Both the position numbers and the translations under genes were made by a program. A stretch of DNA of 64,000 bases, taken from assembly GCA_020632445.1 (NCBI GenBank), contig JACKFN010000005.1, positions 30,786 through 94,785 on the forward strand, given 5' to 3'. The notes under the pieces are model-generated. The model searched no databases. It was not told the origin of the DNA and worked only from the letters and a program-made list of their open reading frames with translations. This document shows, one piece after another, positions 1-64,000 of the stretch (its first letter is position 1; the number at the start of each line of letters is the position of its first letter). This DNA is from Candidatus Nomurabacteria bacterium (GTDB taxonomy: Bacteria; Patescibacteriota; Patescibacteriia; Magasanikbacterales; UBA922).

Positions 1-912
1 TGGATTTCCAAACAAAATAAAAAGAGACAGCACCGTCGCGACAGGCAACACCGCATCAAAATCCGAAATACTCATCTCAGAACCCAAAATTAAAAAGAAA
101 ATCACTATAAAAAAATCTCGAAGGGGCTTAATTCGACTTGAAATTTCTGATTGGTACGGTGACGATCCCAAGGTAATACCCGCGACAATCGCTCCTATTT
201 CTAGTGAAAAACCAAGCGCATAAAGAGCACTTGCAAGACCAAAACACCACGCCATGGTGAAGATAAACAAAAACTCATTTGACCGTGCAATATGGTCCAA
301 GATGCGAGGAAGAACTTTCTTTGCCAGCACATACACCAATGCAATAAGGGCAAAAATCCGCACCACAAAATCTCCTACTATTCCTATCCATGATCCCCCT
401 TCAGAAAGCTGCACAAAAGCCATCATGATAAAGACCGCGATGATATCCTGAATCACCATAAGTCCAAAAACATGTCTACCATACACTGATCTCGTATCAT
501 TTTTGTCATTGAGCAGCTTAACGATAACAATGGTAGACGAAAAAGTCAGCGCAACGGCGAGATACAGGGCTGAATTGTGTTCAAAGCCCAAAAACAACAG
601 TAGCGCGTATCCAACGACTGCGGTAAAAATCACCTGAACCAGCCCAGCAATCACCGACGCCTTTCCGATTTTTTTGATATGATTAAAGTTGAGACTCAGC
701 CCCACCAAAAACAACAAAAGAATCACCCCAAACTCAGCAAATGCATCAAACAGGTGTGCATCACCATGCATTAAATCCAAAAAGAGTGGCCCCGAAATCA
801 ACCCTGCAAAAAGATACGCGACCATCAATGGCTGACGCAGCAATCGCATAACAAAAGCAATGGAGACGGTAATCCCCATAAGTATACTTACTTGTAAAAA
901 GACGTTATCCAT
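1..912 (-). CDS. Monovalent cation:proton antiporter (CPA2/KefB-NhaP-like), N-terminal part; C-terminus lies beyond the window start
   Basis: Absent from the ORF track because it is truncated. Reverse complement from the ATG at 912-910 reads MDNVFLQVSILMGITVSIAFVMRLLRQPLMVAYLFAGLISGPLFLDLMHGDAHLFDAFAEFGVI... and runs as uninterrupted hydrophobic helices to position 1. LxxxxAGLxxGP and HxxxxFxxFAEFGV motifs are typical of Na+/H+ exchanger family proteins. Confidence 0.7.
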   Translation of the reverse strand, partial: MDNVFLQVSILMGITVSIAFVMRLLRQPLMVAYLFAGLISGPLFLDLMHGDAHLFDAFAEFGVILLLFLVGLSLNFNHIKKIGKASVIAGLVQVIFTAVVGYALLLFLGFEHNSALYLAVALTFSSTIVIVKLLNDKNDTRSVYGRHVFGLMVIQDIIAVFIMMAFVQLSEGGSWIGIVGDFVVRIFALIALVYVLAKKVLPRILDHIARSNEFLFIFTMAWCFGLASALYALGFSLEIGAIVAGITLGSSPYQSEISSRIKPLRDFFIVIFFLILGSEMSISDFDAVLPVATVLSLFILFGNP

Positions 913-983
913 GATCGACAGTATACCATTTTTTCTTTGCAAGGAAAAAAGCTCACGCGACACGTGAGCTCTTCTTTTTTTTC

Positions 984-1379
984 TTACATCATTGCAGCCA
1001 CACCAAATCCGAAATACGAAAGTACAATTCCCAAAATTACACTTGTTGAGAATTCTAAAAGATACATGTTATCGAGATTTGCCTTCTTGAGTACCTCGTA
1101 GACAAGACCCGGAAACAATATGGAAAGTATTCCTTTTATAAACATCGCCCATGCCATCAGGGTTATGAGTGTCTGCCAACCTGTATCCCAAATGTTGTGT
1201 GAAAGAATAAAAAGAGTTCCCAGAAAACTCCCAAGAAGTCCCCATAAGAATACATGGCCTGGATCTTCAACAATTGACATGAAGATCCCTTTGTAATCCT
1301 CTTTGTTGAATACAAGTGCAAGTGCCACCAAGAGGAAAAAGATACCGAAAGCTTTTGCAAGCAAGATGGAAAGTTCCAT
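984..1379 (-). CDS. Hypothetical small integral membrane protein (about 4 TM helices)
   Basis: 131-aa ORF with four hydrophobic segments; no recognisable family. Confidence 0.45.
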   Translation of the reverse strand: MELSILLAKAFGIFFLLVALALVFNKEDYKGIFMSIVEDPGHVFLWGLLGSFLGTLFILSHNIWDTGWQTLITLMAWAMFIKGILSILFPGLVYEVLKKANLDNMYLLEFSTSVILGIVLSYFGFGVAAMM

Positions 1380-1549
1380 ATGACAGGCAATTTAAAAGTA
1401 AGGATGCAAATTATGCATGAAATTTCCTACAAAACCTCTTGCATGACTTGCACTTTATTCAAAAGTATAACACAGGTGTTTTTTTTATCCAACATCAAAT
1501 GACAAAAGGTTTTGACGTCATAATTTTTTCTTGCTACTATTAAAACAAA

Positions 1550-1685
1550 TCCCCATCATAGCTCGTCCGGTGCGCGTGCGATGCAACCCCGGAGAGCTCC
1601 ACCCACGCAGCAGTCAGCACGGCCAGCCTGTGTGCGACAGGTCCACCGTCCGAGGTCGTGCTGACTGCTGCGTTCCATTCAAAAA
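1550..1685. ncRNA. GC-rich structured element of unknown identity: 15-bp perfect inverted repeat (1607-1621 / 1657-1671) enclosing a nested CCUGU-GUGCG-ACAGG hairpin
   Basis: About 130 nt at roughly 65% GC inside an AT-rich intergenic region between a minus-strand membrane gene and holA. Arms GCAGCAGTCAGCACG and CGTGCTGACTGCTGC are perfectly complementary. No SRP, 6S, tmRNA or RNase P signature motif found. Confidence 0.25.
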
Positions 1686-1751
1686 AACATCTTTTGTCGA
1701 GGTGTTTTTTTGTTTGCCAAGAAATGGCAACGGTGCTACTATACCCCTACT

Positions 1752-2729
1752 ATGATCCTTTTTCTCTACGGACAAGACACGCTTCGATCCAGAAAGCGCC
1801 TGTCTGAAATGATAGCCAAGTTCAAAGAAGACCGCGACCCACAAAGTCTCAACGTGGTATCTTTGGACTGTCAAAAAGTAAAAACTGAAGACACCATATG
1901 GCAGCAAATCCTTTCGAGTCCGTTTCTGGCAGAAAAACGCATGGTTGTCCTCGAAAACCTACTCGTGAGCTCACACAAAGGGCTCCAAAAACAACTCCTT
2001 GAGAGGATCGAAGGTCAAACCTTGCCAGAATCGACGGTACTCGTCTTTTGGGAATCTACAGAAAAGTTCAAAACCAAACTCGCAAAGGAATTCTTTGCAC
2101 GACTGCTCAAAGAAAAATTTGTCCTTCACTTTGAAAATCTCGAAGGGGCAAAACTCTTGGTTTGGGTCAGTGAAATTTTTAAAGAAAATCATCTCTCTAT
2201 AGATAAAAATGCTCTAGTCTTTTTGTGTGACAATGCAGGCCCAGATCTCTGGTCGATTGAATCGGTCGCTGCCCAACTCGTCTCTTACAAACAAGACGAA
2301 GGGGTGGTTTCTTTGAAAGATGTTCAATTGTTTGTTAAAGAAACCTATGATGACAACATCTTTAACATCATTGATAACATTGTCAAAAAAAACACTTCAA
2401 ATGTTTTTTCACAAATCGCGCAAATCTATCGAAACGGCGAAACGCCCCACTATGTCCATGCTATGCTTGTAAGACAAGTCCGAATAATGCTCATGCTCAA
2501 AGATGCGCAAAAGCGAGGAGAGAATCTCTCTGATCCACGCCTGGCAAAAAAACTTTCGCTCCACCCATTTGTCGTGAAAAAAACCACCACCGTGCTACAA
2601 AACTATTCTCTCGAAAAACTTCAAGACTTGCAAAACGACCTTCTCGACATAGACACACAAACAAAAAAGGGCCAAAATGACCCTTCGCTCTTGCTTGATG
2701 TGCTGGTGACCAAACTTGCCAACCATTAG
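1752..2729 (+). CDS. holA: DNA polymerase III subunit delta
   Basis: Start taken at the internal ATG (MILFLYGQDTLRSRKRL...), matching the canonical MIYLFYGED-type HolA N-terminus. About 325 aa with the expected size and domain pattern; the upstream 14 codons of the tracked ORF overlap the GC-rich element. Confidence 0.7.
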   Translation: MILFLYGQDTLRSRKRLSEMIAKFKEDRDPQSLNVVSLDCQKVKTEDTIWQQILSSPFLAEKRMVVLENLLVSSHKGLQKQLLERIEGQTLPESTVLVFWESTEKFKTKLAKEFFARLLKEKFVLHFENLEGAKLLVWVSEIFKENHLSIDKNALVFLCDNAGPDLWSIESVAAQLVSYKQDEGVVSLKDVQLFVKETYDDNIFNIIDNIVKKNTSNVFSQIAQIYRNGETPHYVHAMLVRQVRIMLMLKDAQKRGENLSDPRLAKKLSLHPFVVKKTTTVLQNYSLEKLQDLQNDLLDIDTQTKKGQNDPSLLLDVLVTKLANH

Positions 2730-3964
2730 TTTTCAAACGGTCCAAATTCCCGCTCCATTTGTACAAGCCCTCGCTCTATCCGAAGACTGATCTCTTGCTC
2801 CAGGAGTTCTTTTTCTGCTTGCAACAAACGGATTGTTCTCTCATCTTCTGTTCTGCTCATAAGCATGTCAAGCTCACCAGACTGTCGCTTCAGATCTCGC
2901 TGAGCCACCTTTGCTGCCCACATCCTTCTTTTTTCTGCCGTTGAAACATCAGGCCGAAGCTCCTCACTATACACACGGATTCCTCCTGGTTCATTAATCT
3001 TTTCAAAAATAGCTGCCCTGTCTGCCTCGTCGGCGGCTCGTGAAAATTGTACCTGCTCCCTAGGGGCAATAACACGTGCTCCCCCGGTAACGGAAACCTG
3101 TCCTCCTGCCCTGTCACTGACACCACGAACAAGTTCCTGAACCTTTTGTAATACCGTATCCACACTCTCACTTCCCACCCCCGGCAAAACGAGCAAAAAC
3201 TCATCTCCACTTCGGCGTCCGACTGAGTCCACCCCACGTAAACCAGCCCTGAGTTTTTGAACAACCTCTTGAATAATTTGGTCCCCAACCAAGTGACCAC
3301 GCGCTGGATCATCGTTTATCTTTTTAAAACCATCAATGTCAAAAAAAACGAGAACCAGCCGCTCCCCCTCAGTTCCTTTCTGATCAAGTTTTTCTCTTTC
3401 AATATCAAAGTGGTGCTCTAACCCCTTTTTTGAAAGCCCACCAGTCAACTCGTCCTGGTATTCTTTCTGTTCAAGCTCTACTTTTTCTACTGCTGTTTGC
3501 AAAATATAAGGGCTGAGTTCCCTAACCGTTGGCCGCAAATTAGCCGTAATAGCGTCAACCTCTGATGGAGAGAATGGGGAAGATTCTTGTATGCTTCTTT
3601 CAATATTCCCTGCGAGCGAGTTAAGCGTAGTTTCATCTATCAAGTGGCTCACAACTTCATGTGCTGGTCGATCGGTGGTGTCGCTTAAAATGCTCTCTCG
3701 TATATCATCAAGCACGTTTTTGCTCAATCCAACTTGTTGTGCTTCTTGACGCTCAACCCCTTCAACCAACTTGGAAATCAGGACTCTTTTCACCAAAGAA
3801 CGTTGTATTTCTTCCGCCTCAGCGATAATAGCGTTACGTTTTTCATCGTCAAAAGCGAGTTTCTCAATAAGCTGCCGAGGAAACGGCTCACAGAGCATTT
3901 CAATAATTCCCTCTACTCGCTCACTCTCCCGTTGCGGTGGTCTGTCCATTATTCTTTCTACCAT
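2726..3964 (-). CDS. GGDEF-domain protein (diguanylate cyclase-like) with a degenerate RSGDEF motif
   Basis: C-terminal half holds LVLVFFDIDGFKKINDD...GDQII...RSGDEFLLVLPG, a GGDEF domain in which the first Gly of GG(D/E)EF is Ser. N-terminal half is a coiled-coil/charged region. Stop codon overlaps the holA stop by 4 nt (convergent). Confidence 0.6.
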   Translation of the reverse strand: MVERIMDRPPQRESERVEGIIEMLCEPFPRQLIEKLAFDDEKRNAIIAEAEEIQRSLVKRVLISKLVEGVERQEAQQVGLSKNVLDDIRESILSDTTDRPAHEVVSHLIDETTLNSLAGNIERSIQESSPFSPSEVDAITANLRPTVRELSPYILQTAVEKVELEQKEYQDELTGGLSKKGLEHHFDIEREKLDQKGTEGERLVLVFFDIDGFKKINDDPARGHLVGDQIIQEVVQKLRAGLRGVDSVGRRSGDEFLLVLPGVGSESVDTVLQKVQELVRGVSDRAGGQVSVTGGARVIAPREQVQFSRAADEADRAAIFEKINEPGGIRVYSEELRPDVSTAEKRRMWAAKVAQRDLKRQSGELDMLMSRTEDERTIRLLQAEKELLEQEISLRIERGLVQMEREFGPFEN

Positions 3965-4018
3965 AAAATATTTAATGAATAAAAAATCCCGAAGTTATCG
4001 GGATTTAGTATACGCAGT

Positions 4019-4288
4019 TTATTTCTTCTTTGCAACTGTGTTCACTTTTGCCATGAGGCGTGAAAACTTTCTTGATGCCGTGTTCTTTTTGAGAACTCCT
4101 TTTTTTGCCGCCTTATCAAGCTTCTTTTGAGCAGTCTTGAGAAGATCAGCCACATCCTTTTGTCCAGCATCCATTGCCTTATTTACTTCCTTGAGGGCGG
4201 TTTTGTATGCTTTTTTGACAACTAAGTTTTCTTCAGCACGCTTCTTTGCCTGACGAAGTGCTTTTTTTGCGTTTTTTAAATTTGGCAT
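4019..4288 (-). CDS. rpsT: 30S ribosomal protein S20
   Basis: MPNLKNAKKALRQAKKRAEEN... basic, Ala/Lys-rich 89-aa protein matching the S20 N-terminal signature (M-x-N-x-KSA-KK). ATG at 4288-4286; the track ORF begins 2 codons upstream at a TTG. Confidence 0.85.
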   Translation of the reverse strand: MPNLKNAKKALRQAKKRAEENLVVKKAYKTALKEVNKAMDAGQKDVADLLKTAQKKLDKAAKKGVLKKNTASRKFSRLMAKVNTVAKKK

Positions 4289-4700
4289 AACCAATGGTTA
4301 AAAATACTATTGGCGTGAGAGTGGCGTTATTATATCTAAGCTTAGCCACATTGTCAAGCCCCTACTTAGAATCTCTTCTTGGCAGAAGGTGATACCCCTC
4401 CGGCCTTCACGCCCTTCTTCTCGGTGAAAATCACACAGATAACACCGAGCAGGGCCATCAGGCCCCAAAAAAAGCCATGAATAATCGATAAACTCACTGG
4501 GTCATGAGCTTTCCCCCGTGGCCAGTAACGACGTAATATAGCATCGTTTTATTGATAGTTTTTCCCTAAAAATCGAATTTTTCTGTAAAAAAAGCAAATT
4601 TTATCCACATATCCACTTTTTTATACACAGTTTTGGCTAAATATTGAACTTTCCTAACAAAAAAACACTCAAATGAGTGTTTTTGAAAGTTCTTTCCCCC

Positions 4701-5825
4701 CTATTGCCGTATAGGCATAACAAGGTACAAATAATCTTCTTTCCCCTTTCCGCGCATCATACAAGGCGCATCATGAGAATTCATCAAAAATTCCATTTCT
4801 TCACTATCAAGATTTGCCAATCCATCGAGGACGTATCTAAAGTTGAGCAAAATGGCGTTTTCCTCTCCGGCCACTTGCGCTTCCACTTGTGAAGAGTGCT
4901 CACCGGTTTGGCTGCTCATTGAAGCCACCATAACTGCAGACTCAGAAGGACTGAGCGTAAAATTCACTCCGTTTATACCCGTGCTGCTAAACAAACTGGC
5001 CGCTTTGATTTTCTTATGAAACGCATCCACACTCACAATCGCATGTGTTTTAAACTCTGTGGGGATTATTTGTGCATAATCTGGATAACTCCCAGATACC
5101 AGCCGACTCGTTATCTCAAAACTTTCATACCGTACCCCAATCTGATTGTCACTCACCCACATTCGCACTTGTGTTTCCTTTCCAGAATTTTTCACGCTTG
5201 AAAGGAGCCTTGCAACTTCCATTACTGTTTTGATTGGCAAAATACATTGGCGCACATCACTCCCCTGTGCCACCGAAACTTTCTTTTCCGCAAGACGGTA
5301 TGAATCAGTCGCAGCCATTACGAGTCCTTCATACCTGTCGGTAAAAAATCCACAGTACACCCCAGAAAGCTCTGGTCGAATGTCATTTTTGGCGGCGGCA
5401 ATTCCCACTCGTGTTAGGGCATCTGCAAATACGTCTACTAAAATGGTATATACAGAACCTTCTTCTGCTTCTGGAATAATTGGATAATCCTCTGAAGGGC
5501 TTCCCTTAATTTTGGTTGATGAGTCATTACAAGAAACCACCAATTCATTTTCCTCAACGGATATTTCAATTTGTTCATCAGATATGAGTGAAACAAAATC
5601 GTAAAGCGTTTTTGCCGGCACGGTAAATTTTCCCGCTATTTCCACCTTGGCACGCAGACTGCACTTTACCACCATTTCAAGATTGGTACTCACAAACTCT
5701 ACTCTAGATTCTGTTGCGTCAATCAAAACATTACTCAGTATTGGAAGATTGGACTGTTTACCAGCAAGTGGGGCAACTAAATTAAGTGCTCCTACAAGAT
5801 TTTCTTTCGTACAAACAAATTTCAT
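4701..5825 (-). CDS. dnaN: DNA polymerase III subunit beta (sliding clamp)
   Basis: 374 aa, MKFVCTKENLVGALNLVAPLAGKQSNLPILSNVLIDATESRVEFVSTNLEM..., three-domain clamp pattern; sits immediately downstream of dnaA as in most bacteria. Confidence 0.95.
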   Translation of the reverse strand: MKFVCTKENLVGALNLVAPLAGKQSNLPILSNVLIDATESRVEFVSTNLEMVVKCSLRAKVEIAGKFTVPAKTLYDFVSLISDEQIEISVEENELVVSCNDSSTKIKGSPSEDYPIIPEAEEGSVYTILVDVFADALTRVGIAAAKNDIRPELSGVYCGFFTDRYEGLVMAATDSYRLAEKKVSVAQGSDVRQCILPIKTVMEVARLLSSVKNSGKETQVRMWVSDNQIGVRYESFEITSRLVSGSYPDYAQIIPTEFKTHAIVSVDAFHKKIKAASLFSSTGINGVNFTLSPSESAVMVASMSSQTGEHSSQVEAQVAGEENAILLNFRYVLDGLANLDSEEMEFLMNSHDAPCMMRGKGKEDYLYLVMPIRQ

Positions 5826-6127
5826 ATGACTTCCTTCTTGAGGTGTTTATAACCCGTGAGGGTTTGTATTCTTTTTCTAAAAAAATATTAGTATTAGTAA
5901 TAGGCGTTGTGGACAGTGGGGATAACTTGAAATTTCTTGCTTATTTGAGAGCAAAAAAGCGTTTTTCCACATGCGTATAATGCGTGTGTGGAAACTCTCC
6001 CAACTGTGAACAATTTTTCTTCTCCATTTTTTCTTGTGGATAGGTATCGTCTTCCTACACAAGAAATCCCAATCTTTTATACACACCTATGCCCAGCTTT
6101 ATCCACGATAATGGGGATAAATTCAGA
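5826..6127. promoter_or_regulatory. Candidate oriC: dnaA-dnaN intergenic region with at least 6 DnaA-box-like 9-mers plus an AT-rich unwinding stretch
   Basis: Boxes within 1 mismatch of TTATCCACA or its complement: TGTGGACAG (5907-5915), TTTTCCACA (5964), TGTGGAAAC (5990), TGTGGATAG (6037), TTATCCACG (6099), GGGGATAAA (6113). AT-rich run TCTTTTTCTAAAAAAATATTAGTATTAGTAATA at 5869-5903. Confidence 0.6.
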
Positions 6128-7498
6128 CTATCCGTACAGCTTCTGTCGTATTAATTCAATTTCCTGCTTGAGGTTTGGGTCTTCTTTTACGTTCTTTCGG
6201 ATTTTTGTGTCGGCATGCATTGCCGTGGTGTGGTCTCGGCCGCCCAGCTCTTGTCCAATAGCCGGAAAGGACATCCCAAGCTCTTCTCTCATCATATACA
6301 TAATGACCTGACGAGGGTGCGCGAGTCGTTTTTCACGACTTTTTCCAACCACTTCGTCAACTGAAATGTCATAAAATCCTGTAATGAGCGAAACCAGCTC
6401 TTTGGGTGTTTTTTTCCTGTTCGCGGTTTGTTCCTGGAAGCTTTCGAGGATGGGGCGTACGGTTTCCGGGGTAGGTGTGAGGTTTTTGAGCTGGTGAAAA
6501 GCAATGACTTTGTTGAGTGCACCTTCGAGCTCACGAATGTTGCTTTGAATCGTTGTAGCAATGAGCTGGAGGAGTTCCTGTCTTATGGGGAATCGTTTTT
6601 CTTGCGCTTTGGATTCAAGAATGGCAACCCTTGTTTCTAAGTCAGGTGCCATGATATCGGCAATCATTCCCCACTCAAACCGACTACGGAGCCTGTCTTC
6701 AAGTGAAGGAATGGCTTTTGGTGGGCGATCACTGGTAAGGACCACCTGTTTTCCTTGTTGGTGGAGTTCGTTGAATGTATGAAAAAACTCTTCTTGGGTT
6801 TGTTCCTTTCCTCCAATGAATTGAATGTCGTCAATAAGCAGGAGATCGACGGTTCGGTACCGTTCTTTAAATTCACTTACCCGACCCTCTTTTACGGTAG
6901 CCACAAACTCATTGGTAAATTTTTCTGAGCTCACATAGAGAATTTTTGCCTGCGGGTTGTCAACGAGCATCTTGTGAGCAATGGCCTGGATAAGGTGCGT
7001 TTTTCCAAGTCCTACATCTCCATATATAAAGAGTGGATTGTATGCCTCACCAGGCCTGTTGGCAACGGCTTGCGCAGCGGCGTGCGCGAGTTCGTTTCCT
7101 TTTCCAACAATAAAAGTTTCAAAGGTGTATTTTGGGTTGAGCCCAAATGCGGACATCAGCGTTTTTGTTGGTTTTGAAAAGATAGGCTCTTCGAGCGTCG
7201 AAACCGTTTGCGTCGTTTGTGGGTGGCACTCCATTTCTTCGATGTGCTTGACGTTTTCTACTTTGTATTCTACTCGTTTAACGGGTTTTTGGGTGATGCG
7301 TTCGAGTGTCTTGGTGATATCTGAATGATATTTTTTCTCGAGCCAGCTTTTGGTAAATGCATTTGGAACACAAATGACAACATGGCCATCTTGAAAGTGG
7401 CCTATTCCCGTGTTTCGAAACCAGGTCGTAAAGTTGGCCTTTGAGAGTTTGAGCTCAAAATCGGCCAGAACGGCCTGCCATATTTCGTAATTTGTCAT
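6128..7498 (-). CDS. dnaA: Chromosomal replication initiator protein DnaA
   Basis: Start set at the internal ATG (MTNYEIWQAVL...). AAA+ Walker A GDVGLGKTHL, sensor/box motifs and the C-terminal DNA-binding domain (LAHPRQVIMYMMREELGMSFPAIGQELGGRDHTTAMHA) are present. The track ORF extends 198 codons upstream through GC-rich DNA without DnaA similarity. Confidence 0.95.
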   Translation of the reverse strand: MTNYEIWQAVLADFELKLSKANFTTWFRNTGIGHFQDGHVVICVPNAFTKSWLEKKYHSDITKTLERITQKPVKRVEYKVENVKHIEEMECHPQTTQTVSTLEEPIFSKPTKTLMSAFGLNPKYTFETFIVGKGNELAHAAAQAVANRPGEAYNPLFIYGDVGLGKTHLIQAIAHKMLVDNPQAKILYVSSEKFTNEFVATVKEGRVSEFKERYRTVDLLLIDDIQFIGGKEQTQEEFFHTFNELHQQGKQVVLTSDRPPKAIPSLEDRLRSRFEWGMIADIMAPDLETRVAILESKAQEKRFPIRQELLQLIATTIQSNIRELEGALNKVIAFHQLKNLTPTPETVRPILESFQEQTANRKKTPKELVSLITGFYDISVDEVVGKSREKRLAHPRQVIMYMMREELGMSFPAIGQELGGRDHTTAMHADTKIRKNVKEDPNLKQEIELIRQKLYG

Positions 7499-7599
7499 AG
7501 TGGGGAAAATTAGGGAAAACAGAGGAAACTTCCCTCTGTAAGTGCATTGTAACATAATTATACACAAGAAAAAAACGCTGAGTATAGCGAAATGTGTAA

Positions 7600-7642
7600 C
7601 ACCTGTGGATAGACTGTGGATAATGTGGATAACTTTGAAAAC
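7600..7642. promoter_or_regulatory. Three tandem DnaA boxes upstream of dnaA (autoregulation/origin-associated)
   Basis: CCTGTGGATAGACTGTGGATAATGTGGATAAC holds TGTGGATAG plus two perfect TGTGGATAA (complement of TTATCCACA) about 105 bp upstream of the dnaA start. Confidence 0.7.
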
Positions 7643-8000
7643 AAAGAAAAACTTTCTTGGCTGAGGGTTGCAAAATTTTGGACTTTTTTGTAAGATGCAC
7701 TGGTCTGGATTCATTTCCCCCAGACGAGCGAGGAACCCATGGCTGGAAAAGGAACAGGGGGCGTGAAGTCCCGTGGTGGGCACCGGACCCGTGCGGCCAA
7801 GCGTCGGTCGCAGCGCAAGCTGAAGGCGCGACGGCGGGGCGAGACCACTCCGGATGCGCCGAGGCCTTCGACGACGCGCAGGTGCTGGTTGTGCGGTCAC
7901 AGGTCGCCCAAGAATCTTCCTCGGTGCGAGAGCTGCAAGACGTTCTTGGGCGCTGCGGTGTAGTTCACTGCAAAGTTTCAACACTCCCACACCACCATAT

Positions 8001-8062
8001 CCCACCTTCAAAATACCAAAAAACACCAACGCTATGGTGTTTTTTGGTATTTTGAAGGTGGG
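8001..8062. repeat. Perfect 28-bp inverted repeat with a 6-nt loop (CCCACCTTCAAAATACCAAAAAACACCA-acgcta-TGGTGTTTTTTGGTATTTTGAAGGTGGG)
   Basis: Read directly; arms are exact reverse complements. The right arm ends in TTGAAGGTGGG, an 11-mer that recurs at 37869 and 40800. Confidence 0.9.
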
Positions 8063-8064
8063 AA

Positions 8065-8538
8065 TTAATAGGCGACAAAGCCGCAGCGACACATGTGATG
8101 CATTGCTGCATCAATGTCAGTCCCCCGCATGGTGTTGGTACGCCTGCAGGTGGCGAGCGGGCACTGCCAACGCCTGGGTGGTAGCTTGCGCAGTGGGTGG
8201 TGAATTCGGCATCTGGCGCAGTAGAAGCATGCGGGCTGGTTTATTTTTCCGCAGCTTGGACAGTGCCAGTTCTGACTGAACTTAATGTGGATGGGTACGA
8301 CTTCCGCTGAACGGAAGATTTCTGGAGGTACAGGCCTGGTTACAGTGCAGCCGTTTCCTTGGCACACTTCGTTTTCCGATCTGTTGAACCACGACCTTCC
8401 GATATGGCAGTGGCTGCAGCTGCAAATCCAGTGCTTTCCGTCGGTGGTCCAGTAAGTGTGCTCAGTGCACAGATGATCATCTGCTCTTGGTACCATGGTG
8501 CGCCACTTCCCGGTTGGTGTTTCTTGTATTGTAGGCAT
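8065..8538 (-). CDS. Hypothetical Cys/His/Trp-rich protein (possible zinc-binding) encoded in the GC-rich island
   Basis: 157 aa from the internal ATG (MPTIQETPTGKWRT...). Multiple CxxC/CxC pairs (WICSCSHCH, HCPSCG, CFYCARC). The TAA stop is immediately followed by CCCACCTTCAA. Frame choice is uncertain because GC-rich DNA keeps other frames open. Confidence 0.3.
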   Translation of the reverse strand: MPTIQETPTGKWRTMVPRADDHLCTEHTYWTTDGKHWICSCSHCHIGRSWFNRSENEVCQGNGCTVTRPVPPEIFRSAEVVPIHIKFSQNWHCPSCGKINQPACFYCARCRIHHPLRKLPPRRWQCPLATCRRTNTMRGTDIDAAMHHMCRCGFVAY

Positions 8539-8589
8539 TTTGAGGAGTTTGTCAATGTGCTTCTTGAGGAGTTTTTGTCTCTGCGAGTG

Positions 8590-8635
8590 GAAACAAAAAA
8601 TCAGTGTATCTGCACTGATTTTTTTTGTTTTGGGT
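8590..8635. terminator. Bidirectional intrinsic terminator hairpin
   Basis: AAACAAAAAATCAGTG-tatc-tgCACTGATTTTTTTTGTTTT: 12-bp stem flanked by A and T runs on either side. Confidence 0.55.
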
Positions 8636-8642
8636 ATGCGAG

Positions 8643-9440
8643 CTACGACCACCCCTCAAGTTTTTCTGCAAAGTGAAAAAGACCGTCAAACATGGCACAC
8701 ATAAATGCTACAATTCCACTGTGTCTAAGCGTGATAACCATAGAAGTTTCTGGTAGGAGAAAGGAAATGCGGTCGCCGTAAATCAAAGCGAGTTCGTTGA
8801 TTGGGATAATAGATTCGGGGAGTGTGCGCAAATCCCAAATGCGTTTTTCAAAGGTGCGGTTCACCTCAGGTGACTGCAAAAATTTTTGTTTTGGTACGGC
8901 AAGAGATTCTTTTGTGAAGATTCCATGTGTGATAATCTCCCTTTTTACTACACGGTCAAAGAAGATGTTCCATTGGTTTGGTGTGAGAAGATCGAGCTCG
9001 TCAATAAGCCCCTTTTTGCCCTCGAGGACACGAAACATAGAGCCCTTTGGAAGCAGAGAGATTTTTTCGTATACTGAAAAGTACCCTTTTTTTGACTCAA
9101 CTACCTCAAATTCGGGTCGTTCACTGGTGACCTTTTGAAGTGACTCAAGTTCCGGTACAAGCAACTTAAGGTCGAGGGTCAGTTTGGTGAGATCTGTTGC
9201 CAGCTGTGCGGGCGGCTTAGCGTTAAAGTGCTGAATTTTTCCTCGCGGAGACTGAAAGAGGAGACCCTTTTCCTGCAGGTTTTTGATGTGAAAATAAGCT
9301 GCAGTTCTGGTCATTTTTACTTCTTTTGCAATTTCAGAGGTGCTGGGATTTTCCAGTGAGAGCACCGCCAGGTAGATGTCGACTTCCTGTTTGGAAAGAG
9401 AAAAGTGTTTGAGGACAGAGTAGATATTGGAGATTTCCAT
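8643..9440 (-). CDS. TrmB-like winged-helix transcriptional regulator (paralogue 1 of 7)
   Basis: Start at the internal ATG (MEISNIYSVLKHFSLSKQEVDIYLAVLSLENPSTSEIAKEVKMTRTAAYFHIKNLQEKGLL), an N-terminal TrmB-type HTH, plus a roughly 150-aa C-terminal domain ending in the family-shared hydrophobic-x-x-LW motif (FHFAEKLEGW). Confidence 0.6.
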   Translation of the reverse strand: MEISNIYSVLKHFSLSKQEVDIYLAVLSLENPSTSEIAKEVKMTRTAAYFHIKNLQEKGLLFQSPRGKIQHFNAKPPAQLATDLTKLTLDLKLLVPELESLQKVTSERPEFEVVESKKGYFSVYEKISLLPKGSMFRVLEGKKGLIDELDLLTPNQWNIFFDRVVKREIITHGIFTKESLAVPKQKFLQSPEVNRTFEKRIWDLRTLPESIIPINELALIYGDRISFLLPETSMVITLRHSGIVAFMCAMFDGLFHFAEKLEGWS

Positions 9441-9568
9441 AGGTTTCTTTTTTACCGAGTGTATCACAACAAGTGGTTTTGTCAAATATTTTTTTCACCA
9501 CAAAGTGTTGACATAATACATAAAAAAGGGTAAAGTTACTTGAATTGTTAAATATAATTTTCAATTGC

Positions 9569-10645
9569 ATGAAAAAAGCAATCTATGCGCTGTGTGCTGT
9601 GGCGCTCATCACCCTTGCCGGGTGTGGAAAAGCAGAACAATCGTCCATGGCTGAGCAAGGACCAATAAAAATTGGTTTTATCGCACCAATATCCGGTGAC
9701 CTTGCCAGCCTTGGAAGTGACGCCTTGGTATCAGCACAGATCGCGGTCGATGAGGTCAACCAAGCTGGTGGGGTGGATGGAAGACCTATCGAGCTCGTTG
9801 TAGAAGATGGAAAATGTAGTGCCAAAGATGCACCACAGGCGGCTAGCAAGTTGATGAATGTGGACAATGTGCAGGTAATTATGGCCATGTGTTCACCAGA
9901 AGTGGTTGCCTCGTCTGGAATGGCAAATCAGCAAAAGCGAGTACTTATTTCGTCGTGTGCCTCGGCTCCAAACGTAACGGATGCAGGAGACTATGTTTTT
10001 CGTACGTATCCTTCGGATAGTTTCCAAGGGAAGTTTGCAGCGCAGCACGCGTATAATACACTTGGAAAACGTAAAGCCGCGATTTTGTCTGTTCAAAATG
10101 ACTGGGGAGTTGGACTTCGTGATGTGTTTGCTCAGACGTTTGAAGCGCTTGGAGGTGACGTTGTGGTCATCCAGGAGCATACGCAAGATTCTCGAGATAT
10201 GCGTTCTCAGATTTCCAAGATAAAAGAGGCAAATCCAGACATCATCTATTTTCCATCATTTACAGAGCCGAGTTTGGTTGGACTTAAACAAATCAGGGAT
10301 TTGGAAGTAGATGTGGAAATACTTGGTGGTGATGCATGGAGCGATGCAAAACTCCAAGAGAGTTCATATGCTCAAGGGGCACAATATGTACAACCTCTTT
10401 CAAACTACAGTGAGTCGTGGAAGGAAAAAATGTTGGCGCGAGGTGCTGGTGCAACTGTTTGCGCTCCGTCAGCCTACGACAATGTAAAAATCATTGCCGA
10501 TATAATTGGAAGTGTTGGCGAAGATGGTGAAAAAATCAAAAATGCGCTTTATGATGTCAAAGGATATGCCGGCGTGGCAGGAGATATTACCTTTGATGAG
10601 AATGGGGATATTACCCAGGCTCAGTATGAGGTGGTAGAACTCTAA
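9569..10645 (+). CDS. LivJ/LivK-family (type I periplasmic binding protein) substrate-binding lipoprotein, probably amino-acid binding; no cognate permease or ATPase adjacent
   Basis: MKKAIYALCAVALITLAGCG lipobox signal, then IKIGFIAPISGDLASLGSDALVSAQIAVDEVNQAGGVDGRPIELVVEDGKC..., the hallmark N-terminal lobe of branched-chain amino-acid binding proteins. Confidence 0.75.
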   Translation: MKKAIYALCAVALITLAGCGKAEQSSMAEQGPIKIGFIAPISGDLASLGSDALVSAQIAVDEVNQAGGVDGRPIELVVEDGKCSAKDAPQAASKLMNVDNVQVIMAMCSPEVVASSGMANQQKRVLISSCASAPNVTDAGDYVFRTYPSDSFQGKFAAQHAYNTLGKRKAAILSVQNDWGVGLRDVFAQTFEALGGDVVVIQEHTQDSRDMRSQISKIKEANPDIIYFPSFTEPSLVGLKQIRDLEVDVEILGGDAWSDAKLQESSYAQGAQYVQPLSNYSESWKEKMLARGAGATVCAPSAYDNVKIIADIIGSVGEDGEKIKNALYDVKGYAGVAGDITFDENGDITQAQYEVVEL

Positions 10646-10696
10646 CGGTTTTATCGAAATACAAAAAAGAAAAACCCGCACGATTGTGCGGGTTTT

Positions 10697-11443
10697 TTAC
10701 GTTGGTACATCATCAGGCTCAGGTAGCAAATCCCAAAGCATTTCAAACGTTGCGCGAAAAACATCTACCATTGCCGGGATCTGGATGACCACAGCGAGCG
10801 AGGAAAGCTTTGGACTGACCACCATCACTTTATCATCATAGATATCCATGGTTGATTTAAAGGTATAGCCTTCGGGCGTGTATTTCCATGTTCGACAAAA
10901 GCTTGGATCCGTTGGGTTATTGTATTTTGAATCAATACTTAAGATGAGTTTGGTGTGTACTTTCTTTTGCCCGCGGCGTTTTCGAAATTCTACAAACCAA
11001 TCCGTATCAAGTTGTTCCCAATAAACGGCACTCCCTATATCGTAGTATGTTTTGCCTGCGTATTCATCAAGAATGTTTTCATAAAATCTTTTGAGCTCTG
11101 CGAGCGTCTCTATGTATTGCAGCCCAAAGGGGGTTTGCGAGGATCCTTGAAGAGACTGGAGCATTGGCACGATGCTCTCAAAAGCTTCAATCTTTTTTTC
11201 TTGTTGACGTATGACATTTGCGGGTTTTTGCGGATAAAAGAGTTTTACATTGTTTTTGAAATACGTGGTAGCAAATCCTTTTTGAGAAAGTGACTTGAGG
11301 ATTGGGTAGACGGTCGTGCGTTTTACGCCCATGCTGCTGGCCACTTTGCTGGCAGGGGCCCCACCCAAAGAAAGTAGAGTAAGGTAGGCATCTACCTCCC
11401 CGTCAGAAAGACCAAGTTTTTTGATAATGTCGTGGTTTTTCAT
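10697..11443 (-). CDS. TrmB-like winged-helix transcriptional regulator (paralogue 2)
   Basis: MKNHDIIKKLGLSDGEVDAYLTLLSLGGAPASKVASSMGVKRTTVYPILKSLSQKGF...; C-terminus FRATFEMLWDLL. Confidence 0.6.
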   Translation of the reverse strand: MKNHDIIKKLGLSDGEVDAYLTLLSLGGAPASKVASSMGVKRTTVYPILKSLSQKGFATTYFKNNVKLFYPQKPANVIRQQEKKIEAFESIVPMLQSLQGSSQTPFGLQYIETLAELKRFYENILDEYAGKTYYDIGSAVYWEQLDTDWFVEFRKRRGQKKVHTKLILSIDSKYNNPTDPSFCRTWKYTPEGYTFKSTMDIYDDKVMVVSPKLSSLAVVIQIPAMVDVFRATFEMLWDLLPEPDDVPT

Positions 11444-11598
11444 AGATATTCACAGCATACTGTCAAAAAAATACAACAGCAAACACGCTCTAACAAAAAC
11501 ATATCTAAACATTAACAAAAAGTCAACAGGCTGTGACGCAAACCATAGACACAAAAGCATCAGTGAGTATAATAAGCGGTAATTTTTAGAAACATTTT

Positions 11599-12729
11599 AT
11601 GAAAAGGTATATTCTTTTTCCCGCCCTGCTGCTCGCGTTTGCCGTGTGTTTTTCTGGTTGTGACAAGCCGGCTGTACCAGAGACATCTGAAAGCATTCGG
11701 ATTGGATTTATTGGGCCGATCACCGGTCCTGCAGCCAAGTATGGGGCCGATAAGGCAGCGCTTTTGGCACTTGAAGAGATTAATGCCGCTGGCGGAGTTA
11801 ATGGGCAAAAGCTTGAGTTTATCATGGAAGATGGAAGGTGTGAGGCCAAGGATGCACTCGATGCGATAAACAAACTTATCAATGTTGACAACGTTCAAGT
11901 GGTGCTTGGTGGACACTGCAGTCCTGAGACCGTTGCCATTGCCCCGGTAGCAGAGCAAAACCAGGTACTTTTACTGGCGTCTCTTTCATCGAACCCAGAC
12001 ATTCGCACCATGGGTGATTATGTGTTTCGAACCACGGCAGAAAGTGTGGCACGAGTTCCAAACACTACGCAAGAAATGAGAGAGACCTATAACATTGAGA
12101 AGCTTGCGATTTTGAGTGAGGAGACCAGCTACGCTCGGCCAATCGCCGATGGCATTGCCAAAGGATTTGAAGCCCGCGGTGGAAGTGTGGTGGCTTTTGA
12201 GTCCATCCTCCCAGAAGACAAGGATTTTCGATCACAGCTTCTCAAAGTGAAACAAGAAAATCCAGATGCGATTTATATATCCACCCAAGCACCAGACAAA
12301 GCGATTCTCATCTTACAGCAGATGCAGGAGCTTGGAATGGAAATGCAGATTTTTGGAAACGAAAGTGTTGGAAGCATTCCACTTATTGAGGAGCTTGGAG
12401 AAAGCGCAAATGGAATCCTTTTTGATTCAGCTTTGTATGATAAAACCCAACCAGAGGTGGCGCAGTTTATTGAAAAGTATCAAAGTCGATATGGAAGTGA
12501 GCCACCATACGGGCTTTTGACCGCTGAGTCCTATGATGCCGTATATATCATAGCCCAGGCTATAGACGAGGTTGGCACAGATCCAGAGAAGGTGAGAGAT
12601 TATCTTTATTCCGTTAAGGAGTATCACGGCGCATCTGGAACCTTTGGTTTTGATGAAAACGGTGATGTGAAAAGGAGATTTATTCTCAGTGAGATTCGTG
12701 ACGGTCGGATAGTACAATTGGCTGATTAA
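11599..12729 (+). CDS. LivJ-family substrate-binding lipoprotein (orphan)
   Basis: MKRYILFPALLLAFAVCFSGCD lipobox; IRIGFIGPITGPAAKYGADKAALLALEEINAAGGVNGQKLEFIMEDGRCEAKD... Paralogous to 9569..10645. Confidence 0.75.
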   Translation: MKRYILFPALLLAFAVCFSGCDKPAVPETSESIRIGFIGPITGPAAKYGADKAALLALEEINAAGGVNGQKLEFIMEDGRCEAKDALDAINKLINVDNVQVVLGGHCSPETVAIAPVAEQNQVLLLASLSSNPDIRTMGDYVFRTTAESVARVPNTTQEMRETYNIEKLAILSEETSYARPIADGIAKGFEARGGSVVAFESILPEDKDFRSQLLKVKQENPDAIYISTQAPDKAILILQQMQELGMEMQIFGNESVGSIPLIEELGESANGILFDSALYDKTQPEVAQFIEKYQSRYGSEPPYGLLTAESYDAVYIIAQAIDEVGTDPEKVRDYLYSVKEYHGASGTFGFDENGDVKRRFILSEIRDGRIVQLAD

Positions 12730-12766
12730 AAGAACTCCCGGGTATCCGGGAGTTCTTTTGTAAACA

Positions 12767-15700
12767 TTATTCGGTCACTGTGGCGCGAACCGTATCACTG
12801 TCGTGGACAAAATTTGCTTTGGTCGTAACCCGCGCTTTGAGCTCCCAGGTTCCAAGATCTGGTCCTCCGCTCCAACTAAACAGGATTCTTCCACCAAAGA
12901 GCGTGTCAAAGTTGGTGATTTCACCAAAGATCGTTTCTTCGCCATCTTTTTCTCCAATGATTTCTACTTTTTGAAGTTCATCAAGTTTGTAATGACGTAG
13001 ATACAATACCCGAGGGAAGGCTTTTCGTGACACAGTAAAGGCATTTTCTTCAAAATACACACTTGGGGGTTCTGGTGGAACGCTCAGAGTAAATGGAATC
13101 TCTTGTTCGAGGCGGTTTCCGATGTCATCTTCGACATAAATTTTAAGGGTATGGTTTCCAGGCTCAACCCCTTGAAGTTCGCGACTCAGGTTGAATGGGT
13201 GTGAAGAAACATATCCGAGGAATATCCCATCAAGCTCATATCCAACCTGTTTGACCCCTCGAGGTGCAGAAACGCGTATATCGGTTTGAAGGTGACGAGA
13301 AAATAGCGTTGAGCTTGGTGAAGGGAAAACAACATTCATTTCAGGGATCAACTCCAAAGAATATTCATTGTCGAATTCTTCTGGTGGCTCTTCGAAACTG
13401 ATTTCCCAATTGGGGTCTTCTTCTCGTTTTCTTTTAATCCAGTCCTCGATAGCGGCTTCCCAGACAGAATATTGTGGATCGAGGCTTGGAACTTCTGGTG
13501 CTGGTCCACGAGGATCATTTTTGTCTACATAGTGAAGAATAGAGTGGCGACGAACATAGCTTCGTTCCACCACCAAGTTTTCTGGTGTAGAACTTGCTGC
13601 ACGTTTTCCCGTGACCTTGTTAATCTTGACAGTGATTCCTCCACTGTCAGTCCCAAGAAGAGCAGCTTTGTCGGTTTTGACTTCAGGCATCTGCGGAAAG
13701 TTTTCTACTGGGGCATCTTTGAGTGCTTCTTTCATAAATCGGTTCCAAATTGGCGCGGCAACGCGCGAACCTCCAAAACCCCTGTTCATCGCGGTATTGT
13801 CGGTATTTCCGGCCCATACTCCTGCTACGAGTTGCGGAGTGTATCCAATAGTCCAGGCATCAACATAGCTGTTGGTGGTACCAGTTTTGGCAGCGACGGG
13901 TCTGCCAGGAAGAGTCAGGATTCCTCCTGATCCAAAAGCATATGCACGGGCTCCGTCATTGGAAAGAACATTGGAGATGGTGTCTGCGGTTTCTTTTTCA
14001 ATAACCCTTTCGCGTTTTTCTTCTTTCCACTCCTTGAGCACTTGTCCAGAAGGATCTTCCACCCGCAGCACAGAAACTGGTGGTGTTTTGAGTCCTCCGC
14101 TAGCAAAGACTGAGTAGGCAGCGACATGATCAATGAGTCTTACCTCTCCTCCACCAAGTACCAGGGAAAGCCCATAGTCACCATGCGAGAGTGTGGAGTA
14201 CCCAAGGCGTTCCGCAAATTCAGTACTTTCTTTTGCTCCCACCAGGTACATAGTTTTTACCGCAGGAATATTGAGAGAACCTTGCAGTGCTTTTTGCATT
14301 GTTACGGGACCATGCTCTTTGAGATCATAGTTGAGCGGTTGGTATTTTTGCCCGCTTGCAGCGCCAAAGTTGGTCACAACATCATACAATACGGTTCCAG
14401 GAGTGTATCCTTTTTCAAAAGCAGCGGTATAGATAATTGGTTTGAAAGATGAGCCGGGTTGCCTGCGTCCAAGAGTGGCAACATTAAATTGACCAGAGAT
14501 TTCTGAGTCAAAATAATCACGTGACCCGACCATGGCAAGAATTTGGCCTGTCTTGGGATCCATGGCAACCAGCGCGGTATTGTCAGCGCCAGCTTCTTCA
14601 AAGGTTTTTTCACTTTCTTCTTTTACGGCAATCTCGGCGGCTTCTTGCTTGTCATAATCAAGGGTGGTAATAACTTCAAGTCCTCCTGTTTCTACCAGGC
14701 TCTCTCCAAACTCATTTACGAGCTGCTCTTTGACATAGAGGACAAAATGCGGCGCCTGTATGTTGTCGAGTTTTTGCTTGAGTTCGAGATCTTGCGACTG
14801 TGCGTCGTTTTTTTCTTGTTCAGTAATAAATCCTTCTTCATGCATTCTTCGAAGAACAAAGTTTCGTCTTTCTTTGAGAAGTTCTGGATCGTTGAGGTAC
14901 CGGGTGGGTTGCTTTGGGATACCTGCAAGCGTTGCTGATTCAGCAAGCGAAAGGTCAGCCACGGATTTTCCAAAGTAACTTTGCGCTGCAGACTCTACTC
15001 CGTAATTGGTCGAGCCATAAGGAATTTCATTGAAGTAAATTTGGAGAATTTGATCTTTGGTGTATTTTTGCTCGAGTCGAACGGCAAGAATAAACTCTTT
15101 GAGTTTTCTGGTGATGGTTCTTTCATTGGTTAAGATGGCATTTTTGACGAGTTGCTGTGTGAGGGTTGATGCTCCCCCACCAACACGTCCACGACCAAGT
15201 ATTCCGTACACAATAGAACGAGCGATGCTCAGTGGGCGAATTCCCTTATGTTCATAAAATGCGGTGTCCTCAGTGGCAACAAGTCCATGAATCAGGTCTT
15301 GAGGAATCTCATCAAGTTCAACCAGAGTGCGCCTTTGTTCGGAAAAAATTTCATAAAGAAGGTGCTCTCCAGTTCGGTCGTAAATTTTGGTACTTTGTGC
15401 AATCTCTCTTTCTGTCAGTTTGTTTGGGTCTGGTAGATCGCGACTTACCCAGAGTCCAAAGATGACTAGCATCAAAAATCCCAGTGCACCAAGGCCGATA
15501 ATGCCGGTGAAGAGCCTTCTTCGAATCTCCCTTCGACCCTCTTTGTCTTTTTTTTTGTATCCACGAAAAAATAGACGAAAAATCCAGGCAATAAGCCGAA
15601 AAGGGAGAGAAATGAGGAACAAAAGAATTCCCAACCAGCTTCTTTGTTTTTTGGGACTTTCGAGGGATTTTTCGGCAAAATTATGTGTGTTTTGCCTTAT

Positions 15701-15781
15701 TTTAGGCTTTTTTGGCGGTTTTTGGGGCTTATTTGGACCGTTTTGTCCAATATACCCATACGACCGACTATTGTCTGACAT
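12767..15781 (-). CDS. mrcA: Class A penicillin-binding protein (PBP1A; transglycosylase + transpeptidase) with a C-terminal Ig-like/beta-sandwich extension
   Basis: N-terminal TM anchor; GT51 motifs (EDTAFYEHKGI, GASTLTQQLVKN, RKLKEFILA); transpeptidase SxxK (GSSFKP), SxN and KTGT (AAKTGTT); about 250 extra C-terminal residues. Confidence 0.9.
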   Translation of the reverse strand: MSDNSRSYGYIGQNGPNKPQKPPKKPKIRQNTHNFAEKSLESPKKQRSWLGILLFLISLPFRLIAWIFRLFFRGYKKKDKEGRREIRRRLFTGIIGLGALGFLMLVIFGLWVSRDLPDPNKLTEREIAQSTKIYDRTGEHLLYEIFSEQRRTLVELDEIPQDLIHGLVATEDTAFYEHKGIRPLSIARSIVYGILGRGRVGGGASTLTQQLVKNAILTNERTITRKLKEFILAVRLEQKYTKDQILQIYFNEIPYGSTNYGVESAAQSYFGKSVADLSLAESATLAGIPKQPTRYLNDPELLKERRNFVLRRMHEEGFITEQEKNDAQSQDLELKQKLDNIQAPHFVLYVKEQLVNEFGESLVETGGLEVITTLDYDKQEAAEIAVKEESEKTFEEAGADNTALVAMDPKTGQILAMVGSRDYFDSEISGQFNVATLGRRQPGSSFKPIIYTAAFEKGYTPGTVLYDVVTNFGAASGQKYQPLNYDLKEHGPVTMQKALQGSLNIPAVKTMYLVGAKESTEFAERLGYSTLSHGDYGLSLVLGGGEVRLIDHVAAYSVFASGGLKTPPVSVLRVEDPSGQVLKEWKEEKRERVIEKETADTISNVLSNDGARAYAFGSGGILTLPGRPVAAKTGTTNSYVDAWTIGYTPQLVAGVWAGNTDNTAMNRGFGGSRVAAPIWNRFMKEALKDAPVENFPQMPEVKTDKAALLGTDSGGITVKINKVTGKRAASSTPENLVVERSYVRRHSILHYVDKNDPRGPAPEVPSLDPQYSVWEAAIEDWIKRKREEDPNWEISFEEPPEEFDNEYSLELIPEMNVVFPSPSSTLFSRHLQTDIRVSAPRGVKQVGYELDGIFLGYVSSHPFNLSRELQGVEPGNHTLKIYVEDDIGNRLEQEIPFTLSVPPEPPSVYFEENAFTVSRKAFPRVLYLRHYKLDELQKVEIIGEKDGEETIFGEITNFDTLFGGRILFSWSGGPDLGTWELKARVTTKANFVHDSDTVRATVTE

Positions 15782-15852
15782 ATTGTGCTTTGTTTAGCGA
15801 AAAAATTGACTATTGTTTCTATCAACATGGTTATTGTATCACAGGTAAGGTC

Positions 15853-15885
15853 TTGACAAAAGAGCAAAAATATGATATAGTATGC
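15853..15885 (+). promoter_or_regulatory. Near-consensus sigma-70 promoter (TTGACA-17 bp-TATAGT) upstream of the 3D-domain gene
   Basis: TTGACAaaagagcaaaaatatgaTATAGT read directly; leaves a roughly 120-nt leader before the 16007 start. Confidence 0.4.
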
Positions 15886-16006
15886 CGTCAATGACCCGAA
15901 GCATAGCCTAGGGTCTTTTCATTTAGAGCGGTTCTTGCTATACTACTGCTCGTCGCTTTTCTGGGACGTTTGTCAGTATAACGTCTCGAGAAGCAATATA
16001 TAACAT

Positions 16007-16519
16007 ATGAAATTTGTAAAAGCAAACCTTGCCCACGTGTATAAGCAGCTTGCTACGGTTATCATGGGAGCCATTGTCATTGCGACGGTTGGTGTTCCAA
16101 GTATGGTAGCTTCGGAGTATGTGGCAAGTGCCTCTGACTATACCCTTGGCTCTGATGAGGAGCCTCCAAATAGCTTCCCGGTATCAGAAAACCGGGAACC
16201 AAGATATACACAATGGGTGACTGTTACCGCATATTCACTTGAAGCAGCGCAGACAGACTCAACTCCATGTATCCCTGCAAATGGTGAAGACCTTTGTAAG
16301 ATGCGTGAAAAGCAAGGATACCATAACACAATTGCAGCGAACTTTCTTCGGTTCAACACCAATGTTCGTCTTCCAGAACTTTTTGGAGACAAGGTATTTA
16401 TTGCTCGTGATCGTATGAACGCAAGATATAACGGTACGAACCGTATCGACGTAGTGATGGACACCAGAGAAGAAGCGATTGCCTTTGGTGTAAAACACGT
16501 GAAGATGGAAGTCTTCTAA
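16007..16519 (+). CDS. 3D-domain (MltA-like) cell-wall-associated protein
   Basis: N-terminal TM/signal; C-terminal VTAYSLEAAQTDSTPCIPANGEDL...IAANFLRF...ARDRMNARYNGTNRIDVVMDT matches the 3D-domain pattern (TAY..., conserved Asp residues, IDV). Confidence 0.5.
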   Translation: MKFVKANLAHVYKQLATVIMGAIVIATVGVPSMVASEYVASASDYTLGSDEEPPNSFPVSENREPRYTQWVTVTAYSLEAAQTDSTPCIPANGEDLCKMREKQGYHNTIAANFLRFNTNVRLPELFGDKVFIARDRMNARYNGTNRIDVVMDTREEAIAFGVKHVKMEVF

Positions 16520-16543
16520 GAGAATAGAAAAGATATCCTCGGG

Positions 16544-17302
16544 TTACTCACTCGAGGATTTTTTATTTTTGGATGGAGTACTGGATTTCCAAAGAAACGC
16601 AAAGATGTGTTTGAAGGCGTTTGCGATAGTGTTGTTTTTTATGAGGATGCCCGAAGGGTTTTTCGGGTCAAATGCAAAGATCGCGAGTTTATCATCGTAT
16701 ACATTTATTTCAATCCCCAAATCTTTAAAGAGATCAATAAATTTCATTTCGCGCAGCAAAGCACTTGCCTGAGAAATATCTTTTTTTCCAATGGCACTCT
16801 CTGGAAGAAGACTTTTGACTTTGACACCTTTTTCGATTCTCTTTTTGAAGTAATTGTTTCGCAAGAATTCATCCCCCACTACCTTGTAAGCCTGCTCATA
16901 GTCGGTTAGGGCGTAAATAGTTTTTTCTTTGTTATCTCTCCAGGTGTCGTCATAAAGATTCATAACCCCATCGAGTCCTTCGTAGTATTTTATTTCAGAT
17001 AGCAGTGTTTGAGGGCGTCTTGGCTGCGTGTGGGTCCATTCAATAAATGCCTTCGTTTCTTGTATGGTTTGGTCTTGTTTGCGCTTGGCCCAGGAGGAGA
17101 GTTCTTGGTGTGAGAGTGCTTTGTACACGGTGTGTCCCTCTATTTGTATTTTGCTCACGAGGCCTCTTGAAAGTAATTTTTCAAGTATTGGGTACAGTGA
17201 TGTGCGATTGATGAGAATGATTTTTGAAAGGTCGGAAACAGAAGAGGGACCATTTTGTAGTAGGCCGGAAAGAGTTTTTTTTTCTTTTTCGCTGAGAAGC
17301 AT
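16544..17302 (-). CDS. TrmB-like winged-helix transcriptional regulator (paralogue 3, solo)
   Basis: MLLSEKEKKTLSGLLQNGPSSVSDLSKIILINRTSLYPILEKLLSRGLV...; C-terminal FKHIFAFLWK. Confidence 0.55.
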   Translation of the reverse strand: MLLSEKEKKTLSGLLQNGPSSVSDLSKIILINRTSLYPILEKLLSRGLVSKIQIEGHTVYKALSHQELSSWAKRKQDQTIQETKAFIEWTHTQPRRPQTLLSEIKYYEGLDGVMNLYDDTWRDNKEKTIYALTDYEQAYKVVGDEFLRNNYFKKRIEKGVKVKSLLPESAIGKKDISQASALLREMKFIDLFKDLGIEINVYDDKLAIFAFDPKNPSGILIKNNTIANAFKHIFAFLWKSSTPSKNKKSSSE

Positions 17303-17404
17303 AATATTCTGAGTGTACCAATGTTGTAAAATTGTGTCAACACTTTGACAATTGTGACCGTGGGAAATATATTAAAAGCAGATAATTCATATATTTGTCA
17401 TCTT

Positions 17405-17785
17405 ATGAAAAACAAAATTCAAGAGATTCTTGCAGGGCTTCAAAAGATTCAGTTTGAAGTCGTTGGGCCATTTTTGGTTGCAGATTTCAGCCAAAGTCAT
17501 CCAGAGACGTTTGATCGTATCGCGGTTGGTACACATGGCATGGAGAAAGTGGGGGTCGGTGAACAAACCGAGGGACACACCCACGGTTTTCTCTCCGTAT
17601 ATAAGTCGAAGAAGCTTAGCATAGTGGCGTATGGGCGAAAGTATCTTCTCCCTGAAAAGGCCCTCACCATTGTGCCACCGGGGGTGGATCACAGTTGGGT
17701 TCCAAACGACGGAAGTGGTGAGGTTGGGTCCTCCGACAACCAGCATGAAAAGCAAGTGATTGTTCGTCAGTCAGCCGTTGCGTAG
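17405..17785 (+). CDS. Cupin-domain protein
   Basis: Start at the internal ATG (MKNKIQEIL...). Two-motif cupin signature G(x)5HxH...E (GEQTEGHTHGF) and PPGVDHSWVPNDG. Confidence 0.45.
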   Translation: MKNKIQEILAGLQKIQFEVVGPFLVADFSQSHPETFDRIAVGTHGMEKVGVGEQTEGHTHGFLSVYKSKKLSIVAYGRKYLLPEKALTIVPPGVDHSWVPNDGSGEVGSSDNQHEKQVIVRQSAVA

Positions 17786-17845
17786 GCTGCGAGTCGTGCA
17801 ACAAAAAATCCGGGATGTATAGTCCCGGATTTTTGTGAGGTTTTG

Positions 17846-19432
17846 TTATTGGTTTTTCTTCGTCTGTCCTGGAGGAACTTTTCCACTGTTTCCCCGAATA
17901 GAGATGTCGGTACCCAGGTTGATTTCAGCTTCGACTTCTGCTTCTGTTTCAGCGTCGTCATCATTTTCTTCTTCATTCTCCGCTTGGTCGTCTATATCAG
18001 ATTCGTCTGTTTGATTATTTTCCTCTTGTTCATCCCCATGTTCGTTACTTGATGAGTCGTCTGCATCGGTTTGTGACTGATCGTCTTCATTTTGCTCTGA
18101 ATCGTCGTTGCTGCTTGAATCATCGGTTTGATCTTCTGTGGATGTTGAGGTGTCTGATGTATTTTCCTCACTCTCTTCTGAATTTTGCTCGTCTGATTCT
18201 TCTTGGTCCTCGTCAGCACTTTGCTTTTCTCCGTTGTTTTGCTTGGCAAAGTGCTTGGCGTTATTTTTTAGTGCATGAAAGGCTTTTTCGAGGCCTTTTG
18301 CCTTGTTTCCATTCCCTTTTTCAAGTGATTCGTCAATTTGGTTTGCCTTTTTTTCGAGTCGAGAGAACAGTTTCTCAGCATCTCCCTCATCAACACCGCT
18401 TTGCAAAAGTTGTTCTTTGAATACCGATAGGTTCAACTGGATTTCTGTTTGGTTTACTTCTTCCTCTTCTTCATTGGCGTCTTCATCGGTTTCCTCCTCT
18501 GCTGCTTCATTATTGTCTTCGTTTGTTTGGTCCTCAGTTGATGTACTGGTTTCGTCTGTAGAAGAATCGTCAGTTTGTTGATCAGTTGATGTTGTGGTTT
18601 CGTCACTGCTATTCTTTGCAGCAAGAGCAAGTTGGACTTCCGAATACAACTGAGCAATCTGAGCTTGACCATCTGCAATTTCATCTAGCGCTAGGGCAAC
18701 AGCTTCGATGTTTCCCTCGCTGGCATCAACGCCGAGGATTGCGGCGACTTGCACAAGTCCTTCGATCTGTTGTGATTGCGCTTCGATAATGAGCGAAAGT
18801 GCGAGTTCGAGTTCGGCGCTCATGTTTTCATCCTCCATTTCTTCTGCTGCCTGCTCAGCCTGCTCCATTTCGTCCATCATATCTTCAACCGTTTCGGAAA
18901 GATCATCAGATGCTTCCTCTTCGTCCTCTCCGACATCTTCCATTTGATCTTCTGTGGATGTGGTGGTTACTTCAACCTCTGTTTCTGTTTCCACATCGAC
19001 ATCGACCTCAGTTTCTGACTCAGTAGTCGTGCTGGTGTCTTCTGCTGCATGGGCCACATCGATTCCAAGAAATGAGAGAACCTCTGAGAGATCTTTGTTT
19101 TGCTCTTTGGCAAGAACTTTTGCCTCGGCAAGGCGTCGCATAGCGAGGTCTGTGTGGACTTGTACTTTTTCGTAGTGTGAGTTCGCCATTTTCACACGGA
19201 CAGATTCTACTGAACGTTTGAGTCCATAGAGCGAATCTCCGTGGGTAACGTTTGGTGATGCGTAGGCATAGCCGGTGAGTCCCACAAGAGCAAAGAGCAC
19301 TACCACCAAGGACATGGCAAGATTTTTAAATAACATAGTATGTGTGTTAGATGATTGAAATTGTGAAAAGGTGAGCTGCTTGTAAAATTTTAGCACGGCT
19401 CGTCTTCTCATTTTGAATTTTGGTAAGTTCAT
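17846..19432 (-). CDS. Putative anti-sigma factor / membrane-anchored protein with a hyper-acidic low-complexity ectodomain
   Basis: 4-nt ATGA overlap with the upstream ECF sigma gene. One TM helix (MSLVVVLFALVGLTGYAYA), a roughly 60-aa structured juxtamembrane segment, then about 400 aa of D/E/S/T-rich sequence. Confidence 0.5.
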   Translation of the reverse strand: MNLPKFKMRRRAVLKFYKQLTFSQFQSSNTHTMLFKNLAMSLVVVLFALVGLTGYAYASPNVTHGDSLYGLKRSVESVRVKMANSHYEKVQVHTDLAMRRLAEAKVLAKEQNKDLSEVLSFLGIDVAHAAEDTSTTTESETEVDVDVETETEVEVTTTSTEDQMEDVGEDEEEASDDLSETVEDMMDEMEQAEQAAEEMEDENMSAELELALSLIIEAQSQQIEGLVQVAAILGVDASEGNIEAVALALDEIADGQAQIAQLYSEVQLALAAKNSSDETTTSTDQQTDDSSTDETSTSTEDQTNEDNNEAAEEETDEDANEEEEEVNQTEIQLNLSVFKEQLLQSGVDEGDAEKLFSRLEKKANQIDESLEKGNGNKAKGLEKAFHALKNNAKHFAKQNNGEKQSADEDQEESDEQNSEESEENTSDTSTSTEDQTDDSSSNDDSEQNEDDQSQTDADDSSSNEHGDEQEENNQTDESDIDDQAENEEENDDDAETEAEVEAEINLGTDISIRGNSGKVPPGQTKKNQ

Positions 19433-19929
19433 ATGTTTGTTGATTGGGTTGCTAGGGCTTTGAGATTGCCAATAGCTCGTGAGAGAGCCGTTCGTATTGC
19501 GCCTTCACTTTTTCCCAGAAGGCCACTTATTTCTTTGAATGAAAGTTCGTCGACATGCCTGAGGAGTATCAAGTGCCTCTGGTTGTCAGGCATCCGCTCA
19601 AGAAGAATAAAAAGCCGCTCGGTTTCTAACTGTATATCGGTAAGGGACTCCAGGTTCTGCTGGTCGGGTACGTTTTCGATTTGCTCGAGTGAAACGAACC
19701 TACCTTGCTTTCTGTAGTGGCTGACAAGCGTGTTATGAGCAATGGCATAGATCCAAGACTGAAAGGCAGATCCCTCTTTGAAGCTGTCTCGGGCGTCAAA
19801 AGCTTTAAGAAAGACGTCTGATGTCAGGTCTTCTGCCACTGGGGTGTCAAAATTCACCCGGTACAGAAAGTAGGTATAAATTTTGTCACGATACTTTTTG
19901 TATTGCTTCAAAAAGGTGATGGTATGCAT
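19429..19929 (-). CDS. ECF-type RNA polymerase sigma factor (sigma-70 regions 2 and 4)
   Basis: 166 aa; region 2 (DLTSDVFLKAF...FQSWIYAIAHNTLVSHYRK) and region 4 HTH (LSFKEISGLLGKSEGAIRTALSRA). Confidence 0.85.
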   Translation of the reverse strand: MHTITFLKQYKKYRDKIYTYFLYRVNFDTPVAEDLTSDVFLKAFDARDSFKEGSAFQSWIYAIAHNTLVSHYRKQGRFVSLEQIENVPDQQNLESLTDIQLETERLFILLERMPDNQRHLILLRHVDELSFKEISGLLGKSEGAIRTALSRAIGNLKALATQSTNI

Positions 19930-19990
19930 ACGATTATTTCCTTTCTACCCTATTATACGCGAAAAGGATTGTTTTGTTACAAGAGAATAA

Positions 19991-20016
19991 AAAACCACCG
20001 TTTTTGGTGGTTTTTT
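19991..20016. terminator. Hairpin plus T-tract immediately 3' of tRNA-Cys
   Basis: AAAACCACCGtttttGGTGGTTTTTTT. Confidence 0.5.
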
Positions 20017-20092
<76 letters not shown>

Positions 20093-20313
20093 TGATGGTG
20101 CAAGCATAGTAACACGGAAAGAGGTTTTTTTCAAGGGAGTGGATAGAGAACAGATTCAGCCGCTTTTCCACTTCATAGAGGGGAACATACCAATGTCATT
20201 TAGAACTGCCTGAAAATTTATCCATAACGCTATTTAGGTGTGGGGTGACTTTCACAAATATATGATGGACTTCATTAGATTTCAACCTCATCTTATGATA
20301 TCATAGACCCACT

Positions 20314-22986
20314 ATGGCAAACAGACGATTTGTTATTGTTGATGGAAACGCTCTCATTCACCGTGCCTACCACGCAATCCCCCCTTTGAATACCAAAGAT
20401 GGACTGAGTGTGAATGCGGTCTACGGCTTTACTTCCATCCTCCTCAAAATTCTTTCAGATCTTAAGCCGAGTCACATAGCGGTGAGTTTTGATGTGGCTG
20501 GTGCAACCTTTCGTGATGAAATTTATGAGGAGTATAAGGCCACCAGAGTGAAGGCTGACGATGATTTATATGATCAAATCCCTCTCTGTTATGAGGTGGT
20601 GGAGGCCCTCGATATTCCCATTTTTACCAAAGAAGGGTATGAGGCGGATGACGTGATCGGAACACTGGTGACGAAGTTTGAGACAAAGGATGCGGGTCTC
20701 GAATCAGTGATTGTTACCGGTGATAAGGACATGCTGCAATTGGTCGATGATCAGACCAAGGTATACATGCTACGCAAAGGTATGTCTGACTTTATGCTTT
20801 ATGATGAGGCTGCAGTAAAAGAACAGTTTGGTTTCCCTCCCAAGATGATTATCGACTACAAGGCACTCATGGGTGATAGTAGCGACAACATTCCAGGAGT
20901 CAAAGGTGTTGGAAAAAAGACTGCAGAGCAGCTTTTGGTAGAAGTTGGAGATCTTTCGACCATTTATGATCTGCTGAAAAAAGAAAAGCTCGATGCAAAG
21001 CCTGCGGTTTTAAAAAAACTGGAAGTTGGAGAGGGTGATGCCTGGATGAGTTATGAGCTTGCTACCATTATTACCGATGTAAAGGGACTCAATTTTACGC
21101 TCAAAGATGCTTTGATAGGTGAGTTTAATAGAGACAAGGTGCTCGAAGTGTTTTCACGTTTTGAGTTTGTTTCACTTATGAAGCGTTTGCCGGGTAATAA
21201 CTCAAACACGCAAACGTTTGAACATACAAACAGTGTTATATTGGTAGAAAGTACTGGCTTTGGGAAGGTATTTGAGAAAATTGCCGGCGAAAAAATACTC
21301 TATATAAAAGAAGTACTAAGCAGCGACGACGTCATGAAAGCCAAGCTGCAAGGCTTGGTGATACAGGCAAAAGATGCGGTGTATTTTTTTGAGATGGTCA
21401 AATTGACAGATGGTCAAATTGATGAATTGTTTGAACTGTTTCGAGGTGGGAAGCAAACACTTGTAGGGCATGATGTGAAAAAACTTCTAAAAATTTTGCT
21501 TCGAAATGGTGTTGAGTTGAAGTGTAAACTTTTCGATATTATGGTTGCAAGTTACCTGATCAACTCATCGACACGTGCGCATGACATGCCGTCACTGGTT
21601 CTCAAAGAGTTTGGCAGTGAGCTCAAAGAAAAAAAGAGTCAGCAAGGAAATTTGTTTGGGGTTGACGCAAGCTTTGTCACCCAGGAAGTTTCATATTTTC
21701 AAAAACTGCACACCACTTACCTGGATAGACTTCAAGAAGACAATAATTTAGAACTTTTTGAGAACATGGAGATGGCGCTTATACCGGTTTTGGCGACTAT
21801 GGAAGTGACGGGTATTAGTGTAGACACCAAAAAACTTTCGAGGCTTTCGGTAAGTACCACCAAAAAAATCGAGAAGCTTGTAGGTGCCATACACAAAGCC
21901 GCCGGAGAGGAGTTTAATGTTGCATCTTCGGTGCAGTTGCGTGATATTTTGTTTGAAAAATTAGGGCTTTCTACGGAGGGTATAAAAAAGGGAAAGACCG
22001 GATACTCAACGGCAGCCAGTGAACTTGAAAAGTTGCGCGATGAGCACGAGATCATTCCGTTGATCGAGGAATTTCGAGAACTGGAGAAGCTACGTAACAC
22101 CTATATTGATGTTTTGCCGACACTCGTAAGTAAAGAAACCGGGAGAATCCATACACACTTCAATCAAGCGGTGGCGAGTACAGGAAGACTTTCGAGCGCT
22201 GATCCAAATTTGCAAAACATTCCGATTCGAACTGATGCCGGCCGAGAAATTCGTAAATGTTTTGTGTCTGAAAAAGGAAAAATACTTGTGGCAGCTGATT
22301 ATTCGCAGATTGAACTTCGGGTGGTTGCCTCACTTGCCAAGGATAAGGCCATGATAGAAATTTTTGAAAATGGGGAAGACATTCATACTGCAACCGCGGC
22401 AGCTATCAATGGGGTAAAGTCGAAAGACGTTACCAAAGAAATGCGTCGCGCTGCAAAGGCCATTAACTTTGGGATTCTGTATGGTATGGGAGCGTTTGGA
22501 ATGGCTGTGCGAACCGGTATTCCACAGTGGCAGGCCAAAGAATTCATTGATGAATATTTCAAAGCATTTGCTGGTGTCAAAAAGTATATGGACAGAACGC
22601 TTGAGATTGCCAAAAAAGATGGATATGTTGAGACGCTTTTTGGAAGACGTCGCTACATTCCTGAGCTCTCTTCTGGGAACGTGCAGATTCGAAATGCTGG
22701 TGAGCGTATGGCGATCAATATGCCTGTTCAGGGAACGGCTGCCGACATTATGAAAGAGGCCATGATAGCGGTTGACTCAGAAATGAAAAGTCATAAATCT
22801 AAGGTTATACGAGAAAATACCAAGATGTTGCTTCAGGTACATGACGAATTAGTTTTAGAAACTCCAGAGGGGACTGAACAGGAAGTCGCCAAAATGGTTA
22901 AAGCAATTATGCAGGGGGTCGTAAAGCTTGGAGTTCCTGTGGTGGTAGACGTGGAAGTGGGGACGAGTTGGGGTGAGATGAAATAA
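20314..22986 (+). CDS. polA: DNA polymerase I (5'-3' exonuclease + 3'-5' exo-like domain + polymerase)
   Basis: 890 aa; N-terminal FEN-like domain (VIVDGNALIHRAYHA), polymerase motifs A (DYSQIELR), B (RRAAKAINFGILYGM) and C (VHDELVLE). Confidence 0.95.
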   Translation: MANRRFVIVDGNALIHRAYHAIPPLNTKDGLSVNAVYGFTSILLKILSDLKPSHIAVSFDVAGATFRDEIYEEYKATRVKADDDLYDQIPLCYEVVEALDIPIFTKEGYEADDVIGTLVTKFETKDAGLESVIVTGDKDMLQLVDDQTKVYMLRKGMSDFMLYDEAAVKEQFGFPPKMIIDYKALMGDSSDNIPGVKGVGKKTAEQLLVEVGDLSTIYDLLKKEKLDAKPAVLKKLEVGEGDAWMSYELATIITDVKGLNFTLKDALIGEFNRDKVLEVFSRFEFVSLMKRLPGNNSNTQTFEHTNSVILVESTGFGKVFEKIAGEKILYIKEVLSSDDVMKAKLQGLVIQAKDAVYFFEMVKLTDGQIDELFELFRGGKQTLVGHDVKKLLKILLRNGVELKCKLFDIMVASYLINSSTRAHDMPSLVLKEFGSELKEKKSQQGNLFGVDASFVTQEVSYFQKLHTTYLDRLQEDNNLELFENMEMALIPVLATMEVTGISVDTKKLSRLSVSTTKKIEKLVGAIHKAAGEEFNVASSVQLRDILFEKLGLSTEGIKKGKTGYSTAASELEKLRDEHEIIPLIEEFRELEKLRNTYIDVLPTLVSKETGRIHTHFNQAVASTGRLSSADPNLQNIPIRTDAGREIRKCFVSEKGKILVAADYSQIELRVVASLAKDKAMIEIFENGEDIHTATAAAINGVKSKDVTKEMRRAAKAINFGILYGMGAFGMAVRTGIPQWQAKEFIDEYFKAFAGVKKYMDRTLEIAKKDGYVETLFGRRRYIPELSSGNVQIRNAGERMAINMPVQGTAADIMKEAMIAVDSEMKSHKSKVIRENTKMLLQVHDELVLETPEGTEQEVAKMVKAIMQGVVKLGVPVVVDVEVGTSWGEMK

Positions 22987-23005
22987 ACAAATGTAGTAGA
23001 AACAA

Positions 23006-23034
23006 AAAATTCCATGTTTCCATGGAATTTTTTT
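23006..23034. terminator. Bidirectional terminator between polA and the DoxX gene
   Basis: AAAAAATTCCATGtttCCATGGAATTTTTTT perfect hairpin with flanking A/T runs. Confidence 0.6.
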
Positions 23035-23050
23035 ATCTCTTATTACGGTA

Positions 23051-23503
23051 TTACTTCGACTTGCAATTTCCACCACAACACTCCCCCTTTTTCTCACCCT
23101 TTCCACAGATGCAGCCACAATCCCGCAGTGCCCATTTTCCTCCACCATTTGAAATAAGTGGCAAAAGTGCTGCAATAAAGACGAGCACCATTTCTGATCC
23201 ACCCGGACCCATGATGCCATTTTTGAGGTGTACAAACAAAAGAGCACCAAGCATGATGATTCCAAGAATAAGCGCTGCTGTTGCTGTGTAGGCTCCGAGA
23301 ATCAATGCGATACCACCAAGGAGCTCGAGAACACCAACCAGTGGTCCGATGATCTTTGGCAAAAAGATACCCATGTTGTCAAACATGGTTTGGGTTGCAC
23401 TGATATCAGAAAGTTTTCCGTATCCATGCATAACAAAGAGCACACCGATAATCAGGCGCGCAATAAACAGGGATGTCCCTGAACAACTACATTTTCCCTT
23501 CAT
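23051..23503 (-). CDS. DoxX-family membrane protein with a Cys-rich C-terminal tail
   Basis: Four TM helices with the DoxX-type N-terminus (LIIGVLFVMHGYGKL); C-terminal DCGCICGKGEKKGECCGGNCKSK. Confidence 0.65.
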   Translation of the reverse strand: MKGKCSCSGTSLFIARLIIGVLFVMHGYGKLSDISATQTMFDNMGIFLPKIIGPLVGVLELLGGIALILGAYTATAALILGIIMLGALLFVHLKNGIMGPGGSEMVLVFIAALLPLISNGGGKWALRDCGCICGKGEKKGECCGGNCKSK

Positions 23504-23678
23504 AGTGAAGTAGATTAAAAAGAATAAGGAAGCGCATAGCCGCGCTTTGTTATCGGTAGTATAGAGGGAAAAAAGAGTTTAGGCAATATGTGAACCAGTT
23601 TCCACACTCTTGAGTTTACAAGACAACTCCTTGTGATATACTTGTTTTCATCAACCCCTTCGAAGCTAACAATTTTGT

Positions 23679-26600
23679 ATGCACATAAGGAGGGTTTTTT
23701 TTATTTTATCGCTCTGTTCCATTATCGTCGGGATAAATGTGGTGGAGGCAGACTTTGATCAACCTGTTTCGCACATCGTAATCAGTGAGGTTTCACTTGC
23801 TGGTGAAAGCTCAACCAAGGATGAGTTTGTAGAGCTCTTTAACCCAACATCGCAGGATGTAAATCTTACAGGGTATCGACTTGCAAAGTACACGGCAAGC
23901 AAAACGCTCGAAGATGACTCGCAGACTCTTGCGATGCTCGATAATCTTTTCATTCCGTCGCATGGGTTTTTGCTTATTGCACATCAGGAATATGTTTATC
24001 GTAACAGCAGCACCGCGGAATTTGTTGCCCCCGATATTGTTTATGGTGGCAATGTTGATGTTTCGATTTCAAACAACAACGCTATAGTGCTTCAAAATTC
24101 GACCGGAGTTATTGATGTTGTTGGATTCGGATCAGCGAGCACTTTTGAATCATCGGTAGTGTCAAATCCTTCTAAAGGAAAAAGTCTAGAAAGAAATCCC
24201 GGTGGACTCCTTGGTCATGGGACAGATACAGATAATAATTACGAAGACTTCTTTGTAGCAGAGCGCAGCCCAAAAAATGCACATAGCGACCGGATAAAAA
24301 GAAGTGAAAATGCCAAACCGTCGGTTGTGCTCGCGGTTTCTCAGACACAGGTTGATGTTGGTGAAGAAGTTATTTTTGATGTATCGCAAAGCTCCGATCC
24401 AGAGGGAGATTCGCTTATCTTTTCATTTGACTTTGCAGACGGAGAGTTTGTGAGCACCACGACCGATCAGTTAGTACATAGTTATAGTATACCTGGCGAA
24501 TATTTGGTGGAAGTGCGCGTACAAGATAGTTATGAAAACATATCAGAACAAACTGTACTCATAACCGTGATTGCGACAGTTGTGGACATGCCCCCGCCCT
24601 TGGGGTTAAAGGTAATTATTAATGAAGTACTTGCCAATCCTCATGATGGCGTGGAATGGGTAGAACTGTACAATCCAAATTCCGTGGCCGTTGGCATTGA
24701 TGGATGGACGCTTCATGACAATGCGCGTACCAGTAATCTGTTTGGTGCGATAGCACCGAAAGGTTTTATGATTGTAAGCAGCACAAGCCGGCTGAATAAC
24801 TCTGGAGATAAGATTTTGTTGAAGGATATTGAAAATAAGACAGTCGATGCAATGTATTATGGCAGTTATACCGATCAGGGACGCTCAAGCACGCAGCACA
24901 ACGCAATCATACCAGGAGTCGATGAAGCGTTGATTCGTTTTCCTGACGGACAAGATTCTGACAATGACCTGAATGATTTTTTGCTTACAAGCCTGTCGAC
25001 ACCTTGGCAAAAAAATGAATTGGTGCCGATAGTAATTTCCGAATCAGAGGTTTCCCAAAAAGATGAGAGTAGTATTTTTTCACCCCCTTCTTTCACGTCC
25101 AGCGAACCCAAAAGATTTGCTATAGGCAGTATGCTTATCAGCGAGCTTGTGTCAGACCCAACAGATGGAGAGGATGAATTTGTGGAGCTCTATAATGCAT
25201 CGAATGAAGTAATCGATTTGTCTGGATGGTTTATCCAGGATGGTTCTACACGAAAAACATTGCTTGAAGACAGAAAGGTCGAACCGGGTAAGTATTACGT
25301 TCTGGCAAGCCCGAGGGGAAACCTCAATAATGGTGGAGACCTGGTGAAACTTTATGACAAAGATGGACAAGTGATTGATCAGTTGGCTTACGGCGACTTT
25401 GATGACGGAAATATTGCTGATAATGCACCAGTGGCTGTAGACCCATATAGTCTCATTCGTAAACAGAAGGGTTTTGATACTGATAACGATGCTCGTGATT
25501 TTGTGGTGACACAAAAGGTTACACGTGAGAGGGAGAATGTTTTTGCACAAGTAAGAGAAGAAGAGCAAAAAACAGTGGAAACAAAATCATCAGAAGCACC
25601 ATCGGTGAGGCAGGTATCAGCTGATCGTGTAGTTCGCATTCATGCCATTTTTCCCAATCCAATCGGAGATGATAGTACCGGGGAATACATTGAGATTGTT
25701 AATCTTGAGCAAACACCAGTTGATATTTCTGGATGGAGAATTTCTGACGCTACGGCGAAGCAATATATTATTGATGTTTTGACCCTGGCGCCAAGCAGTA
25801 CCCATCGGTTTGAAAGAAGTGTAACCGGGATAGCGCTCAATAATTCTGGAAGCGAACAGGTAAAGCTCATGCTTCCAAACGGTGCCATCGTGCAGCGTCT
25901 TGAGTATGCGGGCAGTGTTTCAGAGGGGGCGGTTTTTGTTCGACAAAGCGATGGGACATATGTATGGGAAGGAGGAGAGGCACATGCCAGAGAGGCTTTT
26001 GAAGAAGTGGAAGAGGTTGAGTCAGATGATGATTTATTCGCTGATAGCAATGCTGTTATGGGTCGAGAATATGTCCAAGATGGTGCGGTTGGTGGATATC
26101 TCGGTGCGAATATTCTGGATGTCGTAATTTCTGAAATTTTTCCAAACCCATCTGGGAGCGATGAGGCGGAGTTTATTGAGCTTTACAATCCCACAGAAGA
26201 TGATATTGATATGTCTGGAGTTTTTCTTGACGATGGAGCTTTGGGCTCTCGTCCATTTGTGGTTCCTGTGGGTAGTATTCTTTTGCCTGGACAGTATATG
26301 GTTTTTCCTCGATCAGTCACCGGTCTTGTGCTTAATAACACAGCGGATAGTTTGCGCATCCTTGACCAGGACAAAAATGAGATGCTGGCAATAAGTTATC
26401 ACAATTCCCCAGAAGGAAGTTCATATATTGAAAATGGCGATGGTCAGTATGTTTGGACAACCACTGTTACACCGGGAGAGGAAAATGTATTTACGACTCA
26501 AAAAACGGTGGCTACCAAAATAACGCAGTCAATTGTGATGCCACAAAGCCTCTCTCTTGCGCAAATACGTGACTCTGATACAGGGGACCTTGTCTCTTTT

Positions 26601-27257
26601 CCTGGATATGTCTCAGTTCTTCCTGGAATTTTGGGATCACAGATTTTTTATGTGCAAGACCGTGAGGCAGGAATACAGATATATATGCATAGTAAGGAAT
26701 TCCCTGAGCTTTCATATGGTGACTTTGTGTCAATAAATGGTGAAGTTTCTGTGGTCGGTGGTCAAAAACGAATTAAGGTAAAACAGCCAGAAAACATTCG
26801 TGTTCTGTCAAAAAATGATCAAGAGATTTTGTCGGAATTTGTGGTTGATCGTGAACTTTCACAGATCGATGAAACACTCCATGCTAGGCTTGCGCAGGTC
26901 CATGGTGAGATCACAGAGCTCAGGGGGTCTCAGATGTATATTGACGACGGGAGTGAAGAATTTTTGGTGTATTTCAAAAAAGGAACAGGAATAACACGAA
27001 GTATGTTTTCGCTGGGGCAAAACGTTCGAGTGAATGGAATTGTTGAAAACACACTTACCGGAATGCGTATATTGCCGCGGTCTGTTGATGACGTCATGGT
27101 TTTACCGGCCTTTGGAGAGGTTACGAAAGCCACATCTGCTGTTCAGGAGGAGTTATTGGTACCCCTCAAAAAAGAAAAGAGCCAAGTTCCCTACGGGTTC
27201 TTGGCCTTTTGTGTCGTGGTTGGTGCAATTGTCATTAAAGTTGTGCGCAGTCAGTAA
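23679..27257 (+). CDS. Large secreted/anchored protein (1192 aa) with about five lamin-tail-domain (LTD) repeats, a PKD-like domain and a C-terminal OB-like region plus TM anchor
   Basis: Signal peptide MHIRRVFFILSLCSIIVGINVVEA. Repeated LTD signatures (VISEVSLAG...FVELFNPTSQDVNLTGYRL; VIINEVLANPHDGVEWVELYNPNSVAVGIDGWTL; LISELVSDPTDGEDEFVELYNASNEVIDLSGWFI; IFPNPIGDDSTGEYIEIVNLEQTPVDISGWRI; VISEIFPNPSGSDEAEFIELYNPTEDDIDMSGVFL). PKD-like VLAVSQTQVDVGEEVIFDVSQSSDPEGDSL. C-terminal hydrophobic segment FLAFCVVVGAIVIKVV. Confidence 0.7.
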   Translation: MHIRRVFFILSLCSIIVGINVVEADFDQPVSHIVISEVSLAGESSTKDEFVELFNPTSQDVNLTGYRLAKYTASKTLEDDSQTLAMLDNLFIPSHGFLLIAHQEYVYRNSSTAEFVAPDIVYGGNVDVSISNNNAIVLQNSTGVIDVVGFGSASTFESSVVSNPSKGKSLERNPGGLLGHGTDTDNNYEDFFVAERSPKNAHSDRIKRSENAKPSVVLAVSQTQVDVGEEVIFDVSQSSDPEGDSLIFSFDFADGEFVSTTTDQLVHSYSIPGEYLVEVRVQDSYENISEQTVLITVIATVVDMPPPLGLKVIINEVLANPHDGVEWVELYNPNSVAVGIDGWTLHDNARTSNLFGAIAPKGFMIVSSTSRLNNSGDKILLKDIENKTVDAMYYGSYTDQGRSSTQHNAIIPGVDEALIRFPDGQDSDNDLNDFLLTSLSTPWQKNELVPIVISESEVSQKDESSIFSPPSFTSSEPKRFAIGSMLISELVSDPTDGEDEFVELYNASNEVIDLSGWFIQDGSTRKTLLEDRKVEPGKYYVLASPRGNLNNGGDLVKLYDKDGQVIDQLAYGDFDDGNIADNAPVAVDPYSLIRKQKGFDTDNDARDFVVTQKVTRERENVFAQVREEEQKTVETKSSEAPSVRQVSADRVVRIHAIFPNPIGDDSTGEYIEIVNLEQTPVDISGWRISDATAKQYIIDVLTLAPSSTHRFERSVTGIALNNSGSEQVKLMLPNGAIVQRLEYAGSVSEGAVFVRQSDGTYVWEGGEAHAREAFEEVEEVESDDDLFADSNAVMGREYVQDGAVGGYLGANILDVVISEIFPNPSGSDEAEFIELYNPTEDDIDMSGVFLDDGALGSRPFVVPVGSILLPGQYMVFPRSVTGLVLNNTADSLRILDQDKNEMLAISYHNSPEGSSYIENGDGQYVWTTTVTPGEENVFTTQKTVATKITQSIVMPQSLSLAQIRDSDTGDLVSFPGYVSVLPGILGSQIFYVQDREAGIQIYMHSKEFPELSYGDFVSINGEVSVVGGQKRIKVKQPENIRVLSKNDQEILSEFVVDRELSQIDETLHARLAQVHGEITELRGSQMYIDDGSEEFLVYFKKGTGITRSMFSLGQNVRVNGIVENTLTGMRILPRSVDDVMVLPAFGEVTKATSAVQEELLVPLKKEKSQVPYGFLAFCVVVGAIVIKVVRSQ

Positions 27258-27264
27258 GAATAAT

Positions 27265-28752
27265 TTACCTGATGTATTGGAGCGGGTTTACACGTGTTCC
27301 ATTGACCCGAACTTCAAAGTGAAGATGTGGCCCGGTAGATCGTCCTGTTGATCCGAGTATACCCACAACCTGTCCTTGTGCGACCTCTTGCCCAACCTCA
27401 ACGAGGCGTTGTGAGTTGTGTGCATAGAGCGTGTGAACTCCATTTCCGTGATCAATGATAACATAGTTACCATATCCCCCATTCCAACCATCTTGTGATT
27501 TGATCACCACACCTGCTTTTGCCGCGTAGTTGCTTATTCCTGATGGACCAGCGATATCAAGACCGGTGTGTCGCCAACCAAAGTATTGTGTAATGGTTTT
27601 TGCGTCAGTTGGCCAGATATAACCTTGTCCCGCAGGGGTGTTAACGCTTGGTCGAGGAGCGGCAATAGAGCTTACTTTCTGTGCTACATTTGATGGGGCC
27701 GGTTTACTTGGTGCTTGGACAATAACCGGTGCGGTTCCTCCCGGGATGACGAGCTTTTGGCCAATTTGGAGACTTCTTCCTCCGTCGGTGATGTCGTTGT
27801 AGTCAAGAATTTCAGCAGCATCAGCATCGTATCGACGAGCGATCGTGTTGATAGTATCTCCGCTGCCAACAGTGTGAACAACACCGTCCACAGGCGGAAT
27901 AGTGAGTTTATCACCTGGGCGAATATATGACCTTGCAGTGAGGTTATTCGCGGCAAGTATAGTTGAAAGACTTACATTGTATTGCTCAGAAATTTTTCCA
28001 AGTACATCCCCAGGCTTAACAACATAGATGATATTATCCTTTCTTTTTCCTGATGCCGGTGTAGGTATTTCTGGTGTGATCGCTTCTGGTGATGGTGAGT
28101 TTGGTTGTTGCGCACCAGGCATAATGGTTGGTTTGGTAATGGCCGAACCATCTTCTGAAACCCCAAAGTACTCTTGATCTGTGGCAGGTGCACCCAGGTC
28201 CGTGCCAGAGAATCCCTCGGTCACAGCGCCTTCCTTCCAAGAGCGTGAATCTTTTGGGATGAGTAAGGCAAAATCGGTTCTTAGATCGTCTTCGATAGAA
28301 AAATCTTGCTCACCCGGTCCAAGCAAAGAATAGAGTTTGGTGTCGCGCCCCACAACATCAGCGCGCTGAAAAGAGTAGAGCTTGCTGTGTGGGAAACTCA
28401 CCCCAATAGCAATTAAAAAGAAAAGAATTTGTAGGACTCCCCTTCTACCCAAAAAATCGATCAAAGCATTTTGTGATATTCGTCTCCGGTTGTAATTTCG
28501 TTTAAATCTCAGAACCCACTGGTGAAGCTTGTATCCAACAGTGTTGTTATAGCCGTCTGCGGTTTTGTAAAAAAAAGAAACGCACTTGAAGAAGAGCCAA
28601 ACCAGAGCGCGCTTTGCGTAGATGAGGCTGCGCAAAATGAGCAGCCATGATTTGTAGACGTATTTTTTCATAAGGAAAGAGGTCCAAAAACCCAAAGCTT
28701 CCAGAGTCCCAAAACGTACAATTAGTATAGCAGGTTTTCCCAAAAAAATCAA
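27265..28752 (-). CDS. LysM-domain M23-family peptidoglycan endopeptidase
   Basis: N-terminal TM; two LysM repeats (YVVKPGDVLGKISEQYNVSLSTILAANNL; HTVGSGDTINTIARRYDADAAEILDYNDI); C-terminal M23 with HxxxD and HxH (YGNYVIIDHGNGVHTLYAH...GSTGRSTGPHLHFEV). The true start may be the internal ATG at 28671 (MKKYVYKSW). Confidence 0.85.
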   Translation of the reverse strand: MIFLGKPAILIVRFGTLEALGFWTSFLMKKYVYKSWLLILRSLIYAKRALVWLFFKCVSFFYKTADGYNNTVGYKLHQWVLRFKRNYNRRRISQNALIDFLGRRGVLQILFFLIAIGVSFPHSKLYSFQRADVVGRDTKLYSLLGPGEQDFSIEDDLRTDFALLIPKDSRSWKEGAVTEGFSGTDLGAPATDQEYFGVSEDGSAITKPTIMPGAQQPNSPSPEAITPEIPTPASGKRKDNIIYVVKPGDVLGKISEQYNVSLSTILAANNLTARSYIRPGDKLTIPPVDGVVHTVGSGDTINTIARRYDADAAEILDYNDITDGGRSLQIGQKLVIPGGTAPVIVQAPSKPAPSNVAQKVSSIAAPRPSVNTPAGQGYIWPTDAKTITQYFGWRHTGLDIAGPSGISNYAAKAGVVIKSQDGWNGGYGNYVIIDHGNGVHTLYAHNSQRLVEVGQEVAQGQVVGILGSTGRSTGPHLHFEVRVNGTRVNPLQYIR

Positions 28753-28884
28753 GGGTTTTCCTTATTTTTTTTCCTAAAATAAGTCAAATAATCGACCAAG
28801 GAAGGCATCTGAGAAAACGGGGAGGTGGTTGACTTTTTTCATGATATTCGCTACACTTCCAGCATTGTCTTTGATTATTTGATT

Positions 28885-30237
28885 ATGTCATACGAAGTAA
28901 AAAAACAGGGTGGCTCACAGGTTCAGATTACGGTTACCGTAAAGCCTGATGAGTATGCACAAGATATGAAGACCGCAGCGCAGCGAATCTCTCAAAATGC
29001 CAATATCAAGGGTTTTCGTAAAGGAAAGGCACCATATGATGTTGTGGTTCGAGAGTTTGGTGAAATGGGGATTTTGCAAGAGGCACTCCAAAGTATTCTT
29101 AGGCACAGTTATCATACGGCAGTGGTAAAGGAAAATCTTGATATTATTGGGACACCGGATATTAAAGTCGAGAAGATGGCACCAGGAAATGATTTGGTGT
29201 ACGTTGCAACCGTTGCACTTTTGCCAGAGGTGAAGCTTGCAGATGTGAGCAAGATTAAGGTCAAAAAGGAAGTTCGCACGGTAGAAGACAAAGAAATTGA
29301 TGAAACGCTCGATGCGCTTCGTGGTATGCAAGCCGAGGAAATCAAAAAAGATGGAAAGGCAACTGATCAGGATAAACTTGTTATCGACATGAACATGTTT
29401 CATGAAAAGGTTCCTGTCGAAGGCGGCCAATCAAAAGATTATCAAGTGTATCTTTCAGAAAAGCATTACATTCCCGGGTTTAATGAAAAACTTATTGGTG
29501 CAAAGGCCGGGGATGATCTCACCTTTACTTTGGAATTTCCAAAAGAACATTACCAAAAGCACCTTGCAGGGAGAAAAATCGATTTTGAAGTGAAGGTAAA
29601 AGAAGTATTTGAGCGGAAGCTTCCAGAACTTAATGAAGAATTTGCAAAAAAGCTTGGACAAAAGAGCGTAAAAGAGCTCAAAGAGCTTTTGATGAAGAAT
29701 AAACAAGCAGAAGAAGAGCAAAAAGCAGAGCAAAAGGTGGAAATAGAAATGCTTGATGCTATGATTGAAAAATCATCCTTTGAAGATATCCCGGAAGTTT
29801 TGATCAACCACGAGAAAGAAAAAATGTTTAATGAACTCCGTCGTGATTTGGAAAAACATGGGGTTACCCTTGAGCAGTATTTGATGGACATCAAGAAAAA
29901 AGAAGATGAGCTTTTGAAGGATTTTACTGAGCAGGCAACCAAGCGTGCCAAGGCCGCCCTCATTTCTCGTGAGATTGCAAAAGAGCACAAGATCACCGCT
30001 GATGAGAGTGAGATTGAAGAAGAACTCAAAAAGGTACGTGATATGTACAAGGATCATCCACAGTGGGCCGAGTACAAAGAGCATTTTGATCGCATAGAAG
30101 TCAAAGAGACTATTGCAACCACGATTCAAAACAGAAAAGTAATTGCATGGCTTAAGAGTCAGGTGCTTGGGGAGGTCAAGACGGACCAAAAGAAAGAGAA
30201 AAGCACAGCAGGAAAAAAGGAGACAAAGAAAAAGTAA
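28885..30237 (+). CDS. tig: Trigger factor
   Basis: Start at the internal ATG (MSYEVKKQGGSQVQITVTVKPDEY...). N-terminal ribosome-binding domain with GFRKGKAP, a PPIase-like central domain and a C-terminal arm. Confidence 0.9.
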   Translation: MSYEVKKQGGSQVQITVTVKPDEYAQDMKTAAQRISQNANIKGFRKGKAPYDVVVREFGEMGILQEALQSILRHSYHTAVVKENLDIIGTPDIKVEKMAPGNDLVYVATVALLPEVKLADVSKIKVKKEVRTVEDKEIDETLDALRGMQAEEIKKDGKATDQDKLVIDMNMFHEKVPVEGGQSKDYQVYLSEKHYIPGFNEKLIGAKAGDDLTFTLEFPKEHYQKHLAGRKIDFEVKVKEVFERKLPELNEEFAKKLGQKSVKELKELLMKNKQAEEEQKAEQKVEIEMLDAMIEKSSFEDIPEVLINHEKEKMFNELRRDLEKHGVTLEQYLMDIKKKEDELLKDFTEQATKRAKAALISREIAKEHKITADESEIEEELKKVRDMYKDHPQWAEYKEHFDRIEVKETIATTIQNRKVIAWLKSQVLGEVKTDQKKEKSTAGKKETKKK

Positions 30238-30239
30238 GA

Positions 30240-30270
30240 GAGAACCCGTGTAAACGGGTTTTCTTATCCG
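30240..30270 (+). terminator. Intrinsic terminator after tig
   Basis: AACCCGTgtaaACGGGTTttcttat. Confidence 0.5.
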
Positions 30271-30276
30271 TGTCAT

Positions 30277-30504
30277 ATGAAACTTGCGATAAAAGTCATC
30301 CCACGTGCCAAGGAGAATAAAATAGAAGGAACACTCGAGTCTGGCAGCCTTCGTGTTCGGCTCACCGCAGCGCCAACAGATGGACAGGCCAACGAACAAT
30401 TGATAAAACTGGTCAGTAAACATTTCAAAATTGCAAAATCCTGTATACGTATTGTGCGTGGTCACACGGGCAGAGACAAAGTTATTGAAATTTCTCAGGA
30501 GTGA
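30277..30504 (+). CDS. DUF167/YggU-family protein
   Basis: 75 aa; MKLAIKVIPRAKENKIEG...LRVRLTAAPTDGQANEQLIKLVSKHFKIAKSCIRIVRGHTGRDKVIEI matches the UPF0235 pattern (KV.P.AK.N.I.....L.V...AP..DG.AN..LI..L....V.......G..SR.K.V.I). Confidence 0.7.
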   Translation: MKLAIKVIPRAKENKIEGTLESGSLRVRLTAAPTDGQANEQLIKLVSKHFKIAKSCIRIVRGHTGRDKVIEISQE

Positions 30505-30583
30505 AATCCAAAACAAAAAACTTCCATTCAAGGAAGTTTTTTGTTTTCCGGATTGACAAAGGATTTTTTTTGATGAATAATAA

Positions 30584-31006
30584 TTGCGTCCGAGGGAAAA
30601 CATCATCCGCCGGCAATCATGGGGAGAGGTTGCTGCAAACCTCAGGAGGAGCCGAGTGGATATCCGTGAATGGTTGGTAGTGTTGATGGCTGCGGCCACA
30701 ACGTTTTTGGTCGCCGGTGGAGATTACTACTGGCGTCGAGATCGAAAGGTCATGGCCGCGCTATACAGCGCATTGGGAGTGTTCGCGTCAGCTGTCGTTG
30801 GGATCGGGCAAGCTCGAAACCAGGGACTGCAGATCCTGCCAATGTACATCCTCTTTTTCGCACTGGACATGTTTGTCTTCCTTGCGTTCTGGCGTCGCAT
30901 TGCGCACCGTCATTTCGCATGGATGGAAGCGTGCCGGTGGGGACACCGTAATCACACCCCTCTCGCCTCGGGCGCCCATCTCTCTGGTACCGGACCTGCT
31001 GCCTAA
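30584..31006 (+). CDS. Hypothetical 3-TM membrane protein encoded in a GC-rich island
   Basis: 140-aa ORF with three clear hydrophobic helices (LVVLMAAATTFLVAGG, VMAALYSALGVFASAVVGIG, ILPMYILFFALDMFVFLAFW); about 60% GC against an AT-rich background. Downstream TCCTCCCCACCCTTACTCC overlaps the yidD 3' end. Confidence 0.35.
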   Translation: MRPRENIIRRQSWGEVAANLRRSRVDIREWLVVLMAAATTFLVAGGDYYWRRDRKVMAALYSALGVFASAVVGIGQARNQGLQILPMYILFFALDMFVFLAFWRRIAHRHFAWMEACRWGHRNHTPLASGAHLSGTGPAA

Positions 31007-31029
31007 ATCCTAGCGGCAGGCCGGACAAC

Positions 31030-31269
31030 TCATGCAACGTCCTCCCCACCCTTACTCCATGGATTACAACGCAGTATTCTCCAGATCGTCTTGAGTGAGC
31101 CAATAAAGGCTCCATTTTTTTTTATGGATTCGATTGCGTATTGGCTACAGGTTGGATGAAATTTGCAGTATCCTTGTGGGAAGAACCGTCTCACCCAGCT
31201 ATGATCTGGTGAAAGGGTTTTTTGATAGACTATGATACAGCCGATCAAAAATTTTTGTAGGATATTCAT
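31030..31269 (-). CDS. yidD: Membrane protein insertion efficiency factor YidD
   Basis: 79 aa with the conserved CKFHPTCSQYAIESIKKNG and RILRCNPWSKGG motifs; directly downstream of rnpA. Confidence 0.85.
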   Translation of the reverse strand: MNILQKFLIGCIIVYQKTLSPDHSWVRRFFPQGYCKFHPTCSQYAIESIKKNGAFIGSLKTIWRILRCNPWSKGGEDVA

Positions 31270-31281
31270 AGCACGGATTTA

Positions 31282-31659
31282 CTACCTCAAAACTCGTGCA
31301 CGCGAAAGAGCACTTTTAATGCTTTTTTCAATCGCGGCATAATCAGACTCAAGTATTTCTTTCTTTGCCATAACAGCAATGAGGTATCCAGATTGTAAGA
31401 TATCTTTTTTAAGCATGAGGCGCACCACCTCACGCATCTGTCGCTTCTTTCTATTTCTCTCGACTGCTTTTTTGCTTACTTTCACACTGACCACAAAACC
31501 AATTAAAAGCGTATCACGGGTATATGCACGTCTTGGATATTTTTCAGGATCAATTTTCCAAACCTTGAGGGTTATGCACTGATCACCAATAAACCTGCCC
31601 TCATCAAAAAGGATCTGAAAATCTTTCATGTGTTTGAGACGGTTCTCTTTGGGAATCAT
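31282..31659 (-). CDS. rnpA: Ribonuclease P protein component
   Basis: 125 aa, basic, located between rpmH and yidD (the conserved rpmH-rnpA-yidD order); RNR-like basic motif KKAVERNRKKRQMRE. Confidence 0.85.
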   Translation of the reverse strand: MIPKENRLKHMKDFQILFDEGRFIGDQCITLKVWKIDPEKYPRRAYTRDTLLIGFVVSVKVSKKAVERNRKKRQMREVVRLMLKKDILQSGYLIAVMAKKEILESDYAAIEKSIKSALSRARVLR

Positions 31660-31690
31660 ATATGAGGATTATAGCATAAATGCTGTAAAC

Positions 31691-31719
31691 AAAAGAACTT
31701 CGCATGACGAAGTTCTTTT
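31691..31719 (-). terminator. Hairpin plus T-run between rpmH and rnpA (attenuator-type partial terminator)
   Basis: AAAAGAACTTCGcatgaCGAAGTTCTTTTT; 9-bp stem with A/T flanks. Confidence 0.5.
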
Positions 31720-31726
31720 TGAGAGT

Positions 31727-31903
31727 TTATCTGGTTTTTCGTGTGCGCTTTCCTGTCTTTTCGTCACTTACGGTAAGTTTGTGGCGTCCTTTTACACGTC
31801 GGCGCTTGAGTACGGCGCGTCCGTCTTTAGAAGACATTCTGGCACGAAACCCATGAGTTTTTGCTCTCTTACGCTTTTTTGGTTGATACGTTCTCTTTGG
31901 CAT
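31727..31903 (-). CDS. rpmH: 50S ribosomal protein L34
   Basis: Missing from the ORF track (below 60 aa). Reverse complement translates to [58 protein letters not shown]; matches the L34 consensus MKRTFQPS..KR.R.HGFRARM.T..GR.VL..RR.KGR..LTV. Confidence 0.8.
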
Positions 31904-31976
31904 AGAATTGCTGTTTTCCGCCTTTGGCGGATAGAATTTTCAAGTGCTCCAATAATACCTTAATTTCCCTTTTCTG

Positions 31977-32429
31977 TCAAGGCTTGGCTCTTTTTTCCTG
32001 TTGTAGTCCAAGAAAGATGAAAAATGCCCCGAAGGTAATGAGAATGTCGGCAATGTTGATAACAGAGGTAAAAAAGAGAAAGTAATCGGTGGTAAAGCCA
32101 AAAAGTATACGGTCGGCAAAGTTCGAGATGGCTCCTGAGACGACCCAAAACACTCCCAAAGTGGTCATAAAATTCGGATTGCTCAGCCCACGAAAGAACA
32201 CAAACAGAAACAAGAGAATAAAGGGAGTTAAGAGAAGGATGAGATAGGGCGGAAAGGGAAGACTAAAGGCTATACCGGTATTTTCGAAGTATTTCCACCC
32301 AAGCATTTCGTGAAATGTGGTCCAGGAAAATGCTTGGTTGGCTCGCGCCCAGTGTTTGAGGAATTGGTCAAGAGCAATAAAAAAACCGCCTAAAAGCGCA
32401 TAGCGAATTGGGCGGCTTAGATTTTTCAT
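31977..32429 (-). CDS. lspA: Lipoprotein signal peptidase (signal peptidase II)
   Basis: 150 aa, 4 TM; conserved ENTGIAFSL and ISNFADRI (catalytic Asp motifs). Confidence 0.85.
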   Translation of the reverse strand: MKNLSRPIRYALLGGFFIALDQFLKHWARANQAFSWTTFHEMLGWKYFENTGIAFSLPFPPYLILLLTPFILLFLFVFFRGLSNPNFMTTLGVFWVVSGAISNFADRILFGFTTDYFLFFTSVINIADILITFGAFFIFLGLQQEKRAKP

Positions 32430-32432
32430 AGA

Positions 32433-32801
32433 TTAAGCTTCTCCTGTGACTACTTTTTTGGCCTCTGCTGTGGTGCTTGATGTTGGTCTTGCACGTAGGC
32501 GCTCTTCTGAAATTTTCTCTCCGGTAAACTTACAGATACCATAAGTCCCGTCTGCCATACGTTTGAGTGCAGATTCAACATCCCGGAGTGATTTTTCGAG
32601 TCTGTCGACGAGCTGTCTATTGACCTCATCATCAGTTACTTCGTGAGCATTTTCTTCTTCAGAATCGCCGTATTCTACATGGTCGTGGATACGAGAAAGC
32701 TCATCTTCGAGTTTTTTCTGTTCGTTACTCAGAGCCTCAGACATTTCGTCGAGAAAGGCCTGGTCAAACAAGTCTTTTGTCTTCGCCATATGTTTTATCA
32801 T
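32433..32801 (-). CDS. DksA/TraR-family regulator-like protein (zinc-finger region degenerate, one Cys)
   Basis: Coiled-coil N-terminal region plus C-terminal MADGTYGICKFTGEKISEERLRARP resembling the DksA C4 finger region; may start at the internal ATG at 32789. Confidence 0.5.
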   Translation of the reverse strand: MIKHMAKTKDLFDQAFLDEMSEALSNEQKKLEDELSRIHDHVEYGDSEEENAHEVTDDEVNRQLVDRLEKSLRDVESALKRMADGTYGICKFTGEKISEERLRARPTSSTTAEAKKVVTGEA

Positions 32802-32884
32802 TATGCCAGTAGTATATCAGATATGGTGTGAAAATCAAGGCTCATGCCTTGCCTACTCTGGGTATAATTTTTTCAAATATAAAA

Positions 32885-33300
32885 GGCCCTGACGCCTTGG
32901 GTATAGAATTTGTGCGCGGGCCTTAGAAGCATCCGCCGGTGCCAGCTACCAACTGTCTGGTCGCATAAACGCTCAAACAGTTAGTAACCGGCAATCCATG
33001 CGGATTGCGGTTAATACATCTTCACCGCCTGCAGTGGTGTTGAAGCTCGACGACACGGGATAAACACGTGACGCATGATTGAGCAGCACCGACTCGGATC
33101 CTTTTTCCGCTCTTTTGGGGCGAGCTACCTATTTTCGCTTTTGTTTTTATTTTTGAGTCCTTCGGAATGCACATAGTGCACTCTGGGGCTTGTCCTACGA
33201 AGGGGTAAAAGAAGGATCCAAGGTAACTCAGGCAGACATAAGATGTAGACCTGTCCTCAGGAGAGCTCCTGGGTCAAGGTCTTGTAAAGATCAGATCAGC
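32885..33300 (-). ncRNA. Candidate structured non-coding RNA (about 410 nt, GC-rich) of unassigned family, ending in an intrinsic terminator on the minus strand
   Basis: About 415 bp at roughly 55% GC with no credible ORF. Local hairpins include CCGGCAATCC-atgc-GGATTGCGG. On the minus strand the 3' end GGCCCGCGCacaaattctatacccaaGGCGTCAGGGCC is followed by UUUU. No GGAAAGUCC (RNase P P4), tRNA-like T-arm/ACCA (tmRNA) or SRP domain-IV motif found. Confidence 0.35.
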
Positions 33301-33387
33301 ATTTGTTTGATCTTGCATATACTATACCATAAAAAACCGAAAAAGTCAATAGTGCCCATTTTTTCTCTTAAATTAGGAGCTTTTTGC

Positions 33388-33525
33388 TGTGGATAATACA
33401 TTCTGTTTGTATACACTAGTCTATACAAACAGAATTATTGATGGTTTTCTGGAAAATGTTATCCACAATTTATGGTGTTTTTCCACAGACTTATCCACAT
33501 CTTGTGGAAAATCAGTGGAAATGTG
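33388..33525. promoter_or_regulatory. Ectopic DnaA-box cluster (at least 7 boxes in about 140 bp)
   Basis: TGTGGATAA (33388), TTATCCACA (33449), TTTTCCACA (33480), TTATCCACA (33491), TGTGGAAAA (33503), AGTGGAAAT (33514), TGTGGAAAA (33522); bracketed by two copies of the P1 palindrome. Confidence 0.6.
33401..33434. repeat. P1 palindrome copy 1 (TTCTGTTTGTATACACTAGTCTATACAAACAGAA)
   Basis: 34-bp near-perfect palindrome, one central mismatch. Confidence 0.9.
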
Positions 33526-33536
33526 GAAAATTGACC

Positions 33537-33563
33537 CTGTTTGTATAGACTAGTGTATACAAA
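33537..33563. repeat. P1 palindrome copy 2 (CTGTTTGTATAGACTAGTGTATACAAA)
   Basis: Read directly. Confidence 0.9.
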
Positions 33564-33603
33564 TGGGGTATTATGGGGGAGTCATAGCAATGGAGGGCAA
33601 GAT

Positions 33604-33954
33604 ATGGCAGTCGTCCCAACATACTGGGTGTTGGAGGATGAGGTTCTCACGTTTATTTACTGCCTCATACCAGGGCATGATATGGGGTACGGGAGTCTGG
33701 GGCATCGCCTGGTCGTGGTGAAGGTCTTATACGAGCTCTACCTCGATCAGAGTGATCAGGTCGAGAACGTTAGGTTTTCGAGCACAGATGGTCTGCTAGC
33801 GGCTTTGTCGTGGCTTGTGGCAGACGGACACGTTGAGAAATTTGAGATTGAGCATGTCTGCGACTGGGTGTTCGGTTGTTTCTATGAAACTAACTTGGAG
33901 GACTCACCTCAGTCTCGAGGACCAGCGGTCCCTCGTACTTTTTTCCTTTTCTAA
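33604..33954 (+). CDS. Hypothetical protein (116 aa), moderately GC-rich
   Basis: GGAGGG Shine-Dalgarno 6 nt upstream of the ATG at 33604 (MAVVPTYWVLEDEV...). The TAA stop is followed by CTTTCTCCCACCTCCCTAATC. The track ORF starts inside the P1 repeat. Confidence 0.35.
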   Translation: MAVVPTYWVLEDEVLTFIYCLIPGHDMGYGSLGHRLVVVKVLYELYLDQSDQVENVRFSSTDGLLAALSWLVADGHVEKFEIEHVCDWVFGCFYETNLEDSPQSRGPAVPRTFFLF

Positions 33955-33969
33955 CTTTCTCCCACCTCC

Positions 33970-35493
33970 CTAATCAGTTTTTTGCCTGAATTGAAGCGCT
34001 TCAGATATATGCGTCGACGAGATATTGAGATCTGAAGACAAGTCAGCAATGGTTCTGGCGACCTTCAAGATTCGATGGAAGCTTCTGGCTGAAAGGTTAT
34101 ACATATGCATTGCTTGGCGTAGGAGGGCCTCACTGGATTTATCAATTTGGCAATACTCACGGATGTGGGTATTTTTCATTTCACTATTAGCACTAATACC
34201 TGCATGAGCAAAGCGTTTGGTTTGTATTTCTCGTGCCTCTTCGACTCGCTCGCGTATACTTTTGGACGATTCGGCAAGACCAGGTTGTGTGAGCTTTGAA
34301 AATGCAACTTTTGGGACCTCTATGTGCAGGTCAATTCTATCGAGCAGTGGTCCACTTATTTTCTTTTGATAGTTTTGTATTTGACGAGGGCTGCATATAC
34401 AGGATTTGTCAGGATCAGTAGCATAACCACAAGGGCAAGGGTTCTGGCTGGCAATGAGCGTAAAGCTGGCCGGAAATGTAAGAGTTCCCTGAGCTCTTGA
34501 TATGGTGACTATGCCGTCTTCAAGCGGTCCACGAAGTGTTTCAAGAACCCCTCTTGGAAATTCCGGAAATTCATCCAGAAAGAGGATACCTTTGTGAGCC
34601 AGAGAAATTTCTCCGGGGGAAGGGTATTGTCCACCACCAACGAGGGCGACATGTGAAGCGCTGTGGTGTGGGCTGCGAAATGGACGTTTTGTGATGAGTG
34701 GTGTTTGCTTTGTCAGTAGCCCTGCAACTGAGTAAATTTTTGTAACCTCGATAGCTTCTTGCGGTGTAAGTTTGGGGAGTATGCTTGGGAGTGTTCTTGA
34801 AAGGAGTGTTTTTCCAGACCCCGGTGGTCCGTTTAGCAGCACATTGTGTCCACCACTCGCTGCAATTTCGAGCGCACGTTTGCTCATGGTTTGTCCTCTT
34901 ATGTGCGCCATATCGAGGGGGTATTCTTCCTTTTCAAAAAAAGATTGTGGGTCGATATTCGGTATAGTGCGAATGGGGAGGCTACCATGGAGATGCTTGA
35001 GCATTTGCCCAAAAGAGCGCACCGGGTAGATTTCAATACCACCTATGATGGCAGCTTCTTTGGCATTCATCTCAGGGAGAAAGATTTTTTTGAACCCGTT
35101 TTCTTTGGCATAGATCGCAAGCGGAAGGACGCCTTTGACTGGACGAAGCTCACCACTGAGTGCTAGTTCACCAACAAAAAGAGCGTCATCAAGACGCACG
35201 TTTTGTATATTTTTGTCGGCAATGTAGAGCCCAAGTGCAATGGGAAGGTCAAAAGAACTTCCTTCCTTTCGTGTATCCGCCGGTGCGAGATTTACGACAA
35301 TGCCTTTGCCGTGTGGATATTGCAATCCGGTATTTTTCCATGCGGTACGAATTCTTTCTTTAGCCTCCTTGACGGCTGTGTCCCCAAGTCCGACGAGAAT
35401 AAAGCCGGGCCAGCTCGGTGATACATCGACTTCAATATCAATGGGTTTGCAATCCAAACCAAGCGCAGCAGCGCTGCAAAGTGAAAAAAACAT
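33970..35493 (-). CDS. comM: YifB/ComM-family Mg-chelatase-like AAA+ ATPase
   Basis: 507 aa; N-terminal Lon-protease-like domain, Walker A GPPGSGKT, Walker B ILFLDEFPEF, C-terminal ChlI-like domain. Confidence 0.85.
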   Translation of the reverse strand: MFFSLCSAAALGLDCKPIDIEVDVSPSWPGFILVGLGDTAVKEAKERIRTAWKNTGLQYPHGKGIVVNLAPADTRKEGSSFDLPIALGLYIADKNIQNVRLDDALFVGELALSGELRPVKGVLPLAIYAKENGFKKIFLPEMNAKEAAIIGGIEIYPVRSFGQMLKHLHGSLPIRTIPNIDPQSFFEKEEYPLDMAHIRGQTMSKRALEIAASGGHNVLLNGPPGSGKTLLSRTLPSILPKLTPQEAIEVTKIYSVAGLLTKQTPLITKRPFRSPHHSASHVALVGGGQYPSPGEISLAHKGILFLDEFPEFPRGVLETLRGPLEDGIVTISRAQGTLTFPASFTLIASQNPCPCGYATDPDKSCICSPRQIQNYQKKISGPLLDRIDLHIEVPKVAFSKLTQPGLAESSKSIRERVEEAREIQTKRFAHAGISANSEMKNTHIREYCQIDKSSEALLRQAMHMYNLSARSFHRILKVARTIADLSSDLNISSTHISEALQFRQKTD

Positions 35494-35594
35494 AATCCCT
35501 CCTTTAAATGTAATACAGGAAGTAAATCACGTTTTGTTTTTTCCTGCAAGAGGAAAAGGTAACGGTTTGTTGATAGGAGGTTTTTTGTTTAATT

Positions 35595-36596
35595 TTATTG
35601 TGGTTGAAAACTGGTGTGTAGTGATTTTTTAAGGGCATTTAAAATTGGCAGAGAGAATATTTTAGGTAGTGAAAAAATAGGGAGTACCTTCATCGAGGTA
35701 ATTTCATTTCCAAATTGTTTGTAGATCTCTTCGGTGATAAGTGTAACATCTTCATTTTTTTCTACATCAATGCCAAGTTCAAAGTCCCATTCTCCTACAC
35801 CTTGTAGAAAATGAACGACATTTGGGTGTTTTTCTGAGAATGATTGTAATTTTTTTCGCATGGTTTTGTCTGATGTATTGCAAAGGAGAAAGAGTTCATA
35901 CATTTGTGTTCCTCCTTTTACATGATCATAAGCATAAATATTGCCTGCGATAACTTTATTTGCTTCGAGTTTTTTTATTCTCTTTTTGATAGTGGATGGT
36001 GGCTGTTGAAGTAGCTTTGAAATGTCGTATGAAGAAAGTCCTCCATTTTTTTCAAGAGCGTAGGCAATCCTTAAATCAAGATCATCATGAGGGACGTGTG
36101 TACGTGTTTCAAATATGGTAGGTTTCATTAGAGGAACATTTGGAGAAAAAAATTTTCGTGTGTATAAAGTAACAAACAGTCGTACGTGAATGCTTTTGTG
36201 CAAAAAGACGTTGCCAAATTCTTCACTAACGTTGTCCATCATGTCAGTAACGTCAATGACGCTTTTTGCGCGGAATGCGAGTGCATATTGGTATTCTCCC
36301 CCAAGCTCAATTACCCAAGGAACATCTTGAGAGTCTAAAAAACGGTCAAGGATTTTTTTGCGTGTTGCACTATCTGGTGTTTGCAAGGAAAAGTAAACAC
36401 CGTACTCTGTGTAGCCAAAGGGACACAGGTTTACGAGCGCAACTTGATGGATAATTCCAGACTGCTTGAGTTTGCTCAAGGTATAAGTAATGTTGTGGCT
36501 TTTATAACCTGTCTGTTTTGCAAGTTCACGCACTGACATTTTCGCATTCATCATACTGTACGCGAGTACTTTTTTCTCTTTTGCACTGAGTTTCAT
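35595..36596 (-). CDS. Transcriptional regulator with two winged-helix (Lrp/AsnC- or MarR-like) domains
   Basis: Two HTH-like segments (LSAKEKKVLAYSMMNAKMSVRELAKQTGYKSHNITYTLSKLKQSGII; LDLRIAYALEKNGGLSSYDISKLLQQPPSTIKKRIKKLEANKVIAG); divergent from an SBP lipoprotein gene. Confidence 0.5.
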   Translation of the reverse strand: MKLSAKEKKVLAYSMMNAKMSVRELAKQTGYKSHNITYTLSKLKQSGIIHQVALVNLCPFGYTEYGVYFSLQTPDSATRKKILDRFLDSQDVPWVIELGGEYQYALAFRAKSVIDVTDMMDNVSEEFGNVFLHKSIHVRLFVTLYTRKFFSPNVPLMKPTIFETRTHVPHDDLDLRIAYALEKNGGLSSYDISKLLQQPPSTIKKRIKKLEANKVIAGNIYAYDHVKGGTQMYELFLLCNTSDKTMRKKLQSFSEKHPNVVHFLQGVGEWDFELGIDVEKNEDVTLITEEIYKQFGNEITSMKVLPIFSLPKIFSLPILNALKKSLHTSFQPQ

Positions 36597-36687
36597 ATTT
36601 TGGTTACTTAATTCGTATAATTATAGCTAAAGTTATAAAAAATTGCAATTTTTTATCAATAAGGTATATATTTTACTATATTCATTA

Positions 36688-37833
36688 ATGCAAAATATGA
36701 GGCTAAGATTGATAATTTTGTCCATTGCAGTATTGGCTTTTGTAGGGTGTGGGCAGTCACGTACTGGTGAGATACCGGTAGAGAGTATTTCTGTGGGCGG
36801 TGTATTTGCGCTTACCGGGTTGGGTGCGGCTATTGGTGAGCAGGAGTATATGGGTGCCCAGCTTGCTGTGGAAGAGGTAAATACGGCTGGTGGAATAGAT
36901 GGTAAGCAAGTAAAGTTTGTTGTCGAGGATGTGTCGCTCGACAAGCTTTCTTCCGGACCCAGTGCTGTTCAAAAGCTTGTGAATGTTGATAATGTTGTAG
37001 GAATAGTGGGGCCTACCTGGGACGAGCCTGCTGCGCAAATTCTTCCTATTATTGAAGAAGCGCGTATTCCCATCCTTATGCCAGATCAGACTGTGGATGT
37101 AGAATCTTTGCAGTCATTTTCGTTTGCCTTTTCTACGTGGTATGACAATCGTGTTGGAGTCCGTGAGCTTTTGCGGTATGCTCAGAGTCATGATTTAAAG
37201 CGAATTGCGATCGTGCGATCTGTGGCTGGAGGATTTTGGCAATTTACCAGGGATGAATTTGTGATGCGCGCACCCGAATTTGGTGTGGAAGTGGTAGAGG
37301 ATATAGATGTGGGGAACCCACTTGAACTTGATTTTCGCACCGTTCTCATAAAGGTAAAGGAAAAAAGACCAGATGCAATTTTTGCAGTCGTCACCGATTA
37401 TAATGAATGTGCTTTTCTTAAGCAGATGAAGGAACTGGGAATAAATGTTCCACTTTTGTCAACGGAATCTTCTGGGACGGCAGCAGCACTTGGACAGTGT
37501 CCAGACTTAATGGAAAATGTATTTTTCAGTACGCCGCATAAGACCCATCTCTATAAAGATTTTGCACAAAGGTTCAAAGCAAAGTTTGAACATGAGCCAC
37601 AGTTTCCGTCAGTGGCAACTTCATATGATGCTATGAAAATTTTGCTTTCGGTAATAGAAGAAACAGGCTCAACTGATGGCAAAGTGCTGCGTGAAGGGCT
37701 CAAACAGCTCGATGAATATCAGGGAGTGAGTTTTGAGAGTATATATTTTGATGAAATGGGATTTGTGAAAACTCCAGAAGATGCTTTTGAAATGATGACG
37801 GTTCGTGAAGGTGCGTTTGTGAGCGTTCCGTGA
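36688..37833 (+). CDS. LivJ-family substrate-binding lipoprotein (orphan)
   Basis: Start at the internal ATG (MQNMRLRLIILSIAVLAFVGCGQ lipobox); GGVFALTGLGAAIGEQEYMGAQLAVEEVNTAGGIDGKQVKFVVEDV..., a type I PBP fold. Confidence 0.7.
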   Translation: MQNMRLRLIILSIAVLAFVGCGQSRTGEIPVESISVGGVFALTGLGAAIGEQEYMGAQLAVEEVNTAGGIDGKQVKFVVEDVSLDKLSSGPSAVQKLVNVDNVVGIVGPTWDEPAAQILPIIEEARIPILMPDQTVDVESLQSFSFAFSTWYDNRVGVRELLRYAQSHDLKRIAIVRSVAGGFWQFTRDEFVMRAPEFGVEVVEDIDVGNPLELDFRTVLIKVKEKRPDAIFAVVTDYNECAFLKQMKELGINVPLLSTESSGTAAALGQCPDLMENVFFSTPHKTHLYKDFAQRFKAKFEHEPQFPSVATSYDAMKILLSVIEETGSTDGKVLREGLKQLDEYQGVSFESIYFDEMGFVKTPEDAFEMMTVREGAFVSVP

Positions 37834-37842
37834 TAATGCTTT

Positions 37843-37868
37843 TAAACAAAAAAACGGATCTAATCCAT
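37843..37868. terminator. A/T-flanked hairpin terminator directly followed by TTGAAGGTGGGG
   Basis: AAACAAAAAAACGGATCTAATCCATTTTTTTGTTT. Confidence 0.45.
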
Positions 37869-37899
37869 TTTTTTGTTTGGTTGAAGGTGGGGTTCAGGA

Positions 37900-38520
37900 T
37901 CACGCGTACTTAGGTCGATCGCGCAATCTCCGATTCGGTCGGTCATAGTACCACAAAACGACATTGGCGGAAACGAGCAAGCTGTAGGTGGGGTTGACCC
38001 ACATGAACACCGGGTCCTCCCGCCAGAAGAAGTAGAAGGTCCACACGAGTGCACTGATCAGATAGATGATCTGCAGTCGGACATCGACCCTTCCCCTGCC
38101 CTTGAGCCACATCTCGCGAGTTTGTAAATAGGCCGCAAAGATGATCAACGCCATGATGGCTGAAAAGGTCTCACGCTTGTGCACGGTGCTGTACATGAAT
38201 GTCGTTGCCAGCGTACTTAGAGCGACTATTATCCAGTCACGTCTGAGCCACTTCTTGTATTTCCAGAGGCCGACAAGTACGGGGAGTTGGCTGACTACGA
38301 GCACTCCACCGTTGTACAGGATCATCTCCTCCCAGCCACGCCAAACGCCGTAGTCGATCTGCGCTATCGATGCAGCGAGGTAGTAGACAAACCAGGATAC
38401 GGATACCGCTTCAGCACTTTGAGACCTAAAGATCTTGTACGCCTGGAGCGCTGACCCTACGGCTTGCGCGATGGTGAAGATGACGATCCCGACACCGACG
38501 AGCATGAGTTGGTTGAACAT
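37900..38520 (-). CDS. Membrane protein with tandem LAB_N-like (lipid-A-disaccharide-synthase N-terminal-like) repeats, encoded in a GC-rich island
   Basis: 206 aa, about 6 TM; the second repeat holds LQTREMWLKGRGRVDV...FYFFWREDPVFMWVNP, resembling the LAB_N consensus (R..QW..SEK...S..P..FW...RxDPVF). About 58% GC. Stop TAA followed 17 nt later by AACCCCACCTTCAACC. Confidence 0.4.
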   Translation of the reverse strand: MFNQLMLVGVGIVIFTIAQAVGSALQAYKIFRSQSAEAVSVSWFVYYLAASIAQIDYGVWRGWEEMILYNGGVLVVSQLPVLVGLWKYKKWLRRDWIIVALSTLATTFMYSTVHKRETFSAIMALIIFAAYLQTREMWLKGRGRVDVRLQIIYLISALVWTFYFFWREDPVFMWVNPTYSLLVSANVVLWYYDRPNRRLRDRPKYA

Positions 38521-38621
38521 GCTGACCTCCTCGTGTTTAACTCAACCTATCACACAACCACAAAATTGTAAATACTAGGAACCAAAAAACACCTTTCGGT
38601 GTTTTTTGACTACTTGATTGA

Positions 38622-39722
38622 TTATTGAATTGATACGGGTTTTCCACCCACCACCTTAATTTTCTGGAAATCCTTGGTAAACCCACCCTTTCCATCCGAG
38701 AGAAGTTTTCCTGATACTCCATCCCAAGTAGTGATTTCGTTTAAATACTTTGCCAAAGTATCGCTGTTTGTCGAATCGGTTACCTCGATCGCCTCCGCGA
38801 GCATCATCATCGCATCGTATGCAGAATCTGCTCCAATATCGATAGGTTCATTATAGGTTGACTCAAAGCGCTTTCGAAAATCATCAGTTGGCGTCAGCGA
38901 TGTAAGATACGTGAGTCCATCAAACGCACCTTGCGCTGCATCAATCATTTTTTGATCCATGGTAATCGAATACATGGGGAGTTCAATCCTAAACTCGCGC
39001 AGTTTTTGTGCATATAGCACACCGAGATTGTAGTTTCCATTGGTGAATACCACTGCGTCGAGTGATGCATCATTTTTTATTTTGGTGATGTCAGTGAGGA
39101 CGTCCTTCGTTTCAACTCCTGGTTCAGTCAAAAATCCTACTGCGCCACCAAGTTGCTCGAAGCGACTTTTGAAGGCCTGGGTTTGCGCTGTAACCCAGAC
39201 TTGCTGTGCAGCAAGCAGTGCAACATTTCTTTTTCCAGCAGCATAGACCACATCAGCGAGTTTGGCAGAAAGAAATGCATCATGTGGCCAAGTGTTGAAG
39301 AAGTATTCGCTGCTTTCATTGAAGTCGGCAAGACCAAGTGATGGCGAAATGAAGATAGTTTTATCTTGTTTTGCAGGCTCGGACATGGCAAGGCCGGTGT
39401 TAGACCACGTCCCACCAACTATCATGTTAATTTCGTCAATTTTTGTCAGTTTATTGTAGGCTGAAACTGCGGTTTTGGCATCTCCTTTGGAATCTTCATA
39501 AATAACATCTAGTTTTTTTCCATCAATTCCTGTTTTGTTTATGTCTTTGAGGGCAAGCTCGATACCTTTTTGCGTGGCGGTCCCCCAGGCGGCGCCTTCA
39601 CCAGAGAGGATGAGGACACTTCCTATTTTGATGGTTTTGTCTGTTTCTGTTTTCGGAGTTTTGGCTGCACAACCTGACACGAGAAGCGCAACAATAATCA
39701 ATGCGAAAGTGATTTTTTTCAT
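38622..39722 (-). CDS. LivJ-family substrate-binding lipoprotein (orphan)
   Basis: MKKITFALIIVALLVSGCAAK lipobox; IKIGSVLILSGEGAAWGTATQKGIELALKDINKTGIDGKKLDVIYEDSKGD... Confidence 0.75.
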   Translation of the reverse strand: MKKITFALIIVALLVSGCAAKTPKTETDKTIKIGSVLILSGEGAAWGTATQKGIELALKDINKTGIDGKKLDVIYEDSKGDAKTAVSAYNKLTKIDEINMIVGGTWSNTGLAMSEPAKQDKTIFISPSLGLADFNESSEYFFNTWPHDAFLSAKLADVVYAAGKRNVALLAAQQVWVTAQTQAFKSRFEQLGGAVGFLTEPGVETKDVLTDITKIKNDASLDAVVFTNGNYNLGVLYAQKLREFRIELPMYSITMDQKMIDAAQGAFDGLTYLTSLTPTDDFRKRFESTYNEPIDIGADSAYDAMMMLAEAIEVTDSTNSDTLAKYLNEITTWDGVSGKLLSDGKGGFTKDFQKIKVVGGKPVSIQ

Positions 39723-39987
39723 AGAGTTATGAGAGTAAATAAAATGGAGCCCAGAAGGGCTCCGTGCAAGTCACTCTCAAAATCTAAAGGCGAATAAAGA
39801 TTGTGAGAAGTGTCTTGCAAGCAACACTCCTGTTTCGCCTTTAAAAGTTGTTATCTTTGACATGGTATTATATGCGAAAAAGAGACAAATGTCAATAATG
39901 TCATAACAATATAGATACAAATTTATTTAAAGATAAACAAAAAAATGCTGTTGACAATACATCAACAACATGCTATGGTGTACATAT

Positions 39988-40749
39988 ATGATACAAGAAA
40001 CGCTCAAGCATCTGGGTCTTACTGAAAAGGAAATTCAGATATACCTTGCAATTTTGCAGCATGGTCAGATTGGTGCCACGCAGATTGCCAAGTACACTCA
40101 GATAAATCGAACCACGGTATATAGTGTGGCAAAAGAGCTTCTTCGAAAGAACTTGATTGCTGAGGACCTCGCGTCACCTGTTGCAAAATTTGTGGCACTC
40201 CACCCATCTACGATTGAGTCGCAGATAAAACGAGAGGAAGAAAAATTGCATGACAAAAAACGTTGGGCCATGAAGGCTGTTCGTGAGCTTAACACCTTCA
40301 CTCAGAGCACAAAGTATTCTGTGCCACGCATTGTGTTTGTGGAAGAGGAAGATGTAGAAGCGCATTTGTATAAGCAGGCAGATGTTTGGAACAAAAGTAT
40401 TCTCGACAACAATACAATGTATTGGGGATTCCAGGATCGGCATTTTGTCAAGCACTATGAGCATTGGATAGACGACTATTGGGCAAAGTTTCCCTCATCT
40501 AAACAAGTTTCTTTGAGATTGGTGAGCGACGAGGAAGCCGAAAGACTCAAAGGGAAAAAGTACCCAAGGCGTCAGATTAAATTTTGGGAAAAGGCAAAAG
40601 ACTTTACGGCAACAACCTGGGTCATGGGAGATTACGTAACGATGATCGTTACGGAGAAGCGACCTCATTATTTGGTGGAAATATATGATGTGACACTTGC
40701 ACATAATCTGCGTGAAGTGTTCAAGGGATTGTGGGAAGAGATTGATTGA
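39988..40749 (+). CDS. TrmB-like winged-helix transcriptional regulator (paralogue 4)
   Basis: Start at the internal ATG (MIQETLKHLGLTEKEIQIYLAILQHGQIGATQIAKYTQINRTTVYSVAKELLRKNLI); C-terminal FKGLWEEID; promoter-like TTGACA-17-TATGGT upstream. Confidence 0.6.
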   Translation: MIQETLKHLGLTEKEIQIYLAILQHGQIGATQIAKYTQINRTTVYSVAKELLRKNLIAEDLASPVAKFVALHPSTIESQIKREEEKLHDKKRWAMKAVRELNTFTQSTKYSVPRIVFVEEEDVEAHLYKQADVWNKSILDNNTMYWGFQDRHFVKHYEHWIDDYWAKFPSSKQVSLRLVSDEEAERLKGKKYPRRQIKFWEKAKDFTATTWVMGDYVTMIVTEKRPHYLVEIYDVTLAHNLREVFKGLWEEID

Positions 40750-40767
40750 AATTTCCAAGAAAAAAAC

Positions 40768-40792
40768 TGCCATAGCGGCAGTTTTCTTGTGT
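40768..40792 (+). terminator. Intrinsic terminator after the TrmB-like gene, followed by TTGAAGGTGGGGG
   Basis: AAAAAAACTGCCatagcGGCAGTTTTCTTG. Confidence 0.55.
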
Positions 40793-40812
40793 TTGAAGAT
40801 TGAAGGTGGGGG

Positions 40813-41043
40813 TTAGGATTCCTCGTGTGGTGCTACCAGTGCCAGCAGAGACCTGCGAGCGAGACGACGTGCGGCACTCTTGCAGCCGGGCTGCGAGCAG
40901 CAGCGGATGGTCGCGCTGTAGCCGGGATGCTCCGGATCGTGGGCGTTGATGACCAGGGTCGAGGGATTACCACAGCCTCGTCGGCCAAGGCAGTCATCCT
41001 TGATGACCCATGAGGGTTTTTCGTCCACATGCGTTTCAATCAT
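40813..41043 (-). CDS. Small Cys-rich protein (76 aa), GC-rich, apparently co-transcribed with the upstream HAD hydrolase gene
   Basis: ATG at 41043 preceded by a strong SD (caAGGAGAccccgATG) lying inside the HAD gene's last codons. MIETHVDEKPSWVIKDDCLGRRGCGNPSTLVINAHDPEHPGYSATIRCCSQPGCKSAARRLARR... with five Cys. Stop TAA embedded in GGTTAGG and followed by CCCCCACCTTCAATC. Confidence 0.45.
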   Translation of the reverse strand: MIETHVDEKPSWVIKDDCLGRRGCGNPSTLVINAHDPEHPGYSATIRCCSQPGCKSAARRLARRSLLALVAPHEES

Positions 41044-41093
41044 CGGGGTCTCCTTGCTATGTGTTTGTATCCTACCTTGCGTAGGCGTGGTTG

Positions 41094-41693
41094 TCAATCT
41101 TCAAGAAGTCTCGAGAGGTCGCTTTGAAAGTCTGTAAGATTTTGAAAATGGTGTGCTTGCATGCCGATGCTCGCTGCTGCAGCGGCAGCTTTTTCATCGT
41201 CATCGGTCATAAAAATTTCTTCGGGTTTGAGTTGCAATGTCTTTGTAATATTTTTGTATACTTTCGGATCAGGTTTGCGAAGTTTTGTTTCTGCGCTACA
41301 AAAAATTTCATCAAAGAGCATATTCAGCTTGTATTTTTCTTTGAGAAAGTTCCATCGGTGGATTTCGTTGTTGGTACAAAGTACGCAGAGAAGGTTTCTT
41401 TCTTTGAGCATTTCAATAAGTTTGAGTACTTGGTCGTCAATGCTTCCATCATCAAACCAATAGTGTAAAAGCTCATCAAGCGTACCTGGAAAGTTCCACT
41501 CAGGAAGTCTTCTCGTGAGCACTTCTTTCATGTCTTTGATACCTGCTTGGCAGTCGGCAAATTCCATTTGAAAAAATTCGAGGACTTTTTCTTCGTTGAC
41601 GTTTGGGTAGTCTTTGAGTAATCGAGTGGTCATCAAAGGTGTGGTTTCATGATAGAGGACTCCGTCGAAGTCAAAGGATACGGCTTTAATCAT
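41094..41693 (-). CDS. HAD-superfamily hydrolase
   Basis: Start at the internal ATG (MIKAVSFDFDGVLYHE...), the DxDG motif I, with LCVLCTNN (motif II) and a C-terminal Asp-rich motif; about 200 aa. Confidence 0.75.
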   Translation of the reverse strand: MIKAVSFDFDGVLYHETTPLMTTRLLKDYPNVNEEKVLEFFQMEFADCQAGIKDMKEVLTRRLPEWNFPGTLDELLHYWFDDGSIDDQVLKLIEMLKERNLLCVLCTNNEIHRWNFLKEKYKLNMLFDEIFCSAETKLRKPDPKVYKNITKTLQLKPEEIFMTDDDEKAAAAAASIGMQAHHFQNLTDFQSDLSRLLED

Positions 41694-41796
41694 AAGGCTT
41701 ACTTTGTGAAATTTGATACGGGGAGTACTTTCAGTGACCGTTTCAACGGATGTCGTGGTCATTGAAAGTACTCCCTGTATCAAATGAGGTAATGCA

Positions 41797-42180
41797 TTAT
41801 ATGTCAAAGTAACATTGTCCGTCTGGGCTTTCGTGTCTGGTAATCATTTCTTGATACTCTGGCTTATAGAGCTGGGTAATAGTAAATTTTCCGGCGGTCA
41901 TATGCGTATCTTTGTTTTTCCCGGTAATGGTTTGTTCGAGAATAAGGACATGACCCCAATAAAGCCACTTGCCATCAATGTTGTGTACGAGGAAACAGCG
42001 TGTGGGTGCGTGATGATAGACGCGCGCACTTGGCTTGGAATGAAACGAAAAAACTTTACCTTCTACTTCGGAAATGTTTATGGGATTTTGCGTATGTTTT
42101 TTTCGATTCAGAATACTTGCTGGAAATCCTTGCTCTGTAGTAATCTGAAGCGTATCGTTAAGTTCAATAAAACTTCCCAT
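41797..42180 (-). CDS. Hypothetical protein (127 aa)
   Basis: ORF with plausible codon usage immediately downstream of the MazG-like gene; no family recognised. Confidence 0.4.
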   Translation of the reverse strand: MGSFIELNDTLQITTEQGFPASILNRKKHTQNPINISEVEGKVFSFHSKPSARVYHHAPTRCFLVHNIDGKWLYWGHVLILEQTITGKNKDTHMTAGKFTITQLYKPEYQEMITRHESPDGQCYFDI

Positions 42181-42187
42181 AGAGCTG

Positions 42188-42523
42188 TTATTTTAATTTC
42201 TCATTATTGGCGTGACGTTCGGCGTCGCGCTTGGTTTTCTTTTCCAGATTTTTTGCAAGTGCCTCGCTGAGATCAACGCCGGTTTGGTTGGCAAGACAAA
42301 TCAGCACAAAGAGCACATCTGCCATTTCATCGGAGAGGTCGTATTGCTCGTCACTTTTTTTGAAGCTTTGGTCACCGTAGGTGCGTGTAATGATTCGTGA
42401 CATCTCTCCTACTTCTTCCATCAGCTGACCGAGGTTGGTTAGCTCAGAAAAGTATCGCACACCAATCGTATTGATCCAATCATCAACGTCTTTTTGGGCT
42501 TGTTTGAGGGTAAGGTCTTTCAT
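42188..42523 (-). CDS. MazG-like nucleotide pyrophosphohydrolase
   Basis: 111 aa; EEVGEMSRIITRTYGDQSFKKSDEQYDLSDEMADVLFVLICLANQTGVDLSEA matches the all-alpha NTP-PPase EExxE/D...ELGD-like metal-binding helix pattern. Confidence 0.65.
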   Translation of the reverse strand: MKDLTLKQAQKDVDDWINTIGVRYFSELTNLGQLMEEVGEMSRIITRTYGDQSFKKSDEQYDLSDEMADVLFVLICLANQTGVDLSEALAKNLEKKTKRDAERHANNEKLK

Positions 42524-42639
42524 AATGTAGTTTCTTTTAGCTTAACATATATCTTGACAGGGAGGAAATCGCATGATACGATGCCGTGTCATAGCAGCTT
42601 ACCCGGTGGTCGGGACAGCGCTGTGCATGCTTGGGAGCA

Positions 42640-43042
42640 AAAAATGAGGCGTTGTGAGCAGAAATTCAGTGTACCCACAACGGTAGGCGTCCACGCCTAT
42701 CATCTGGTGGTCACTGCGCAGGTCGCTCGGGTGATTGGTGAGTGTGGACTGCGCACCTTGGTAGTGGCGAACTGTGCTAGGGGTGACCAGTTTGAGGCCA
42801 GGATTCTCGTTGGTGAGGTGGGATGGAGCCGCGTTGTAAGGGTTAGGGAAGCAAGTGTCCAAGACGAGGATCCAATCATAGAGATGCTTCACTTACACAC
42901 TCGGAATTTGGGTGTGGCTTCGTCTGAGGGGCGTGTCGTCCATGAGTTTCGGCTGTCTGAGTTGATCAGTGGCGGACTCGAGGTGATCAGAGATCGGCTC
43001 CAATGGAGGCAGCACAAGAGCAGATTGCTCAGCAGATGTTGA
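42640..43042 (+). CDS. Hypothetical protein (134 aa) in a GC-rich island, preceded by a 22-codon leader ORF (42573..42641) with ATGA stop/start overlap
   Basis: GGGAGGAA SD 6 nt before the ATG at 42573 (MIRCRVIAAYPVVGTALCMLGSKK); its TGA overlaps the ATG of MRRCEQKFSVPTTVGVHAYHLVV... Downstream ATCCCACCTCCATCGAC, then a strong terminator. Confidence 0.35.
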
Positions 43043-43116
43043 GTCCAAACGAGCATGATCATCACAACTGGCCACACACCGCAGTTTATCCCACCTCCAT
43101 CGACTCACCACCGTCG

Positions 43117-43160
43117 AAAAAAACAAACCGCTTTTATGTAAGAGCGGTTTGTTTTATTTT
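43117..43160. terminator. Strong bidirectional intrinsic terminator
   Basis: AAAAAAACAAACCGCTtttatgtaagAGCGGTTTGTTTTATTTT (12-bp stem). Confidence 0.6.
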
Positions 43161-43654
43161 ATCCACTTTTTTATCTCCTTGAAAATGCTGTCATCAAATT
43201 CGTCTGGCAGCGATTTCAATATCCACCGAGCATTACGCTTACAATATTCTCGTTGTTCTTCATTTTTCTGATTGGTGTACCACACAAAGCTATCCAAAAT
43301 ATCTGCGGCTTTGACAATGAGTGTATCTTGACCATAGGCTATACATCAATAAATCATATCACGAATTTTTTCTTCTTTATTTTCTATGGAATTATCCTTG
43401 CTATTGGCTTTTGCTATTTGCAAAATATCCTTTCCAAATTCTTTTTCCAAACGCCCTTCATTCACCCGAGACCATTCCAAACAGTCATGCAGAAATCCTG
43501 CTACTATAATTTTTTCATTATACCCATGATTGTACAAATATGTTCCTACACGAATGTCATGAAACAAAGCCGGTTTGCGACTCCCCTGCTTTGCAACCGG
43601 AAAATGTTTGGTAAGAAAGTGAATCGCCTTTTCTGCGGAAATGTTGGTTTGCAC
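43154..43654 (-). pseudogene. HD-domain phosphohydrolase interrupted by an in-frame TGA (codon at 43346-43348); the ORF resumes in frame for 63 more codons
   Basis: Upstream part (102 aa) carries the H...HD motifs (LFHDIRVG...FLHDCLE). Straight after the TGA the same frame reads CIAYGQDTLIVKAADILDSFVWYTNQKNEEQREYCKRNARWILKSLPDEFDDSIFKEIKKWIK before a TAA at 43156-43154. Confidence 0.5.
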
Positions 43655-43661
43655 AGTAATA

Positions 43662-43919
43662 TCATTGCCTTTTGAGTGCCTCGATATTCATGAGAAGATT
43701 TTCGTGCTGTTCTTTTATGGTCGCACCCGTTGCGTCTATGCCATTGTTATACACACTTTTCCCTATCTCATCAAGAAAAAAATCGAGGAGTTGCTCTGCG
43801 GCAATAACACCAATTTCTTCATCACGCTCCTCGGCAAAAAAAGAAATAATCTTGTCTATGGCGCCTCTGCGCTGCTCTTGGTTTAAGCCATCGAAGTTTG
43901 TTTTGGTCATATGTTGCAT
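43662..43919 (-). CDS. Small acidic protein, DUF2164-like
   Basis: 85 aa, MQHMTKTNFDGLNQEQRRGAIDKIISFFAEERDEEIGVIAAEQLLDFFLDEIG... Confidence 0.45.
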   Translation of the reverse strand: MQHMTKTNFDGLNQEQRRGAIDKIISFFAEERDEEIGVIAAEQLLDFFLDEIGKSVYNNGIDATGATIKEQHENLLMNIEALKRQ

Positions 43920-43922
43920 GCA

Positions 43923-45062
43923 CTATTCTACCTTCGTAGGTCCATCAATTTGCATTGGTTCCACTTCCCTATCGCCATCAGTAATTTTAACAACATCTTT
44001 ATCAATTTTTCCAAGTTCTTTGTACGCGGCATTGTAATGATTCACCGTTGTGCCCATGCTGCTTCCAAGTTTTTGCATGTAACTGTCAAATGCTTTGATA
44101 TGTTTATGAAGTTTTTCAACATTGGCGCGAATGCTCATCGCACTTTCCTCTATCTTCATGGCGCGCAGTCCTTGCAGCACTGTTTGGAGGTATGCGGCAA
44201 AGGTTGTTGGAGAAACAATGACAACTTTTTTGTCATTAAGTGCATAATCAATCAGGCTTCGCGTATTAACTTTAACACTTCCAACTTCGTTTACAAGTAA
44301 ATCATAATAGATTCCCTCTGCCGGAATGTACATAAAGGCAAACTCAAGCGTTCCTTTGTTTGGTTTGATGTACTTGGCGGTTTCATCAATTCTCTTTTTC
44401 AAATCATTCTTAAATTCCTTTTCAAGTTGCTCGCGTCGCTCCTTGTTTTCTTCTTTGACAATACGATTGTAGTTATCAAGTGAGAACTTTGCGTCAACTG
44501 GGATGATTCCATCTTTGGTAAAGATCGCAGCGTCAACGGTTTCACCATCATCAAATTGGTGTTGCAATTTGAATGCCGTTGGCGGCAGCATATTTTCCAA
44601 AATAAGTTGTAGACCAGCTTCGCCAAGCTCCCCCCTTTGTTTTTGGTGCGTGAGAACGCGTTCGAGGTTGGTAAGTTGCTCAGAAAAGCCAATTACTTGT
44701 TTGTTTGTTTTGTCGAGATTAGTAAGCTTTTCAGTAATATCAGCAATCATTTTTTGACTCTGACCAGTAATACCTTGAATCATTTTGGTGTTATGCCCAA
44801 ACTGCTCTGTAAGGGTTTCGTGCATGTGGCGTTGTGAACGTGAGAGCTCTTGGGTGGTCTGAGATATTTTTTGGTCCAGGAGCTTTGACAGGTCCTGAAC
44901 ACCTCTTGACTGCTCCTGTATTTGATTTTGGAGCATAATAAAAAGGTTTGAATCTTCATTTTTGGGCTTTTGGAGTTCTTTGAGTTTGCGATACATCAGA
45001 AGTAACAAAGTGATCATTGCGCCTAAAATAAGGAGAAAAATGGCAATTGTGAATGTGTTCAT
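43923..45062 (-). CDS. rmuC: DNA recombination protein RmuC
   Basis: 379 aa; N-terminal TM, long coiled coil, C-terminal RmuC nuclease-like domain (LPPTAFKLQHQFDDGETVDAAIFTKDGIIPVDAKF...FAFMYIPAEGIYYD). Confidence 0.8.
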   Translation of the reverse strand: MNTFTIAIFLLILGAMITLLLLMYRKLKELQKPKNEDSNLFIMLQNQIQEQSRGVQDLSKLLDQKISQTTQELSRSQRHMHETLTEQFGHNTKMIQGITGQSQKMIADITEKLTNLDKTNKQVIGFSEQLTNLERVLTHQKQRGELGEAGLQLILENMLPPTAFKLQHQFDDGETVDAAIFTKDGIIPVDAKFSLDNYNRIVKEENKERREQLEKEFKNDLKKRIDETAKYIKPNKGTLEFAFMYIPAEGIYYDLLVNEVGSVKVNTRSLIDYALNDKKVVIVSPTTFAAYLQTVLQGLRAMKIEESAMSIRANVEKLHKHIKAFDSYMQKLGSSMGTTVNHYNAAYKELGKIDKDVVKITDGDREVEPMQIDGPTKVE

Positions 45063-45097
45063 ATGTGGATATCCTGTGAAAAAGTTGTGGTTTTTTA

Positions 45098-45129
45098 TCT
45101 GTTTGTATACACTAGTGTATACAAACAGA
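45098..45129. repeat. P1 palindrome copy 3 (TCTGTTTGTATACACTAGTGTATACAAACAGA, perfect 32-mer)
   Basis: Read directly; a DnaA-box-like TGTGGATAT lies 26 bp upstream (45064). Confidence 0.9.
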
Positions 45130-45279
45130 ATGTCTTTTTATGCACAGCCCTTGAAAATCCTCCTTTTTTTGTTACAATGGGGTTGTGACAAAGACAAGTA
45201 TACCAGATACTGAGGTGACGTGTATAGTTTTTTGCTTTTAGATATTGTACGACACTATTTTTCTGCTATATATAAACAA

Positions 45280-45351
45280 GACCCTGTAGTTCAATGGATA
45301 GAACAAGGCACTCCTAACGCCTAGATCCAAGTTCGATTCTTGGTGGGGTCA
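45280..45351 (+). tRNA. tRNA-Arg (anticodon CCU)
   Basis: GACCCTGTAGTTCAATGGATAGAACAAGGCACTCCTAACGCCTAGATCCAAGTTCGATTCTTGGTGGGGTCA: 7-bp acceptor stem, D-arm GTTC/GAAC, anticodon loop CU-CCU-AA, T-arm CCAAG-TTCGATT-CTTGG. Confidence 0.8.
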
Positions 45352-45413
45352 CATTTTGCGCATTTGGCAATTTCGAATGCTCGTCTCACGCACTACCCTC
45401 CTTTTGTTTGCTT

Positions 45414-45854
45414 ATGGAATTTGCCCTTCGCTCTGCAACAATTGATGATAAAGAATTTCTCTATCAGCTGAATAAATCAACCATGAGTTCCCATGTTGAG
45501 AGAATTTGGGGTTCTTGGGATGATGCATGGCAAAGAGATAACTTTGATAAGAAGTTCACTCTCGAGGGTTATGACGTCATTGATGTAGATGGTCGTAATG
45601 CAGGTGCTCTATGGGTTTCACGTGAAACATCTCAAATAAAGGTAGAAAGGCTGCATATCCTCTCTGAATTTCAGGGGCGTGGTATAGGAACGCGTATTCT
45701 TAGAAATCTCATAAGAGAGGCTAGTGATCAGTCAAGGGAGATCGTTTTAAGCGTTTTAAGAACAAATACTCGTGCAAAATCATTGTATGAGCGTCTTGGC
45801 TTTGAGGAGATTGGTAATGACGGGAATAAGTTTCACATGAAACATTTTGTTTAA
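45414..45854 (+). CDS. GNAT-family N-acetyltransferase
   Basis: About 147 aa; acetyl-CoA binding motif QGRGIGTRILRNLIREA and C-terminal LYERLGFEE. The last codons overlap a P2-type palindrome (GTTTCACATGAAACAT). Confidence 0.7.
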   Translation: MEFALRSATIDDKEFLYQLNKSTMSSHVERIWGSWDDAWQRDNFDKKFTLEGYDVIDVDGRNAGALWVSRETSQIKVERLHILSEFQGRGIGTRILRNLIREASDQSREIVLSVLRTNTRAKSLYERLGFEEIGNDGNKFHMKHFV

Positions 45855-45863
45855 AGGAAGTAG

Positions 45864-45889
45864 GTTTGTATACACTAGTGTATACAAAC
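45864..45889. repeat. P1 palindrome copy 4 (GTTTGTATACACTAGTGTATACAAAC)
   Basis: Read directly. Confidence 0.9.
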
Positions 45890-46096
45890 TGACAAAAAAA
45901 CACCTCTTAGGGTGTTTTTTAATTTGCAGCTGGGGCTCTAGTGCTAGTATGCGAAACCGTTGATCCTCCAGAGTTCTACATCTCGACATATGCGCTGTAC
46001 TCAAATTCCCTATCTAGGCACTATGTGGGTTGTTGATTACTCCAAAGGGGATCTGTTTGCGATTAGCATCAATTATGCGGTTTTTTTGAATTGGGC

Positions 46097-46110
46097 GTTT
46101 CACGTGAAAC
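46097..46110. repeat. P2 palindrome (GTTTCACGTGAAAC) copy; other copies at 45830..45845 (CACATG variant) and 46268..46283
   Basis: Read directly; 14-16-bp perfect palindrome around a CACGTG core. Confidence 0.85.
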
Positions 46111-46235
46111 ATTGCATAGAAAAGTGCTTTAGGTGCATAGATTGTACTATATGGGGAAAGTGGAGTGCAAATGCCCTGCCAAAAAGGAATCTGCAGAGGT
46201 GTTTGTCTGTGTGGATAACCTACAAAGAATGACGT

Positions 46236-46260
46236 GTTTGTATACACTAGTGTATACAAA
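46236..46260. repeat. P1 palindrome copy 5 (GTTTGTATACACTAGTGTATACAAA); perfect DnaA box TGTGGATAA at 46210..46218 just upstream
   Basis: Read directly. Confidence 0.9.
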
Positions 46261-46267
46261 TAGACTA

Positions 46268-46283
46268 TGTTTCACGTGAAACA
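46268..46283. repeat. P2 palindrome copy (TGTTTCACGTGAAACA) abutting the stop codon of the TrmB-like gene
   Basis: Read directly. Confidence 0.85.
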
Positions 46284-47033
46284 TTAATCTATTTTCGGCA
46301 TAACACGGGTTGTCTGCCATAGCACACTAAAGAGATTTTTTTGTGTCTGAGAGTAATCGGTGGATTCTATAATAAGGGCAAACCCCTCACGCTTTGTACT
46401 GAGTACAACTACTTTGTTGTCATAAAGATATGTTGAGGTAGGAAAGATCATCTCAGCTGGTGCAAAGTGAACCGTGCGCAGCTCCTTGTCACTCGAGGCC
46501 CAGTCCTGGTCAATATCTTTGTCCTGGGAGCGTATGACATCAAGATGAATACCTAGGGATATTCGCTGCTGGATATGCTCATCCATAAAGGATTTTCCAA
46601 CGGTCTTGTAAAGATCCTCCATGGAAAGAATGGCACAAAGTTTTCTATTTTTGACGGTAAGTATATCGTTGAAAACAGATTGCATGCCATCTTGTCCCTC
46701 AAATATTCTTGTCCTAGGCTTGGTACCATTTGGGTTATAGAGTGCCATGAGATCTGGCAATGATTCATCAAGCTTTCTTTGCTTGCGACGAAGAAGGGAT
46801 TGAAGCATGTTCGGATTTTCTGCTGTATATATGCGAGTTCTGCCTTGCAAGACATAACTAACCACACCTATACTGCACAGTTGTTGAAGGATCTCATGTG
46901 TGGTGGTTCTGGGAAGCTGCGCATGATTGGCAACATCCTGTGCAGAGCCTGATCCAATCTCAAGAGTCGCAATAAAGACTTTTGCCTTTGATTTGTCGAT
47001 CCCAAATTCGCTCAATGCAGAGTAAATTGACAT
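46284..47033 (-). CDS. TrmB-like winged-helix transcriptional regulator (paralogue 5, solo)
   Basis: MSIYSALSEFGIDKSKAKVFIATLEIGSGSAQDVANHAQLPRTTTHEILQQLCSIGVV...; C-terminal LFSVLWQTT. Confidence 0.6.
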   Translation of the reverse strand: MSIYSALSEFGIDKSKAKVFIATLEIGSGSAQDVANHAQLPRTTTHEILQQLCSIGVVSYVLQGRTRIYTAENPNMLQSLLRRKQRKLDESLPDLMALYNPNGTKPRTRIFEGQDGMQSVFNDILTVKNRKLCAILSMEDLYKTVGKSFMDEHIQQRISLGIHLDVIRSQDKDIDQDWASSDKELRTVHFAPAEMIFPTSTYLYDNKVVVLSTKREGFALIIESTDYSQTQKNLFSVLWQTTRVMPKID

Positions 47034-47166
47034 ATTCGTCGAAAAAAAATGACAATGGATAAACTATACAAAATGATTTAAAATATGTCAAATTTTCTTG
47101 ATTGCAAGATGGAGAATCTGAGTTTAATACGTGTATTATTGACAAAATAGATATTTTGTACTATGT

Positions 47167-47904
47167 TTGTACCATATGTTAGACACGATGATAACAGAAC
47201 TCTGTATTGAGTTGGCAAATCACCGGAGTATGAAGCCTCTCAAGTCCAGAAATGCTCAACCAGACGAGTTTCTATGCTTCGTCTGTGAAAGAGTTGATAG
47301 TGCTAGAGTGTTTCTCGACTTACTTAAAAAGATGATTCATGTTTGCCAAGGTGATCAAGATCTCCTACTTCGAAAGGCAATAGAAGAAAACCTCCATGAT
47401 GAGCGTGGGGTTGGAAAAGGAAAAAGTGCCTCACATGATAAGTGGCGGGAGGATTACTTAGAAGGTATCCAAAAGCTTCACCATGAACGTGTATGCTGCT
47501 GCGACCATACTTGCCACTTTGTGTACAAGCAGGTATTTCGTGATGCTGTCATGAGGGGAGACAAAGGAGAAATGCTTGGGGTTTTGCTCTATCTTGAGCG
47601 AGTAATCCCCATCGAATTTGCATTTATTAGAAGCTATCAGGATAAGGTATTTTGCGGAATTTTCGTGTATTCCCAGATAGATACTCATCAACAACGTGCA
47701 ATCAAGAGAAAGCTTCGGCGGTATCTGGATGATCATATCGTTCACGATGCTGTAGATCACTACCCAAAACTCCTGCAGGCAATCCAGTTAAGTGGCAGTG
47801 ACTTATCCATGCAGGAGAAAATAGCATATGGCGCCAAGATCATCCATCGTGCAAAGTTGCTCAGCTACGAAACACATTTTCGCAAAAGAAAAACAGGCGT
47901 TTAA
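47167..47904 (+). CDS. Heme-oxygenase-like fold protein (TenA/PqqC/CADD-type iron-containing redox enzyme family), tentative
   Basis: 245 aa with spaced E/H/D ligand-like motifs (EENLHDERG...HDKWREDYLEGI...HDAVDH), all-alpha composition. Confidence 0.35.
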   Translation: MYHMLDTMITELCIELANHRSMKPLKSRNAQPDEFLCFVCERVDSARVFLDLLKKMIHVCQGDQDLLLRKAIEENLHDERGVGKGKSASHDKWREDYLEGIQKLHHERVCCCDHTCHFVYKQVFRDAVMRGDKGEMLGVLLYLERVIPIEFAFIRSYQDKVFCGIFVYSQIDTHQQRAIKRKLRRYLDDHIVHDAVDHYPKLLQAIQLSGSDLSMQEKIAYGAKIIHRAKLLSYETHFRKRKTGV

Positions 47905-47925
47905 CCTGTTTTTTGGTATCAAACA
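47895..47925. terminator. Bidirectional terminator
   Basis: AAAAACAGGcgtttaaCCTGTTTTTTGG. Confidence 0.5.
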
Positions 47926-47988
47926 ACGTTTTCTATCCTGCATGCAAGACACAAATGGAGGTTTGACGGGTGGGGCGTCGCGGTAGGG

Positions 47989-48645
47989 TTAGGCAACCAC
48001 GCTGGAGCGGTGGTCAAGGGCCTCGGCGATCGCAGCAAGGGGCATGGTGAATTCTCGATCACCTTTTTGGAACATAACCTCGCCCCTGCGCAGCAGGTTG
48101 CGGACGGTGCTCTGCGTGATGTGCAGTACGCCGATGAGGTGACACATCTCGATGCCGTAACGTCGGATGACCAGGTAGGCCGCGAGTTGGCGGATGAGGG
48201 CGTATCGGCCTCTCGTGTGAGCGACGATGTCGCCGATATCACAATCGAAGACGATGCAGACCAGGTGGAGGATCTCACGAGCGCCAGCTTCTCCATGAAG
48301 GGACGAATCCCTTAACTGGATCCGAGGGGCCAGACTCCTAAAGGAAAGCCCGTGACGATGCATCATGGAGCGCACGCGGGACCGCAGTGTGGTGCTGGAC
48401 ACGCGTGTATCGAACTGTGCGGAAGTCAAGGACACGAGCTCACCGATGGTGTCGATCCCGTCACAAACCAGCCGACCTCTTCGCCAGATGCTGCAGAGTT
48501 CTTCGGCGTCGTCCATTGACAGACCAACGAGTTCTTCACACAGGAAGGTGTCTCCGGAAATACCCGACATGGCAGCTGCTCCGCAGATGATTGTGGTCAC
48601 TATCGGACAGAGTAAAGGAATTCTCGTCAAATGTAAAGCAGGCAT
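47989..48645 (-). CDS. GC-rich island protein with a C-terminal DnaA-domain-IV-like helix-turn-helix
   Basis: C-terminal RGRYALIRQLAAYLVIRRYGIEMCHLIGVLHITQSTVRNLLRRG aligns with the DnaA DNA-binding domain (compare this genome's own DnaA, [35 protein letters not shown]). The likely start is an internal ATG at 48570, which has a GGAGCAG SD. Stop TAA followed by CCCTACCGCGACGCCCCACCCGTCAAACC, then a terminator. Other frames in this about 64% GC stretch are also open. Confidence 0.4.
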   Translation of the reverse strand: MPALHLTRIPLLCPIVTTIICGAAAMSGISGDTFLCEELVGLSMDDAEELCSIWRRGRLVCDGIDTIGELVSLTSAQFDTRVSSTTLRSRVRSMMHRHGLSFRSLAPRIQLRDSSLHGEAGAREILHLVCIVFDCDIGDIVAHTRGRYALIRQLAAYLVIRRYGIEMCHLIGVLHITQSTVRNLLRRGEVMFQKGDREFTMPLAAIAEALDHRSSVVA

Positions 48646-48721
48646 GCTTTCAAGAGAAGCCGTTTCCTGTTTTTTGGTGTATGCTTCCTTTGTTTTGTGT
48701 GATATACTTTACAGGTAAAAT

Positions 48722-49396
48722 GTGTGTATGAAGAGCCGTTTTTTCTTGTGTATCAGTTTTTTTATTCTTTGTTGGCTTGCATGGCCAATTTCCTCGGATG
48801 CCTCCATGACAGGGGGGAGTTTTGAAATATATGCGGATGGCTTTTCCATGAATGACGCATCAAGCTCTACCGGAGGACTTCTGTCTCTTGAATCTACGGT
48901 AGGTGACTCATTTGCAACCACGACCGTGGGAGGTGCAATTACTTTACGTGGAGGATTTCAAGCAATGGAGAGAGGGATCCTGCGTCTTTCGCTCAGCAGT
49001 ACAACATTAGATTTTGGAACACTGTCAACAGGATCGATTACAACGAGTACACTTGTCGTTACGGTTTCGACGGATTCTGAAACTGGATATTCGCTTATGT
49101 TGAAAGAAGATGGAAATCTTCGTTCAGGAGTACACGACATCAATGATGTTGCCGATGGTTCTGTAACCGCCGGTCAAGAGGAATATGGTGTGTCGGTAAC
49201 AAGTACTGATCGAGCGGGTACGCTTCCTGCTGGTGATAGGCCGATCATTGCGGCAGGGACCACTATCGCGCAGTCATCGGGACAAGTTACGGATAGACAA
49301 ACAACGCTTACCTTTCGGGCTGCCATTGATGCCAATGTAAGAGGAGGGCTTACCTATTCTCATCAGGTAACTCTTCGAGCAACGGTAAATCCTTAG
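48722..49396 (+). CDS. Secreted beta-rich surface protein (WxL-/pilin-like?), first gene of the giant-surface-protein cluster
   Basis: Signal peptide; Ser/Thr/Gly-rich beta-strand-like sequence; no TM anchor. Confidence 0.35.
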   Translation: MCMKSRFFLCISFFILCWLAWPISSDASMTGGSFEIYADGFSMNDASSSTGGLLSLESTVGDSFATTTVGGAITLRGGFQAMERGILRLSLSSTTLDFGTLSTGSITTSTLVVTVSTDSETGYSLMLKEDGNLRSGVHDINDVADGSVTAGQEEYGVSVTSTDRAGTLPAGDRPIIAAGTTIAQSSGQVTDRQTTLTFRAAIDANVRGGLTYSHQVTLRATVNP

Positions 49397-49404
49397 GAAG
49401 TAAC

Positions 49405-50283
49405 ATGTCAAAAGAAACACGACAACATATGAAATATCTTCTCTATTTTGTTGTAGTGTTATTTTGTGTGTACGCCCCACAATCAGTGAAAGCTTTTTCT
49501 ATTTCTCCACTCCGTCAGACGGTTACAGCTGATCCTGGTACTATCACTCGGGTCCAGCTAGAAGTCTCGAATGATTATGCACAGAGTATCGATATTGAAC
49601 CTTCTATAGACGCTTTTACCGTAAACCCACAGACAGATGAAATGCTCTATGGTGTATCGAGTATTGCCAGAGATTGGATACAGCCAAAGCAAAATACGAT
49701 AGAAGTCCCTGCAGGGCAAAGCAGGATTTTTGATTTTGATATTCGGGTCCCTGCAGACGCCGAACCAGGAGCGCATTATTTGATGCTTGTTGCTACACAT
49801 AAGGTTGGTTCTCAGGTTCAAGGTGAACTCGGTTCACTTCTCTTTTTTTATGTTGCCGGACAAATAAATGAAATGTTGAACGTGGAGACGTTTGCACCAT
49901 TGAAAAATGTGTATTGGGGTGGTAAGCCAGAAGTAAGTTTACAGTTTCGTAATAATGGAACGATTCATTTAGTTCCACAAGGAACACTCCAAATAAAAAC
50001 ACGACGCGGTGAGCATCAAACATTTGTCATGAACCCGGAAAACAAAAAACTTCTTCCACACGTTCGTTGGGAAGAAGATTACTTGATTGAGAATTTAAGT
50101 TTTTCAGATATCGGAAAGGTTTATGCGCAACTTACATTGCAGTATGGTTTTGGCGGACATACGATAATTCGAAATGTTTCTTTCTACTATCTCCCTTGGG
50201 GTCTTGTTGTTGGTATTCTTGGGGCACTCATATTTGGTGTGCTTCTTTTGAGAATTGTTTTGATTAAACGCCATGCGAAATAA
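49405..50283 (+). CDS. DUF916-like cell-surface protein with a C-terminal TM anchor
   Basis: Signal peptide MSKETRQHMKYLLYFVVVLFCVYAPQSVKA; FSISPLRQTV... start of the mature domain; C-terminal TM WGLVVGILGALIFGVLLLRIVLIKRHAK. Architecture resembles the DUF916/DUF3324 proteins of Firmicutes Csc clusters. Confidence 0.4.
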   Translation: MSKETRQHMKYLLYFVVVLFCVYAPQSVKAFSISPLRQTVTADPGTITRVQLEVSNDYAQSIDIEPSIDAFTVNPQTDEMLYGVSSIARDWIQPKQNTIEVPAGQSRIFDFDIRVPADAEPGAHYLMLVATHKVGSQVQGELGSLLFFYVAGQINEMLNVETFAPLKNVYWGGKPEVSLQFRNNGTIHLVPQGTLQIKTRRGEHQTFVMNPENKKLLPHVRWEEDYLIENLSFSDIGKVYAQLTLQYGFGGHTIIRNVSFYYLPWGLVVGILGALIFGVLLLRIVLIKRHAK

Positions 50284-53200
50284 GCTATTATTTTTGTCTG
50301 GTTTTTTACTCTCATTTGCGTGGAGTGCTTTTTGGGTTGGTAATGTTCTTGCTGATGTGAGTAGTACCAGCGCAACATTGCAGGCAACCGTGGCTGCGGT
50401 ATGTGGAAATGGTGTTGTAGAAGGCGCAGAAGGATGTGATGATGGGAACACCAATTCAGGGGATGGGTGTTCAAATGTATGTGCTGTAGAGGGTGTGGGT
50501 GGACCTGGTGTTAACCCTGGAGGTGGCGGAGGAGGTGGAAATGGAGGCGGTGATGTCACCAAGCCAACTATTGATAATATTGTTGTTGACAGGACACATC
50601 ATAGCGCTACGGTTTCTTGGACCACTACGGATGATACCAGTGTGGCCAGTTGTAGCTTTGCATATGGCATCGATGAAAGTTACGGTAGTAGCGCAGATGT
50701 TGTTTTGGCCGAGGGGACATATTCTGTAAGCTTGGAAAATTTGCAAGCAAACAAAAAATACTTTTACAGGATTCGCTGTCTGGATCCTTCTGCTAACCAG
50801 GGCCAGGTAAATGCAGACTTTACCACCAAAAATGCACCGGTGGATGATGATGAGGATCCGGTTATTTCAGATGTTGAAACATCTATTGGAAAACGTTCTG
50901 TGCATGTATCGTGGATAGCTACGGATGACTCGAGAATAGATGAATGCGTCTTTGTTTATGATGATGACAATGCGCAAGAGCCATATGACAGCAACAATGG
51001 GGTGCTTGATCTTGCGGGTGACGCTTATCGCGCAGAGATAAATGGACTCGTTCCAAATACACAGTATTTTTACAAGATAACTTGTAGTGATTTGGCTCAA
51101 AAGACGGTTGTCCACCTTGGATTTTTTGTTACTGACGCCGACAATGTTCCCCCTCCAGATGTTGAGGTCATACAACCCACACCAGGAGATAAAAGTATAG
51201 AAGTAGAATGGGTGTTTGCTGCCGATGTGATTGATGACTTTGGGTCATTTATGATTAGGCGAAAAATTGGAGGTCGACCGCTTACGCCTGATAATGGCCA
51301 ACTGGTAGCTCAGATTCCAAATGTGGGAACATCCCGACTGGTAGATAATGGTTTAATAAACGGCCAAGAATACTACTATACGATTTTTGTTTTTGACACA
51401 TCGGGGAATGCAAGTAATGGTAAGTCAACTTCAGCCATACCAAATGGTGCGTTGCCTGAGCAAGAGGTGTGTGACAATGGAATTGATGATGATTTTGATG
51501 GTGCTATTGATTGTGATGATAATGTTTGTGCCGCTGATGCAGCCTGTGTGGATCCGGCTGACGGAGGGGATCAGGGAGACGGCGGAGATCAAGGGGACGG
51601 CGACCCAGGGGATCAAGGAAACGGTGGAGATCAGGGTAACCAAGGAGATGGTGGAAACAATGATGGCGGAGACGATCAAGGTGGTGATGTTGGTCCTGCT
51701 GGTGGTGGACCAGGTGGCCAAGGAGGAGCGGTACCAGATGGAGGTGGCCCAGGTGGAGGAGGGCTTCCAATTGTTCCAGAAATTTGTAACAACGAAGTTG
51801 ATGACGATGGTGATGAAAAAGTTGATTGTCAGGATATAGATTGCGCACTTGCTCTTGAGTGTTTTGAGCAACTTGTTGAGGTAAAGTGTGATGATGGACT
51901 CGACAATGATCATGACGGTTTGAAGGATCAAGAAGATCCAGACTGCGTTGTTCAACAAGAAATTAAAGATGCCAAAGAAAAAGGAGCACAGGATGGTGAT
52001 GTTGGTGAGGGTAAAATCCCTCAAGGGGCTCCTGTTTATTGGCTTAGTCAGAGGCAGCTTCGTGCTCCGGTTATTAAAGGAAGAGTTTCCGCTTTGCAAA
52101 ACACTCAGATTACCATTGGGATTGATAGCCTACAAATAGAAAAAGAAGTTCGTTTAATGGCTTTGGTGCTTGGCGGGACGAACTATGTTTTTGATAAAGA
52201 ACTTGACGGTTGGTACTATGCAGACTTTTTTATTTCCCGTGTTGGTGTTTATGAAGCGCAAATTGTTGTTTCGTATGAAGATGGAGATGCTCAGCAAATT
52301 CCTATTCAAATTGCTATTGTACCACCTGGAGTTATCGCTGAAAGTGGAACCGGGCGGCCACTCTCGGGTGTAAAAGTAACACTTCTTCACGAAGATAAAA
52401 CGTCGTGGAATGGTTTTGTCCTTGGACAACAGAATCCTTTTATCACTAAGGAGACAGGGATGTACGCCTTTTTGGTGCAACCAGGAAAGTATCGAATGCG
52501 GATAGAAAAAGATGGGTACAACACGTATCAGACATTGGTGTTTACCGTGGAGGGGAATGTAATTAACAAGTCATATGAGCTCATTGCCAAGGCTCCTTCG
52601 CTTTTAGAAGGGGTAGACGCAGATGCACCTGTTTTGGAAAACGTCCAAAAACTTGCTTCAAACCTTGGGAAGCAGGTTGTCGAAAAGACAAAGGTCGTTG
52701 GTCAAAAAGCGCAAGCAGTAAAAGAAAAAGTAGATGAGATCGCCGATGATGAAGAAGTCGAAAAGGTTACCAAGACGGTGGTGGCACCAACTGCCGTGGG
52801 TGTTGCCGCGGCTGCCGTTGTTCCATCACTGTGGAGTACTTTTATTCCACTTTTGCGCTTTCTCTTTTTGCAGCCGTTTTTGCTCTTTGGGAGAAAGCGA
52901 AGACAAGAATGGGGAACCGTGTACAATAGTTTGACCAAGCTACCACTTGACCTTGCCATTGTCCGTCTCGTCGATACTGCCACCAAGCGAGTCATACAGT
53001 CGCGTGTTACCGACGCACAAGGAAGATATCTTTTTATCACCAAGCCTGGGAAATATCTTCTTGAAGTGACTAAGCAAGGATTTACCTTTCCATCAAATAT
53101 TCTCAAGAGCGTTCGGTCTGATGGAAAGATGTTGGATATTTATCATGGTGAAGATGTTGAGGTTATTGAAGAGGGAACCACCATTACTCCAAATATCCCG

Positions 53201-53962
53201 GTAGATCCTGTGGGAATCCACAAGACCCCGGCACGAGTGAAAAGAGATAAAATTCTCCGTTCAGCCCAGCATCTCGTATCCATGCTTGGTATATTTTCGA
53301 CGGTCGCAGCCCTCTATATCACTCCGACCTGGTATATTGGGGTCTTTTTGGCGATCCATGTGTTCTTTTATGCCGGATTTTTGAAATATGTAAAGCCGAA
53401 AAAGCCAAAAGGATGGGGTATTGTGTATGATTTGCATTCACGAAGGCCGGTGAAAGATGCCGTTATTCGTTTGTTCACGAAGGAATACAACAAGCTGGTA
53501 TCGACTCAGGTGACAGACAAACAGGGAAGGTACGCGTTTTTGGTTGGGCCAAGCAACTACTATTTCACGGTTGAACATGAAGGGTATAATGAAAGTAAAA
53601 GTAAAGAATACAACTTAACTCAGGCAAAAAAAGATCTTTCTCTTATCAAGGAAAATGTGGGCATTGTCCGCTTTGGGTTTGAAGACAAACCGGCACGAGT
53701 AAGGAGAAAAAGAAAGTGGTGGGAGAAAATATTGGGAATAAAGCCAAAACATTACCAAAAACATACACGTCGCGTCGCCATGGACGGTCCAAGGAGGAGG
53801 TTTCACCGTACGTGGTGGCAAAAAATACTCGGAATAAAGCCAAAAAGACCGACTATTGATCATGTACATCCTAGTGAGGGTCAGCTCAATGCAGTGCACC
53901 GTAGATATCATAGGAAGCGAAAATGGTGGGAGAAAATTTTGGGAATAAAGCCCAAGAAATAA
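50273..53962 (+). CDS. Giant multidomain surface protein (1229 aa): Cys-rich repeats, FN3-like domains, a Gly/Asp-rich low-complexity segment, three carboxypeptidase-regulatory-like (prealbumin-fold) domains, TM segments and a C-terminal triple WWEKILGIKPK repeat
   Basis: Signal peptide; CGNGVVEGAEGCDDGNTNSGDGCSNVC repeat; FN3-like TKPTIDNIVVDRTHHSATVSWTT...; GDQGDGGDQGDG low complexity; CarbopepD_reg-like GVKVTLLHEDKTSWNG...GMYAFLVQPGKYRMRIEKDGYNTYQ and two further copies; C-terminal KWWEKILGIKPK x3 (53701..53962). Confidence 0.7.
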   Translation: MRNKLLFLSGFLLSFAWSAFWVGNVLADVSSTSATLQATVAAVCGNGVVEGAEGCDDGNTNSGDGCSNVCAVEGVGGPGVNPGGGGGGGNGGGDVTKPTIDNIVVDRTHHSATVSWTTTDDTSVASCSFAYGIDESYGSSADVVLAEGTYSVSLENLQANKKYFYRIRCLDPSANQGQVNADFTTKNAPVDDDEDPVISDVETSIGKRSVHVSWIATDDSRIDECVFVYDDDNAQEPYDSNNGVLDLAGDAYRAEINGLVPNTQYFYKITCSDLAQKTVVHLGFFVTDADNVPPPDVEVIQPTPGDKSIEVEWVFAADVIDDFGSFMIRRKIGGRPLTPDNGQLVAQIPNVGTSRLVDNGLINGQEYYYTIFVFDTSGNASNGKSTSAIPNGALPEQEVCDNGIDDDFDGAIDCDDNVCAADAACVDPADGGDQGDGGDQGDGDPGDQGNGGDQGNQGDGGNNDGGDDQGGDVGPAGGGPGGQGGAVPDGGGPGGGGLPIVPEICNNEVDDDGDEKVDCQDIDCALALECFEQLVEVKCDDGLDNDHDGLKDQEDPDCVVQQEIKDAKEKGAQDGDVGEGKIPQGAPVYWLSQRQLRAPVIKGRVSALQNTQITIGIDSLQIEKEVRLMALVLGGTNYVFDKELDGWYYADFFISRVGVYEAQIVVSYEDGDAQQIPIQIAIVPPGVIAESGTGRPLSGVKVTLLHEDKTSWNGFVLGQQNPFITKETGMYAFLVQPGKYRMRIEKDGYNTYQTLVFTVEGNVINKSYELIAKAPSLLEGVDADAPVLENVQKLASNLGKQVVEKTKVVGQKAQAVKEKVDEIADDEEVEKVTKTVVAPTAVGVAAAAVVPSLWSTFIPLLRFLFLQPFLLFGRKRRQEWGTVYNSLTKLPLDLAIVRLVDTATKRVIQSRVTDAQGRYLFITKPGKYLLEVTKQGFTFPSNILKSVRSDGKMLDIYHGEDVEVIEEGTTITPNIPVDPVGIHKTPARVKRDKILRSAQHLVSMLGIFSTVAALYITPTWYIGVFLAIHVFFYAGFLKYVKPKKPKGWGIVYDLHSRRPVKDAVIRLFTKEYNKLVSTQVTDKQGRYAFLVGPSNYYFTVEHEGYNESKSKEYNLTQAKKDLSLIKENVGIVRFGFEDKPARVRRKRKWWEKILGIKPKHYQKHTRRVAMDGPRRRFHRTWWQKILGIKPKRPTIDHVHPSEGQLNAVHRRYHRKRKWWEKILGIKPKK

Positions 53963-54091
53963 GGTTAGCCAGCGCTGACCTTTTTTTGTCCACAAGATGG
54001 GGCGATTGAACAAAGACAAAAAGGTTTTTTTTTGGTAAAATAAAAGAAGGATTGTCACTTGTCGTGCAATTCTCATCATCTGAAATTTAAA

Positions 54092-57000
54092 ATGTTGCGC
54101 ACACCAAAGAAAACAATTCAGGAGGGTGTGTTATTGAGGTTTAAAAACGAGATCCTAACCGTCGTTATGGGAACCATTGTTGTGGTTACCCTTGTTTTGT
54201 TTGGTATTTTTGCCATGGCTGAAAATGTAGTGGGTGCGGCACCTCCAGCCATTATCACCTATCAAGGAAAACTGCTCAAAAGTGGTGCGGCCGTTACCAC
54301 GACACAACAAATGGGATTTATGGTCTATAGTGCGTCAACCGGTGGGTCGCTTTTGTATACAGCATCGGGGACACCAACAGTAACTTCGACGATTAACGTG
54401 CCCGTATCACAAGGAATTTTTTCTGTGAGCCTTGGTAATACCGGAACCAATAGTATCCCAGCAAGTATTTTTGCCACCAATACCGCACTTTATTTGCAGG
54501 TGTGGGTAAATGATGGTGGAACATACACCAAACTCACTCCTCGTAAGAGGTTGACGGCATCGCCATTTGCCATGAACAGTCAGTATCTTCTTGGGTATTC
54601 ACCTGCCGTTTCATCGACAAGTCAATATATACCGGTCTCAGATAGTAATGGAAACTTTGCCTTTCGTGGCGACCCACAGTCAACAGGAGTTGCCGGAGGA
54701 ACACTATATATCAATCCAGGGACAGCAGGCGCGAATGAAACACTGTTTGGAATAGCGCTCAATGGAAGTGAGCGTTTTCGTGTAGATGAAGATGGAGATA
54801 CGTGGATTGAAGGGGGATTGGTAGTAAGCACTACGCTCCAAGCTGCAACAACAACATTAGCAGAGCTTTCTGTTACAAACGGGATTACGCTAGGTGGCGT
54901 ACGAAGAACCACTTGGCCATCTGGTGGAGGTGGTGGTTCAAGCCTCTGGGCGAGCAGTACCGGAAGAGTTTATCCTGCAACCTTGACAGATGTTGTACTC
55001 GTTGGAAAAAATTCAACATCATCAGCGAGTACGGTTTTTGAAGTAAGTGGGTCTTCACTTTTTGAGGGAAATGTTTCTCTGAGTTCTGGTTCAACGCTCA
55101 CACTTGCGGGATCATTGACGCAAACTGGAATTTCAAGTTTTGCCACAACAACGTTTAACGGAGATCTTTCTGTGCTCAGTGACTTGAACGTTGGCTCAGG
55201 CAAACTCGTTTACGTTACAAGCACCGGATTTGTTGGGGTGAACACGTCAACACCAGGCGCGCAGTTTGCGGTTGACGGAAACGGATATTTCAAGGGAACA
55301 TATGATATAACTGCAGATTTGCGTATTCTCGATAATTTGTATGTTGGATCCCGATCAGAGGCAATTACTTCATCGACGTTTGCTCTTGATGGGGATGACG
55401 CATACATTCATGATTTGCTTGGTGTTGGTGATAGCATTTTTGTGGAAAATGCTTTGCACATTGGTACAAGTTCGCTGCATCTTACAGGAAATACTGGAGG
55501 TGCAGGTGGACTCATCCGTATGGATGGAGGGCCATTAGTTATTGACTCCGCCGGAGCGCTTAGCCTGAATACCAACAAAAATCAACAAATCTATACGGGA
55601 TCAGGAAACTTTGGTATCAACACAACCTCACCGGCGTATAATTTGAGTGTCGAGGGACAGGCCTATGTGAGTGCTACAGCCACTGCCAAGGATCTTGTGG
55701 TCAGTGATTCACTCACTCTTGGTGGTGTCAGACGGACGTCATGGCCTGGTGGAGTGGAAACCACTACAAATAACGATTTTTCTGGACTCAATACGTTCAG
55801 TGCAACGACAACATTTACTTCTACGACATTTTCTGGAAAGGCCACCATAAACAATTTGCTCAACGTGACAGGAAAAACATTCAACCCAAGACCTGCAGGT
55901 TCATATACCAACACCACGCTTTTTGATGATGTGGACAAGATTGTTGTAAAGAATAACATTGCGTATATTGGTTCTGCGACAGGTACCCTGTCACTTGTTG
56001 ATGTCAGTAATCCAAACAGCCCCGCACTCCTTGGTTCATATACGTCAACTACACTTGCGCCATTTGGTGGTGAGATGAATTTGCAGGTAGGTGGTCAGTA
56101 TGCCTACTTTGGTTCATCCAATGCATTCCATATCATTGATATATCAAAGCCAAAGTCTCCTACGTTTGTAGGTCAGATATTGAATTTTGGATTTCCTACT
56201 GGTTTGAGTGGTTCTACTGCACTTTCTGGAAGTGTTTTGTATGGTGCAAACGGCGTTGGTGGTGCAATGCCGGAATATATAGATATCACACGTGCGCATG
56301 AGCCAAGGAAGTATTCTCCAGCAGGAGCAAGCTCACTTGATCAGGGACGTGCCACTTTTGTATCGGGTCGATACGTGTATGTGCTTGGAAGCACGCCAAA
56401 TTTGGTTATCTTTGACTACAGTGATAAAACGCATCCTGTACAAGTTGGAATTGCCACATCGACAAGCTTTAGTAACATAAGTTTTACTGCGGAAAACGGT
56501 GATTTGTTTGTCGATGGTCGGTATGCTTATGTCACAGCACCTACATCGGGCTTTGGTGGTGGTGGTGATGCACTTACCATTGTGGATGTTGGTAATCCGG
56601 CTTCGCCAAGCGTTGTCGCTACATTACCTTCTACAACGAGCGCCTTGATGGATGATCCTACTTCAGTTGTTGCTGTCGGAGATTTGGTGTATATCACAAG
56701 TGAATCACAGAATTCCCTTGCCATTGTCGACGTTTCAACAAAAGCAAGTCCAACAGTGGTCGGGTCTATTACTGACTCTGGTGCTACGCTTTTACGTGGT
56801 GCCAAGTCGGTCGATGTTTCCGGAAATTATGCGTATGTGGTATCTCGGACCGACAAGTCGTTGCAGGTCATTGATATATCCGGGATCAAAGTCAATAATG
56901 CACAAATTGGTTCAGCACGTATAGAGCGAATTCAGGTATCCGGAAAATCATATTTTGATGAAGACATTGATATCGGTGGGGGACTCAGTGTTGGTGCTAA

Positions 57001-60000
57001 CGGGCTTCTGCTCAGAGGAGATTTAAATATTATTGGAAACGGTTCAATAAGTACTTCGACGATAAGTACGGGAACTATTCGTTTTGCGGGTGCGGCAAAT
57101 TTTAGAAGCGACATCACTTCGGGGAGTGCAGCATTTACCTTTAATCCTGGTGCAAATCTCGATACAGCCGTATTTAGGATACTGAATTCTTCGGGTTCGG
57201 AATTGTTTTACATGACCAAGGATGGATATTTGGGTATTGGAACCTCTACTCCATCCAAAAAATTAGAGGTGAGTGGAGATGCATACGTCAAGGACAACTT
57301 GTATGTCGGAAGGGGCACGGAGGCCATTACTTCATCGACATTTGCTCTTGATGGCGATGATGCATACATTCATGATCTTCTTGGTGTTGGTGATAGCATA
57401 TTTGTGGAAAATGCTTTGCATATTGGAACAAGTTCATTGCACCTTACCGGGGATACGGGTGCTACCACGGGTGGACTTATTCGTATGGATGGAGCTGGGC
57501 TTACGATTGATGCCGAGGGAACACTGAGTCTCAATACCCAAAGTGGGAATGGTATTAGCTTTGGTGGAAATGTCACCTCTGATTTGAGTGTTCGTGGTAA
57601 GGTGGGCTCTCCGGTAAACGTTGGAACCATTGATTTGTCATTTGGAAATACTGTAGAGGTTGTTGATGGCTATGCCTATGTTACTCTTATCGATGGTGGT
57701 TTCTCTATTATCGATGTTGGGAACCCGGCAACACCAACAACAACAGCAACCATTGATCCGGTTTCAAATTCTTATGACATCAGCGTATCGGGAAATTATG
57801 CATTTGTTTCGCATAACAATGGAGGATCTGACGGGATATCGGTTATTGACATTACAGATAAGTCCAATCCGTTTTCAGTAAAAAATTATCGGTTTTCTGC
57901 GCTGGCAGTAGAATCAGTTATTTCGGGAAATTATCTCTATGTAGCTGCCTCAACACAATTGAGTGTCATTGATATTTCAAATCCCCTTGAACCTGTTACG
58001 GTAGGTTCATGGTCTGGTGACTCTGTAGTTGGAATTGAAGTACAGGGAAGCTATGTGTATGTGAATGGTGGTACAGAAATTCATGTCATCGATGTATCTG
58101 AGCCTACAAGTCCCGTTCAGGTGGCTACATTCAACACGGCTCAGAGTATAAATGACATGATACTTGAAGACGGGTATATATATACAAGTGGTGGTAGTCC
58201 TGAAGGTGTTCGAATTTTTCGCGTCGGAGATAATGGAAATATACGACTGATTGGATCTCTGACATCAGGGCTTACCGATCTTCGAAAGATGGCAATATCA
58301 GGAGATTATCTTTATGCATCTGATTTTACTGATGGACTTGTCGTGATAGATATTAGCGATAAAACAGCACCGGTGGAAGTGGTTACCACGAATCCTGGAT
58401 CTTCTGGTGCACTTGATGTCGAGGCCGTTGGAAATTATGTGTACCTCGCTACCAAGGCAGATGGATTCCGTATTTTAGATGTCACAGCCATCCGTTCGGC
58501 CAATGCTCACATCGGTTCGCTTCGCACTGGTAGGCTGTATGTAGACAATCAGGCATTTTTTAGCCAGCCTGTGCATATCAATAGCGGACTGCATGTTGGC
58601 AATGATGGGCTGATGCTTTCCGGTGATTTTGCGATGTTTTCTAATTCTACATCGACGTCAGCCACTACAACCATGCGTTTTGGAGATACGGTGCGTTTCT
58701 TATCGACGGTGACGAGCTCTGATGATTATGCCTTTATTTTTGACACTCAGAATCGCTTGACCATCAATACTACGACATACATCATGTCCATTCGTAACAA
58801 TGGAGATCCGCTTTTCTCCATAGATACTCGTGGGGATGTCTACGCATCGGGTACATATCACGGAGAGGCCATTAATGTTAGCACCTCAGGACAGCCTGGA
58901 GACCTTGCCGAAAAAGTAGATATTGCCATAAATGAATCTGTTGAGCCTGGTGATGTTATCGTTGTTGATCATGAGGCGAATGATCGTTATAGAAAGAGTG
59001 TACAGCCATACCAAACAGGGGTAGCAGGTGTTATTGCTACCAATCCGACCATTGTCATCGGAAGCGGAAAGACAGAGAATCAAGCTAAGCTTACTATGGT
59101 TGGTCGTGTACCCGTAAAAGTAAGTGACGAAAATGGTGCGATCCAACGTGGAGACCTACTTGTTACCGGTTCTAAACCTGGGTATGCAATGAGATTTGAT
59201 CCATATCATGATACTGGCGCTCAAGCTGTCGGCGTCGTTGGTGTCGCACTTGAACCACTTCCTGTTAACGAAGGAAAAGTCATGGCGCTTATTCGTGGTG
59301 GATACATTAATAATCGGACCAAGACGCTTAGCGAAATTCAGCAAGATCTCTTATCATTGGCACAGTATGAAGGAATTCCGATTGGAACGAGTGTTCAGGA
59401 TTTAAGTATTAACATCAATTCAGAAGGGGGAATAGACAATCAGTTAGTAAATCAGGATTTGGGTGGTAGCTACATTATCAATGTAGCCGGATTGCTCGGA
59501 AAAGATGGAGCTTGGGAGGTGGATGATAATGGAAGATTTATTACGAAGGTTGCTACTTCGGCGGGTACTAAGGAGCTCTATGCTATTCAATCAGGGAATA
59601 CAGAATATGTGTTTTCGGGTACAGGACAGCTAGAGTCAGGAAGTGCGCGCGTAGATTTTGGTGAGGTTACTCAGGAGCTTATTGATGGTAATAAGCCTAT
59701 GAAGGTAAGTGTTACACTCACGTCCGAGGCAAACGGAATTTTTGTGGAGTCAAAGAATGCCACTGGATTTACGGTCAAGGAATTACAAAATGGAAGCAGT
59801 AGTGCAACCTTTGATTGGGTTGTAATAGCCCAAAGAAAGGTAATAGATAGCGATAATACTCATTCTGATGAGGGTGTTCAGGAGGCGCAGCAAGAGCGAC
59901 TAGAAGAGCAACCAGAAGAGCAACCAGAAGAGCAACAACCAGAGGTAGTGGAGGAAGAAGTTGGAGAAAGTGAAGAAAATGAAATCGTGGAGGATCCAAA

Positions 60001-60313
60001 CCCATTGACAGACGAATCGCCTGAACAGGATTTGGAAGAAGTGCCCCCGGAAGAAGTCCAAGAAGACAGCGAATTGGCTGAAGATGCCGACCCAGTGTCA
60101 GATGAGCCAACCGGGTCACAGGAGTCAGAATCAGAAGGAGCATCGGAAGAAGAGGTCTCAATTGATGAGGCTTCCCCACAAGAAGAGACGGTCCCTGAAG
60201 TCGCTGCGGAGCCAGAACCGGATCCTGTTGTTGAAGAGGTAATCGATCCAGATCCAGAGCCTGTCCCTGAAGAGGTGGTCGACCAGCCTTCTGAATCGAC
60301 AGAAGAAAACTAA
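54092..60313 (+). CDS. Giant surface protein (about 2070 aa): N-terminal membrane anchor, two tandem modules each comprising a fibre-like stalk plus a 7-bladed LVIVD-type beta-propeller, a C-terminal globular domain and an acidic Pro/Glu-rich tail
   Basis: Start uncertain (TTG at 54059 in the track; first ATG at 54092). Fourteen repeats of the form YAYV..(8-12 aa)..IIDVSNPxxP (for example AYIGSATGTLSLVDVSNPNSPALLGSY, YAYVTLIDGGFSIIDVGNPATPTTTATI). Stalk segments are about 90% identical at DNA level (about 55330..55560 and 57295..57530). C-terminal tail is EEQPEEQPEEQQPE... Confidence 0.75.
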   Translation: MLRTPKKTIQEGVLLRFKNEILTVVMGTIVVVTLVLFGIFAMAENVVGAAPPAIITYQGKLLKSGAAVTTTQQMGFMVYSASTGGSLLYTASGTPTVTSTINVPVSQGIFSVSLGNTGTNSIPASIFATNTALYLQVWVNDGGTYTKLTPRKRLTASPFAMNSQYLLGYSPAVSSTSQYIPVSDSNGNFAFRGDPQSTGVAGGTLYINPGTAGANETLFGIALNGSERFRVDEDGDTWIEGGLVVSTTLQAATTTLAELSVTNGITLGGVRRTTWPSGGGGGSSLWASSTGRVYPATLTDVVLVGKNSTSSASTVFEVSGSSLFEGNVSLSSGSTLTLAGSLTQTGISSFATTTFNGDLSVLSDLNVGSGKLVYVTSTGFVGVNTSTPGAQFAVDGNGYFKGTYDITADLRILDNLYVGSRSEAITSSTFALDGDDAYIHDLLGVGDSIFVENALHIGTSSLHLTGNTGGAGGLIRMDGGPLVIDSAGALSLNTNKNQQIYTGSGNFGINTTSPAYNLSVEGQAYVSATATAKDLVVSDSLTLGGVRRTSWPGGVETTTNNDFSGLNTFSATTTFTSTTFSGKATINNLLNVTGKTFNPRPAGSYTNTTLFDDVDKIVVKNNIAYIGSATGTLSLVDVSNPNSPALLGSYTSTTLAPFGGEMNLQVGGQYAYFGSSNAFHIIDISKPKSPTFVGQILNFGFPTGLSGSTALSGSVLYGANGVGGAMPEYIDITRAHEPRKYSPAGASSLDQGRATFVSGRYVYVLGSTPNLVIFDYSDKTHPVQVGIATSTSFSNISFTAENGDLFVDGRYAYVTAPTSGFGGGGDALTIVDVGNPASPSVVATLPSTTSALMDDPTSVVAVGDLVYITSESQNSLAIVDVSTKASPTVVGSITDSGATLLRGAKSVDVSGNYAYVVSRTDKSLQVIDISGIKVNNAQIGSARIERIQVSGKSYFDEDIDIGGGLSVGANGLLLRGDLNIIGNGSISTSTISTGTIRFAGAANFRSDITSGSAAFTFNPGANLDTAVFRILNSSGSELFYMTKDGYLGIGTSTPSKKLEVSGDAYVKDNLYVGRGTEAITSSTFALDGDDAYIHDLLGVGDSIFVENALHIGTSSLHLTGDTGATTGGLIRMDGAGLTIDAEGTLSLNTQSGNGISFGGNVTSDLSVRGKVGSPVNVGTIDLSFGNTVEVVDGYAYVTLIDGGFSIIDVGNPATPTTTATIDPVSNSYDISVSGNYAFVSHNNGGSDGISVIDITDKSNPFSVKNYRFSALAVESVISGNYLYVAASTQLSVIDISNPLEPVTVGSWSGDSVVGIEVQGSYVYVNGGTEIHVIDVSEPTSPVQVATFNTAQSINDMILEDGYIYTSGGSPEGVRIFRVGDNGNIRLIGSLTSGLTDLRKMAISGDYLYASDFTDGLVVIDISDKTAPVEVVTTNPGSSGALDVEAVGNYVYLATKADGFRILDVTAIRSANAHIGSLRTGRLYVDNQAFFSQPVHINSGLHVGNDGLMLSGDFAMFSNSTSTSATTTMRFGDTVRFLSTVTSSDDYAFIFDTQNRLTINTTTYIMSIRNNGDPLFSIDTRGDVYASGTYHGEAINVSTSGQPGDLAEKVDIAINESVEPGDVIVVDHEANDRYRKSVQPYQTGVAGVIATNPTIVIGSGKTENQAKLTMVGRVPVKVSDENGAIQRGDLLVTGSKPGYAMRFDPYHDTGAQAVGVVGVALEPLPVNEGKVMALIRGGYINNRTKTLSEIQQDLLSLAQYEGIPIGTSVQDLSININSEGGIDNQLVNQDLGGSYIINVAGLLGKDGAWEVDDNGRFITKVATSAGTKELYAIQSGNTEYVFSGTGQLESGSARVDFGEVTQELIDGNKPMKVSVTLTSEANGIFVESKNATGFTVKELQNGSSSATFDWVVIAQRKVIDSDNTHSDEGVQEAQQERLEEQPEEQPEEQQPEVVEEEVGESEENEIVEDPNPLTDESPEQDLEEVPPEEVQEDSELAEDADPVSDEPTGSQESESEGASEEEVSIDEASPQEETVPEVAAEPEPDPVVEEVIDPDPEPVPEEVVDQPSESTEEN

Positions 60314-60337
60314 CCAAAGTAACTCTAATACCTGACT

Positions 60338-60649
60338 ATGACGTACATTGACTACATTAGTCCATTTGTGTGGCACACTGGAATGATACTTGAGTTCATA
60401 GGAATTTTTATTGTGGCTATTTCTGCATTTACCGTGCTTGTGCGGGTATGTCAAAAAGGGTATACACAGCAAACCATTCGAGCCGAATTCGCGCAAAGAA
60501 TAATTTTTGGGTTGGAATTTGTGATTGCCGCTGACATCTTGCTTGCATCAGTTGCCAGTGACCTCATGCAGGTTAGCCGTCTTGGTGGAATAGTGCTAAT
60601 CAGGGTAGTTCTGGGCTATGCACTGCGTAAGGAGGCCGGGATAAAATAA
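60338..60649 (+). CDS. Small membrane protein, DUF1622-like
   Basis: 103 aa, 2-3 TM, conserved-looking GLEFVIAADILLA segment; a terminator hairpin (ATCAAGCcctaaGCTTGATTTTTTG) follows at about 60652..60690. Confidence 0.45.
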   Translation: MTYIDYISPFVWHTGMILEFIGIFIVAISAFTVLVRVCQKGYTQQTIRAEFAQRIIFGLEFVIAADILLASVASDLMQVSRLGGIVLIRVVLGYALRKEAGIK

Positions 60650-60723
60650 AATGAAAAATCAAGCTTAGGGCTTGATTTTTTGTTTGCTTTTCTTTATAAT
60701 CATCCCCACAGTATAGTATAAAA

Positions 60724-60797
60724 GGGCCTGTAACTCAGCTGGCTAGAGTGTCGCCATGGCATGGCGGAAGTCAGGGGTTCAAATCCCCTCAGGTCCA
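60724..60797 (+). tRNA. tRNA-Ala (anticodon GGC) with the G3:U70 identity pair
   Basis: GGGCCTGTAACTCAGCTGGCTAGAGTGTCGCCATGGCATGGCGGAAGTCAGGGGTTCAAATCCCCTCAGGTCCA: acceptor GGGCCTG/CAGGTCC with G3-U70 wobble, anticodon loop AU-GGC-AU, T-arm AGGGG-TTCAAAT-CCCCT; CCA not encoded. A hairpin terminator follows at about 60815..60850. Confidence 0.85.
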
Positions 60798-61100
60798 CAC
60801 TTCGGTATTAGAGGCGTTTTCGATATGATCGAGAACGCTTTTTTTAGTCGGCGGAAGTTTGACCTTCGAGCTGGGCAACATACCAAAAAGCTGTATTAAA
60901 TGCCCTACTCAACAAAAAAACCATTAACTTAGGCAAAAAACAGGGTTTTGTACGCCCTCTCCTGTCTTGATAATGGCATTGACAAAATGCAACTCATTTG
61001 ATAAGGTTTAATGTTCATTGAGACCTGTTTTTGACTCGTGTGCAGGAACAGTTCGTATCTGCGAATTGTACCGGCTCACGAACAATAAGCGGGGCTTTCG

Positions 61101-62201
61101 ATGAAGAAGCTTACCTATCGGATAGTACAGTTTTGGTCTTTCTTCCAGGAGCACGTGTACGGTCGTAGCGAGGAGGTCTCGCTCCAGATCAATCCGAGTG
61201 TGCTTTCTCGGGAGATGAGAGGCTACCACGCACAGGCGCTCTGGCACAGCCACATCTCACTGCTGTTCGTATACGTCTCGACGTTACTCGTGTGGTGTGC
61301 TTGGGAAGCAATCAATTCCCAAACAGTTCTTAACGGTGTTGGAACAGGTATATGGGATTGGGAGTCGGTGCTCAGTGGCGTGATTCTCTACCTGATGCTG
61401 GTTTTTCTCTTCGCAGTTCCATTGTGTGGATCGAGCTGGCTTCGACGTGATAACACGGTGCGATTCACGCGCGGATTCATGACTGATGAAGTCAAGGATC
61501 TACTTGAGAGGTATAGGTGGTTTTATTTCGACGACAAAGTCACCTATCGCATGGTCTTCACGAACCGCAATCCCATCTTCTTCCTGCGAATCCTCGAACG
61601 GTTTCCCTGTCAGTGCGACTGGAGCAAGCCCGTACGCAAGGACCTTCTTACATGGCTGATCATCTGTGTCCTTGAGCCATTGCTTTTCCAGCAGATTTAC
61701 CTGCGGGTCATCTGGCCTTACTTGATCAATCCATTTCAGTTGGCCTTTCTGTCGTACGACGAAGCAGCCAAAACAGCAGACCTCAAAGAGGGCGAACGTG
61801 TGCTCGTCCTCGGTGCGGGTGCTGTTCCCCACCACATTCGCTGGAAGCGTCGGCTGAGTGCTCGTGGTTGGATCGTGGCACTCGACGATAACCCCTACGT
61901 GCTTCGAGACTCACGAAGGATTGAAGCGCTTATCGAGTGGCTACGCGGACTGCTGCGTCTCCAACGTCGAGAAGTCACTAAGTACGTGCGGGCTGACAAC
62001 CTTACCCTACCATTCCCTGATGCAAGCTTCGACGCGGTCATTGCGATTCGTTGCTATGTCATAAACGTCGATGAAGCGAAACGTGTACTCAAGCCGGGTG
62101 GTCGACTTGTCGTTATCTGTTGTGGCGAGGTACGAGGCAAGGACCTGCACCATCAAGCCGGACTCCAGGTAACCTATGATGGGTTTGTCCTCACCATTTG
62201 A
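61101..62201 (+). CDS. Membrane-anchored class I SAM-dependent methyltransferase, in a GC-rich island adjacent to tRNA-Ala
   Basis: N-terminal about 200 aa with several TM helices; C-terminal Rossmann MTase motifs VLVLGAGAVP (motif I), DAVIAIRC, LKPGGRLVV. About 55-60% GC. Stop TGA followed by TCCACCAACCCACCATCACAACC. Confidence 0.55.
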   Translation: MKKLTYRIVQFWSFFQEHVYGRSEEVSLQINPSVLSREMRGYHAQALWHSHISLLFVYVSTLLVWCAWEAINSQTVLNGVGTGIWDWESVLSGVILYLMLVFLFAVPLCGSSWLRRDNTVRFTRGFMTDEVKDLLERYRWFYFDDKVTYRMVFTNRNPIFFLRILERFPCQCDWSKPVRKDLLTWLIICVLEPLLFQQIYLRVIWPYLINPFQLAFLSYDEAAKTADLKEGERVLVLGAGAVPHHIRWKRRLSARGWIVALDDNPYVLRDSRRIEALIEWLRGLLRLQRREVTKYVRADNLTLPFPDASFDAVIAIRCYVINVDEAKRVLKPGGRLVVICCGEVRGKDLHHQAGLQVTYDGFVLTI

Positions 62202-62459
62202 TTACACCGCATGAATTCCACCAACCCACCATCACAACCCTAGTACACCAATCCGTTGGTGCCCTTGGTGTTGTTTCAATCACATCTCGTTCACGTTCTT
62301 TTTATCATAGTCCCAATAGAGCTGAGGGTCGTGCGTCTTTTCGATTTTATATTGAGTACTCTTCTTTGTCAGAGATTGCATCGCATCCCTTTGGTCTCAG
62401 CAGAGTAAACAAAAAAAGCCACTGCGAGTGGCTTTTTTTGGTATTTGCCGAGGGTGTGC

Positions 62460-63032
62460 TCAGGCAGGGTCAACTGACCGATTGGGTGAGAGAAGGATGA
62501 TGGCGAGGGTGGTGAACTCCGTTATGGAGAAGGAGATTGGCTGCCCAGCGTTGGCAAGGTCCCACGTGGGGACAGCAAGGAGTTGGATGAGGCAGCTCAG
62601 GCTAAACATTGACCACCCCCACTTACTTTCATACTCGGGGCGCTGGTAGGCAGAGAACATTGTGGGTATTCCACCAGCAACCATGGCTACCAGGAACATC
62701 ATCAGCGCAATGTCCCCTTTATCCAGTACGAGCCAGATGCCTGCGCCGATTGAGGCGACAGCCATGCTGGCGATATCGATCCAAGACCATCCTGGCCTGC
62801 CGTGCTTGATCGACAGCAACAGAACGACCGAAGCGCCGGTGACGACTCCGGCCATCATCCAGTTCATACTGCCATTGTCGATCATAGACCCGATGACCAG
62901 GAAGTCCAGGATGACCCATACGATCCAACTCGCTCGGACGGGGCGCGCGCCTTCCTTGAGAATAGCGCGAATGTAGGGGGCAAAGCCCAGAAGAAACACG
63001 ATGCCCGAAGCCATGGAGAGGTATTCTTTCAC
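62460..63032 (-). CDS. Hypothetical polytopic membrane protein (GC-rich island)
   Basis: 190 aa, 5-6 hydrophobic helices; followed on the minus strand by terminator AAAAAAAGCCACTcgcAGTGGCTTTTTTT. Confidence 0.4.
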   Translation of the reverse strand: MKEYLSMASGIVFLLGFAPYIRAILKEGARPVRASWIVWVILDFLVIGSMIDNGSMNWMMAGVVTGASVVLLLSIKHGRPGWSWIDIASMAVASIGAGIWLVLDKGDIALMMFLVAMVAGGIPTMFSAYQRPEYESKWGWSMFSLSCLIQLLAVPTWDLANAGQPISFSITEFTTLAIILLSPNRSVDPA

Positions 63033-63074
63033 GTCTGCGTCTCCGTGTGGTAGGTTCGAGCTATCTTAGCACAA

Positions 63075-63100
63075 AAAACACCGGATGTCAACCGGTGTAT
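63075..63100. terminator. Bidirectional terminator at the distal edge of the tRNA-Ala-adjacent island
   Basis: AAAAAACACCGGatgtcaaCCGGTGTAT. Confidence 0.5.
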
Positions 63101-63116
63101 GCAAAGAAAAAATTTT

Positions 63117-63956
63117 TCACTTTATTTTATGAAAATGCCTGAGTAGCTTTCCTTTGAGACGCTTTGCCTTTTTTTCATTTCGCGATATCACGAGTCGTAT
63201 TTTTCCACGACTCTTCAGTATGGCATTGAACGTTTCGGGAGTGTGCTTGTCGAATTTTTTTTGTTTCAAATAAAATGTATGGATGCATTTGGATATATGG
63301 GTATCAATGTACACCTCAATGAGGAAATCATCCAGAATATTTAAATAGTAATTTTCTTTTTCAAACTGCGGGTACTCAAGCATGTGGTACTGTGACATTT
63401 CATTGTCAAAAAATTTCTTTGCATATGCATCCAGTGGTGTTTTGTATCCTACTGTTACAAAGTATTGTCGTCCCATCTGCGTTACGTTGTCTCGCAGAGC
63501 AATTTCGTTTTGCGGATGTGCAATGAAAAACCACGCATGGGGATTATAGGCAATAAATGGTTCACTCGGCGAAATGCTGGAAAGGAGGATCGTTATGGCA
63601 TGGTTCCAAAAAACATCAGTGGCAATAGCGTCTTTGAAGTGATATGAGATCTTCTCTTTATCTGAGAGTCCGAGAAAGCTTCCTGGTTGACTGTGTTGAT
63701 GTAGGTAGGTTTGCTTGGCGTGCGAAAAGTAATTCTCCATTTCCTGTATCCAACTTGCGTTGAGAGATACTTTTCCTTTTTCTACAACAACCATTTGAGC
63801 AGCGCGCAGTTTGCGAATAGCATAATAGACACCTTGCTTTGTGAGATTGGCGTTTCGTCTTTGGAGAAGTGCTATTAAGTCCAGGATTATCATGGGTTTG
63901 TCCTGCAGGCTTGCGAGCACGTCGTCTTCGATGGTTTTTCGAGTTCCAAATTGCAT
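63117..63956 (-). CDS. Winged-helix regulator of the same general architecture as the TrmB-like family (paralogue 7, divergent)
   Basis: N-terminal wHTH (ILDLIALLQRRNANLTKQGVYYAIRKLRAAQMVVVEKG) plus a roughly 180-aa C-terminal domain; weaker similarity than the other six copies. Confidence 0.45.
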   Translation of the reverse strand: MQFGTRKTIEDDVLASLQDKPMIILDLIALLQRRNANLTKQGVYYAIRKLRAAQMVVVEKGKVSLNASWIQEMENYFSHAKQTYLHQHSQPGSFLGLSDKEKISYHFKDAIATDVFWNHAITILLSSISPSEPFIAYNPHAWFFIAHPQNEIALRDNVTQMGRQYFVTVGYKTPLDAYAKKFFDNEMSQYHMLEYPQFEKENYYLNILDDFLIEVYIDTHISKCIHTFYLKQKKFDKHTPETFNAILKSRGKIRLVISRNEKKAKRLKGKLLRHFHKIK

Positions 63957-64000
63957 AGAGGCTTATGCATACTATACATAAATAGTGATCATTAGTAAAG

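Follow-up and report, generated by a model that had tools for sequence, protein, structure and literature searches.

A GC-rich segment of a Candidatus Nomurabacteria chromosome with an orphan gene for a predicted DNA-binding regulator

In the stretch of the Candidatus Nomurabacteria contig JACKFN010000005.1 analysed here (64,000 nucleotides, hereafter the window), a short GC-rich island raises the question of what a small gene with a putative helix-turn-helix (HTH) at the C-terminus of its product is doing there, and in particular whether its product is a stand-alone relative of DnaA domain IV, as had been proposed from the sequence alone. By combining compositional analysis, homology searches, profile comparisons, and structure prediction, we conclude that the island holds a probably horizontally acquired, orphan regulator-like gene.

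Composition and borders of the island

GC content is 55-59% in 300-nt windows spanning 47900-48650, against a mean of 44.1% for the whole window (standard deviation 5.3% among 200-nt windows), which bears out the GC-rich island at 47920-48700 picked out in the sequence-only reading. A 200-nt scan places its limits at 47892-48631 (56.4% GC), and a core at ~47965-48600, judged by eye, has 56-59% GC and nearly coincides with the coding part. The segment between the two direct repeats described below (47918..48665, no strand assigned) is 748 bp long, also with 56.4% GC. An assembly artefact can be ruled out because an independent Logan contig from run SRR12358675 matches positions 47611-48744 at 100% identity and covers both junctions. 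The island is not unique in the window: high GC3 also marks the single-gene segments 37900-38520, 61101-62201, and 62460-63032, and among additional stretches of elevated GC are 8065-8652, 30572-31139, and 42494-43042. None of the window's other GC-rich islands has flanking repeats longer than 9 bp.

The window contains two copies of the motif CCTGTTTTTTGGT and no others, namely 13-bp direct repeats on the plus strand at 47905..47917 and 48666..48678. The left copy forms the 3′ half and T-tail of a bidirectional, intrinsic-terminator-like hairpin (AAAAACAGG-n7-CCTGTTTTT, 47888..47914, assigned to neither strand), which extends from an A-run to a T-run with a 10-bp stem, has folding energies of -9.7 and -10.6 kcal/mol on the two strands (z -2.2 and -2.8), and is common to the convergent genes 47167..47904 (+) and 47989..48570 (-). 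Hairpins of like design are also found at 37843-37880, 38581-38608, and 62410-62442. A degraded version of the remaining terminator sequence stands before the right copy, whose folding is no better than that of shuffles. The repeat, perfect over 13 bp and ~30 bp long when its imperfect part is counted, is derived from the terminator of the neighbouring gene. The island had been said to end with a junction motif and a terminator; the motif does stand at both junctions, whereas the terminator is present at the left one only, and elsewhere the supposed junction motif is merely the T-tail of ordinary terminators. A shared word of at least 13 bp in equal geometry was found at 1.6% of random positions, and we regard the repeat, which is partly low-complexity terminator sequence, as no more than moderately improbable.

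Terminal inverted repeats were not found at the ends of the insert, where 446 of 2000 shuffles scored equally well. Deleting the insert and one repeat copy in silico leaves a compact intergenic region of terminator plus promoter; the predicted junctions are …CAGGCGTTTAACCTGTTTTTTGGTGTATGCTTCC… for the empty site and …GAGAAGCCGTTTCCTGTTTTTTGGTATCAAACAACG… for an excised circle. The closest relatives that GTDB genomes and JGI metagenomes offer for the flanking gene 47167..47904 share no more than 34% identity with it and provided no syntenic locus or empty site, so we infer the insertion solely from composition and repeats. Taken together, these two features suggest that the insert is foreign DNA. 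It lies in a CPR chromosome, ~40 kb from dnaA.

The candidate gene

The best gene candidate of the island is a long ORF of 218 aa on the minus strand (47989..48645), the ending of which contains ...RGRYALIRQLAAYLVIRRYGIEMCHLIGVLHITQSTVRNLLRRG...; the most likely CDS begins at Met26 (47989..48570, minus strand, 193 aa) and is 100% identical to the NCBI hypothetical protein H6758_03770. A GGAG Shine-Dalgarno-like motif (48579..48582, minus strand) lies 8 nt 5′ of the Met26 ATG, which is weak evidence for this start because just 8 of the 25 other window genes checked carry such a motif. No Shine-Dalgarno motif was found before the Met1 ATG, and the possible N-terminal extension of 25 codons that would yield 218 aa (48571..48645, minus strand) is hydrophobic (MPALHLTRIPLLCPIVTTIICGAAA), with GC content dropping there by direct reading; it is more likely a 5′ leader than a coding extension. 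A promoter scan upstream of the gene called no sigma-70-like site.

GC at the three codon positions of the ORF is 0.61/0.45/0.69, the GC3 value standing against 0.31-0.50 for typical genes of the window. By the relation of codon-position GC to genomic GC that Muto and Osawa reportedly described in 1987, this is the pattern expected of a real gene at ~58% genomic GC. The longest open frame in dinucleotide shuffles of the island averaged 128 codons, and the observed ORF length was attained in 0.6-0.9% of shuffles; an ATG-initiated ORF of at least 193 aa arose in 31 of 5000 (~0.6%). The overlapping open ORFs that had cast doubt on the reading frame are indeed there (125 aa on the minus strand; 101, 117, 67, and 55 aa on the plus strand), and their lengths are expected by chance because of this shuffle average. 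Four of them (125, 101, 117, and 67 aa) were searched as a concatenate and had no homologue among 8000 candidates and no Pfam match, which speaks against the real gene being one of these frames.

The protein is an orphan. With the 218-aa query, a word-indexed search of 5.8 billion protein clusters returned the protein itself as the sole genuine match, a full HMMER scan of 1.84e9 representatives gave the self-match only, and no homologues were found in PDB sequences, viral contigs, phage and plasmid tblastn searches, or PADLOC. One apparent homologue, P0002 (896 aa, E 1e-9), was rejected as repeat inflation, the score being made up of eleven copies of one match of at most 8.9 bits to a serine-rich repeat protein; an internal duplication within the island protein was also rejected (BLASTP E 2.3).

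Partial likeness to DnaA domain IV

No domain match of the protein attains a curated threshold. The profile search put forward in the sequence-only reading gave 14.3 bits for Bac_DnaA_C (PF08299; E 0.042), whose gathering score is 31.5, over profile positions 3-39 of 69 only; this is not a significant match and formally tells against the assignment. In the alignment to the NCBIfam DnaA model (E 0.0095), residues 123-210 run colinear to domain IV, at model positions 369-458 of 462, and hhalign comparisons with domain IV gave probabilities of 33-58% (P 5e-4 to 1e-5). A domain IV profile of our own scored 11.5 bits, which none of 20000 shuffles reached, and for a broader one the score was 10.8 bits, with 3 of 20000 shuffles attaining it; this significance holds for one pre-chosen family and becomes borderline once all families are counted. 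The DnaA domain IV-like segment comprises residues 122-161 (48163..48282, minus strand), with helix 1, the basic loop HTRGR, and the RQLAAYL helix; Pfam covers residues 124-159, our own HMM 122-161 (8.0 bits), and hhalign 122-160 or 122-164. Alignment is reliable only over the domain's first half, from helix 1 through the basic loop to the RQxAxYL helix, and Pfam, our own profiles, and local hhalign all left the HTH itself unaligned.

At the position of the GGRDHTTV signature the island protein reads HITQSTV (L-H-I-T-Q-S-T-V). Across 18 aligned domain IV sequences, G59, R61, D62, H63, T64, and T65 do not vary and G60 is almost constant, and the signature is present in four PDB DnaA sequences (as KRKDHTT in Aquifex) and six phage stand-alone proteins. 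The island protein has no counterpart of D433 and H434 of E. coli DnaA, which we take to be base-contacting residues (structure 1J1V). The view that the C-terminus matches the DnaA-box-binding fold of DnaA finds borderline support in helix 1, the loop, and the RQxAxYL helix, and fails for the HTH signature, which is absent, and for the score, which is sub-threshold. Judged from these alignments, the likeness is probably real, but it is partial and stays below threshold.

Compared with DnaA domain IV (PF08299; 1J1V, 3PVP), the island protein ends in a similar run of ~100 residues, colinear in a putative helix 1 (hydrophobic x3 V x3 F D x x x x D I), the basic loop HTRGR, and RQxAxYL, and then in a putative HTH containing I-G and S-T-V; it differs in lacking GGRDHTTV and DnaA domains I-III, and in having a predicted beta-hairpin where DnaA has its last long helix. 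The putative HTH (GIEMCHLIGVLHITQSTVRNLLRRG) lies at residues 163-187 (48085..48159, minus strand), with AF2 helices at 167-174 and 178-187 and no DnaA signature. It is followed at residues 189-202 (48040..48081, minus strand) by the hairpin, or wing, predicted in the AF2 model of residues 116-218, with strands at model positions 74-79 and 82-87 (pLDDT ~75) that are also seen in the full-length model. This model of the C-terminal 103 aa alone, built with no alignment, has five helices, the hairpin, and a final helix; its pLDDT of 70 (pTM 0.60) was reached by one of five AF2 models, the others lying at 41-59, and its confidence is moderate. The full-length model (pLDDT 44) was unusable, and a PDB fold search with it returned nothing below E 2.

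The best PDB matches to the C-terminal model were winged-HTH repressors and the DnaA DNA-binding domain, and in BFVD phage "DnaA C-terminal" proteins made up 16 of the top 50 matches (top E 0.02, probability 0.96), every fold match being non-significant (E > 0.01, TM < 0.5). Superposition of this moderately confident model on the Mycobacterium tuberculosis DnaA DNA-binding domain (3PVP) gave a TM of 0.41-0.44, with the hairpin in place of DnaA's long helix. A second weak HTH-like segment (…GLSFRSLAPRIQLRDSSLH…), at residues 65-119 (48289..48453, minus strand), has sub-threshold matches only: HTH_33 (E 0.007), HTH_26 (E 0.01), and HTH_Tnp_Tc3_2 (E 0.08) in Pfam, the repressor phrog_4583 (E 0.006), and domain IV of the host DnaA by BLASTP (E 0.005). 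Weak matches to the protein come from five HTH families of Pfam and two families of DNA-binding proteins in PHROG. Weak Bac_DnaA_C-like matches mark a broad HTH class, and DnaA-box binding is not implied by them.

Stand-alone DnaA C-terminal proteins of 107-177 aa exist in phages, including EVB37_086 of Rhizobium phage RHph_TM3_3_3 (152 aa), gp22 of Pelagibacter phage HTVC203P (177 aa), XAN61335 of Microcystis phage Mvi-Yong1342-1 (107 aa), and "uncultured Caudovirales phage" entries in BFVD. They resemble the island protein in size, in the combination of an unrelated N-terminal part with a ~90-residue C-terminal domain, and in their association with mobile DNA, and the Microcystis phage protein aligns with its residues 124-193 (per-pair E 7e-4). 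They differ in scoring 47-89 bits on the domain IV profile, against 11 bits for the island protein, and in keeping G(G)RDHTTV, which it lacks; their genes lie in early/replication modules, whereas no phage genes are found near the island. Short "stand-alone" Bac_DnaA_C proteins in databases were rejected as a model, being mostly fragment-like and from short contigs; the one that was checked, P0016, maps to the dnaA locus (rpmH…dnaN), where it probably represents a broken dnaA.

By their description, the TnpA-REP/TIRYT tyrosine transposases (subclass 2.1) offer a further comparison: their C-terminal HTH extensions weakly match Bac_DnaA_C, HTH_23, or HTH_28, and have been proposed to represent longer and shorter forms of a single ancestral HTH, without recognition of DnaA boxes (PMC6006769). 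These have in common with the island protein a mobile-element DNA-binding domain, and the same caution on a DnaA-box reading applies; a Y1 (HuH) transposase domain, which they have, is missing from the island protein. As regards the features of a transposon, the island has no transposase domain besides the weak HTH_Tnp_Tc3_2/HTH_33 match, no inverted repeat, and the direct repeat only.

Origin and role of the insert

The explanation that we prefer, with a probability of about 0.5, is a foreign insert of ~750 bp with one orphan gene for a DNA-binding regulator whose target is something other than DnaA boxes. The DNA would have come from a donor of ~58% GC and landed in the terminator region that separates two ordinary Nomurabacteria genes, carrying a single gene, most likely the 193-aa CDS on the minus strand. 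For its product a mainly helical structure is predicted, with one or two HTH motifs, and the protein's C-terminal 100 residues probably form a very divergent domain of the DnaA domain IV / Trp-repressor-like class, which also occurs in small phage proteins and some transposases; the island copy would have lost the DnaA-box-reading signature and apparently carries a beta-hairpin wing. To judge from sequence and models, the protein would most likely act as a regulator of mobile-element origin, repressor-like or excisionase-like, binding DNA in a sequence-specific manner at a separate target of its own.

It is unlikely, in our view, that the ORF is non-working, either a stranded scrap of GC-rich foreign DNA or a decaying or fossil gene in which the HTH matches are residual or due to chance. 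This would be consistent with the complete lack of homologues in ~15 billion proteins, the lack of a called promoter-like site, the unusually frequent cysteine (8 of 218 residues), and the long open frames that GC-rich DNA retains, as in the shuffles above. However, the ORF is intact and fills nearly the entire GC-rich core, codon-position GC is as in a real gene, independent HTH and DnaA-type signals fall on this frame and on none of the four others searched, and the C-terminal domain could be modelled at pLDDT 70 without an alignment.

We hold it to be rather more doubtful that the insert is the remnant of a minimal integrative element, resembling cis-mobilisable elements in having att sites without an integrase, in which the protein would be an excisionase/MerR-type winged HTH (HTH_17, PF12728) and the 13-bp repeats the attL/attR cores. 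Excisionases have an HTH-wing-helix layout, and the pattern STVRNLLRRGEV-x4-G-x-R, followed by the predicted hairpin and a helix at the extreme C-terminus, agrees with it. In length, the direct repeats (13 bp perfect, ~30 bp imperfect) are closer to typical att cores than to most target-site duplications, and terminal inverted repeats are absent. The matches to HTH_17 (13 bits against a gathering score of 27, E 0.13, residues 174-195) and to a PHROG excisionase (E 0.17, residues 176-216) also point this way, but they are weaker than the DnaA-type matches, and the island protein is about twice the size of a typical excisionase. No partner integrase or recombinase was found by Pfam among 40-odd window ORFs (excluding the 2084-aa ORF 54059..60313 and most ORFs below 150 aa), the insert does not sit in a tRNA gene, and the repeat may merely mirror a common terminator design in the genome.

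We consider it very unlikely that the protein is a stand-alone paralogue of DnaA domain IV, binding DnaA boxes (TTATCCACA) and competing with or mimicking DnaA at origin-proximal box clusters. The colinear sub-threshold similarity, the phage DnaA C-terminal proteins topping the viral fold search, and the existence of stand-alone phage proteins of this kind would fit such a role, as would the 43 DnaA boxes in the window at up to one mismatch (17.8 expected), which form clusters at 4.3-7.6 kb and at 33.39-33.53 kb. Against this, GGRDHTT, invariant in 18 of 18 domain IV sequences, is lost together with the D433/H434 equivalents, the Pfam score is less than half the gathering score and covers the first half of the domain only, and a hairpin is modelled for DnaA's long helix, with the low TM given above. 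Nor is there a DnaA box in or beside the island, the nearest being at 46210 and 49575. With GRDHTTV replaced by HITQSTV, the idea of DnaA-box binding, competition, or mimicry is left unsupported.

More improbable again is a strongly diverged winged derivative of domain IV on an integrase-less 0.75-kb cassette, which would bind origin-associated DNA and tune replication initiation; its target could be either DnaA boxes or the 22-bp palindrome TTGTATACACTAGTGTATACAA. This palindrome brackets the DnaA-box cluster at 33.4 kb and recurs at 45.1-46.3 kb. Finally, it is barely credible that the true product comes from a different frame or is a structured RNA: several frames are open and GC-rich islands in AT-rich genomes are frequently RNA genes, but the four alternative ORFs searched have neither homologue nor Pfam match and are of chance length, the island contains no tRNA or tmRNA gene and no Rfam family match (three chance-level matches at E up to 10), and its folding energy is no better than that of shuffles (z +1.0 and +0.9 on the two strands).

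If the protein were a true origin-acting derivative of domain IV, this would make it an uncommon case of a mobile gene that interferes with the control of replication in an ultra-small CPR genome, a reading that the evidence does not favour. The probably foreign insert with its orphan regulator-like gene adds a further horizontally acquired orphan gene, predicted to encode a small DNA-binding protein, and has modest value in illustrating the acquisition of single GC-rich genes by a Nomurabacteria chromosome.

Genomic setting of the island

The window is an origin-proximal part of the chromosome of this Candidatus Nomurabacteria member (CPR, candidate phyla radiation). Here dnaA lies upstream of dnaN (4701..5825, minus strand), and a sign switch of the GC skew falls near 6 kb; other genes are those for a class A PBP, trigger factor, periplasmic binding proteins, and several TrmB-type regulators, along with polA, rnpA, and lspA. 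The TrmB-type HTH regulators (~250-280 aa) number at least five paralogues within these 64 kb (8643-9485, 10697-11443, 16544-17302, 39970-40749, and 46284-47033), and several of their genes adjoin those for periplasmic binding proteins.

An ectopic DnaA-box cluster had been pointed out at 33.4 kb, and we recovered it at 33388-33530 (143 bp; three perfect TTATCCACA boxes and three with one mismatch), 26 kb from dnaA; the whole window holds 43 box matches at up to one mismatch, compared to 17.8 expected. A 22-bp perfect palindrome, TTGTATACACTAGTGTATACAA, occurs five times (33407-33428, 33541-33562, 45103-45124, 45866-45887, and 46238-46259; 0 expected by chance), with two copies bracketing this cluster and the other three adjoining DnaA-like boxes at 45064, 45138, and 46210; it may serve some regulator as an operator, or be a repeat element associated with the box clusters. 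A second palindrome, GTTTCACGTGAAAC, is present four times within 700 bp (45615-45628, 45830-45843, 46097-46110, and 46269-46282; 0.46 expected), around a 148-aa ORF (45408..45854) and directly before the TrmB-type gene 46284..47033, whose stop end is overlapped by the last copy.

The GC-rich island and its junctions

The GC-rich island proposed from the sequence holds up: positions 47892-48631 have 56.4% GC, with 300-nt windows inside reaching 55-59%, compared to a window mean of 44.1%, and the GC3 of the island gene is 0.69 against 0.31-0.50 in typical window genes. A Logan contig from an independent assembly (run SRR12358675) is 100% identical to 47611-48744, which rules out a genome-assembly artefact for the sequence, the ORF, and both junctions.

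Foreign-looking GC3 (0.60-0.71) was also seen in three further genes, 37900-38520 (minus), 62460-63032 (minus), and 61101-62201 (plus), at which no flanking repeat exceeds 9 bp; two of them code for ~200-aa membrane proteins, one with weak PQ-loop/MtN3 matches and a strong GAGGAGG ribosome-binding site, and the third encodes a methyltransferase just downstream of tRNA-Ala (60724-60798). Three other segments are GC-rich (7631-8527, 30572-31139, and 42494-43042; 54-57% GC), with ORFs that all lack Pfam matches and nothing in Rfam at the gathering score; one adjoins rnpA, and another, directly upstream of dnaA, contains a palindromic terminator (ACCAAAAAACACC-n8-GGTGTTTTTTGGT, 8015-8048).

A perfect 13-bp direct repeat, CCTGTTTTTTGGT (47905-47917 and 48666-48678), flanks the 748-bp putative insert (47918..48665) and is the sole exact pair of this sequence in the window. 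A junction motif and a terminator had been noted at the island end; the repeat is found at both ends and a terminator hairpin at the left, while the right copy does not fold. A 10-bp hairpin (47888-47914) has the left copy as its 3′ half and T-tail; it is flanked by an A-run and a T-run, folds on both strands (z -2.2 and -2.8), and is the predicted bidirectional terminator of the island gene and the convergent flanking gene (47167..47904, plus strand). Ahead of the right copy lies a decayed remainder of the hairpin (AAGAAAAACAGGCGTTTAACCTGTTTTTTGGT versus AAGAGA---AGCCGTTT--CCTGTTTTTTGGT), and removing the insert with one repeat copy leaves, as read from the sequence, a compact intergenic region with the terminator followed by an AT-rich region upstream of gene 48722. 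This arrangement is the signature of insertion into, or recombination at, a terminator, with moderate statistical support because 1.6% of random positions share a word of at least 13 bp in the same geometry. No empty site was found: in GTDB genomes and JGI metagenomes, nothing related to the flanking gene exceeds 34% identity. Where the "junction motif" (…TTTTTTGGT) recurs in the window, it is just the tail of an ordinary terminator of this genome.

The probable island gene and its orphan product

The longest ORF of the island (47989..48645, minus strand, 218 aa) terminates in the sequence quoted by the sequence-only reading. The NCBI entry (H6758_03770, "hypothetical protein", Candidatus Nomurabacteria bacterium) starts at Met26 (48570) and has 193 aa, and we tentatively take the gene as 47989..48570: GGAG lies 8 nt upstream of Met26 with nothing comparable ahead of Met1, and the 25 additional N-terminal residues would give a hydrophobic tail, an ill fit for a DNA-binding protein. 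The evidence for this start is weak, since a GGAG-like motif was found in only 8 of 25 other window genes checked.

The protein is an orphan. Among 5.8 billion protein clusters we recovered only the protein itself, and a full HMMER scan of 1.84 billion representatives added one repeat protein, rejected as a homologue because eleven weak matches, none above 8.9 bits, make up its score; searches of PDB sequences, viral contigs, phages, plasmids, and defence-system models returned nothing, and no significant internal repeat was detected. That the island carries a dead gene is the foremost rival, albeit an unlikely one, and is to be weighed against the composition of the long frame. Codon-position GC varies with genomic GC in an established relation, by which GC1/GC2/GC3 of 0.61/0.45/0.69 is what a genuine gene of a ~58% GC source genome would show; an ATG-initiated ORF of at least 193 aa arose in 31 of 5000 dinucleotide shuffles of the insert.

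Family scans gave sub-threshold matches only, all to DNA-binding helix-turn-helix families: HTH_33 (residues 88-113, E 0.007), HTH_26 (91-143, E 0.01), Bac_DnaA_C (124-159, E 0.042), HTH_Tnp_Tc3_2 (69-112, E 0.08), HTH_17 (174-195, E 0.13), the NCBIfam DnaA model (123-210, E 0.0095), and a PHROG repressor (phrog_4583; 83-144, E 0.006). A likewise sub-threshold match to a PHROG excisionase (phrog_1840; 176-216, E 0.17) bears on a somewhat less likely alternative, in which the insert is what is left of an integrative element and its protein is excisionase-like. The insert has no terminal inverted repeats. Pfam detected no recombinase or transposase among 40-odd window ORFs, a scan that omitted the 2084-aa ORF 54059..60313 and most ORFs below 150 aa.

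Likeness to DnaA domain IV and alternative frames

The sequence-only reading had proposed a stand-alone DnaA-domain-IV paralogue that competes with or mimics DnaA. By that reading's own criterion, Pfam Bac_DnaA_C gave no significant match: 14.3 bits where the gathering score is 31.5, with the alignment confined to profile positions 3-39 of 69. A custom profile built from host DnaA, 17 CPR DnaA C-termini, and four PDB sequences scored 11.5 bits, reached by 0 of 20000 shuffles, with the best stretch at residues 122-161 (profile positions 5-45); adding six phage stand-alone DnaA C-terminal proteins gave 10.8 bits, matched by 3 of 20000. Hhalign probabilities were 33% for the first profile and 56% (local) and 58% (global) for the broader one (P 5e-4 to 1e-5). 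On these scores the similarity would be significant only if DnaA were the sole family tested, and borderline counting ~20000 noticeable families.

The likeness to the DnaA-box-binding fold is partial: helix 1, the basic loop, and the RQxAxYL helix align, and for the helix-turn-helix an alignment came only from the full-length NCBIfam model and a forced global run. The box-reading signature GGRDHTT, invariant or nearly so in 18 aligned domain IV sequences and present in PDB DnaAs and all six phage proteins, is replaced by HITQSTV in the island protein. In BLASTP against host DnaA, domain IV instead aligned to residues 65-124 (E 0.005).

Single-sequence AF2 gave an unusable model for the full length (pLDDT 44); the C-terminal 103 residues alone (pLDDT 70, pTM 0.60 in the best of five models) are predicted to fold into five helices followed by a beta-hairpin (residues 189-202) and a final helix. 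Foldseek against PDB was led by MarR/ArsR winged-helix repressors (best E 0.12), with the M. tuberculosis DnaA DNA-binding domain seventh (E 0.31, TM 0.41/0.44). Against viral predicted structures, the top matches were small phage proteins annotated "Chromosomal replication initiator, DnaA C-terminal" (rank 1 E 0.02, probability 0.96; 16 of the top 50), none reaching E 0.001 or TM 0.5; these are not independent of the profile results because Foldseek also scores amino-acid sequence.

Tailed phages already have a class of stand-alone DnaA C-terminal proteins (107-177 aa), encoded in early or replication modules; the island protein resembles these in size and layout but is without their clear sequence membership. 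Short Bac_DnaA_C-only proteins in a large protein database are mostly fragment-like, on short contigs; the one checked, a 123-aa ORF at the dnaA position between rpmH and dnaN in Candidatus Pacebacteria (JAJOJW010000020.1, 1622-3372), is the only ORF called there, follows ~1.4 kb of uncalled DNA, and probably represents a dnaA that is frameshifted or broken in the assembly concerned. TnpA-REP/TIRYT transposases have weak Bac_DnaA_C-like C-terminal domains that grade into HTH_23/HTH_28, and their flanking repeats are unlike DnaA boxes (PMC6006769), from which it follows that a faint match is the mark of a broad HTH class rather than of DnaA-box binding. A true DnaA-box-binding paralogue is improbable, and a functional link to DnaA is unsupported by the sequence.

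Several overlapping frames are indeed open (125, 117, 101, and 67 aa), as expected in GC-rich DNA, and in shuffled inserts the longest open frame averages 128 codons, long enough for the first three. That one of these frames, or a structured RNA, is the real product is very improbable: the four ORFs had no homologues (searched as a concatenate) or Pfam matches, and the island had no Rfam match, no tRNA or tmRNA gene, and a folding energy no better than shuffles on either strand.

The most likely account, with a probability of about one half, is that a foreign single-gene segment was inserted at the terminator. It would encode an orphan helix-turn-helix DNA-binding protein of mobile-element type, whose C-terminal domain, winged and without the DnaA-box-reading motif, may be distantly related to the DnaA domain IV class.

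Follow-up and report, generated by a model that had tools for sequence, protein, structure and literature searches.

The Pam pilus of Candidatus Mycosynbacter amalyticus and other CPR bacteria (Troman et al., bioRxiv 10.64898/2026.03.03.709456; NCBIfam NF058579, PamT, and NF058581, Pam_pilin_C) is proposed to involve membrane-anchored chaperones, an acceptor, PamT, and PamR, which has an N-terminal strand and a transmembrane (TM) anchor. In Firmicutes, Csc/WxL clusters are defined by at least two WxL proteins plus a WxLIP, i.e., a DUF916-DUF3324 protein with a TM helix that is predicted to insert a β-hairpin into WxL (Hassan et al., 2023, PMC10599100; PDB 9i1y, 9i25), while Bdellovibrio carries mosaic adhesive trimer (MAT) fibers (Caulton et al., 2024, PMC10769870). 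Here, we compare these systems with a locus on the + strand of a 64,000-nt stretch of Candidatus Nomurabacteria (CPR, ultra-small) DNA, hereafter the window. Our analysis suggests that this operon probably builds a cell-surface attachment structure by donor-strand complementation, as a minimal and divergent relative of the Pam pilus system.

Four adjacent ORFs, at 48722-49396 (ORF1, 224 aa, GTG start), 49405-50283 (ORF2, 292 aa), 50273-53962 (ORF3, 1229 aa) and 54059-60313 (ORF4, 2084 aa if the first TTG is used), all on the + strand like every feature given below, span 11,592 nt, or 18.1% of the window. They agree with the four-gene cluster of 11.6 kb (18%), ending in giant proteins of 1229 and ~2070 aa, that an earlier note on this DNA had described. 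The NCBI versions are 222 aa for ORF1 (ATG 48728, locus H6758_03775) and 284 aa for ORF2 (H6758_03780). The possible starts of ORF4 give 2059-2084 aa, and TTG 54134 (2059 aa; 8 nt past a GGAGG at 54121-54125) or ATG 54092 (2073 aa) is more likely to be the true start than the first TTG.

ORF2 and ORF3 overlap by 11 nt, such that their start and stop codons overlap. Between ORF3 and ORF4, pattern scans showed a terminator-like hairpin (9-bp stem, then a T-run; 53961-53982) directly 3' of the ORF3 stop and a promoter-like site at 54013-54041. The hairpin occurred in both MFE and centroid structures, with a z-score of only -1.75 for the 111-nt region, and the two elements together may constitute an attenuation point. 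Since they split ORF3 from ORF4, they could also be taken to indicate four secreted or membrane proteins that adjoin by chance and have no functional relation. However, that reading is strongly disfavored, and we consider it very improbable, given the overlapping ORF2/ORF3 codons, gene-fission variants that keep the modules adjacent (see below) and the conservation of the locus. Among 80 GTDB loci collected through the pilin (ORF1), the pilin was present in 79 and the chaperone (ORF2) in 74, and the 59 loci whose downstream sequence reached 2.5 kb or more included 42 with the ORF3 core, 29 with an ORF4-like gene and 24 with both. The order of pilin, chaperone, ORF3-like core and ORF4-like fiber, on one strand and mostly with overlapping or closely spaced genes, was the same in every examined locus but one, and dozens of CPR genomes besides this one share the gene set, from Magasanik-, Falkow-, Uhr-, Nomura- and further CPR lineages. 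Such recurrence in a single orientation shows that the cluster is not a chance juxtaposition, and comparative sequence analysis indicates that it is a real, widely conserved CPR operon.

ORF2 is predicted to consist of a signal peptide (aa 1-29), two Ig-like domains (aa 30-150, 49492-49854; aa 158-263, 49876-50193) and a C-terminal TM helix (aa 265-291, 50197-50277). Its AlphaFold2 (AF2) model showed a confident two-Ig-domain fold (pLDDT 96.2), and the top three Foldseek matches were all E. faecium WxLIP (9i1y, 9i25; 1.9e-11 to 2e-10), followed by the chaperones CfaA, CsuC, EcpB, YadV, Caf1M, CupB2, SafB, and PapD. EfmWxLIP1 was also the best PDB sequence match of the ORF2 family profile (5e-4). 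Searched alone, ORF2 was sub-threshold against WxLIP_PGBD/DUF916 (E = 0.012), but DUF916 was matched by 23/56 relatives (best 3.5e-6) and precomputed PF06030 assignments occur on more distant chaperones of the family; the DUF916-like anchored protein of the earlier note is thus borne out at the family level. The family is large (2841 cluster representatives at E ≤ 1e-3), has K/R in 95% of members at R37 (a PapD-Arg8-like position) and conserves a G1-like hydrophobic strand, GSLLFxxVAG; where chaperones have a second basic residue (K112-like), the window's ORF2 has Glu. These data argue that ORF2 is a membrane-anchored chaperone of the PapD/WxLIP/PamC-D type.

The WxLIP and DUF916 matches, together with the shared architecture of signal peptide, two Ig domains and TM helix, would also suit a Csc/WxL-type complex, in which ORF2 as a WxLIP holds a non-polymerizing ORF1 on peptidoglycan and the giant proteins bind the host, with no pilus logic involved. 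The predicted β-hairpin insertion of WxLIP into WxL makes the chemistry of this complex similar. However, since no WxL-domain protein is encoded, the cluster falls outside the definition of a Csc/WxL cluster, and the rest of the evidence renders this explanation distinctly unlikely. The W-x-L motif is absent from ORF1, ORF3, and ORF4, and Pfam WxL gave no match at E ≤ 1 among 34 members of the ORF1 family. Searching the PDB with the ORF1 profile found nothing, the WxL chain of 9i25 included, and no WxL chain was among the top 50 structural matches of ORF1, which is significantly similar to Pam pilins instead. LPxTG is absent from all four proteins, DUF3324 was undetected by sequence, and neither giant protein ends in a WxL or pilin-type domain. 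Hence, of the Csc/WxL-like organization suggested previously, the DUF916-like ORF2 and the conserved unit stand, while no WxL domain, LPxTG protein or DUF3324 was found; of the domains named there, LVIVD, CarboxypepD_reg, FN3, and (at family level) DUF916 were recovered and WxL and DUF3324 were not.

ORF1 has a signal peptide (aa 1-28), a flexible N-terminal extension with three GGxYxL motifs (aa 29-85, 48806-48976) and a predicted incomplete-Ig pilin domain (aa 86-224, 48977-49393). It matched PamT (5.7e-11) and Pam_pilin_C (1.5e-7), both below curated cut-offs, as are all Pam and DUF916 scores of the window's own proteins (42 vs. 240 bits, 32 vs. 55, and 16 vs. 27); in the ORF1 family, PamT was matched by 33/34 members and Pam_pilin_C by 31/34. 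The AF2 model is β-rich, in keeping with the secreted β-rich protein proposed earlier, with pLDDT >90 in the C-terminal domain and ~43 in the extension. Its top Foldseek matches in the PDB were almost all chaperone-usher pilins (FimA, PapE, the PapGII pilin domain, CfaB, CsuA/B). All family members have an invariant Asn (N223) one residue before the C-terminal end, and in larger relatives the pilin domain lies without exception at the extreme C-terminus. Chaperone-usher pilins share this pattern, their C-terminal carboxylate being bound by the chaperone, and they carry a donor strand in an N-terminal extension of the kind seen here. Taken together, ORF1 appears to be a secreted single-domain pilin of the PamT-like type, without the usual donor linker, and related to CPR Pam pilins.

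The extension of ORF1 is conserved, disordered and 55 aa long. It contains three strand-like motifs, starts at an almost invariant mature N-terminus and could itself be a donor strand, in which case polymerization would be possible. A genuine filament would then result, i.e., a thin Pam-like pilus of one minimal pilin that self-polymerizes through its own GGxYxL strand, with ORF2 as polymerization chaperone, ORF3 as only a terminator/anchor or an independent surface protein, and ORF4 as an independent adhesin. Pam pilins do form filaments, and the TasA donor-strand fiber ranked third among the structural matches of ORF1. We nevertheless regard this as possible but rather unlikely, as PamT, the best match of ORF1, is modeled in the Pam preprint as an acceptor-only tip subunit, and the VTVxATVxP linker motif, absent from ORF1, occurs in 0/65 small pilins compared to 16/40 two-domain relatives, where it forms the linker before the pilin domain. 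It is found instead on the ORF3 family.

ORF3 matched CarboxypepD_reg three times (1.7e-25), fn3/Pur_ac_phosph_N, DUF4215/myxo_disulf_rpt and acid_disulf_rpt (three times); with hydropathy, these matches confirm the Cys-rich repeats, FN3, three CarboxypepD_reg-like domains and internal TM segments read previously from the letters. Alignment of family N-termini placed a mature N-terminal β-strand motif, DVSSTSATLQATVAA, at 50354-50398 as a candidate donor strand, directly followed by a Cys-rich DUF4215 repeat (50399-50491). The variable extracellular stalk (50555-51952; fn3, Pur_ac_phosph_N, PhoD_N, acid_disulf_rpt x3) contains three FN3-like domains (~aa 95-400) and, beyond them, acidic double-disulfide repeats with a linker rich in Gly and Asp (aa 400-560), and is not conserved in a 736-aa Magasanikbacteria homolog. 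In the conserved core (aa 587-1133, 52031-53671), three transthyretin/CarboxypepD_reg-like domains are interleaved with TM segments, with hydrophobic/TM segments by hydropathy at aa 835-873 (52775-52891) and aa 1000-1037 (53270-53383); simple hydropathy and the positive-inside rule (charge analysis) suggest that the last two core domains are cytoplasmic. The core is 48% identical to that of the Magasanikbacteria homolog (L004), and an alignment of 31 sequences showed invariant motifs directly after the TM segments. BLAST similarity to relatives stops at ~aa 1133, beyond which lies a lineage-specific basic tail (aa 1135-1229, 53675-53959; net charge +24) with three RKRKWWEKILGIKPK-type repeats.

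In the ORF3 family, the residues that immediately follow the signal peptide fit the consensus φ-x-V-x-φ-T-V-P-φ, and a flexible linker comes next. The strict motif was found in 15/46 third-gene proteins vs. 8/330 other signal-peptide ORFs, and seven of those eight are encoded immediately downstream of the chaperone within these very clusters; a looser regex gave a modest enrichment over background (OR 3.7). The window's own strand is a variant (SATLQATVAAV, with Ala for the consensus Pro) that fails the regexes used for these counts. Where the core has no such strand, it is encoded by an extra gene located between those for the chaperone and the core. At one such locus (L046), the product of this gene also has a dockerin, and the next gene, directly upstream of the core, encodes a separate protein with a cohesin. 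The dockerin and cohesin hint at a continued physical link between the strand module and the downstream part of the cluster, and we propose ORF3 as the anchor or platform of the apparatus.

ORF4 begins with a hydrophobic segment (aa 28-61) that the earlier note took for an anchor. Across ~35 ORF4-like proteins from related loci, each encoded in a cluster of this type, the segment is followed by a conserved site of small residues (mostly Ala) that resembles a signal peptidase I site, and then by a conserved domain. The segment is therefore more likely to be cleaved off as a signal peptide than to remain as an anchor. Downstream lie a MAT_N-like base domain (aa 62-215, 54242-54703), a stalk with a duplicated 44-aa segment (55358-55492 and 57320-57454), LVIVD propellers of 6-7 blades (~aa 615-960, 55901-56938) and 7 blades (~aa 1195-1495, 57641-58543), a conserved C-terminal region (aa 1540-1935, 58676-59863) and an acidic Glu/Pro tail of 149 aa (48 E, 20 P, 13 D; aa 1936-2084, 59864-60310). 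Pfam matched LVIVD in 12 stretches (2.3e-70) and Beta_propel, NCBIfam matched choice_anch_B and Bdello_MAT_N (8.5e-7; 28.9 bits, below the 60-bit cut-off), and 13 LVIVD-type motifs fell into two blocks (aa 644-935 and aa 1215-1470). The double propeller and the ~140-aa acidic tail suggested previously are therefore upheld. Among the homologs, the N-terminal aa 40-210 are conserved, aa 1540-1930 are conserved in a subset, and the propellers vary.

The resemblance of the ORF4 N-terminus to the base domain of the phage-like MAT fibers, and of ORF3 aa 686-752 to phage_tail_N (matched by 17/31 core-family members) and PHROG tail-fiber families, raises the question of whether ORF3 and ORF4 are receptor-binding proteins of a defective phage or tailocin, i.e., a phage-derived tail-fiber module or prophage remnant. 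We find this very unlikely. The phage_tail_N match covers one generic transthyretin-like domain, in a core family where CarboxypepD_reg was found in 31/31, and neither ORF1 nor the ORF3 core had relatives in 2.9 million viral contigs. Moreover, the flanks hold chromosomal housekeeping genes (RmuC, GNAT, TrmB, DUF1622, methyltransferase) and no other phage genes, GC content is even across the region, and the RmuC/TrmB context is kept in other genomes.

For the attachment structure that we favor, all four products would be exported by Sec. ORF2, held in the cytoplasmic membrane by its C-terminal helix, would capture the incomplete Ig-like pilin domain of ORF1, and the chaperone strand would then be swapped for a donor strand. 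Of the possible donors, we favor the mature N-terminal strand of ORF3 (SATLQATVAAV; family consensus φxVxATVPφ), which resembles the motif forming the donor linker of two-domain Pam-like pilins. ORF3 would display this strand on its flexible Cys-rich/FN3 stalk while rooted in the membrane by a core with three predicted TM segments and three transthyretin-like domains, and would thus act like an enlarged PamR terminator/anchor with ORF1 as the cap. The ~2,060-aa secreted fiber ORF4, with its MAT-like base, two LVIVD propellers and acidic tail, may serve as the distal adhesin toward a partner or host cell. The apparatus most likely attaches the cell to a partner cell, although that the target is another cell is what we infer.

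Each of the known systems resembles part of this locus. With chaperone-usher systems (Pap/Fim, CFA/I class 5, archaic Csu) it shares the modeled folds of ORF1 (FimA, PapE, CfaB, CsuA/B) and ORF2 (CfaA, CsuC, PapD, Caf1M), the basic residue at the Arg8-like position with the G1-like strand, and a pilin domain at the extreme C-terminus. However, here there is no outer membrane or usher, the chaperone is predicted to be tethered to the cytoplasmic membrane, and sequence similarity is negligible, fimbrial chaperone models weakly matching just 2/56 ORF2 relatives. MAT fibers are likewise very long surface fibers with variable adhesive modules in a bacterium living on other bacteria, and their invariant N-terminal base domain is weakly matched by the conserved ORF4 N-terminal domain; they differ in having β-prism stalks with S74/NS74 tips rather than two LVIVD propellers and an acidic tail, and ORF4 is conserved at both ends (the C-terminal end in a subset of homologs) while its middle varies. 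Like Csc/WxL loci, the cluster encodes a small secreted β-protein, a membrane-anchored two-Ig partner of WxLIP architecture predicted to complement it by β-hairpin, and large adhesive proteins alongside, but it belongs to CPR bacteria rather than Firmicutes and lacks the WxL domain or motif, the CscD-type LPxTG protein, a detectable DUF3324 and, in its giant proteins, any WxL-type or pilin-type domain at the C-terminus. The Pam pilus, which the earlier note did not name, is the closest described system, as judged from the NCBIfam models, the chaperone HMM and the proposals of the preprint. It differs in its two-domain major pilins (PamA/B/E), where the window has one small PamT-like pilin scoring below the curated cut-offs; in PamR, a 2xFnIII single-pass protein, where the third gene here encodes a large polytopic protein with three transthyretin-like domains; in the giant MAT/LVIVD fiber gene that is the conserved fourth member here; and in an ATP-synthase neighborhood that the window locus lacks. 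Yet both are confined to CPR bacteria, both have a PapD-like chaperone with a C-terminal TM helix and no usher, and ORF3 has the N-terminal strand, FN3 domains and TM segments of an anchor protein, as proposed for PamR. Furthermore, the ORF2 family HMM matched the chaperones of multi-pilin Pam-like operons (Saccharibacteria, WWE3) at 1e-36 to 1e-58. The chaperone-pilin pair thus appears to be akin to that of Pam pili and, more distantly, to the WxL surface complexes of Gram-positive bacteria.

The four plus-strand ORFs of the earlier note were all present as described. ORF1, a PamT-like small pilin (48722-49396; H6758_03775), encodes 224 aa, or 222 aa from the NCBI start at ATG 48728, and lies 8 nt (32 nt with the NCBI start) from ORF2, the membrane-anchored two-Ig chaperone (49405-50283, plus strand, 292 aa; H6758_03780). 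ORF3, the polytopic anchor candidate (50273-53962, plus strand, 1229 aa), overlaps ORF2 by 11 nt, and ORF4, the giant fibre (54059-60313, plus strand), measures 2084 aa counted from the first TTG; a start at TTG 54134, which lies behind a GGAGG, or at ATG 54092 is more likely than that first TTG. Since a terminator-like hairpin (53961-53982) and a promoter-like site (54013-54041) lie between ORF3 and ORF4, the latter may be partly independently transcribed, yet it is syntenic in at least 29 loci. Just 5' of ORF1, positions 47989-48720 hold overlapping ORFs of 218 aa (minus strand) and of 101 and 117 aa (plus strand); none is conserved among 85 related loci, gene callers disagree on them, and the operon's promoter or regulatory elements may lie there. 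At the other end, 25 nt past ORF4, is a DUF1622 membrane-protein gene (region 60338-60685) with a strong 17-bp bidirectional terminator-like hairpin at its 3' side (60649-60685), and this gene was linked to the cluster in only one further locus, L023.

The host organism is placed by NCBI taxonomy in the Parcubacteria group of the Patescibacteria group (CPR), GC content is even over the cluster region, and the flanks consist of ordinary chromosomal genes (dnaA, class A PBP, polA, trigger factor, RmuC, TrmB, GNAT and methyltransferase). A search of 2.9 million viral contigs returned no relatives of ORF1 or of the ORF3 core (aa 587-1133), while PHROGs gave generic tail-fibre N-domain matches for ORF3 only and nothing for ORF4. 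Considering these chromosomal flanks and the lack of viral relatives, we rejected a phage origin of the cluster, which is extremely improbable. Elsewhere in the window, in the region 4000-8100, dnaA occupies 6128-8092 (minus strand) and the cumulative GC-skew minimum falls near 4-6 kb; the replication origin is probably inside the window. A 1192-aa surface protein with five Lamin-tail (LTD) domains, a PKD domain and an OB-fold is encoded at 23679-27257, and a similar LTD/OB protein occurs ~1 kb downstream of the homologous Magasanikbacteria cluster (locus L004, 14945-17908).

Pfam gave no match to ORF1. Against NCBIfam, however, ORF1 matched both the CPR-type pilus protein PamT (5.7e-11, 42.3 bits) and the Pam pilus system pilin subunit (Pam_pilin_C, NF058581; 1.5e-7, 31.7 bits), with aa 93-221 aligned to positions 3-145 of the 148 in NF058581. 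Since both scores are under the curated cut-offs (240 bits for the PamT equivalog and 55 bits for Pam_pilin_C), ORF1 is a distant relative rather than a PamT equivalog. The PamT model was matched by 33 of 34 aligned relatives and Pam_pilin_C by 31 of 34, and the two-domain pilins of Saccharibacteria-type operons scored no better against the latter (1e-7 to 5e-6). Members of the ORF1 family (~215 aa) start with a signal peptide; next come an N-terminal extension bearing three copies of a GGxYxL motif and a well-conserved C-terminal domain, whose penultimate residue is always an invariant Asn. In the AlphaFold model of ORF1, this domain is predicted with a pLDDT >90 and the extension is disordered (~43). 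The ORF1 profile retrieved nothing from PDB sequences at E<=10; structural neighbours of the model in the PDB, modest in E-value and consistent in kind, were nearly all chaperone-usher pilins, together with the TasA fibre.

ORF2 searched alone gave sub-threshold Ig-like matches, including WxLIP_PGBD/DUF916 at E=0.012 (16 bits against a cut-off of 27.3). Exhaustive HMMER searches showed it to belong to a large family of ~290-aa proteins, with 2,841 representatives at E<=1e-3 and 880 at E<=1e-10, i.e., at least 2,841 clusters at 50% identity, almost all of them annotated as hypothetical. DUF916 was matched by 23 of 56 aligned relatives (best 3.5e-6), and the best PDB match of the family profile was EfmWxLIP1 (5e-4). 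The AlphaFold model (pLDDT 96.2) comprises a signal peptide, two β-sandwiches and a C-terminal TM helix (265-291). Its top Foldseek matches were the Enterococcus faecium WxLIP structures 9i1y and 9i25 (1.9e-11 to 2e-10), with both domains covered in the alignment to 9i1y (257 columns, TM about 0.5), followed by the chaperone-usher chaperones CfaA, CsuC, EcpB, YadV, Caf1M, CupB2, SafB and PapD. DUF3324 (HBD, PF11797) was not matched by ORF2 or its 56 relatives at E<=0.01. The R37 position, which belongs to the first strand ('ISPxR'), is occupied by K or R in 95% of family members, the second basic position of the chaperones is Glu in the window's ORF2, and a hydrophobic strand, 'GSLLFxxVAG', is conserved; read by eye, the ISPxR residue may be equivalent to PapD Arg8 and GSLLFxxVAG to the G1 donor strand. 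In NCBIfam, the family matched no Pam-chaperone model, and two of 56 members gave weak fimbrial-chaperone matches. The ORF2-family HMM matched the chaperones of multi-pilin CPR operons at 1e-36 to 1e-58, and about half of the close relatives of those chaperones carry a precomputed PF06030 (DUF916) annotation. These annotations surfaced in a query with a Saccharibacteria chaperone, which gave no match named as the Candidatus Mycosynbacter amalyticus PamC or PamD. Judged from these HMM matches and annotations, the Pam-type chaperones of CPR and the WxLIPs of Firmicutes form a single sequence family.

On long contigs, ORF1 homologues are followed by a chaperone gene and a third protein of 736-1162 aa, and one contig continues with an 1804-aa LVIVD protein and has RmuC and TrmB on the upstream side, like the window. 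We scanned GTDB species genomes with the ORF1 alignment, which identified 80 loci in Magasanik-, Falkow-, Uhr-, Komeili-, Kerfeld-, Nomura- and Moranbacteria as well as Saccharibacteria, WWE3 and unnamed Patescibacteria. Gene content was assigned with HMMs for the pilin, the chaperone and the ORF3 core, and by phmmer with ORF4. The pilin was found in 79 of the 80 loci and the chaperone in 74; a single small pilin, as in the window, characterized 56. Among the 59 loci with at least 2.5 kb past the chaperone, 42 encoded the ORF3 core, 29 an ORF4-like protein, 24 both and 12 neither. Gene order was pilin-chaperone-core-fibre, with L058 (pilin-chaperone-fibre-core) as the exception, and it is most unlikely that the genes are coincidental neighbours. 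The 12 loci without core or fibre were mostly multi-pilin operons that resemble classical Pam operons; they have 2-5 pilin-domain genes, among them genes for proteins of 1,100-2,120 aa whose pilin domain is C-terminal. The locus in the window is a minimal Pam-like system with a DUF916 chaperone that also includes two further conserved partners, and this system is widespread in Parcubacteria-type CPR.

Several further features of the related loci were observed. The giant proteins (840-2120 aa) of the multi-pilin operons bear their Pam-type pilin domain at the extreme C-terminus (L040, 4043-10405; L053, 4760-9799; L054, 6152-10405; L068, 5279-10408; L070, 5938-11870). Since large WxL proteins and two-domain chaperone-usher tip adhesins have the same layout, these giants are, by analogy, likely tip adhesins. 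About 3 kb upstream of the Magasanikbacteria cluster is a near-tandem array of eleven T4SS_pilin (PF18895) genes (positions 1-7145 of L004/L005), interrupted by one SBP gene. Finally, the database records of L006, L008-L010 and ~35 more cluster-bearing GTDB MAGs bear the title 'uncultured Gammaproteobacteria bacterium' (TPA_asm co-assembly bins), and that of L066 'Candidatus Udaeobacter sp.'; as the cluster is CPR-specific, the probable explanation is a placeholder or erroneous taxonomic title, or mis-binning of the contigs.

Pfam and NCBIfam bore out the domain calls previously made for the two giant proteins (FN3, Cys-rich, CarboxypepD_reg and LVIVD). ORF3 contains a Cys-rich DUF4215/myxo repeat, FN3-like domains, three acidic double-disulfide repeats, three CarboxypepD_reg domains and hydrophobic segments at aa 835-873 and 1000-1037. 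Conservation is confined to the first ~70 residues and the C-terminal core, and the FN3/Cys-rich middle varies. In the core, which shares 48% identity with a Magasanikbacteria protein of 736 aa, three transthyretin-like domains alternate with TM segments; the positive-inside rule predicts a cytoplasmic location for the final two domains, which are also the most conserved. PDB sequences gave only generic prealbumin-fold, NOMO and tail-fibre matches to the core. The protein ends in a 95-aa tail (53675-53959) of net charge +24 with three near-identical RKRKWWEKILGIKPK-type repeats, and this basic tail is absent from homologues in other genomes.

The mature N-terminus of ORF3-family proteins carries a conserved strand-like motif (e.g., VSVGATVPA, ITVQATVPA or NVNATVPA; SATLQATVAAV in the window) followed by a poly-Gly/Pro or Cys-rich linker. 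Since a loose donor-motif regex also catches background signal-peptide segments (59/708), we relied mainly on a strict test for the motif directly past the signal peptide, which was positive for 15 of 46 third-gene proteins (ORF3-like, encoded after the chaperone) and for 8 of 330 other signal-peptide ORFs of the loci, 7 of these 8 being the chaperone's immediate downstream neighbour in the same clusters. A motif of this kind (e.g., DQVTVSATVNP or DQIAVSATVPP) occurs in the linker that precedes the pilin domain of two-domain and giant Pam-like pilins, where it was found in 16 of 40 proteins compared to 0 of 65 small pilins. The strand is missing from the core in four loci (L027, L034, L052 and L064) and is found instead on a separate 315-aa protein, encoded between chaperone and core, that continues with a poly-Gly linker and an FN3 domain and closes with a segment that we read as dockerin-like; the cores of these loci appear to start with a cohesin-like segment. 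Such fission of the N-terminal module was located at 11511-12455 (L027), 11532-12482 (L034), 11528-12466 (L052), 11370-12401 (L064) and 13645-15677 (L046). Pfam at E<=0.01 detected no dockerin or cohesin in split loci of the L027/L052 type, and confirmed the pair only in L046. There, the strand protein carries Dockerin_1 (8e-7), and the Cohesin match (2e-5) falls in the protein after it, whose gene directly precedes that of the core. The pairing of cohesins with dockerins in the surface systems of CPR may merit a study of its own.

Since the linker motif is absent from the 65 small pilins and the preprint on Pam pili names that linker as the donor strand (10.64898/2026.03.03.709456), ORF1 looks acceptor-only, like PamT, and the operon's sole linker-like strand is at the tip of ORF3. 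The pilin HMM matched ORF1 alone in the 64-kb window, i.e., no two-domain major pilin was found, and searches for hidden pilin or chaperone domains in ORF3, ORF4 and elsewhere in the window were negative even with --max at E<=10. A true pilus, in which ORF1 would form a homopolymer, is an unlikely though not negligible alternative. In the mechanism that we propose, the products would be exported by Sec, and ORF2 would stabilise ORF1 at the membrane through strand complementation. The complementing strand would then be exchanged for the N-terminal strand of ORF3, so that ORF1 caps a membrane-rooted ORF3 stalk, with ORF4 acting as a long adhesin.

ORF4 begins with a signal peptide, a conserved small-residue (mostly Ala) site resembling that of signal peptidase I and then 'PxIITYQGKLL…'. 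Its N-terminal domain (aa 58-136) matched the invariant base domain of the Bdellovibrio mosaic adhesive trimer (MAT) fibres (NF053851) at 8.5e-7, although the 28.9 bits are below the cut-off of 60. Twelve LVIVD (PF08309) stretches were detected (2.3e-70), and 13 LVIVD-type motifs were mapped to aa 644-935 and 1215-1470; a Glu/Pro-rich tail of 149 aa ends the protein. Over 35 ORF4-like proteins, aa 40-210 with the base domain are strongly conserved, and a subset also conserves aa 1540-1930; propellers are present in some and missing from others. No PDB sequence matched aa 1540-1935. A 44-aa segment is identical at aa 434-477 and 1088-1131 (window 55358-55492 and 57320-57454), one copy being in the stalk ahead of each LVIVD propeller. 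Since the 135-nt copies differ at 15 nt, all synonymous save in the flanking 45th codon (Asn/Asp), the repeat suggests a module duplication under strong purifying selection.

Taken together, and only tentatively, these observations can be read as an undescribed surface-assembly system of Parcubacteria-type CPR that uses donor-strand complementation as a coupling device and not for a pilus shaft. A DUF916/PapD-like tethered chaperone would load one PamT-like 'cap' onto the N-terminal strand of the ORF3 platform, and the capped stalk would be the socket for a giant MAT-like adhesin, ORF4. The same tentative reading extends to ancestry: WxL/Csc, CPR Pam and this operon would be branches of one ancient monoderm superfamily, a 'tethered-chaperone plus strand-complemented subunit' superfamily that is fold-level kin of chaperone-usher pili. 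Patescibacteria account for a very large share of bacterial diversity and apparently live attached to other cells. To our knowledge, few of their attachment molecules have been identified other than type IV pili and the Pam pili newly described in Saccharimonadia. The operon carries Pam-type chaperone-pilin logic into Parcubacteria-type lineages in a different, minimal architecture, and it raises testable hypotheses about the strand that occupies the groove of the pilin and about the anchor of the giant adhesin.

Pam pili have been solved in the CPR parasite Ca. M. amalyticus, where PamA and PamB comprise a β-sandwich NTD, a donor-strand linker and a CTD that is a truncated Ig-like domain, the tip is PamT, an acceptor with a single domain, the PapD-like chaperones PamC and PamD end in a TM helix, and an usher is absent (10.64898/2026.03.03.709456). 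The truncated Ig-like domain is found in ORF1, with a fold that also matches chaperone-usher pilins, and the two-domain PapD/FimC-like chaperone with its TM helix is found in ORF2, which we likened to PamC and PamD (WP_260763277.1 and WP_260763284.1) by their described architecture and by the matches of the family HMM to chaperones of multi-pilin operons. In contrast, the major pilins PamA and PamB are absent from the window, and ORF1, unlike them, has no globular NTD or linker motif. PamR, with two FnIII domains, a TM helix and an N-terminal strand, is the proposed terminator and anchor of the pilus (10.64898/2026.03.03.709456). ORF3, a candidate counterpart, has a conserved N-terminal strand, FN3 domains and TM segments, but is about four times larger and polytopic, with a transthyretin-domain core. 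This polytopic membrane protein and the giant fibre are partners new relative to the Pam preprint.

A WxL cluster comprises at least one WxLIP (DUF916, DUF3324 and a TM helix), whose β-hairpin is predicted to insert into WxL, and at least two WxL proteins (PMC10599100). Such WxL-domain proteins, with their dual Trp-x-Leu motif, are absent here: Pfam found no WxL domain at E<=1 in ORF1-4 or in 34 relatives of ORF1, W-x-L occurs nowhere in ORF1, ORF3 or ORF4 and once, as WGL, within the TM helix of ORF2, and the CscD-type LPx[TSA]G motif is in none of the four proteins. The earlier note's likening of the cluster to Firmicutes Csc/WxL loci holds for the chaperone-like ORF2 and the general logic, but not for family membership, and with the defining proteins missing, a WxL-type complex bound to peptidoglycan is improbable. 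CPR cells are monoderm. Chaperone-usher pili have an outer-membrane usher, whereas no usher-like protein was found in the cluster or its flanks; ORF2 matches the PapD-like fold of their chaperones but has Glu at the second basic position. MAT fibres combine their base domain, weakly matched by ORF4, with an intertwined trimeric β-prism stalk and a variable C-terminal tip; in ORF4 it is the middle that varies and the C-terminal region that is conserved. WxL is mentioned nowhere in the text of the Pam preprint (10.64898/2026.03.03.709456). Membership of Pam-type chaperones in DUF916/WxLIP connects the WxL/Csc adhesion of Gram-positive commensals and pathogens with the pili of CPR and, at the level of fold, with chaperone-usher pili.
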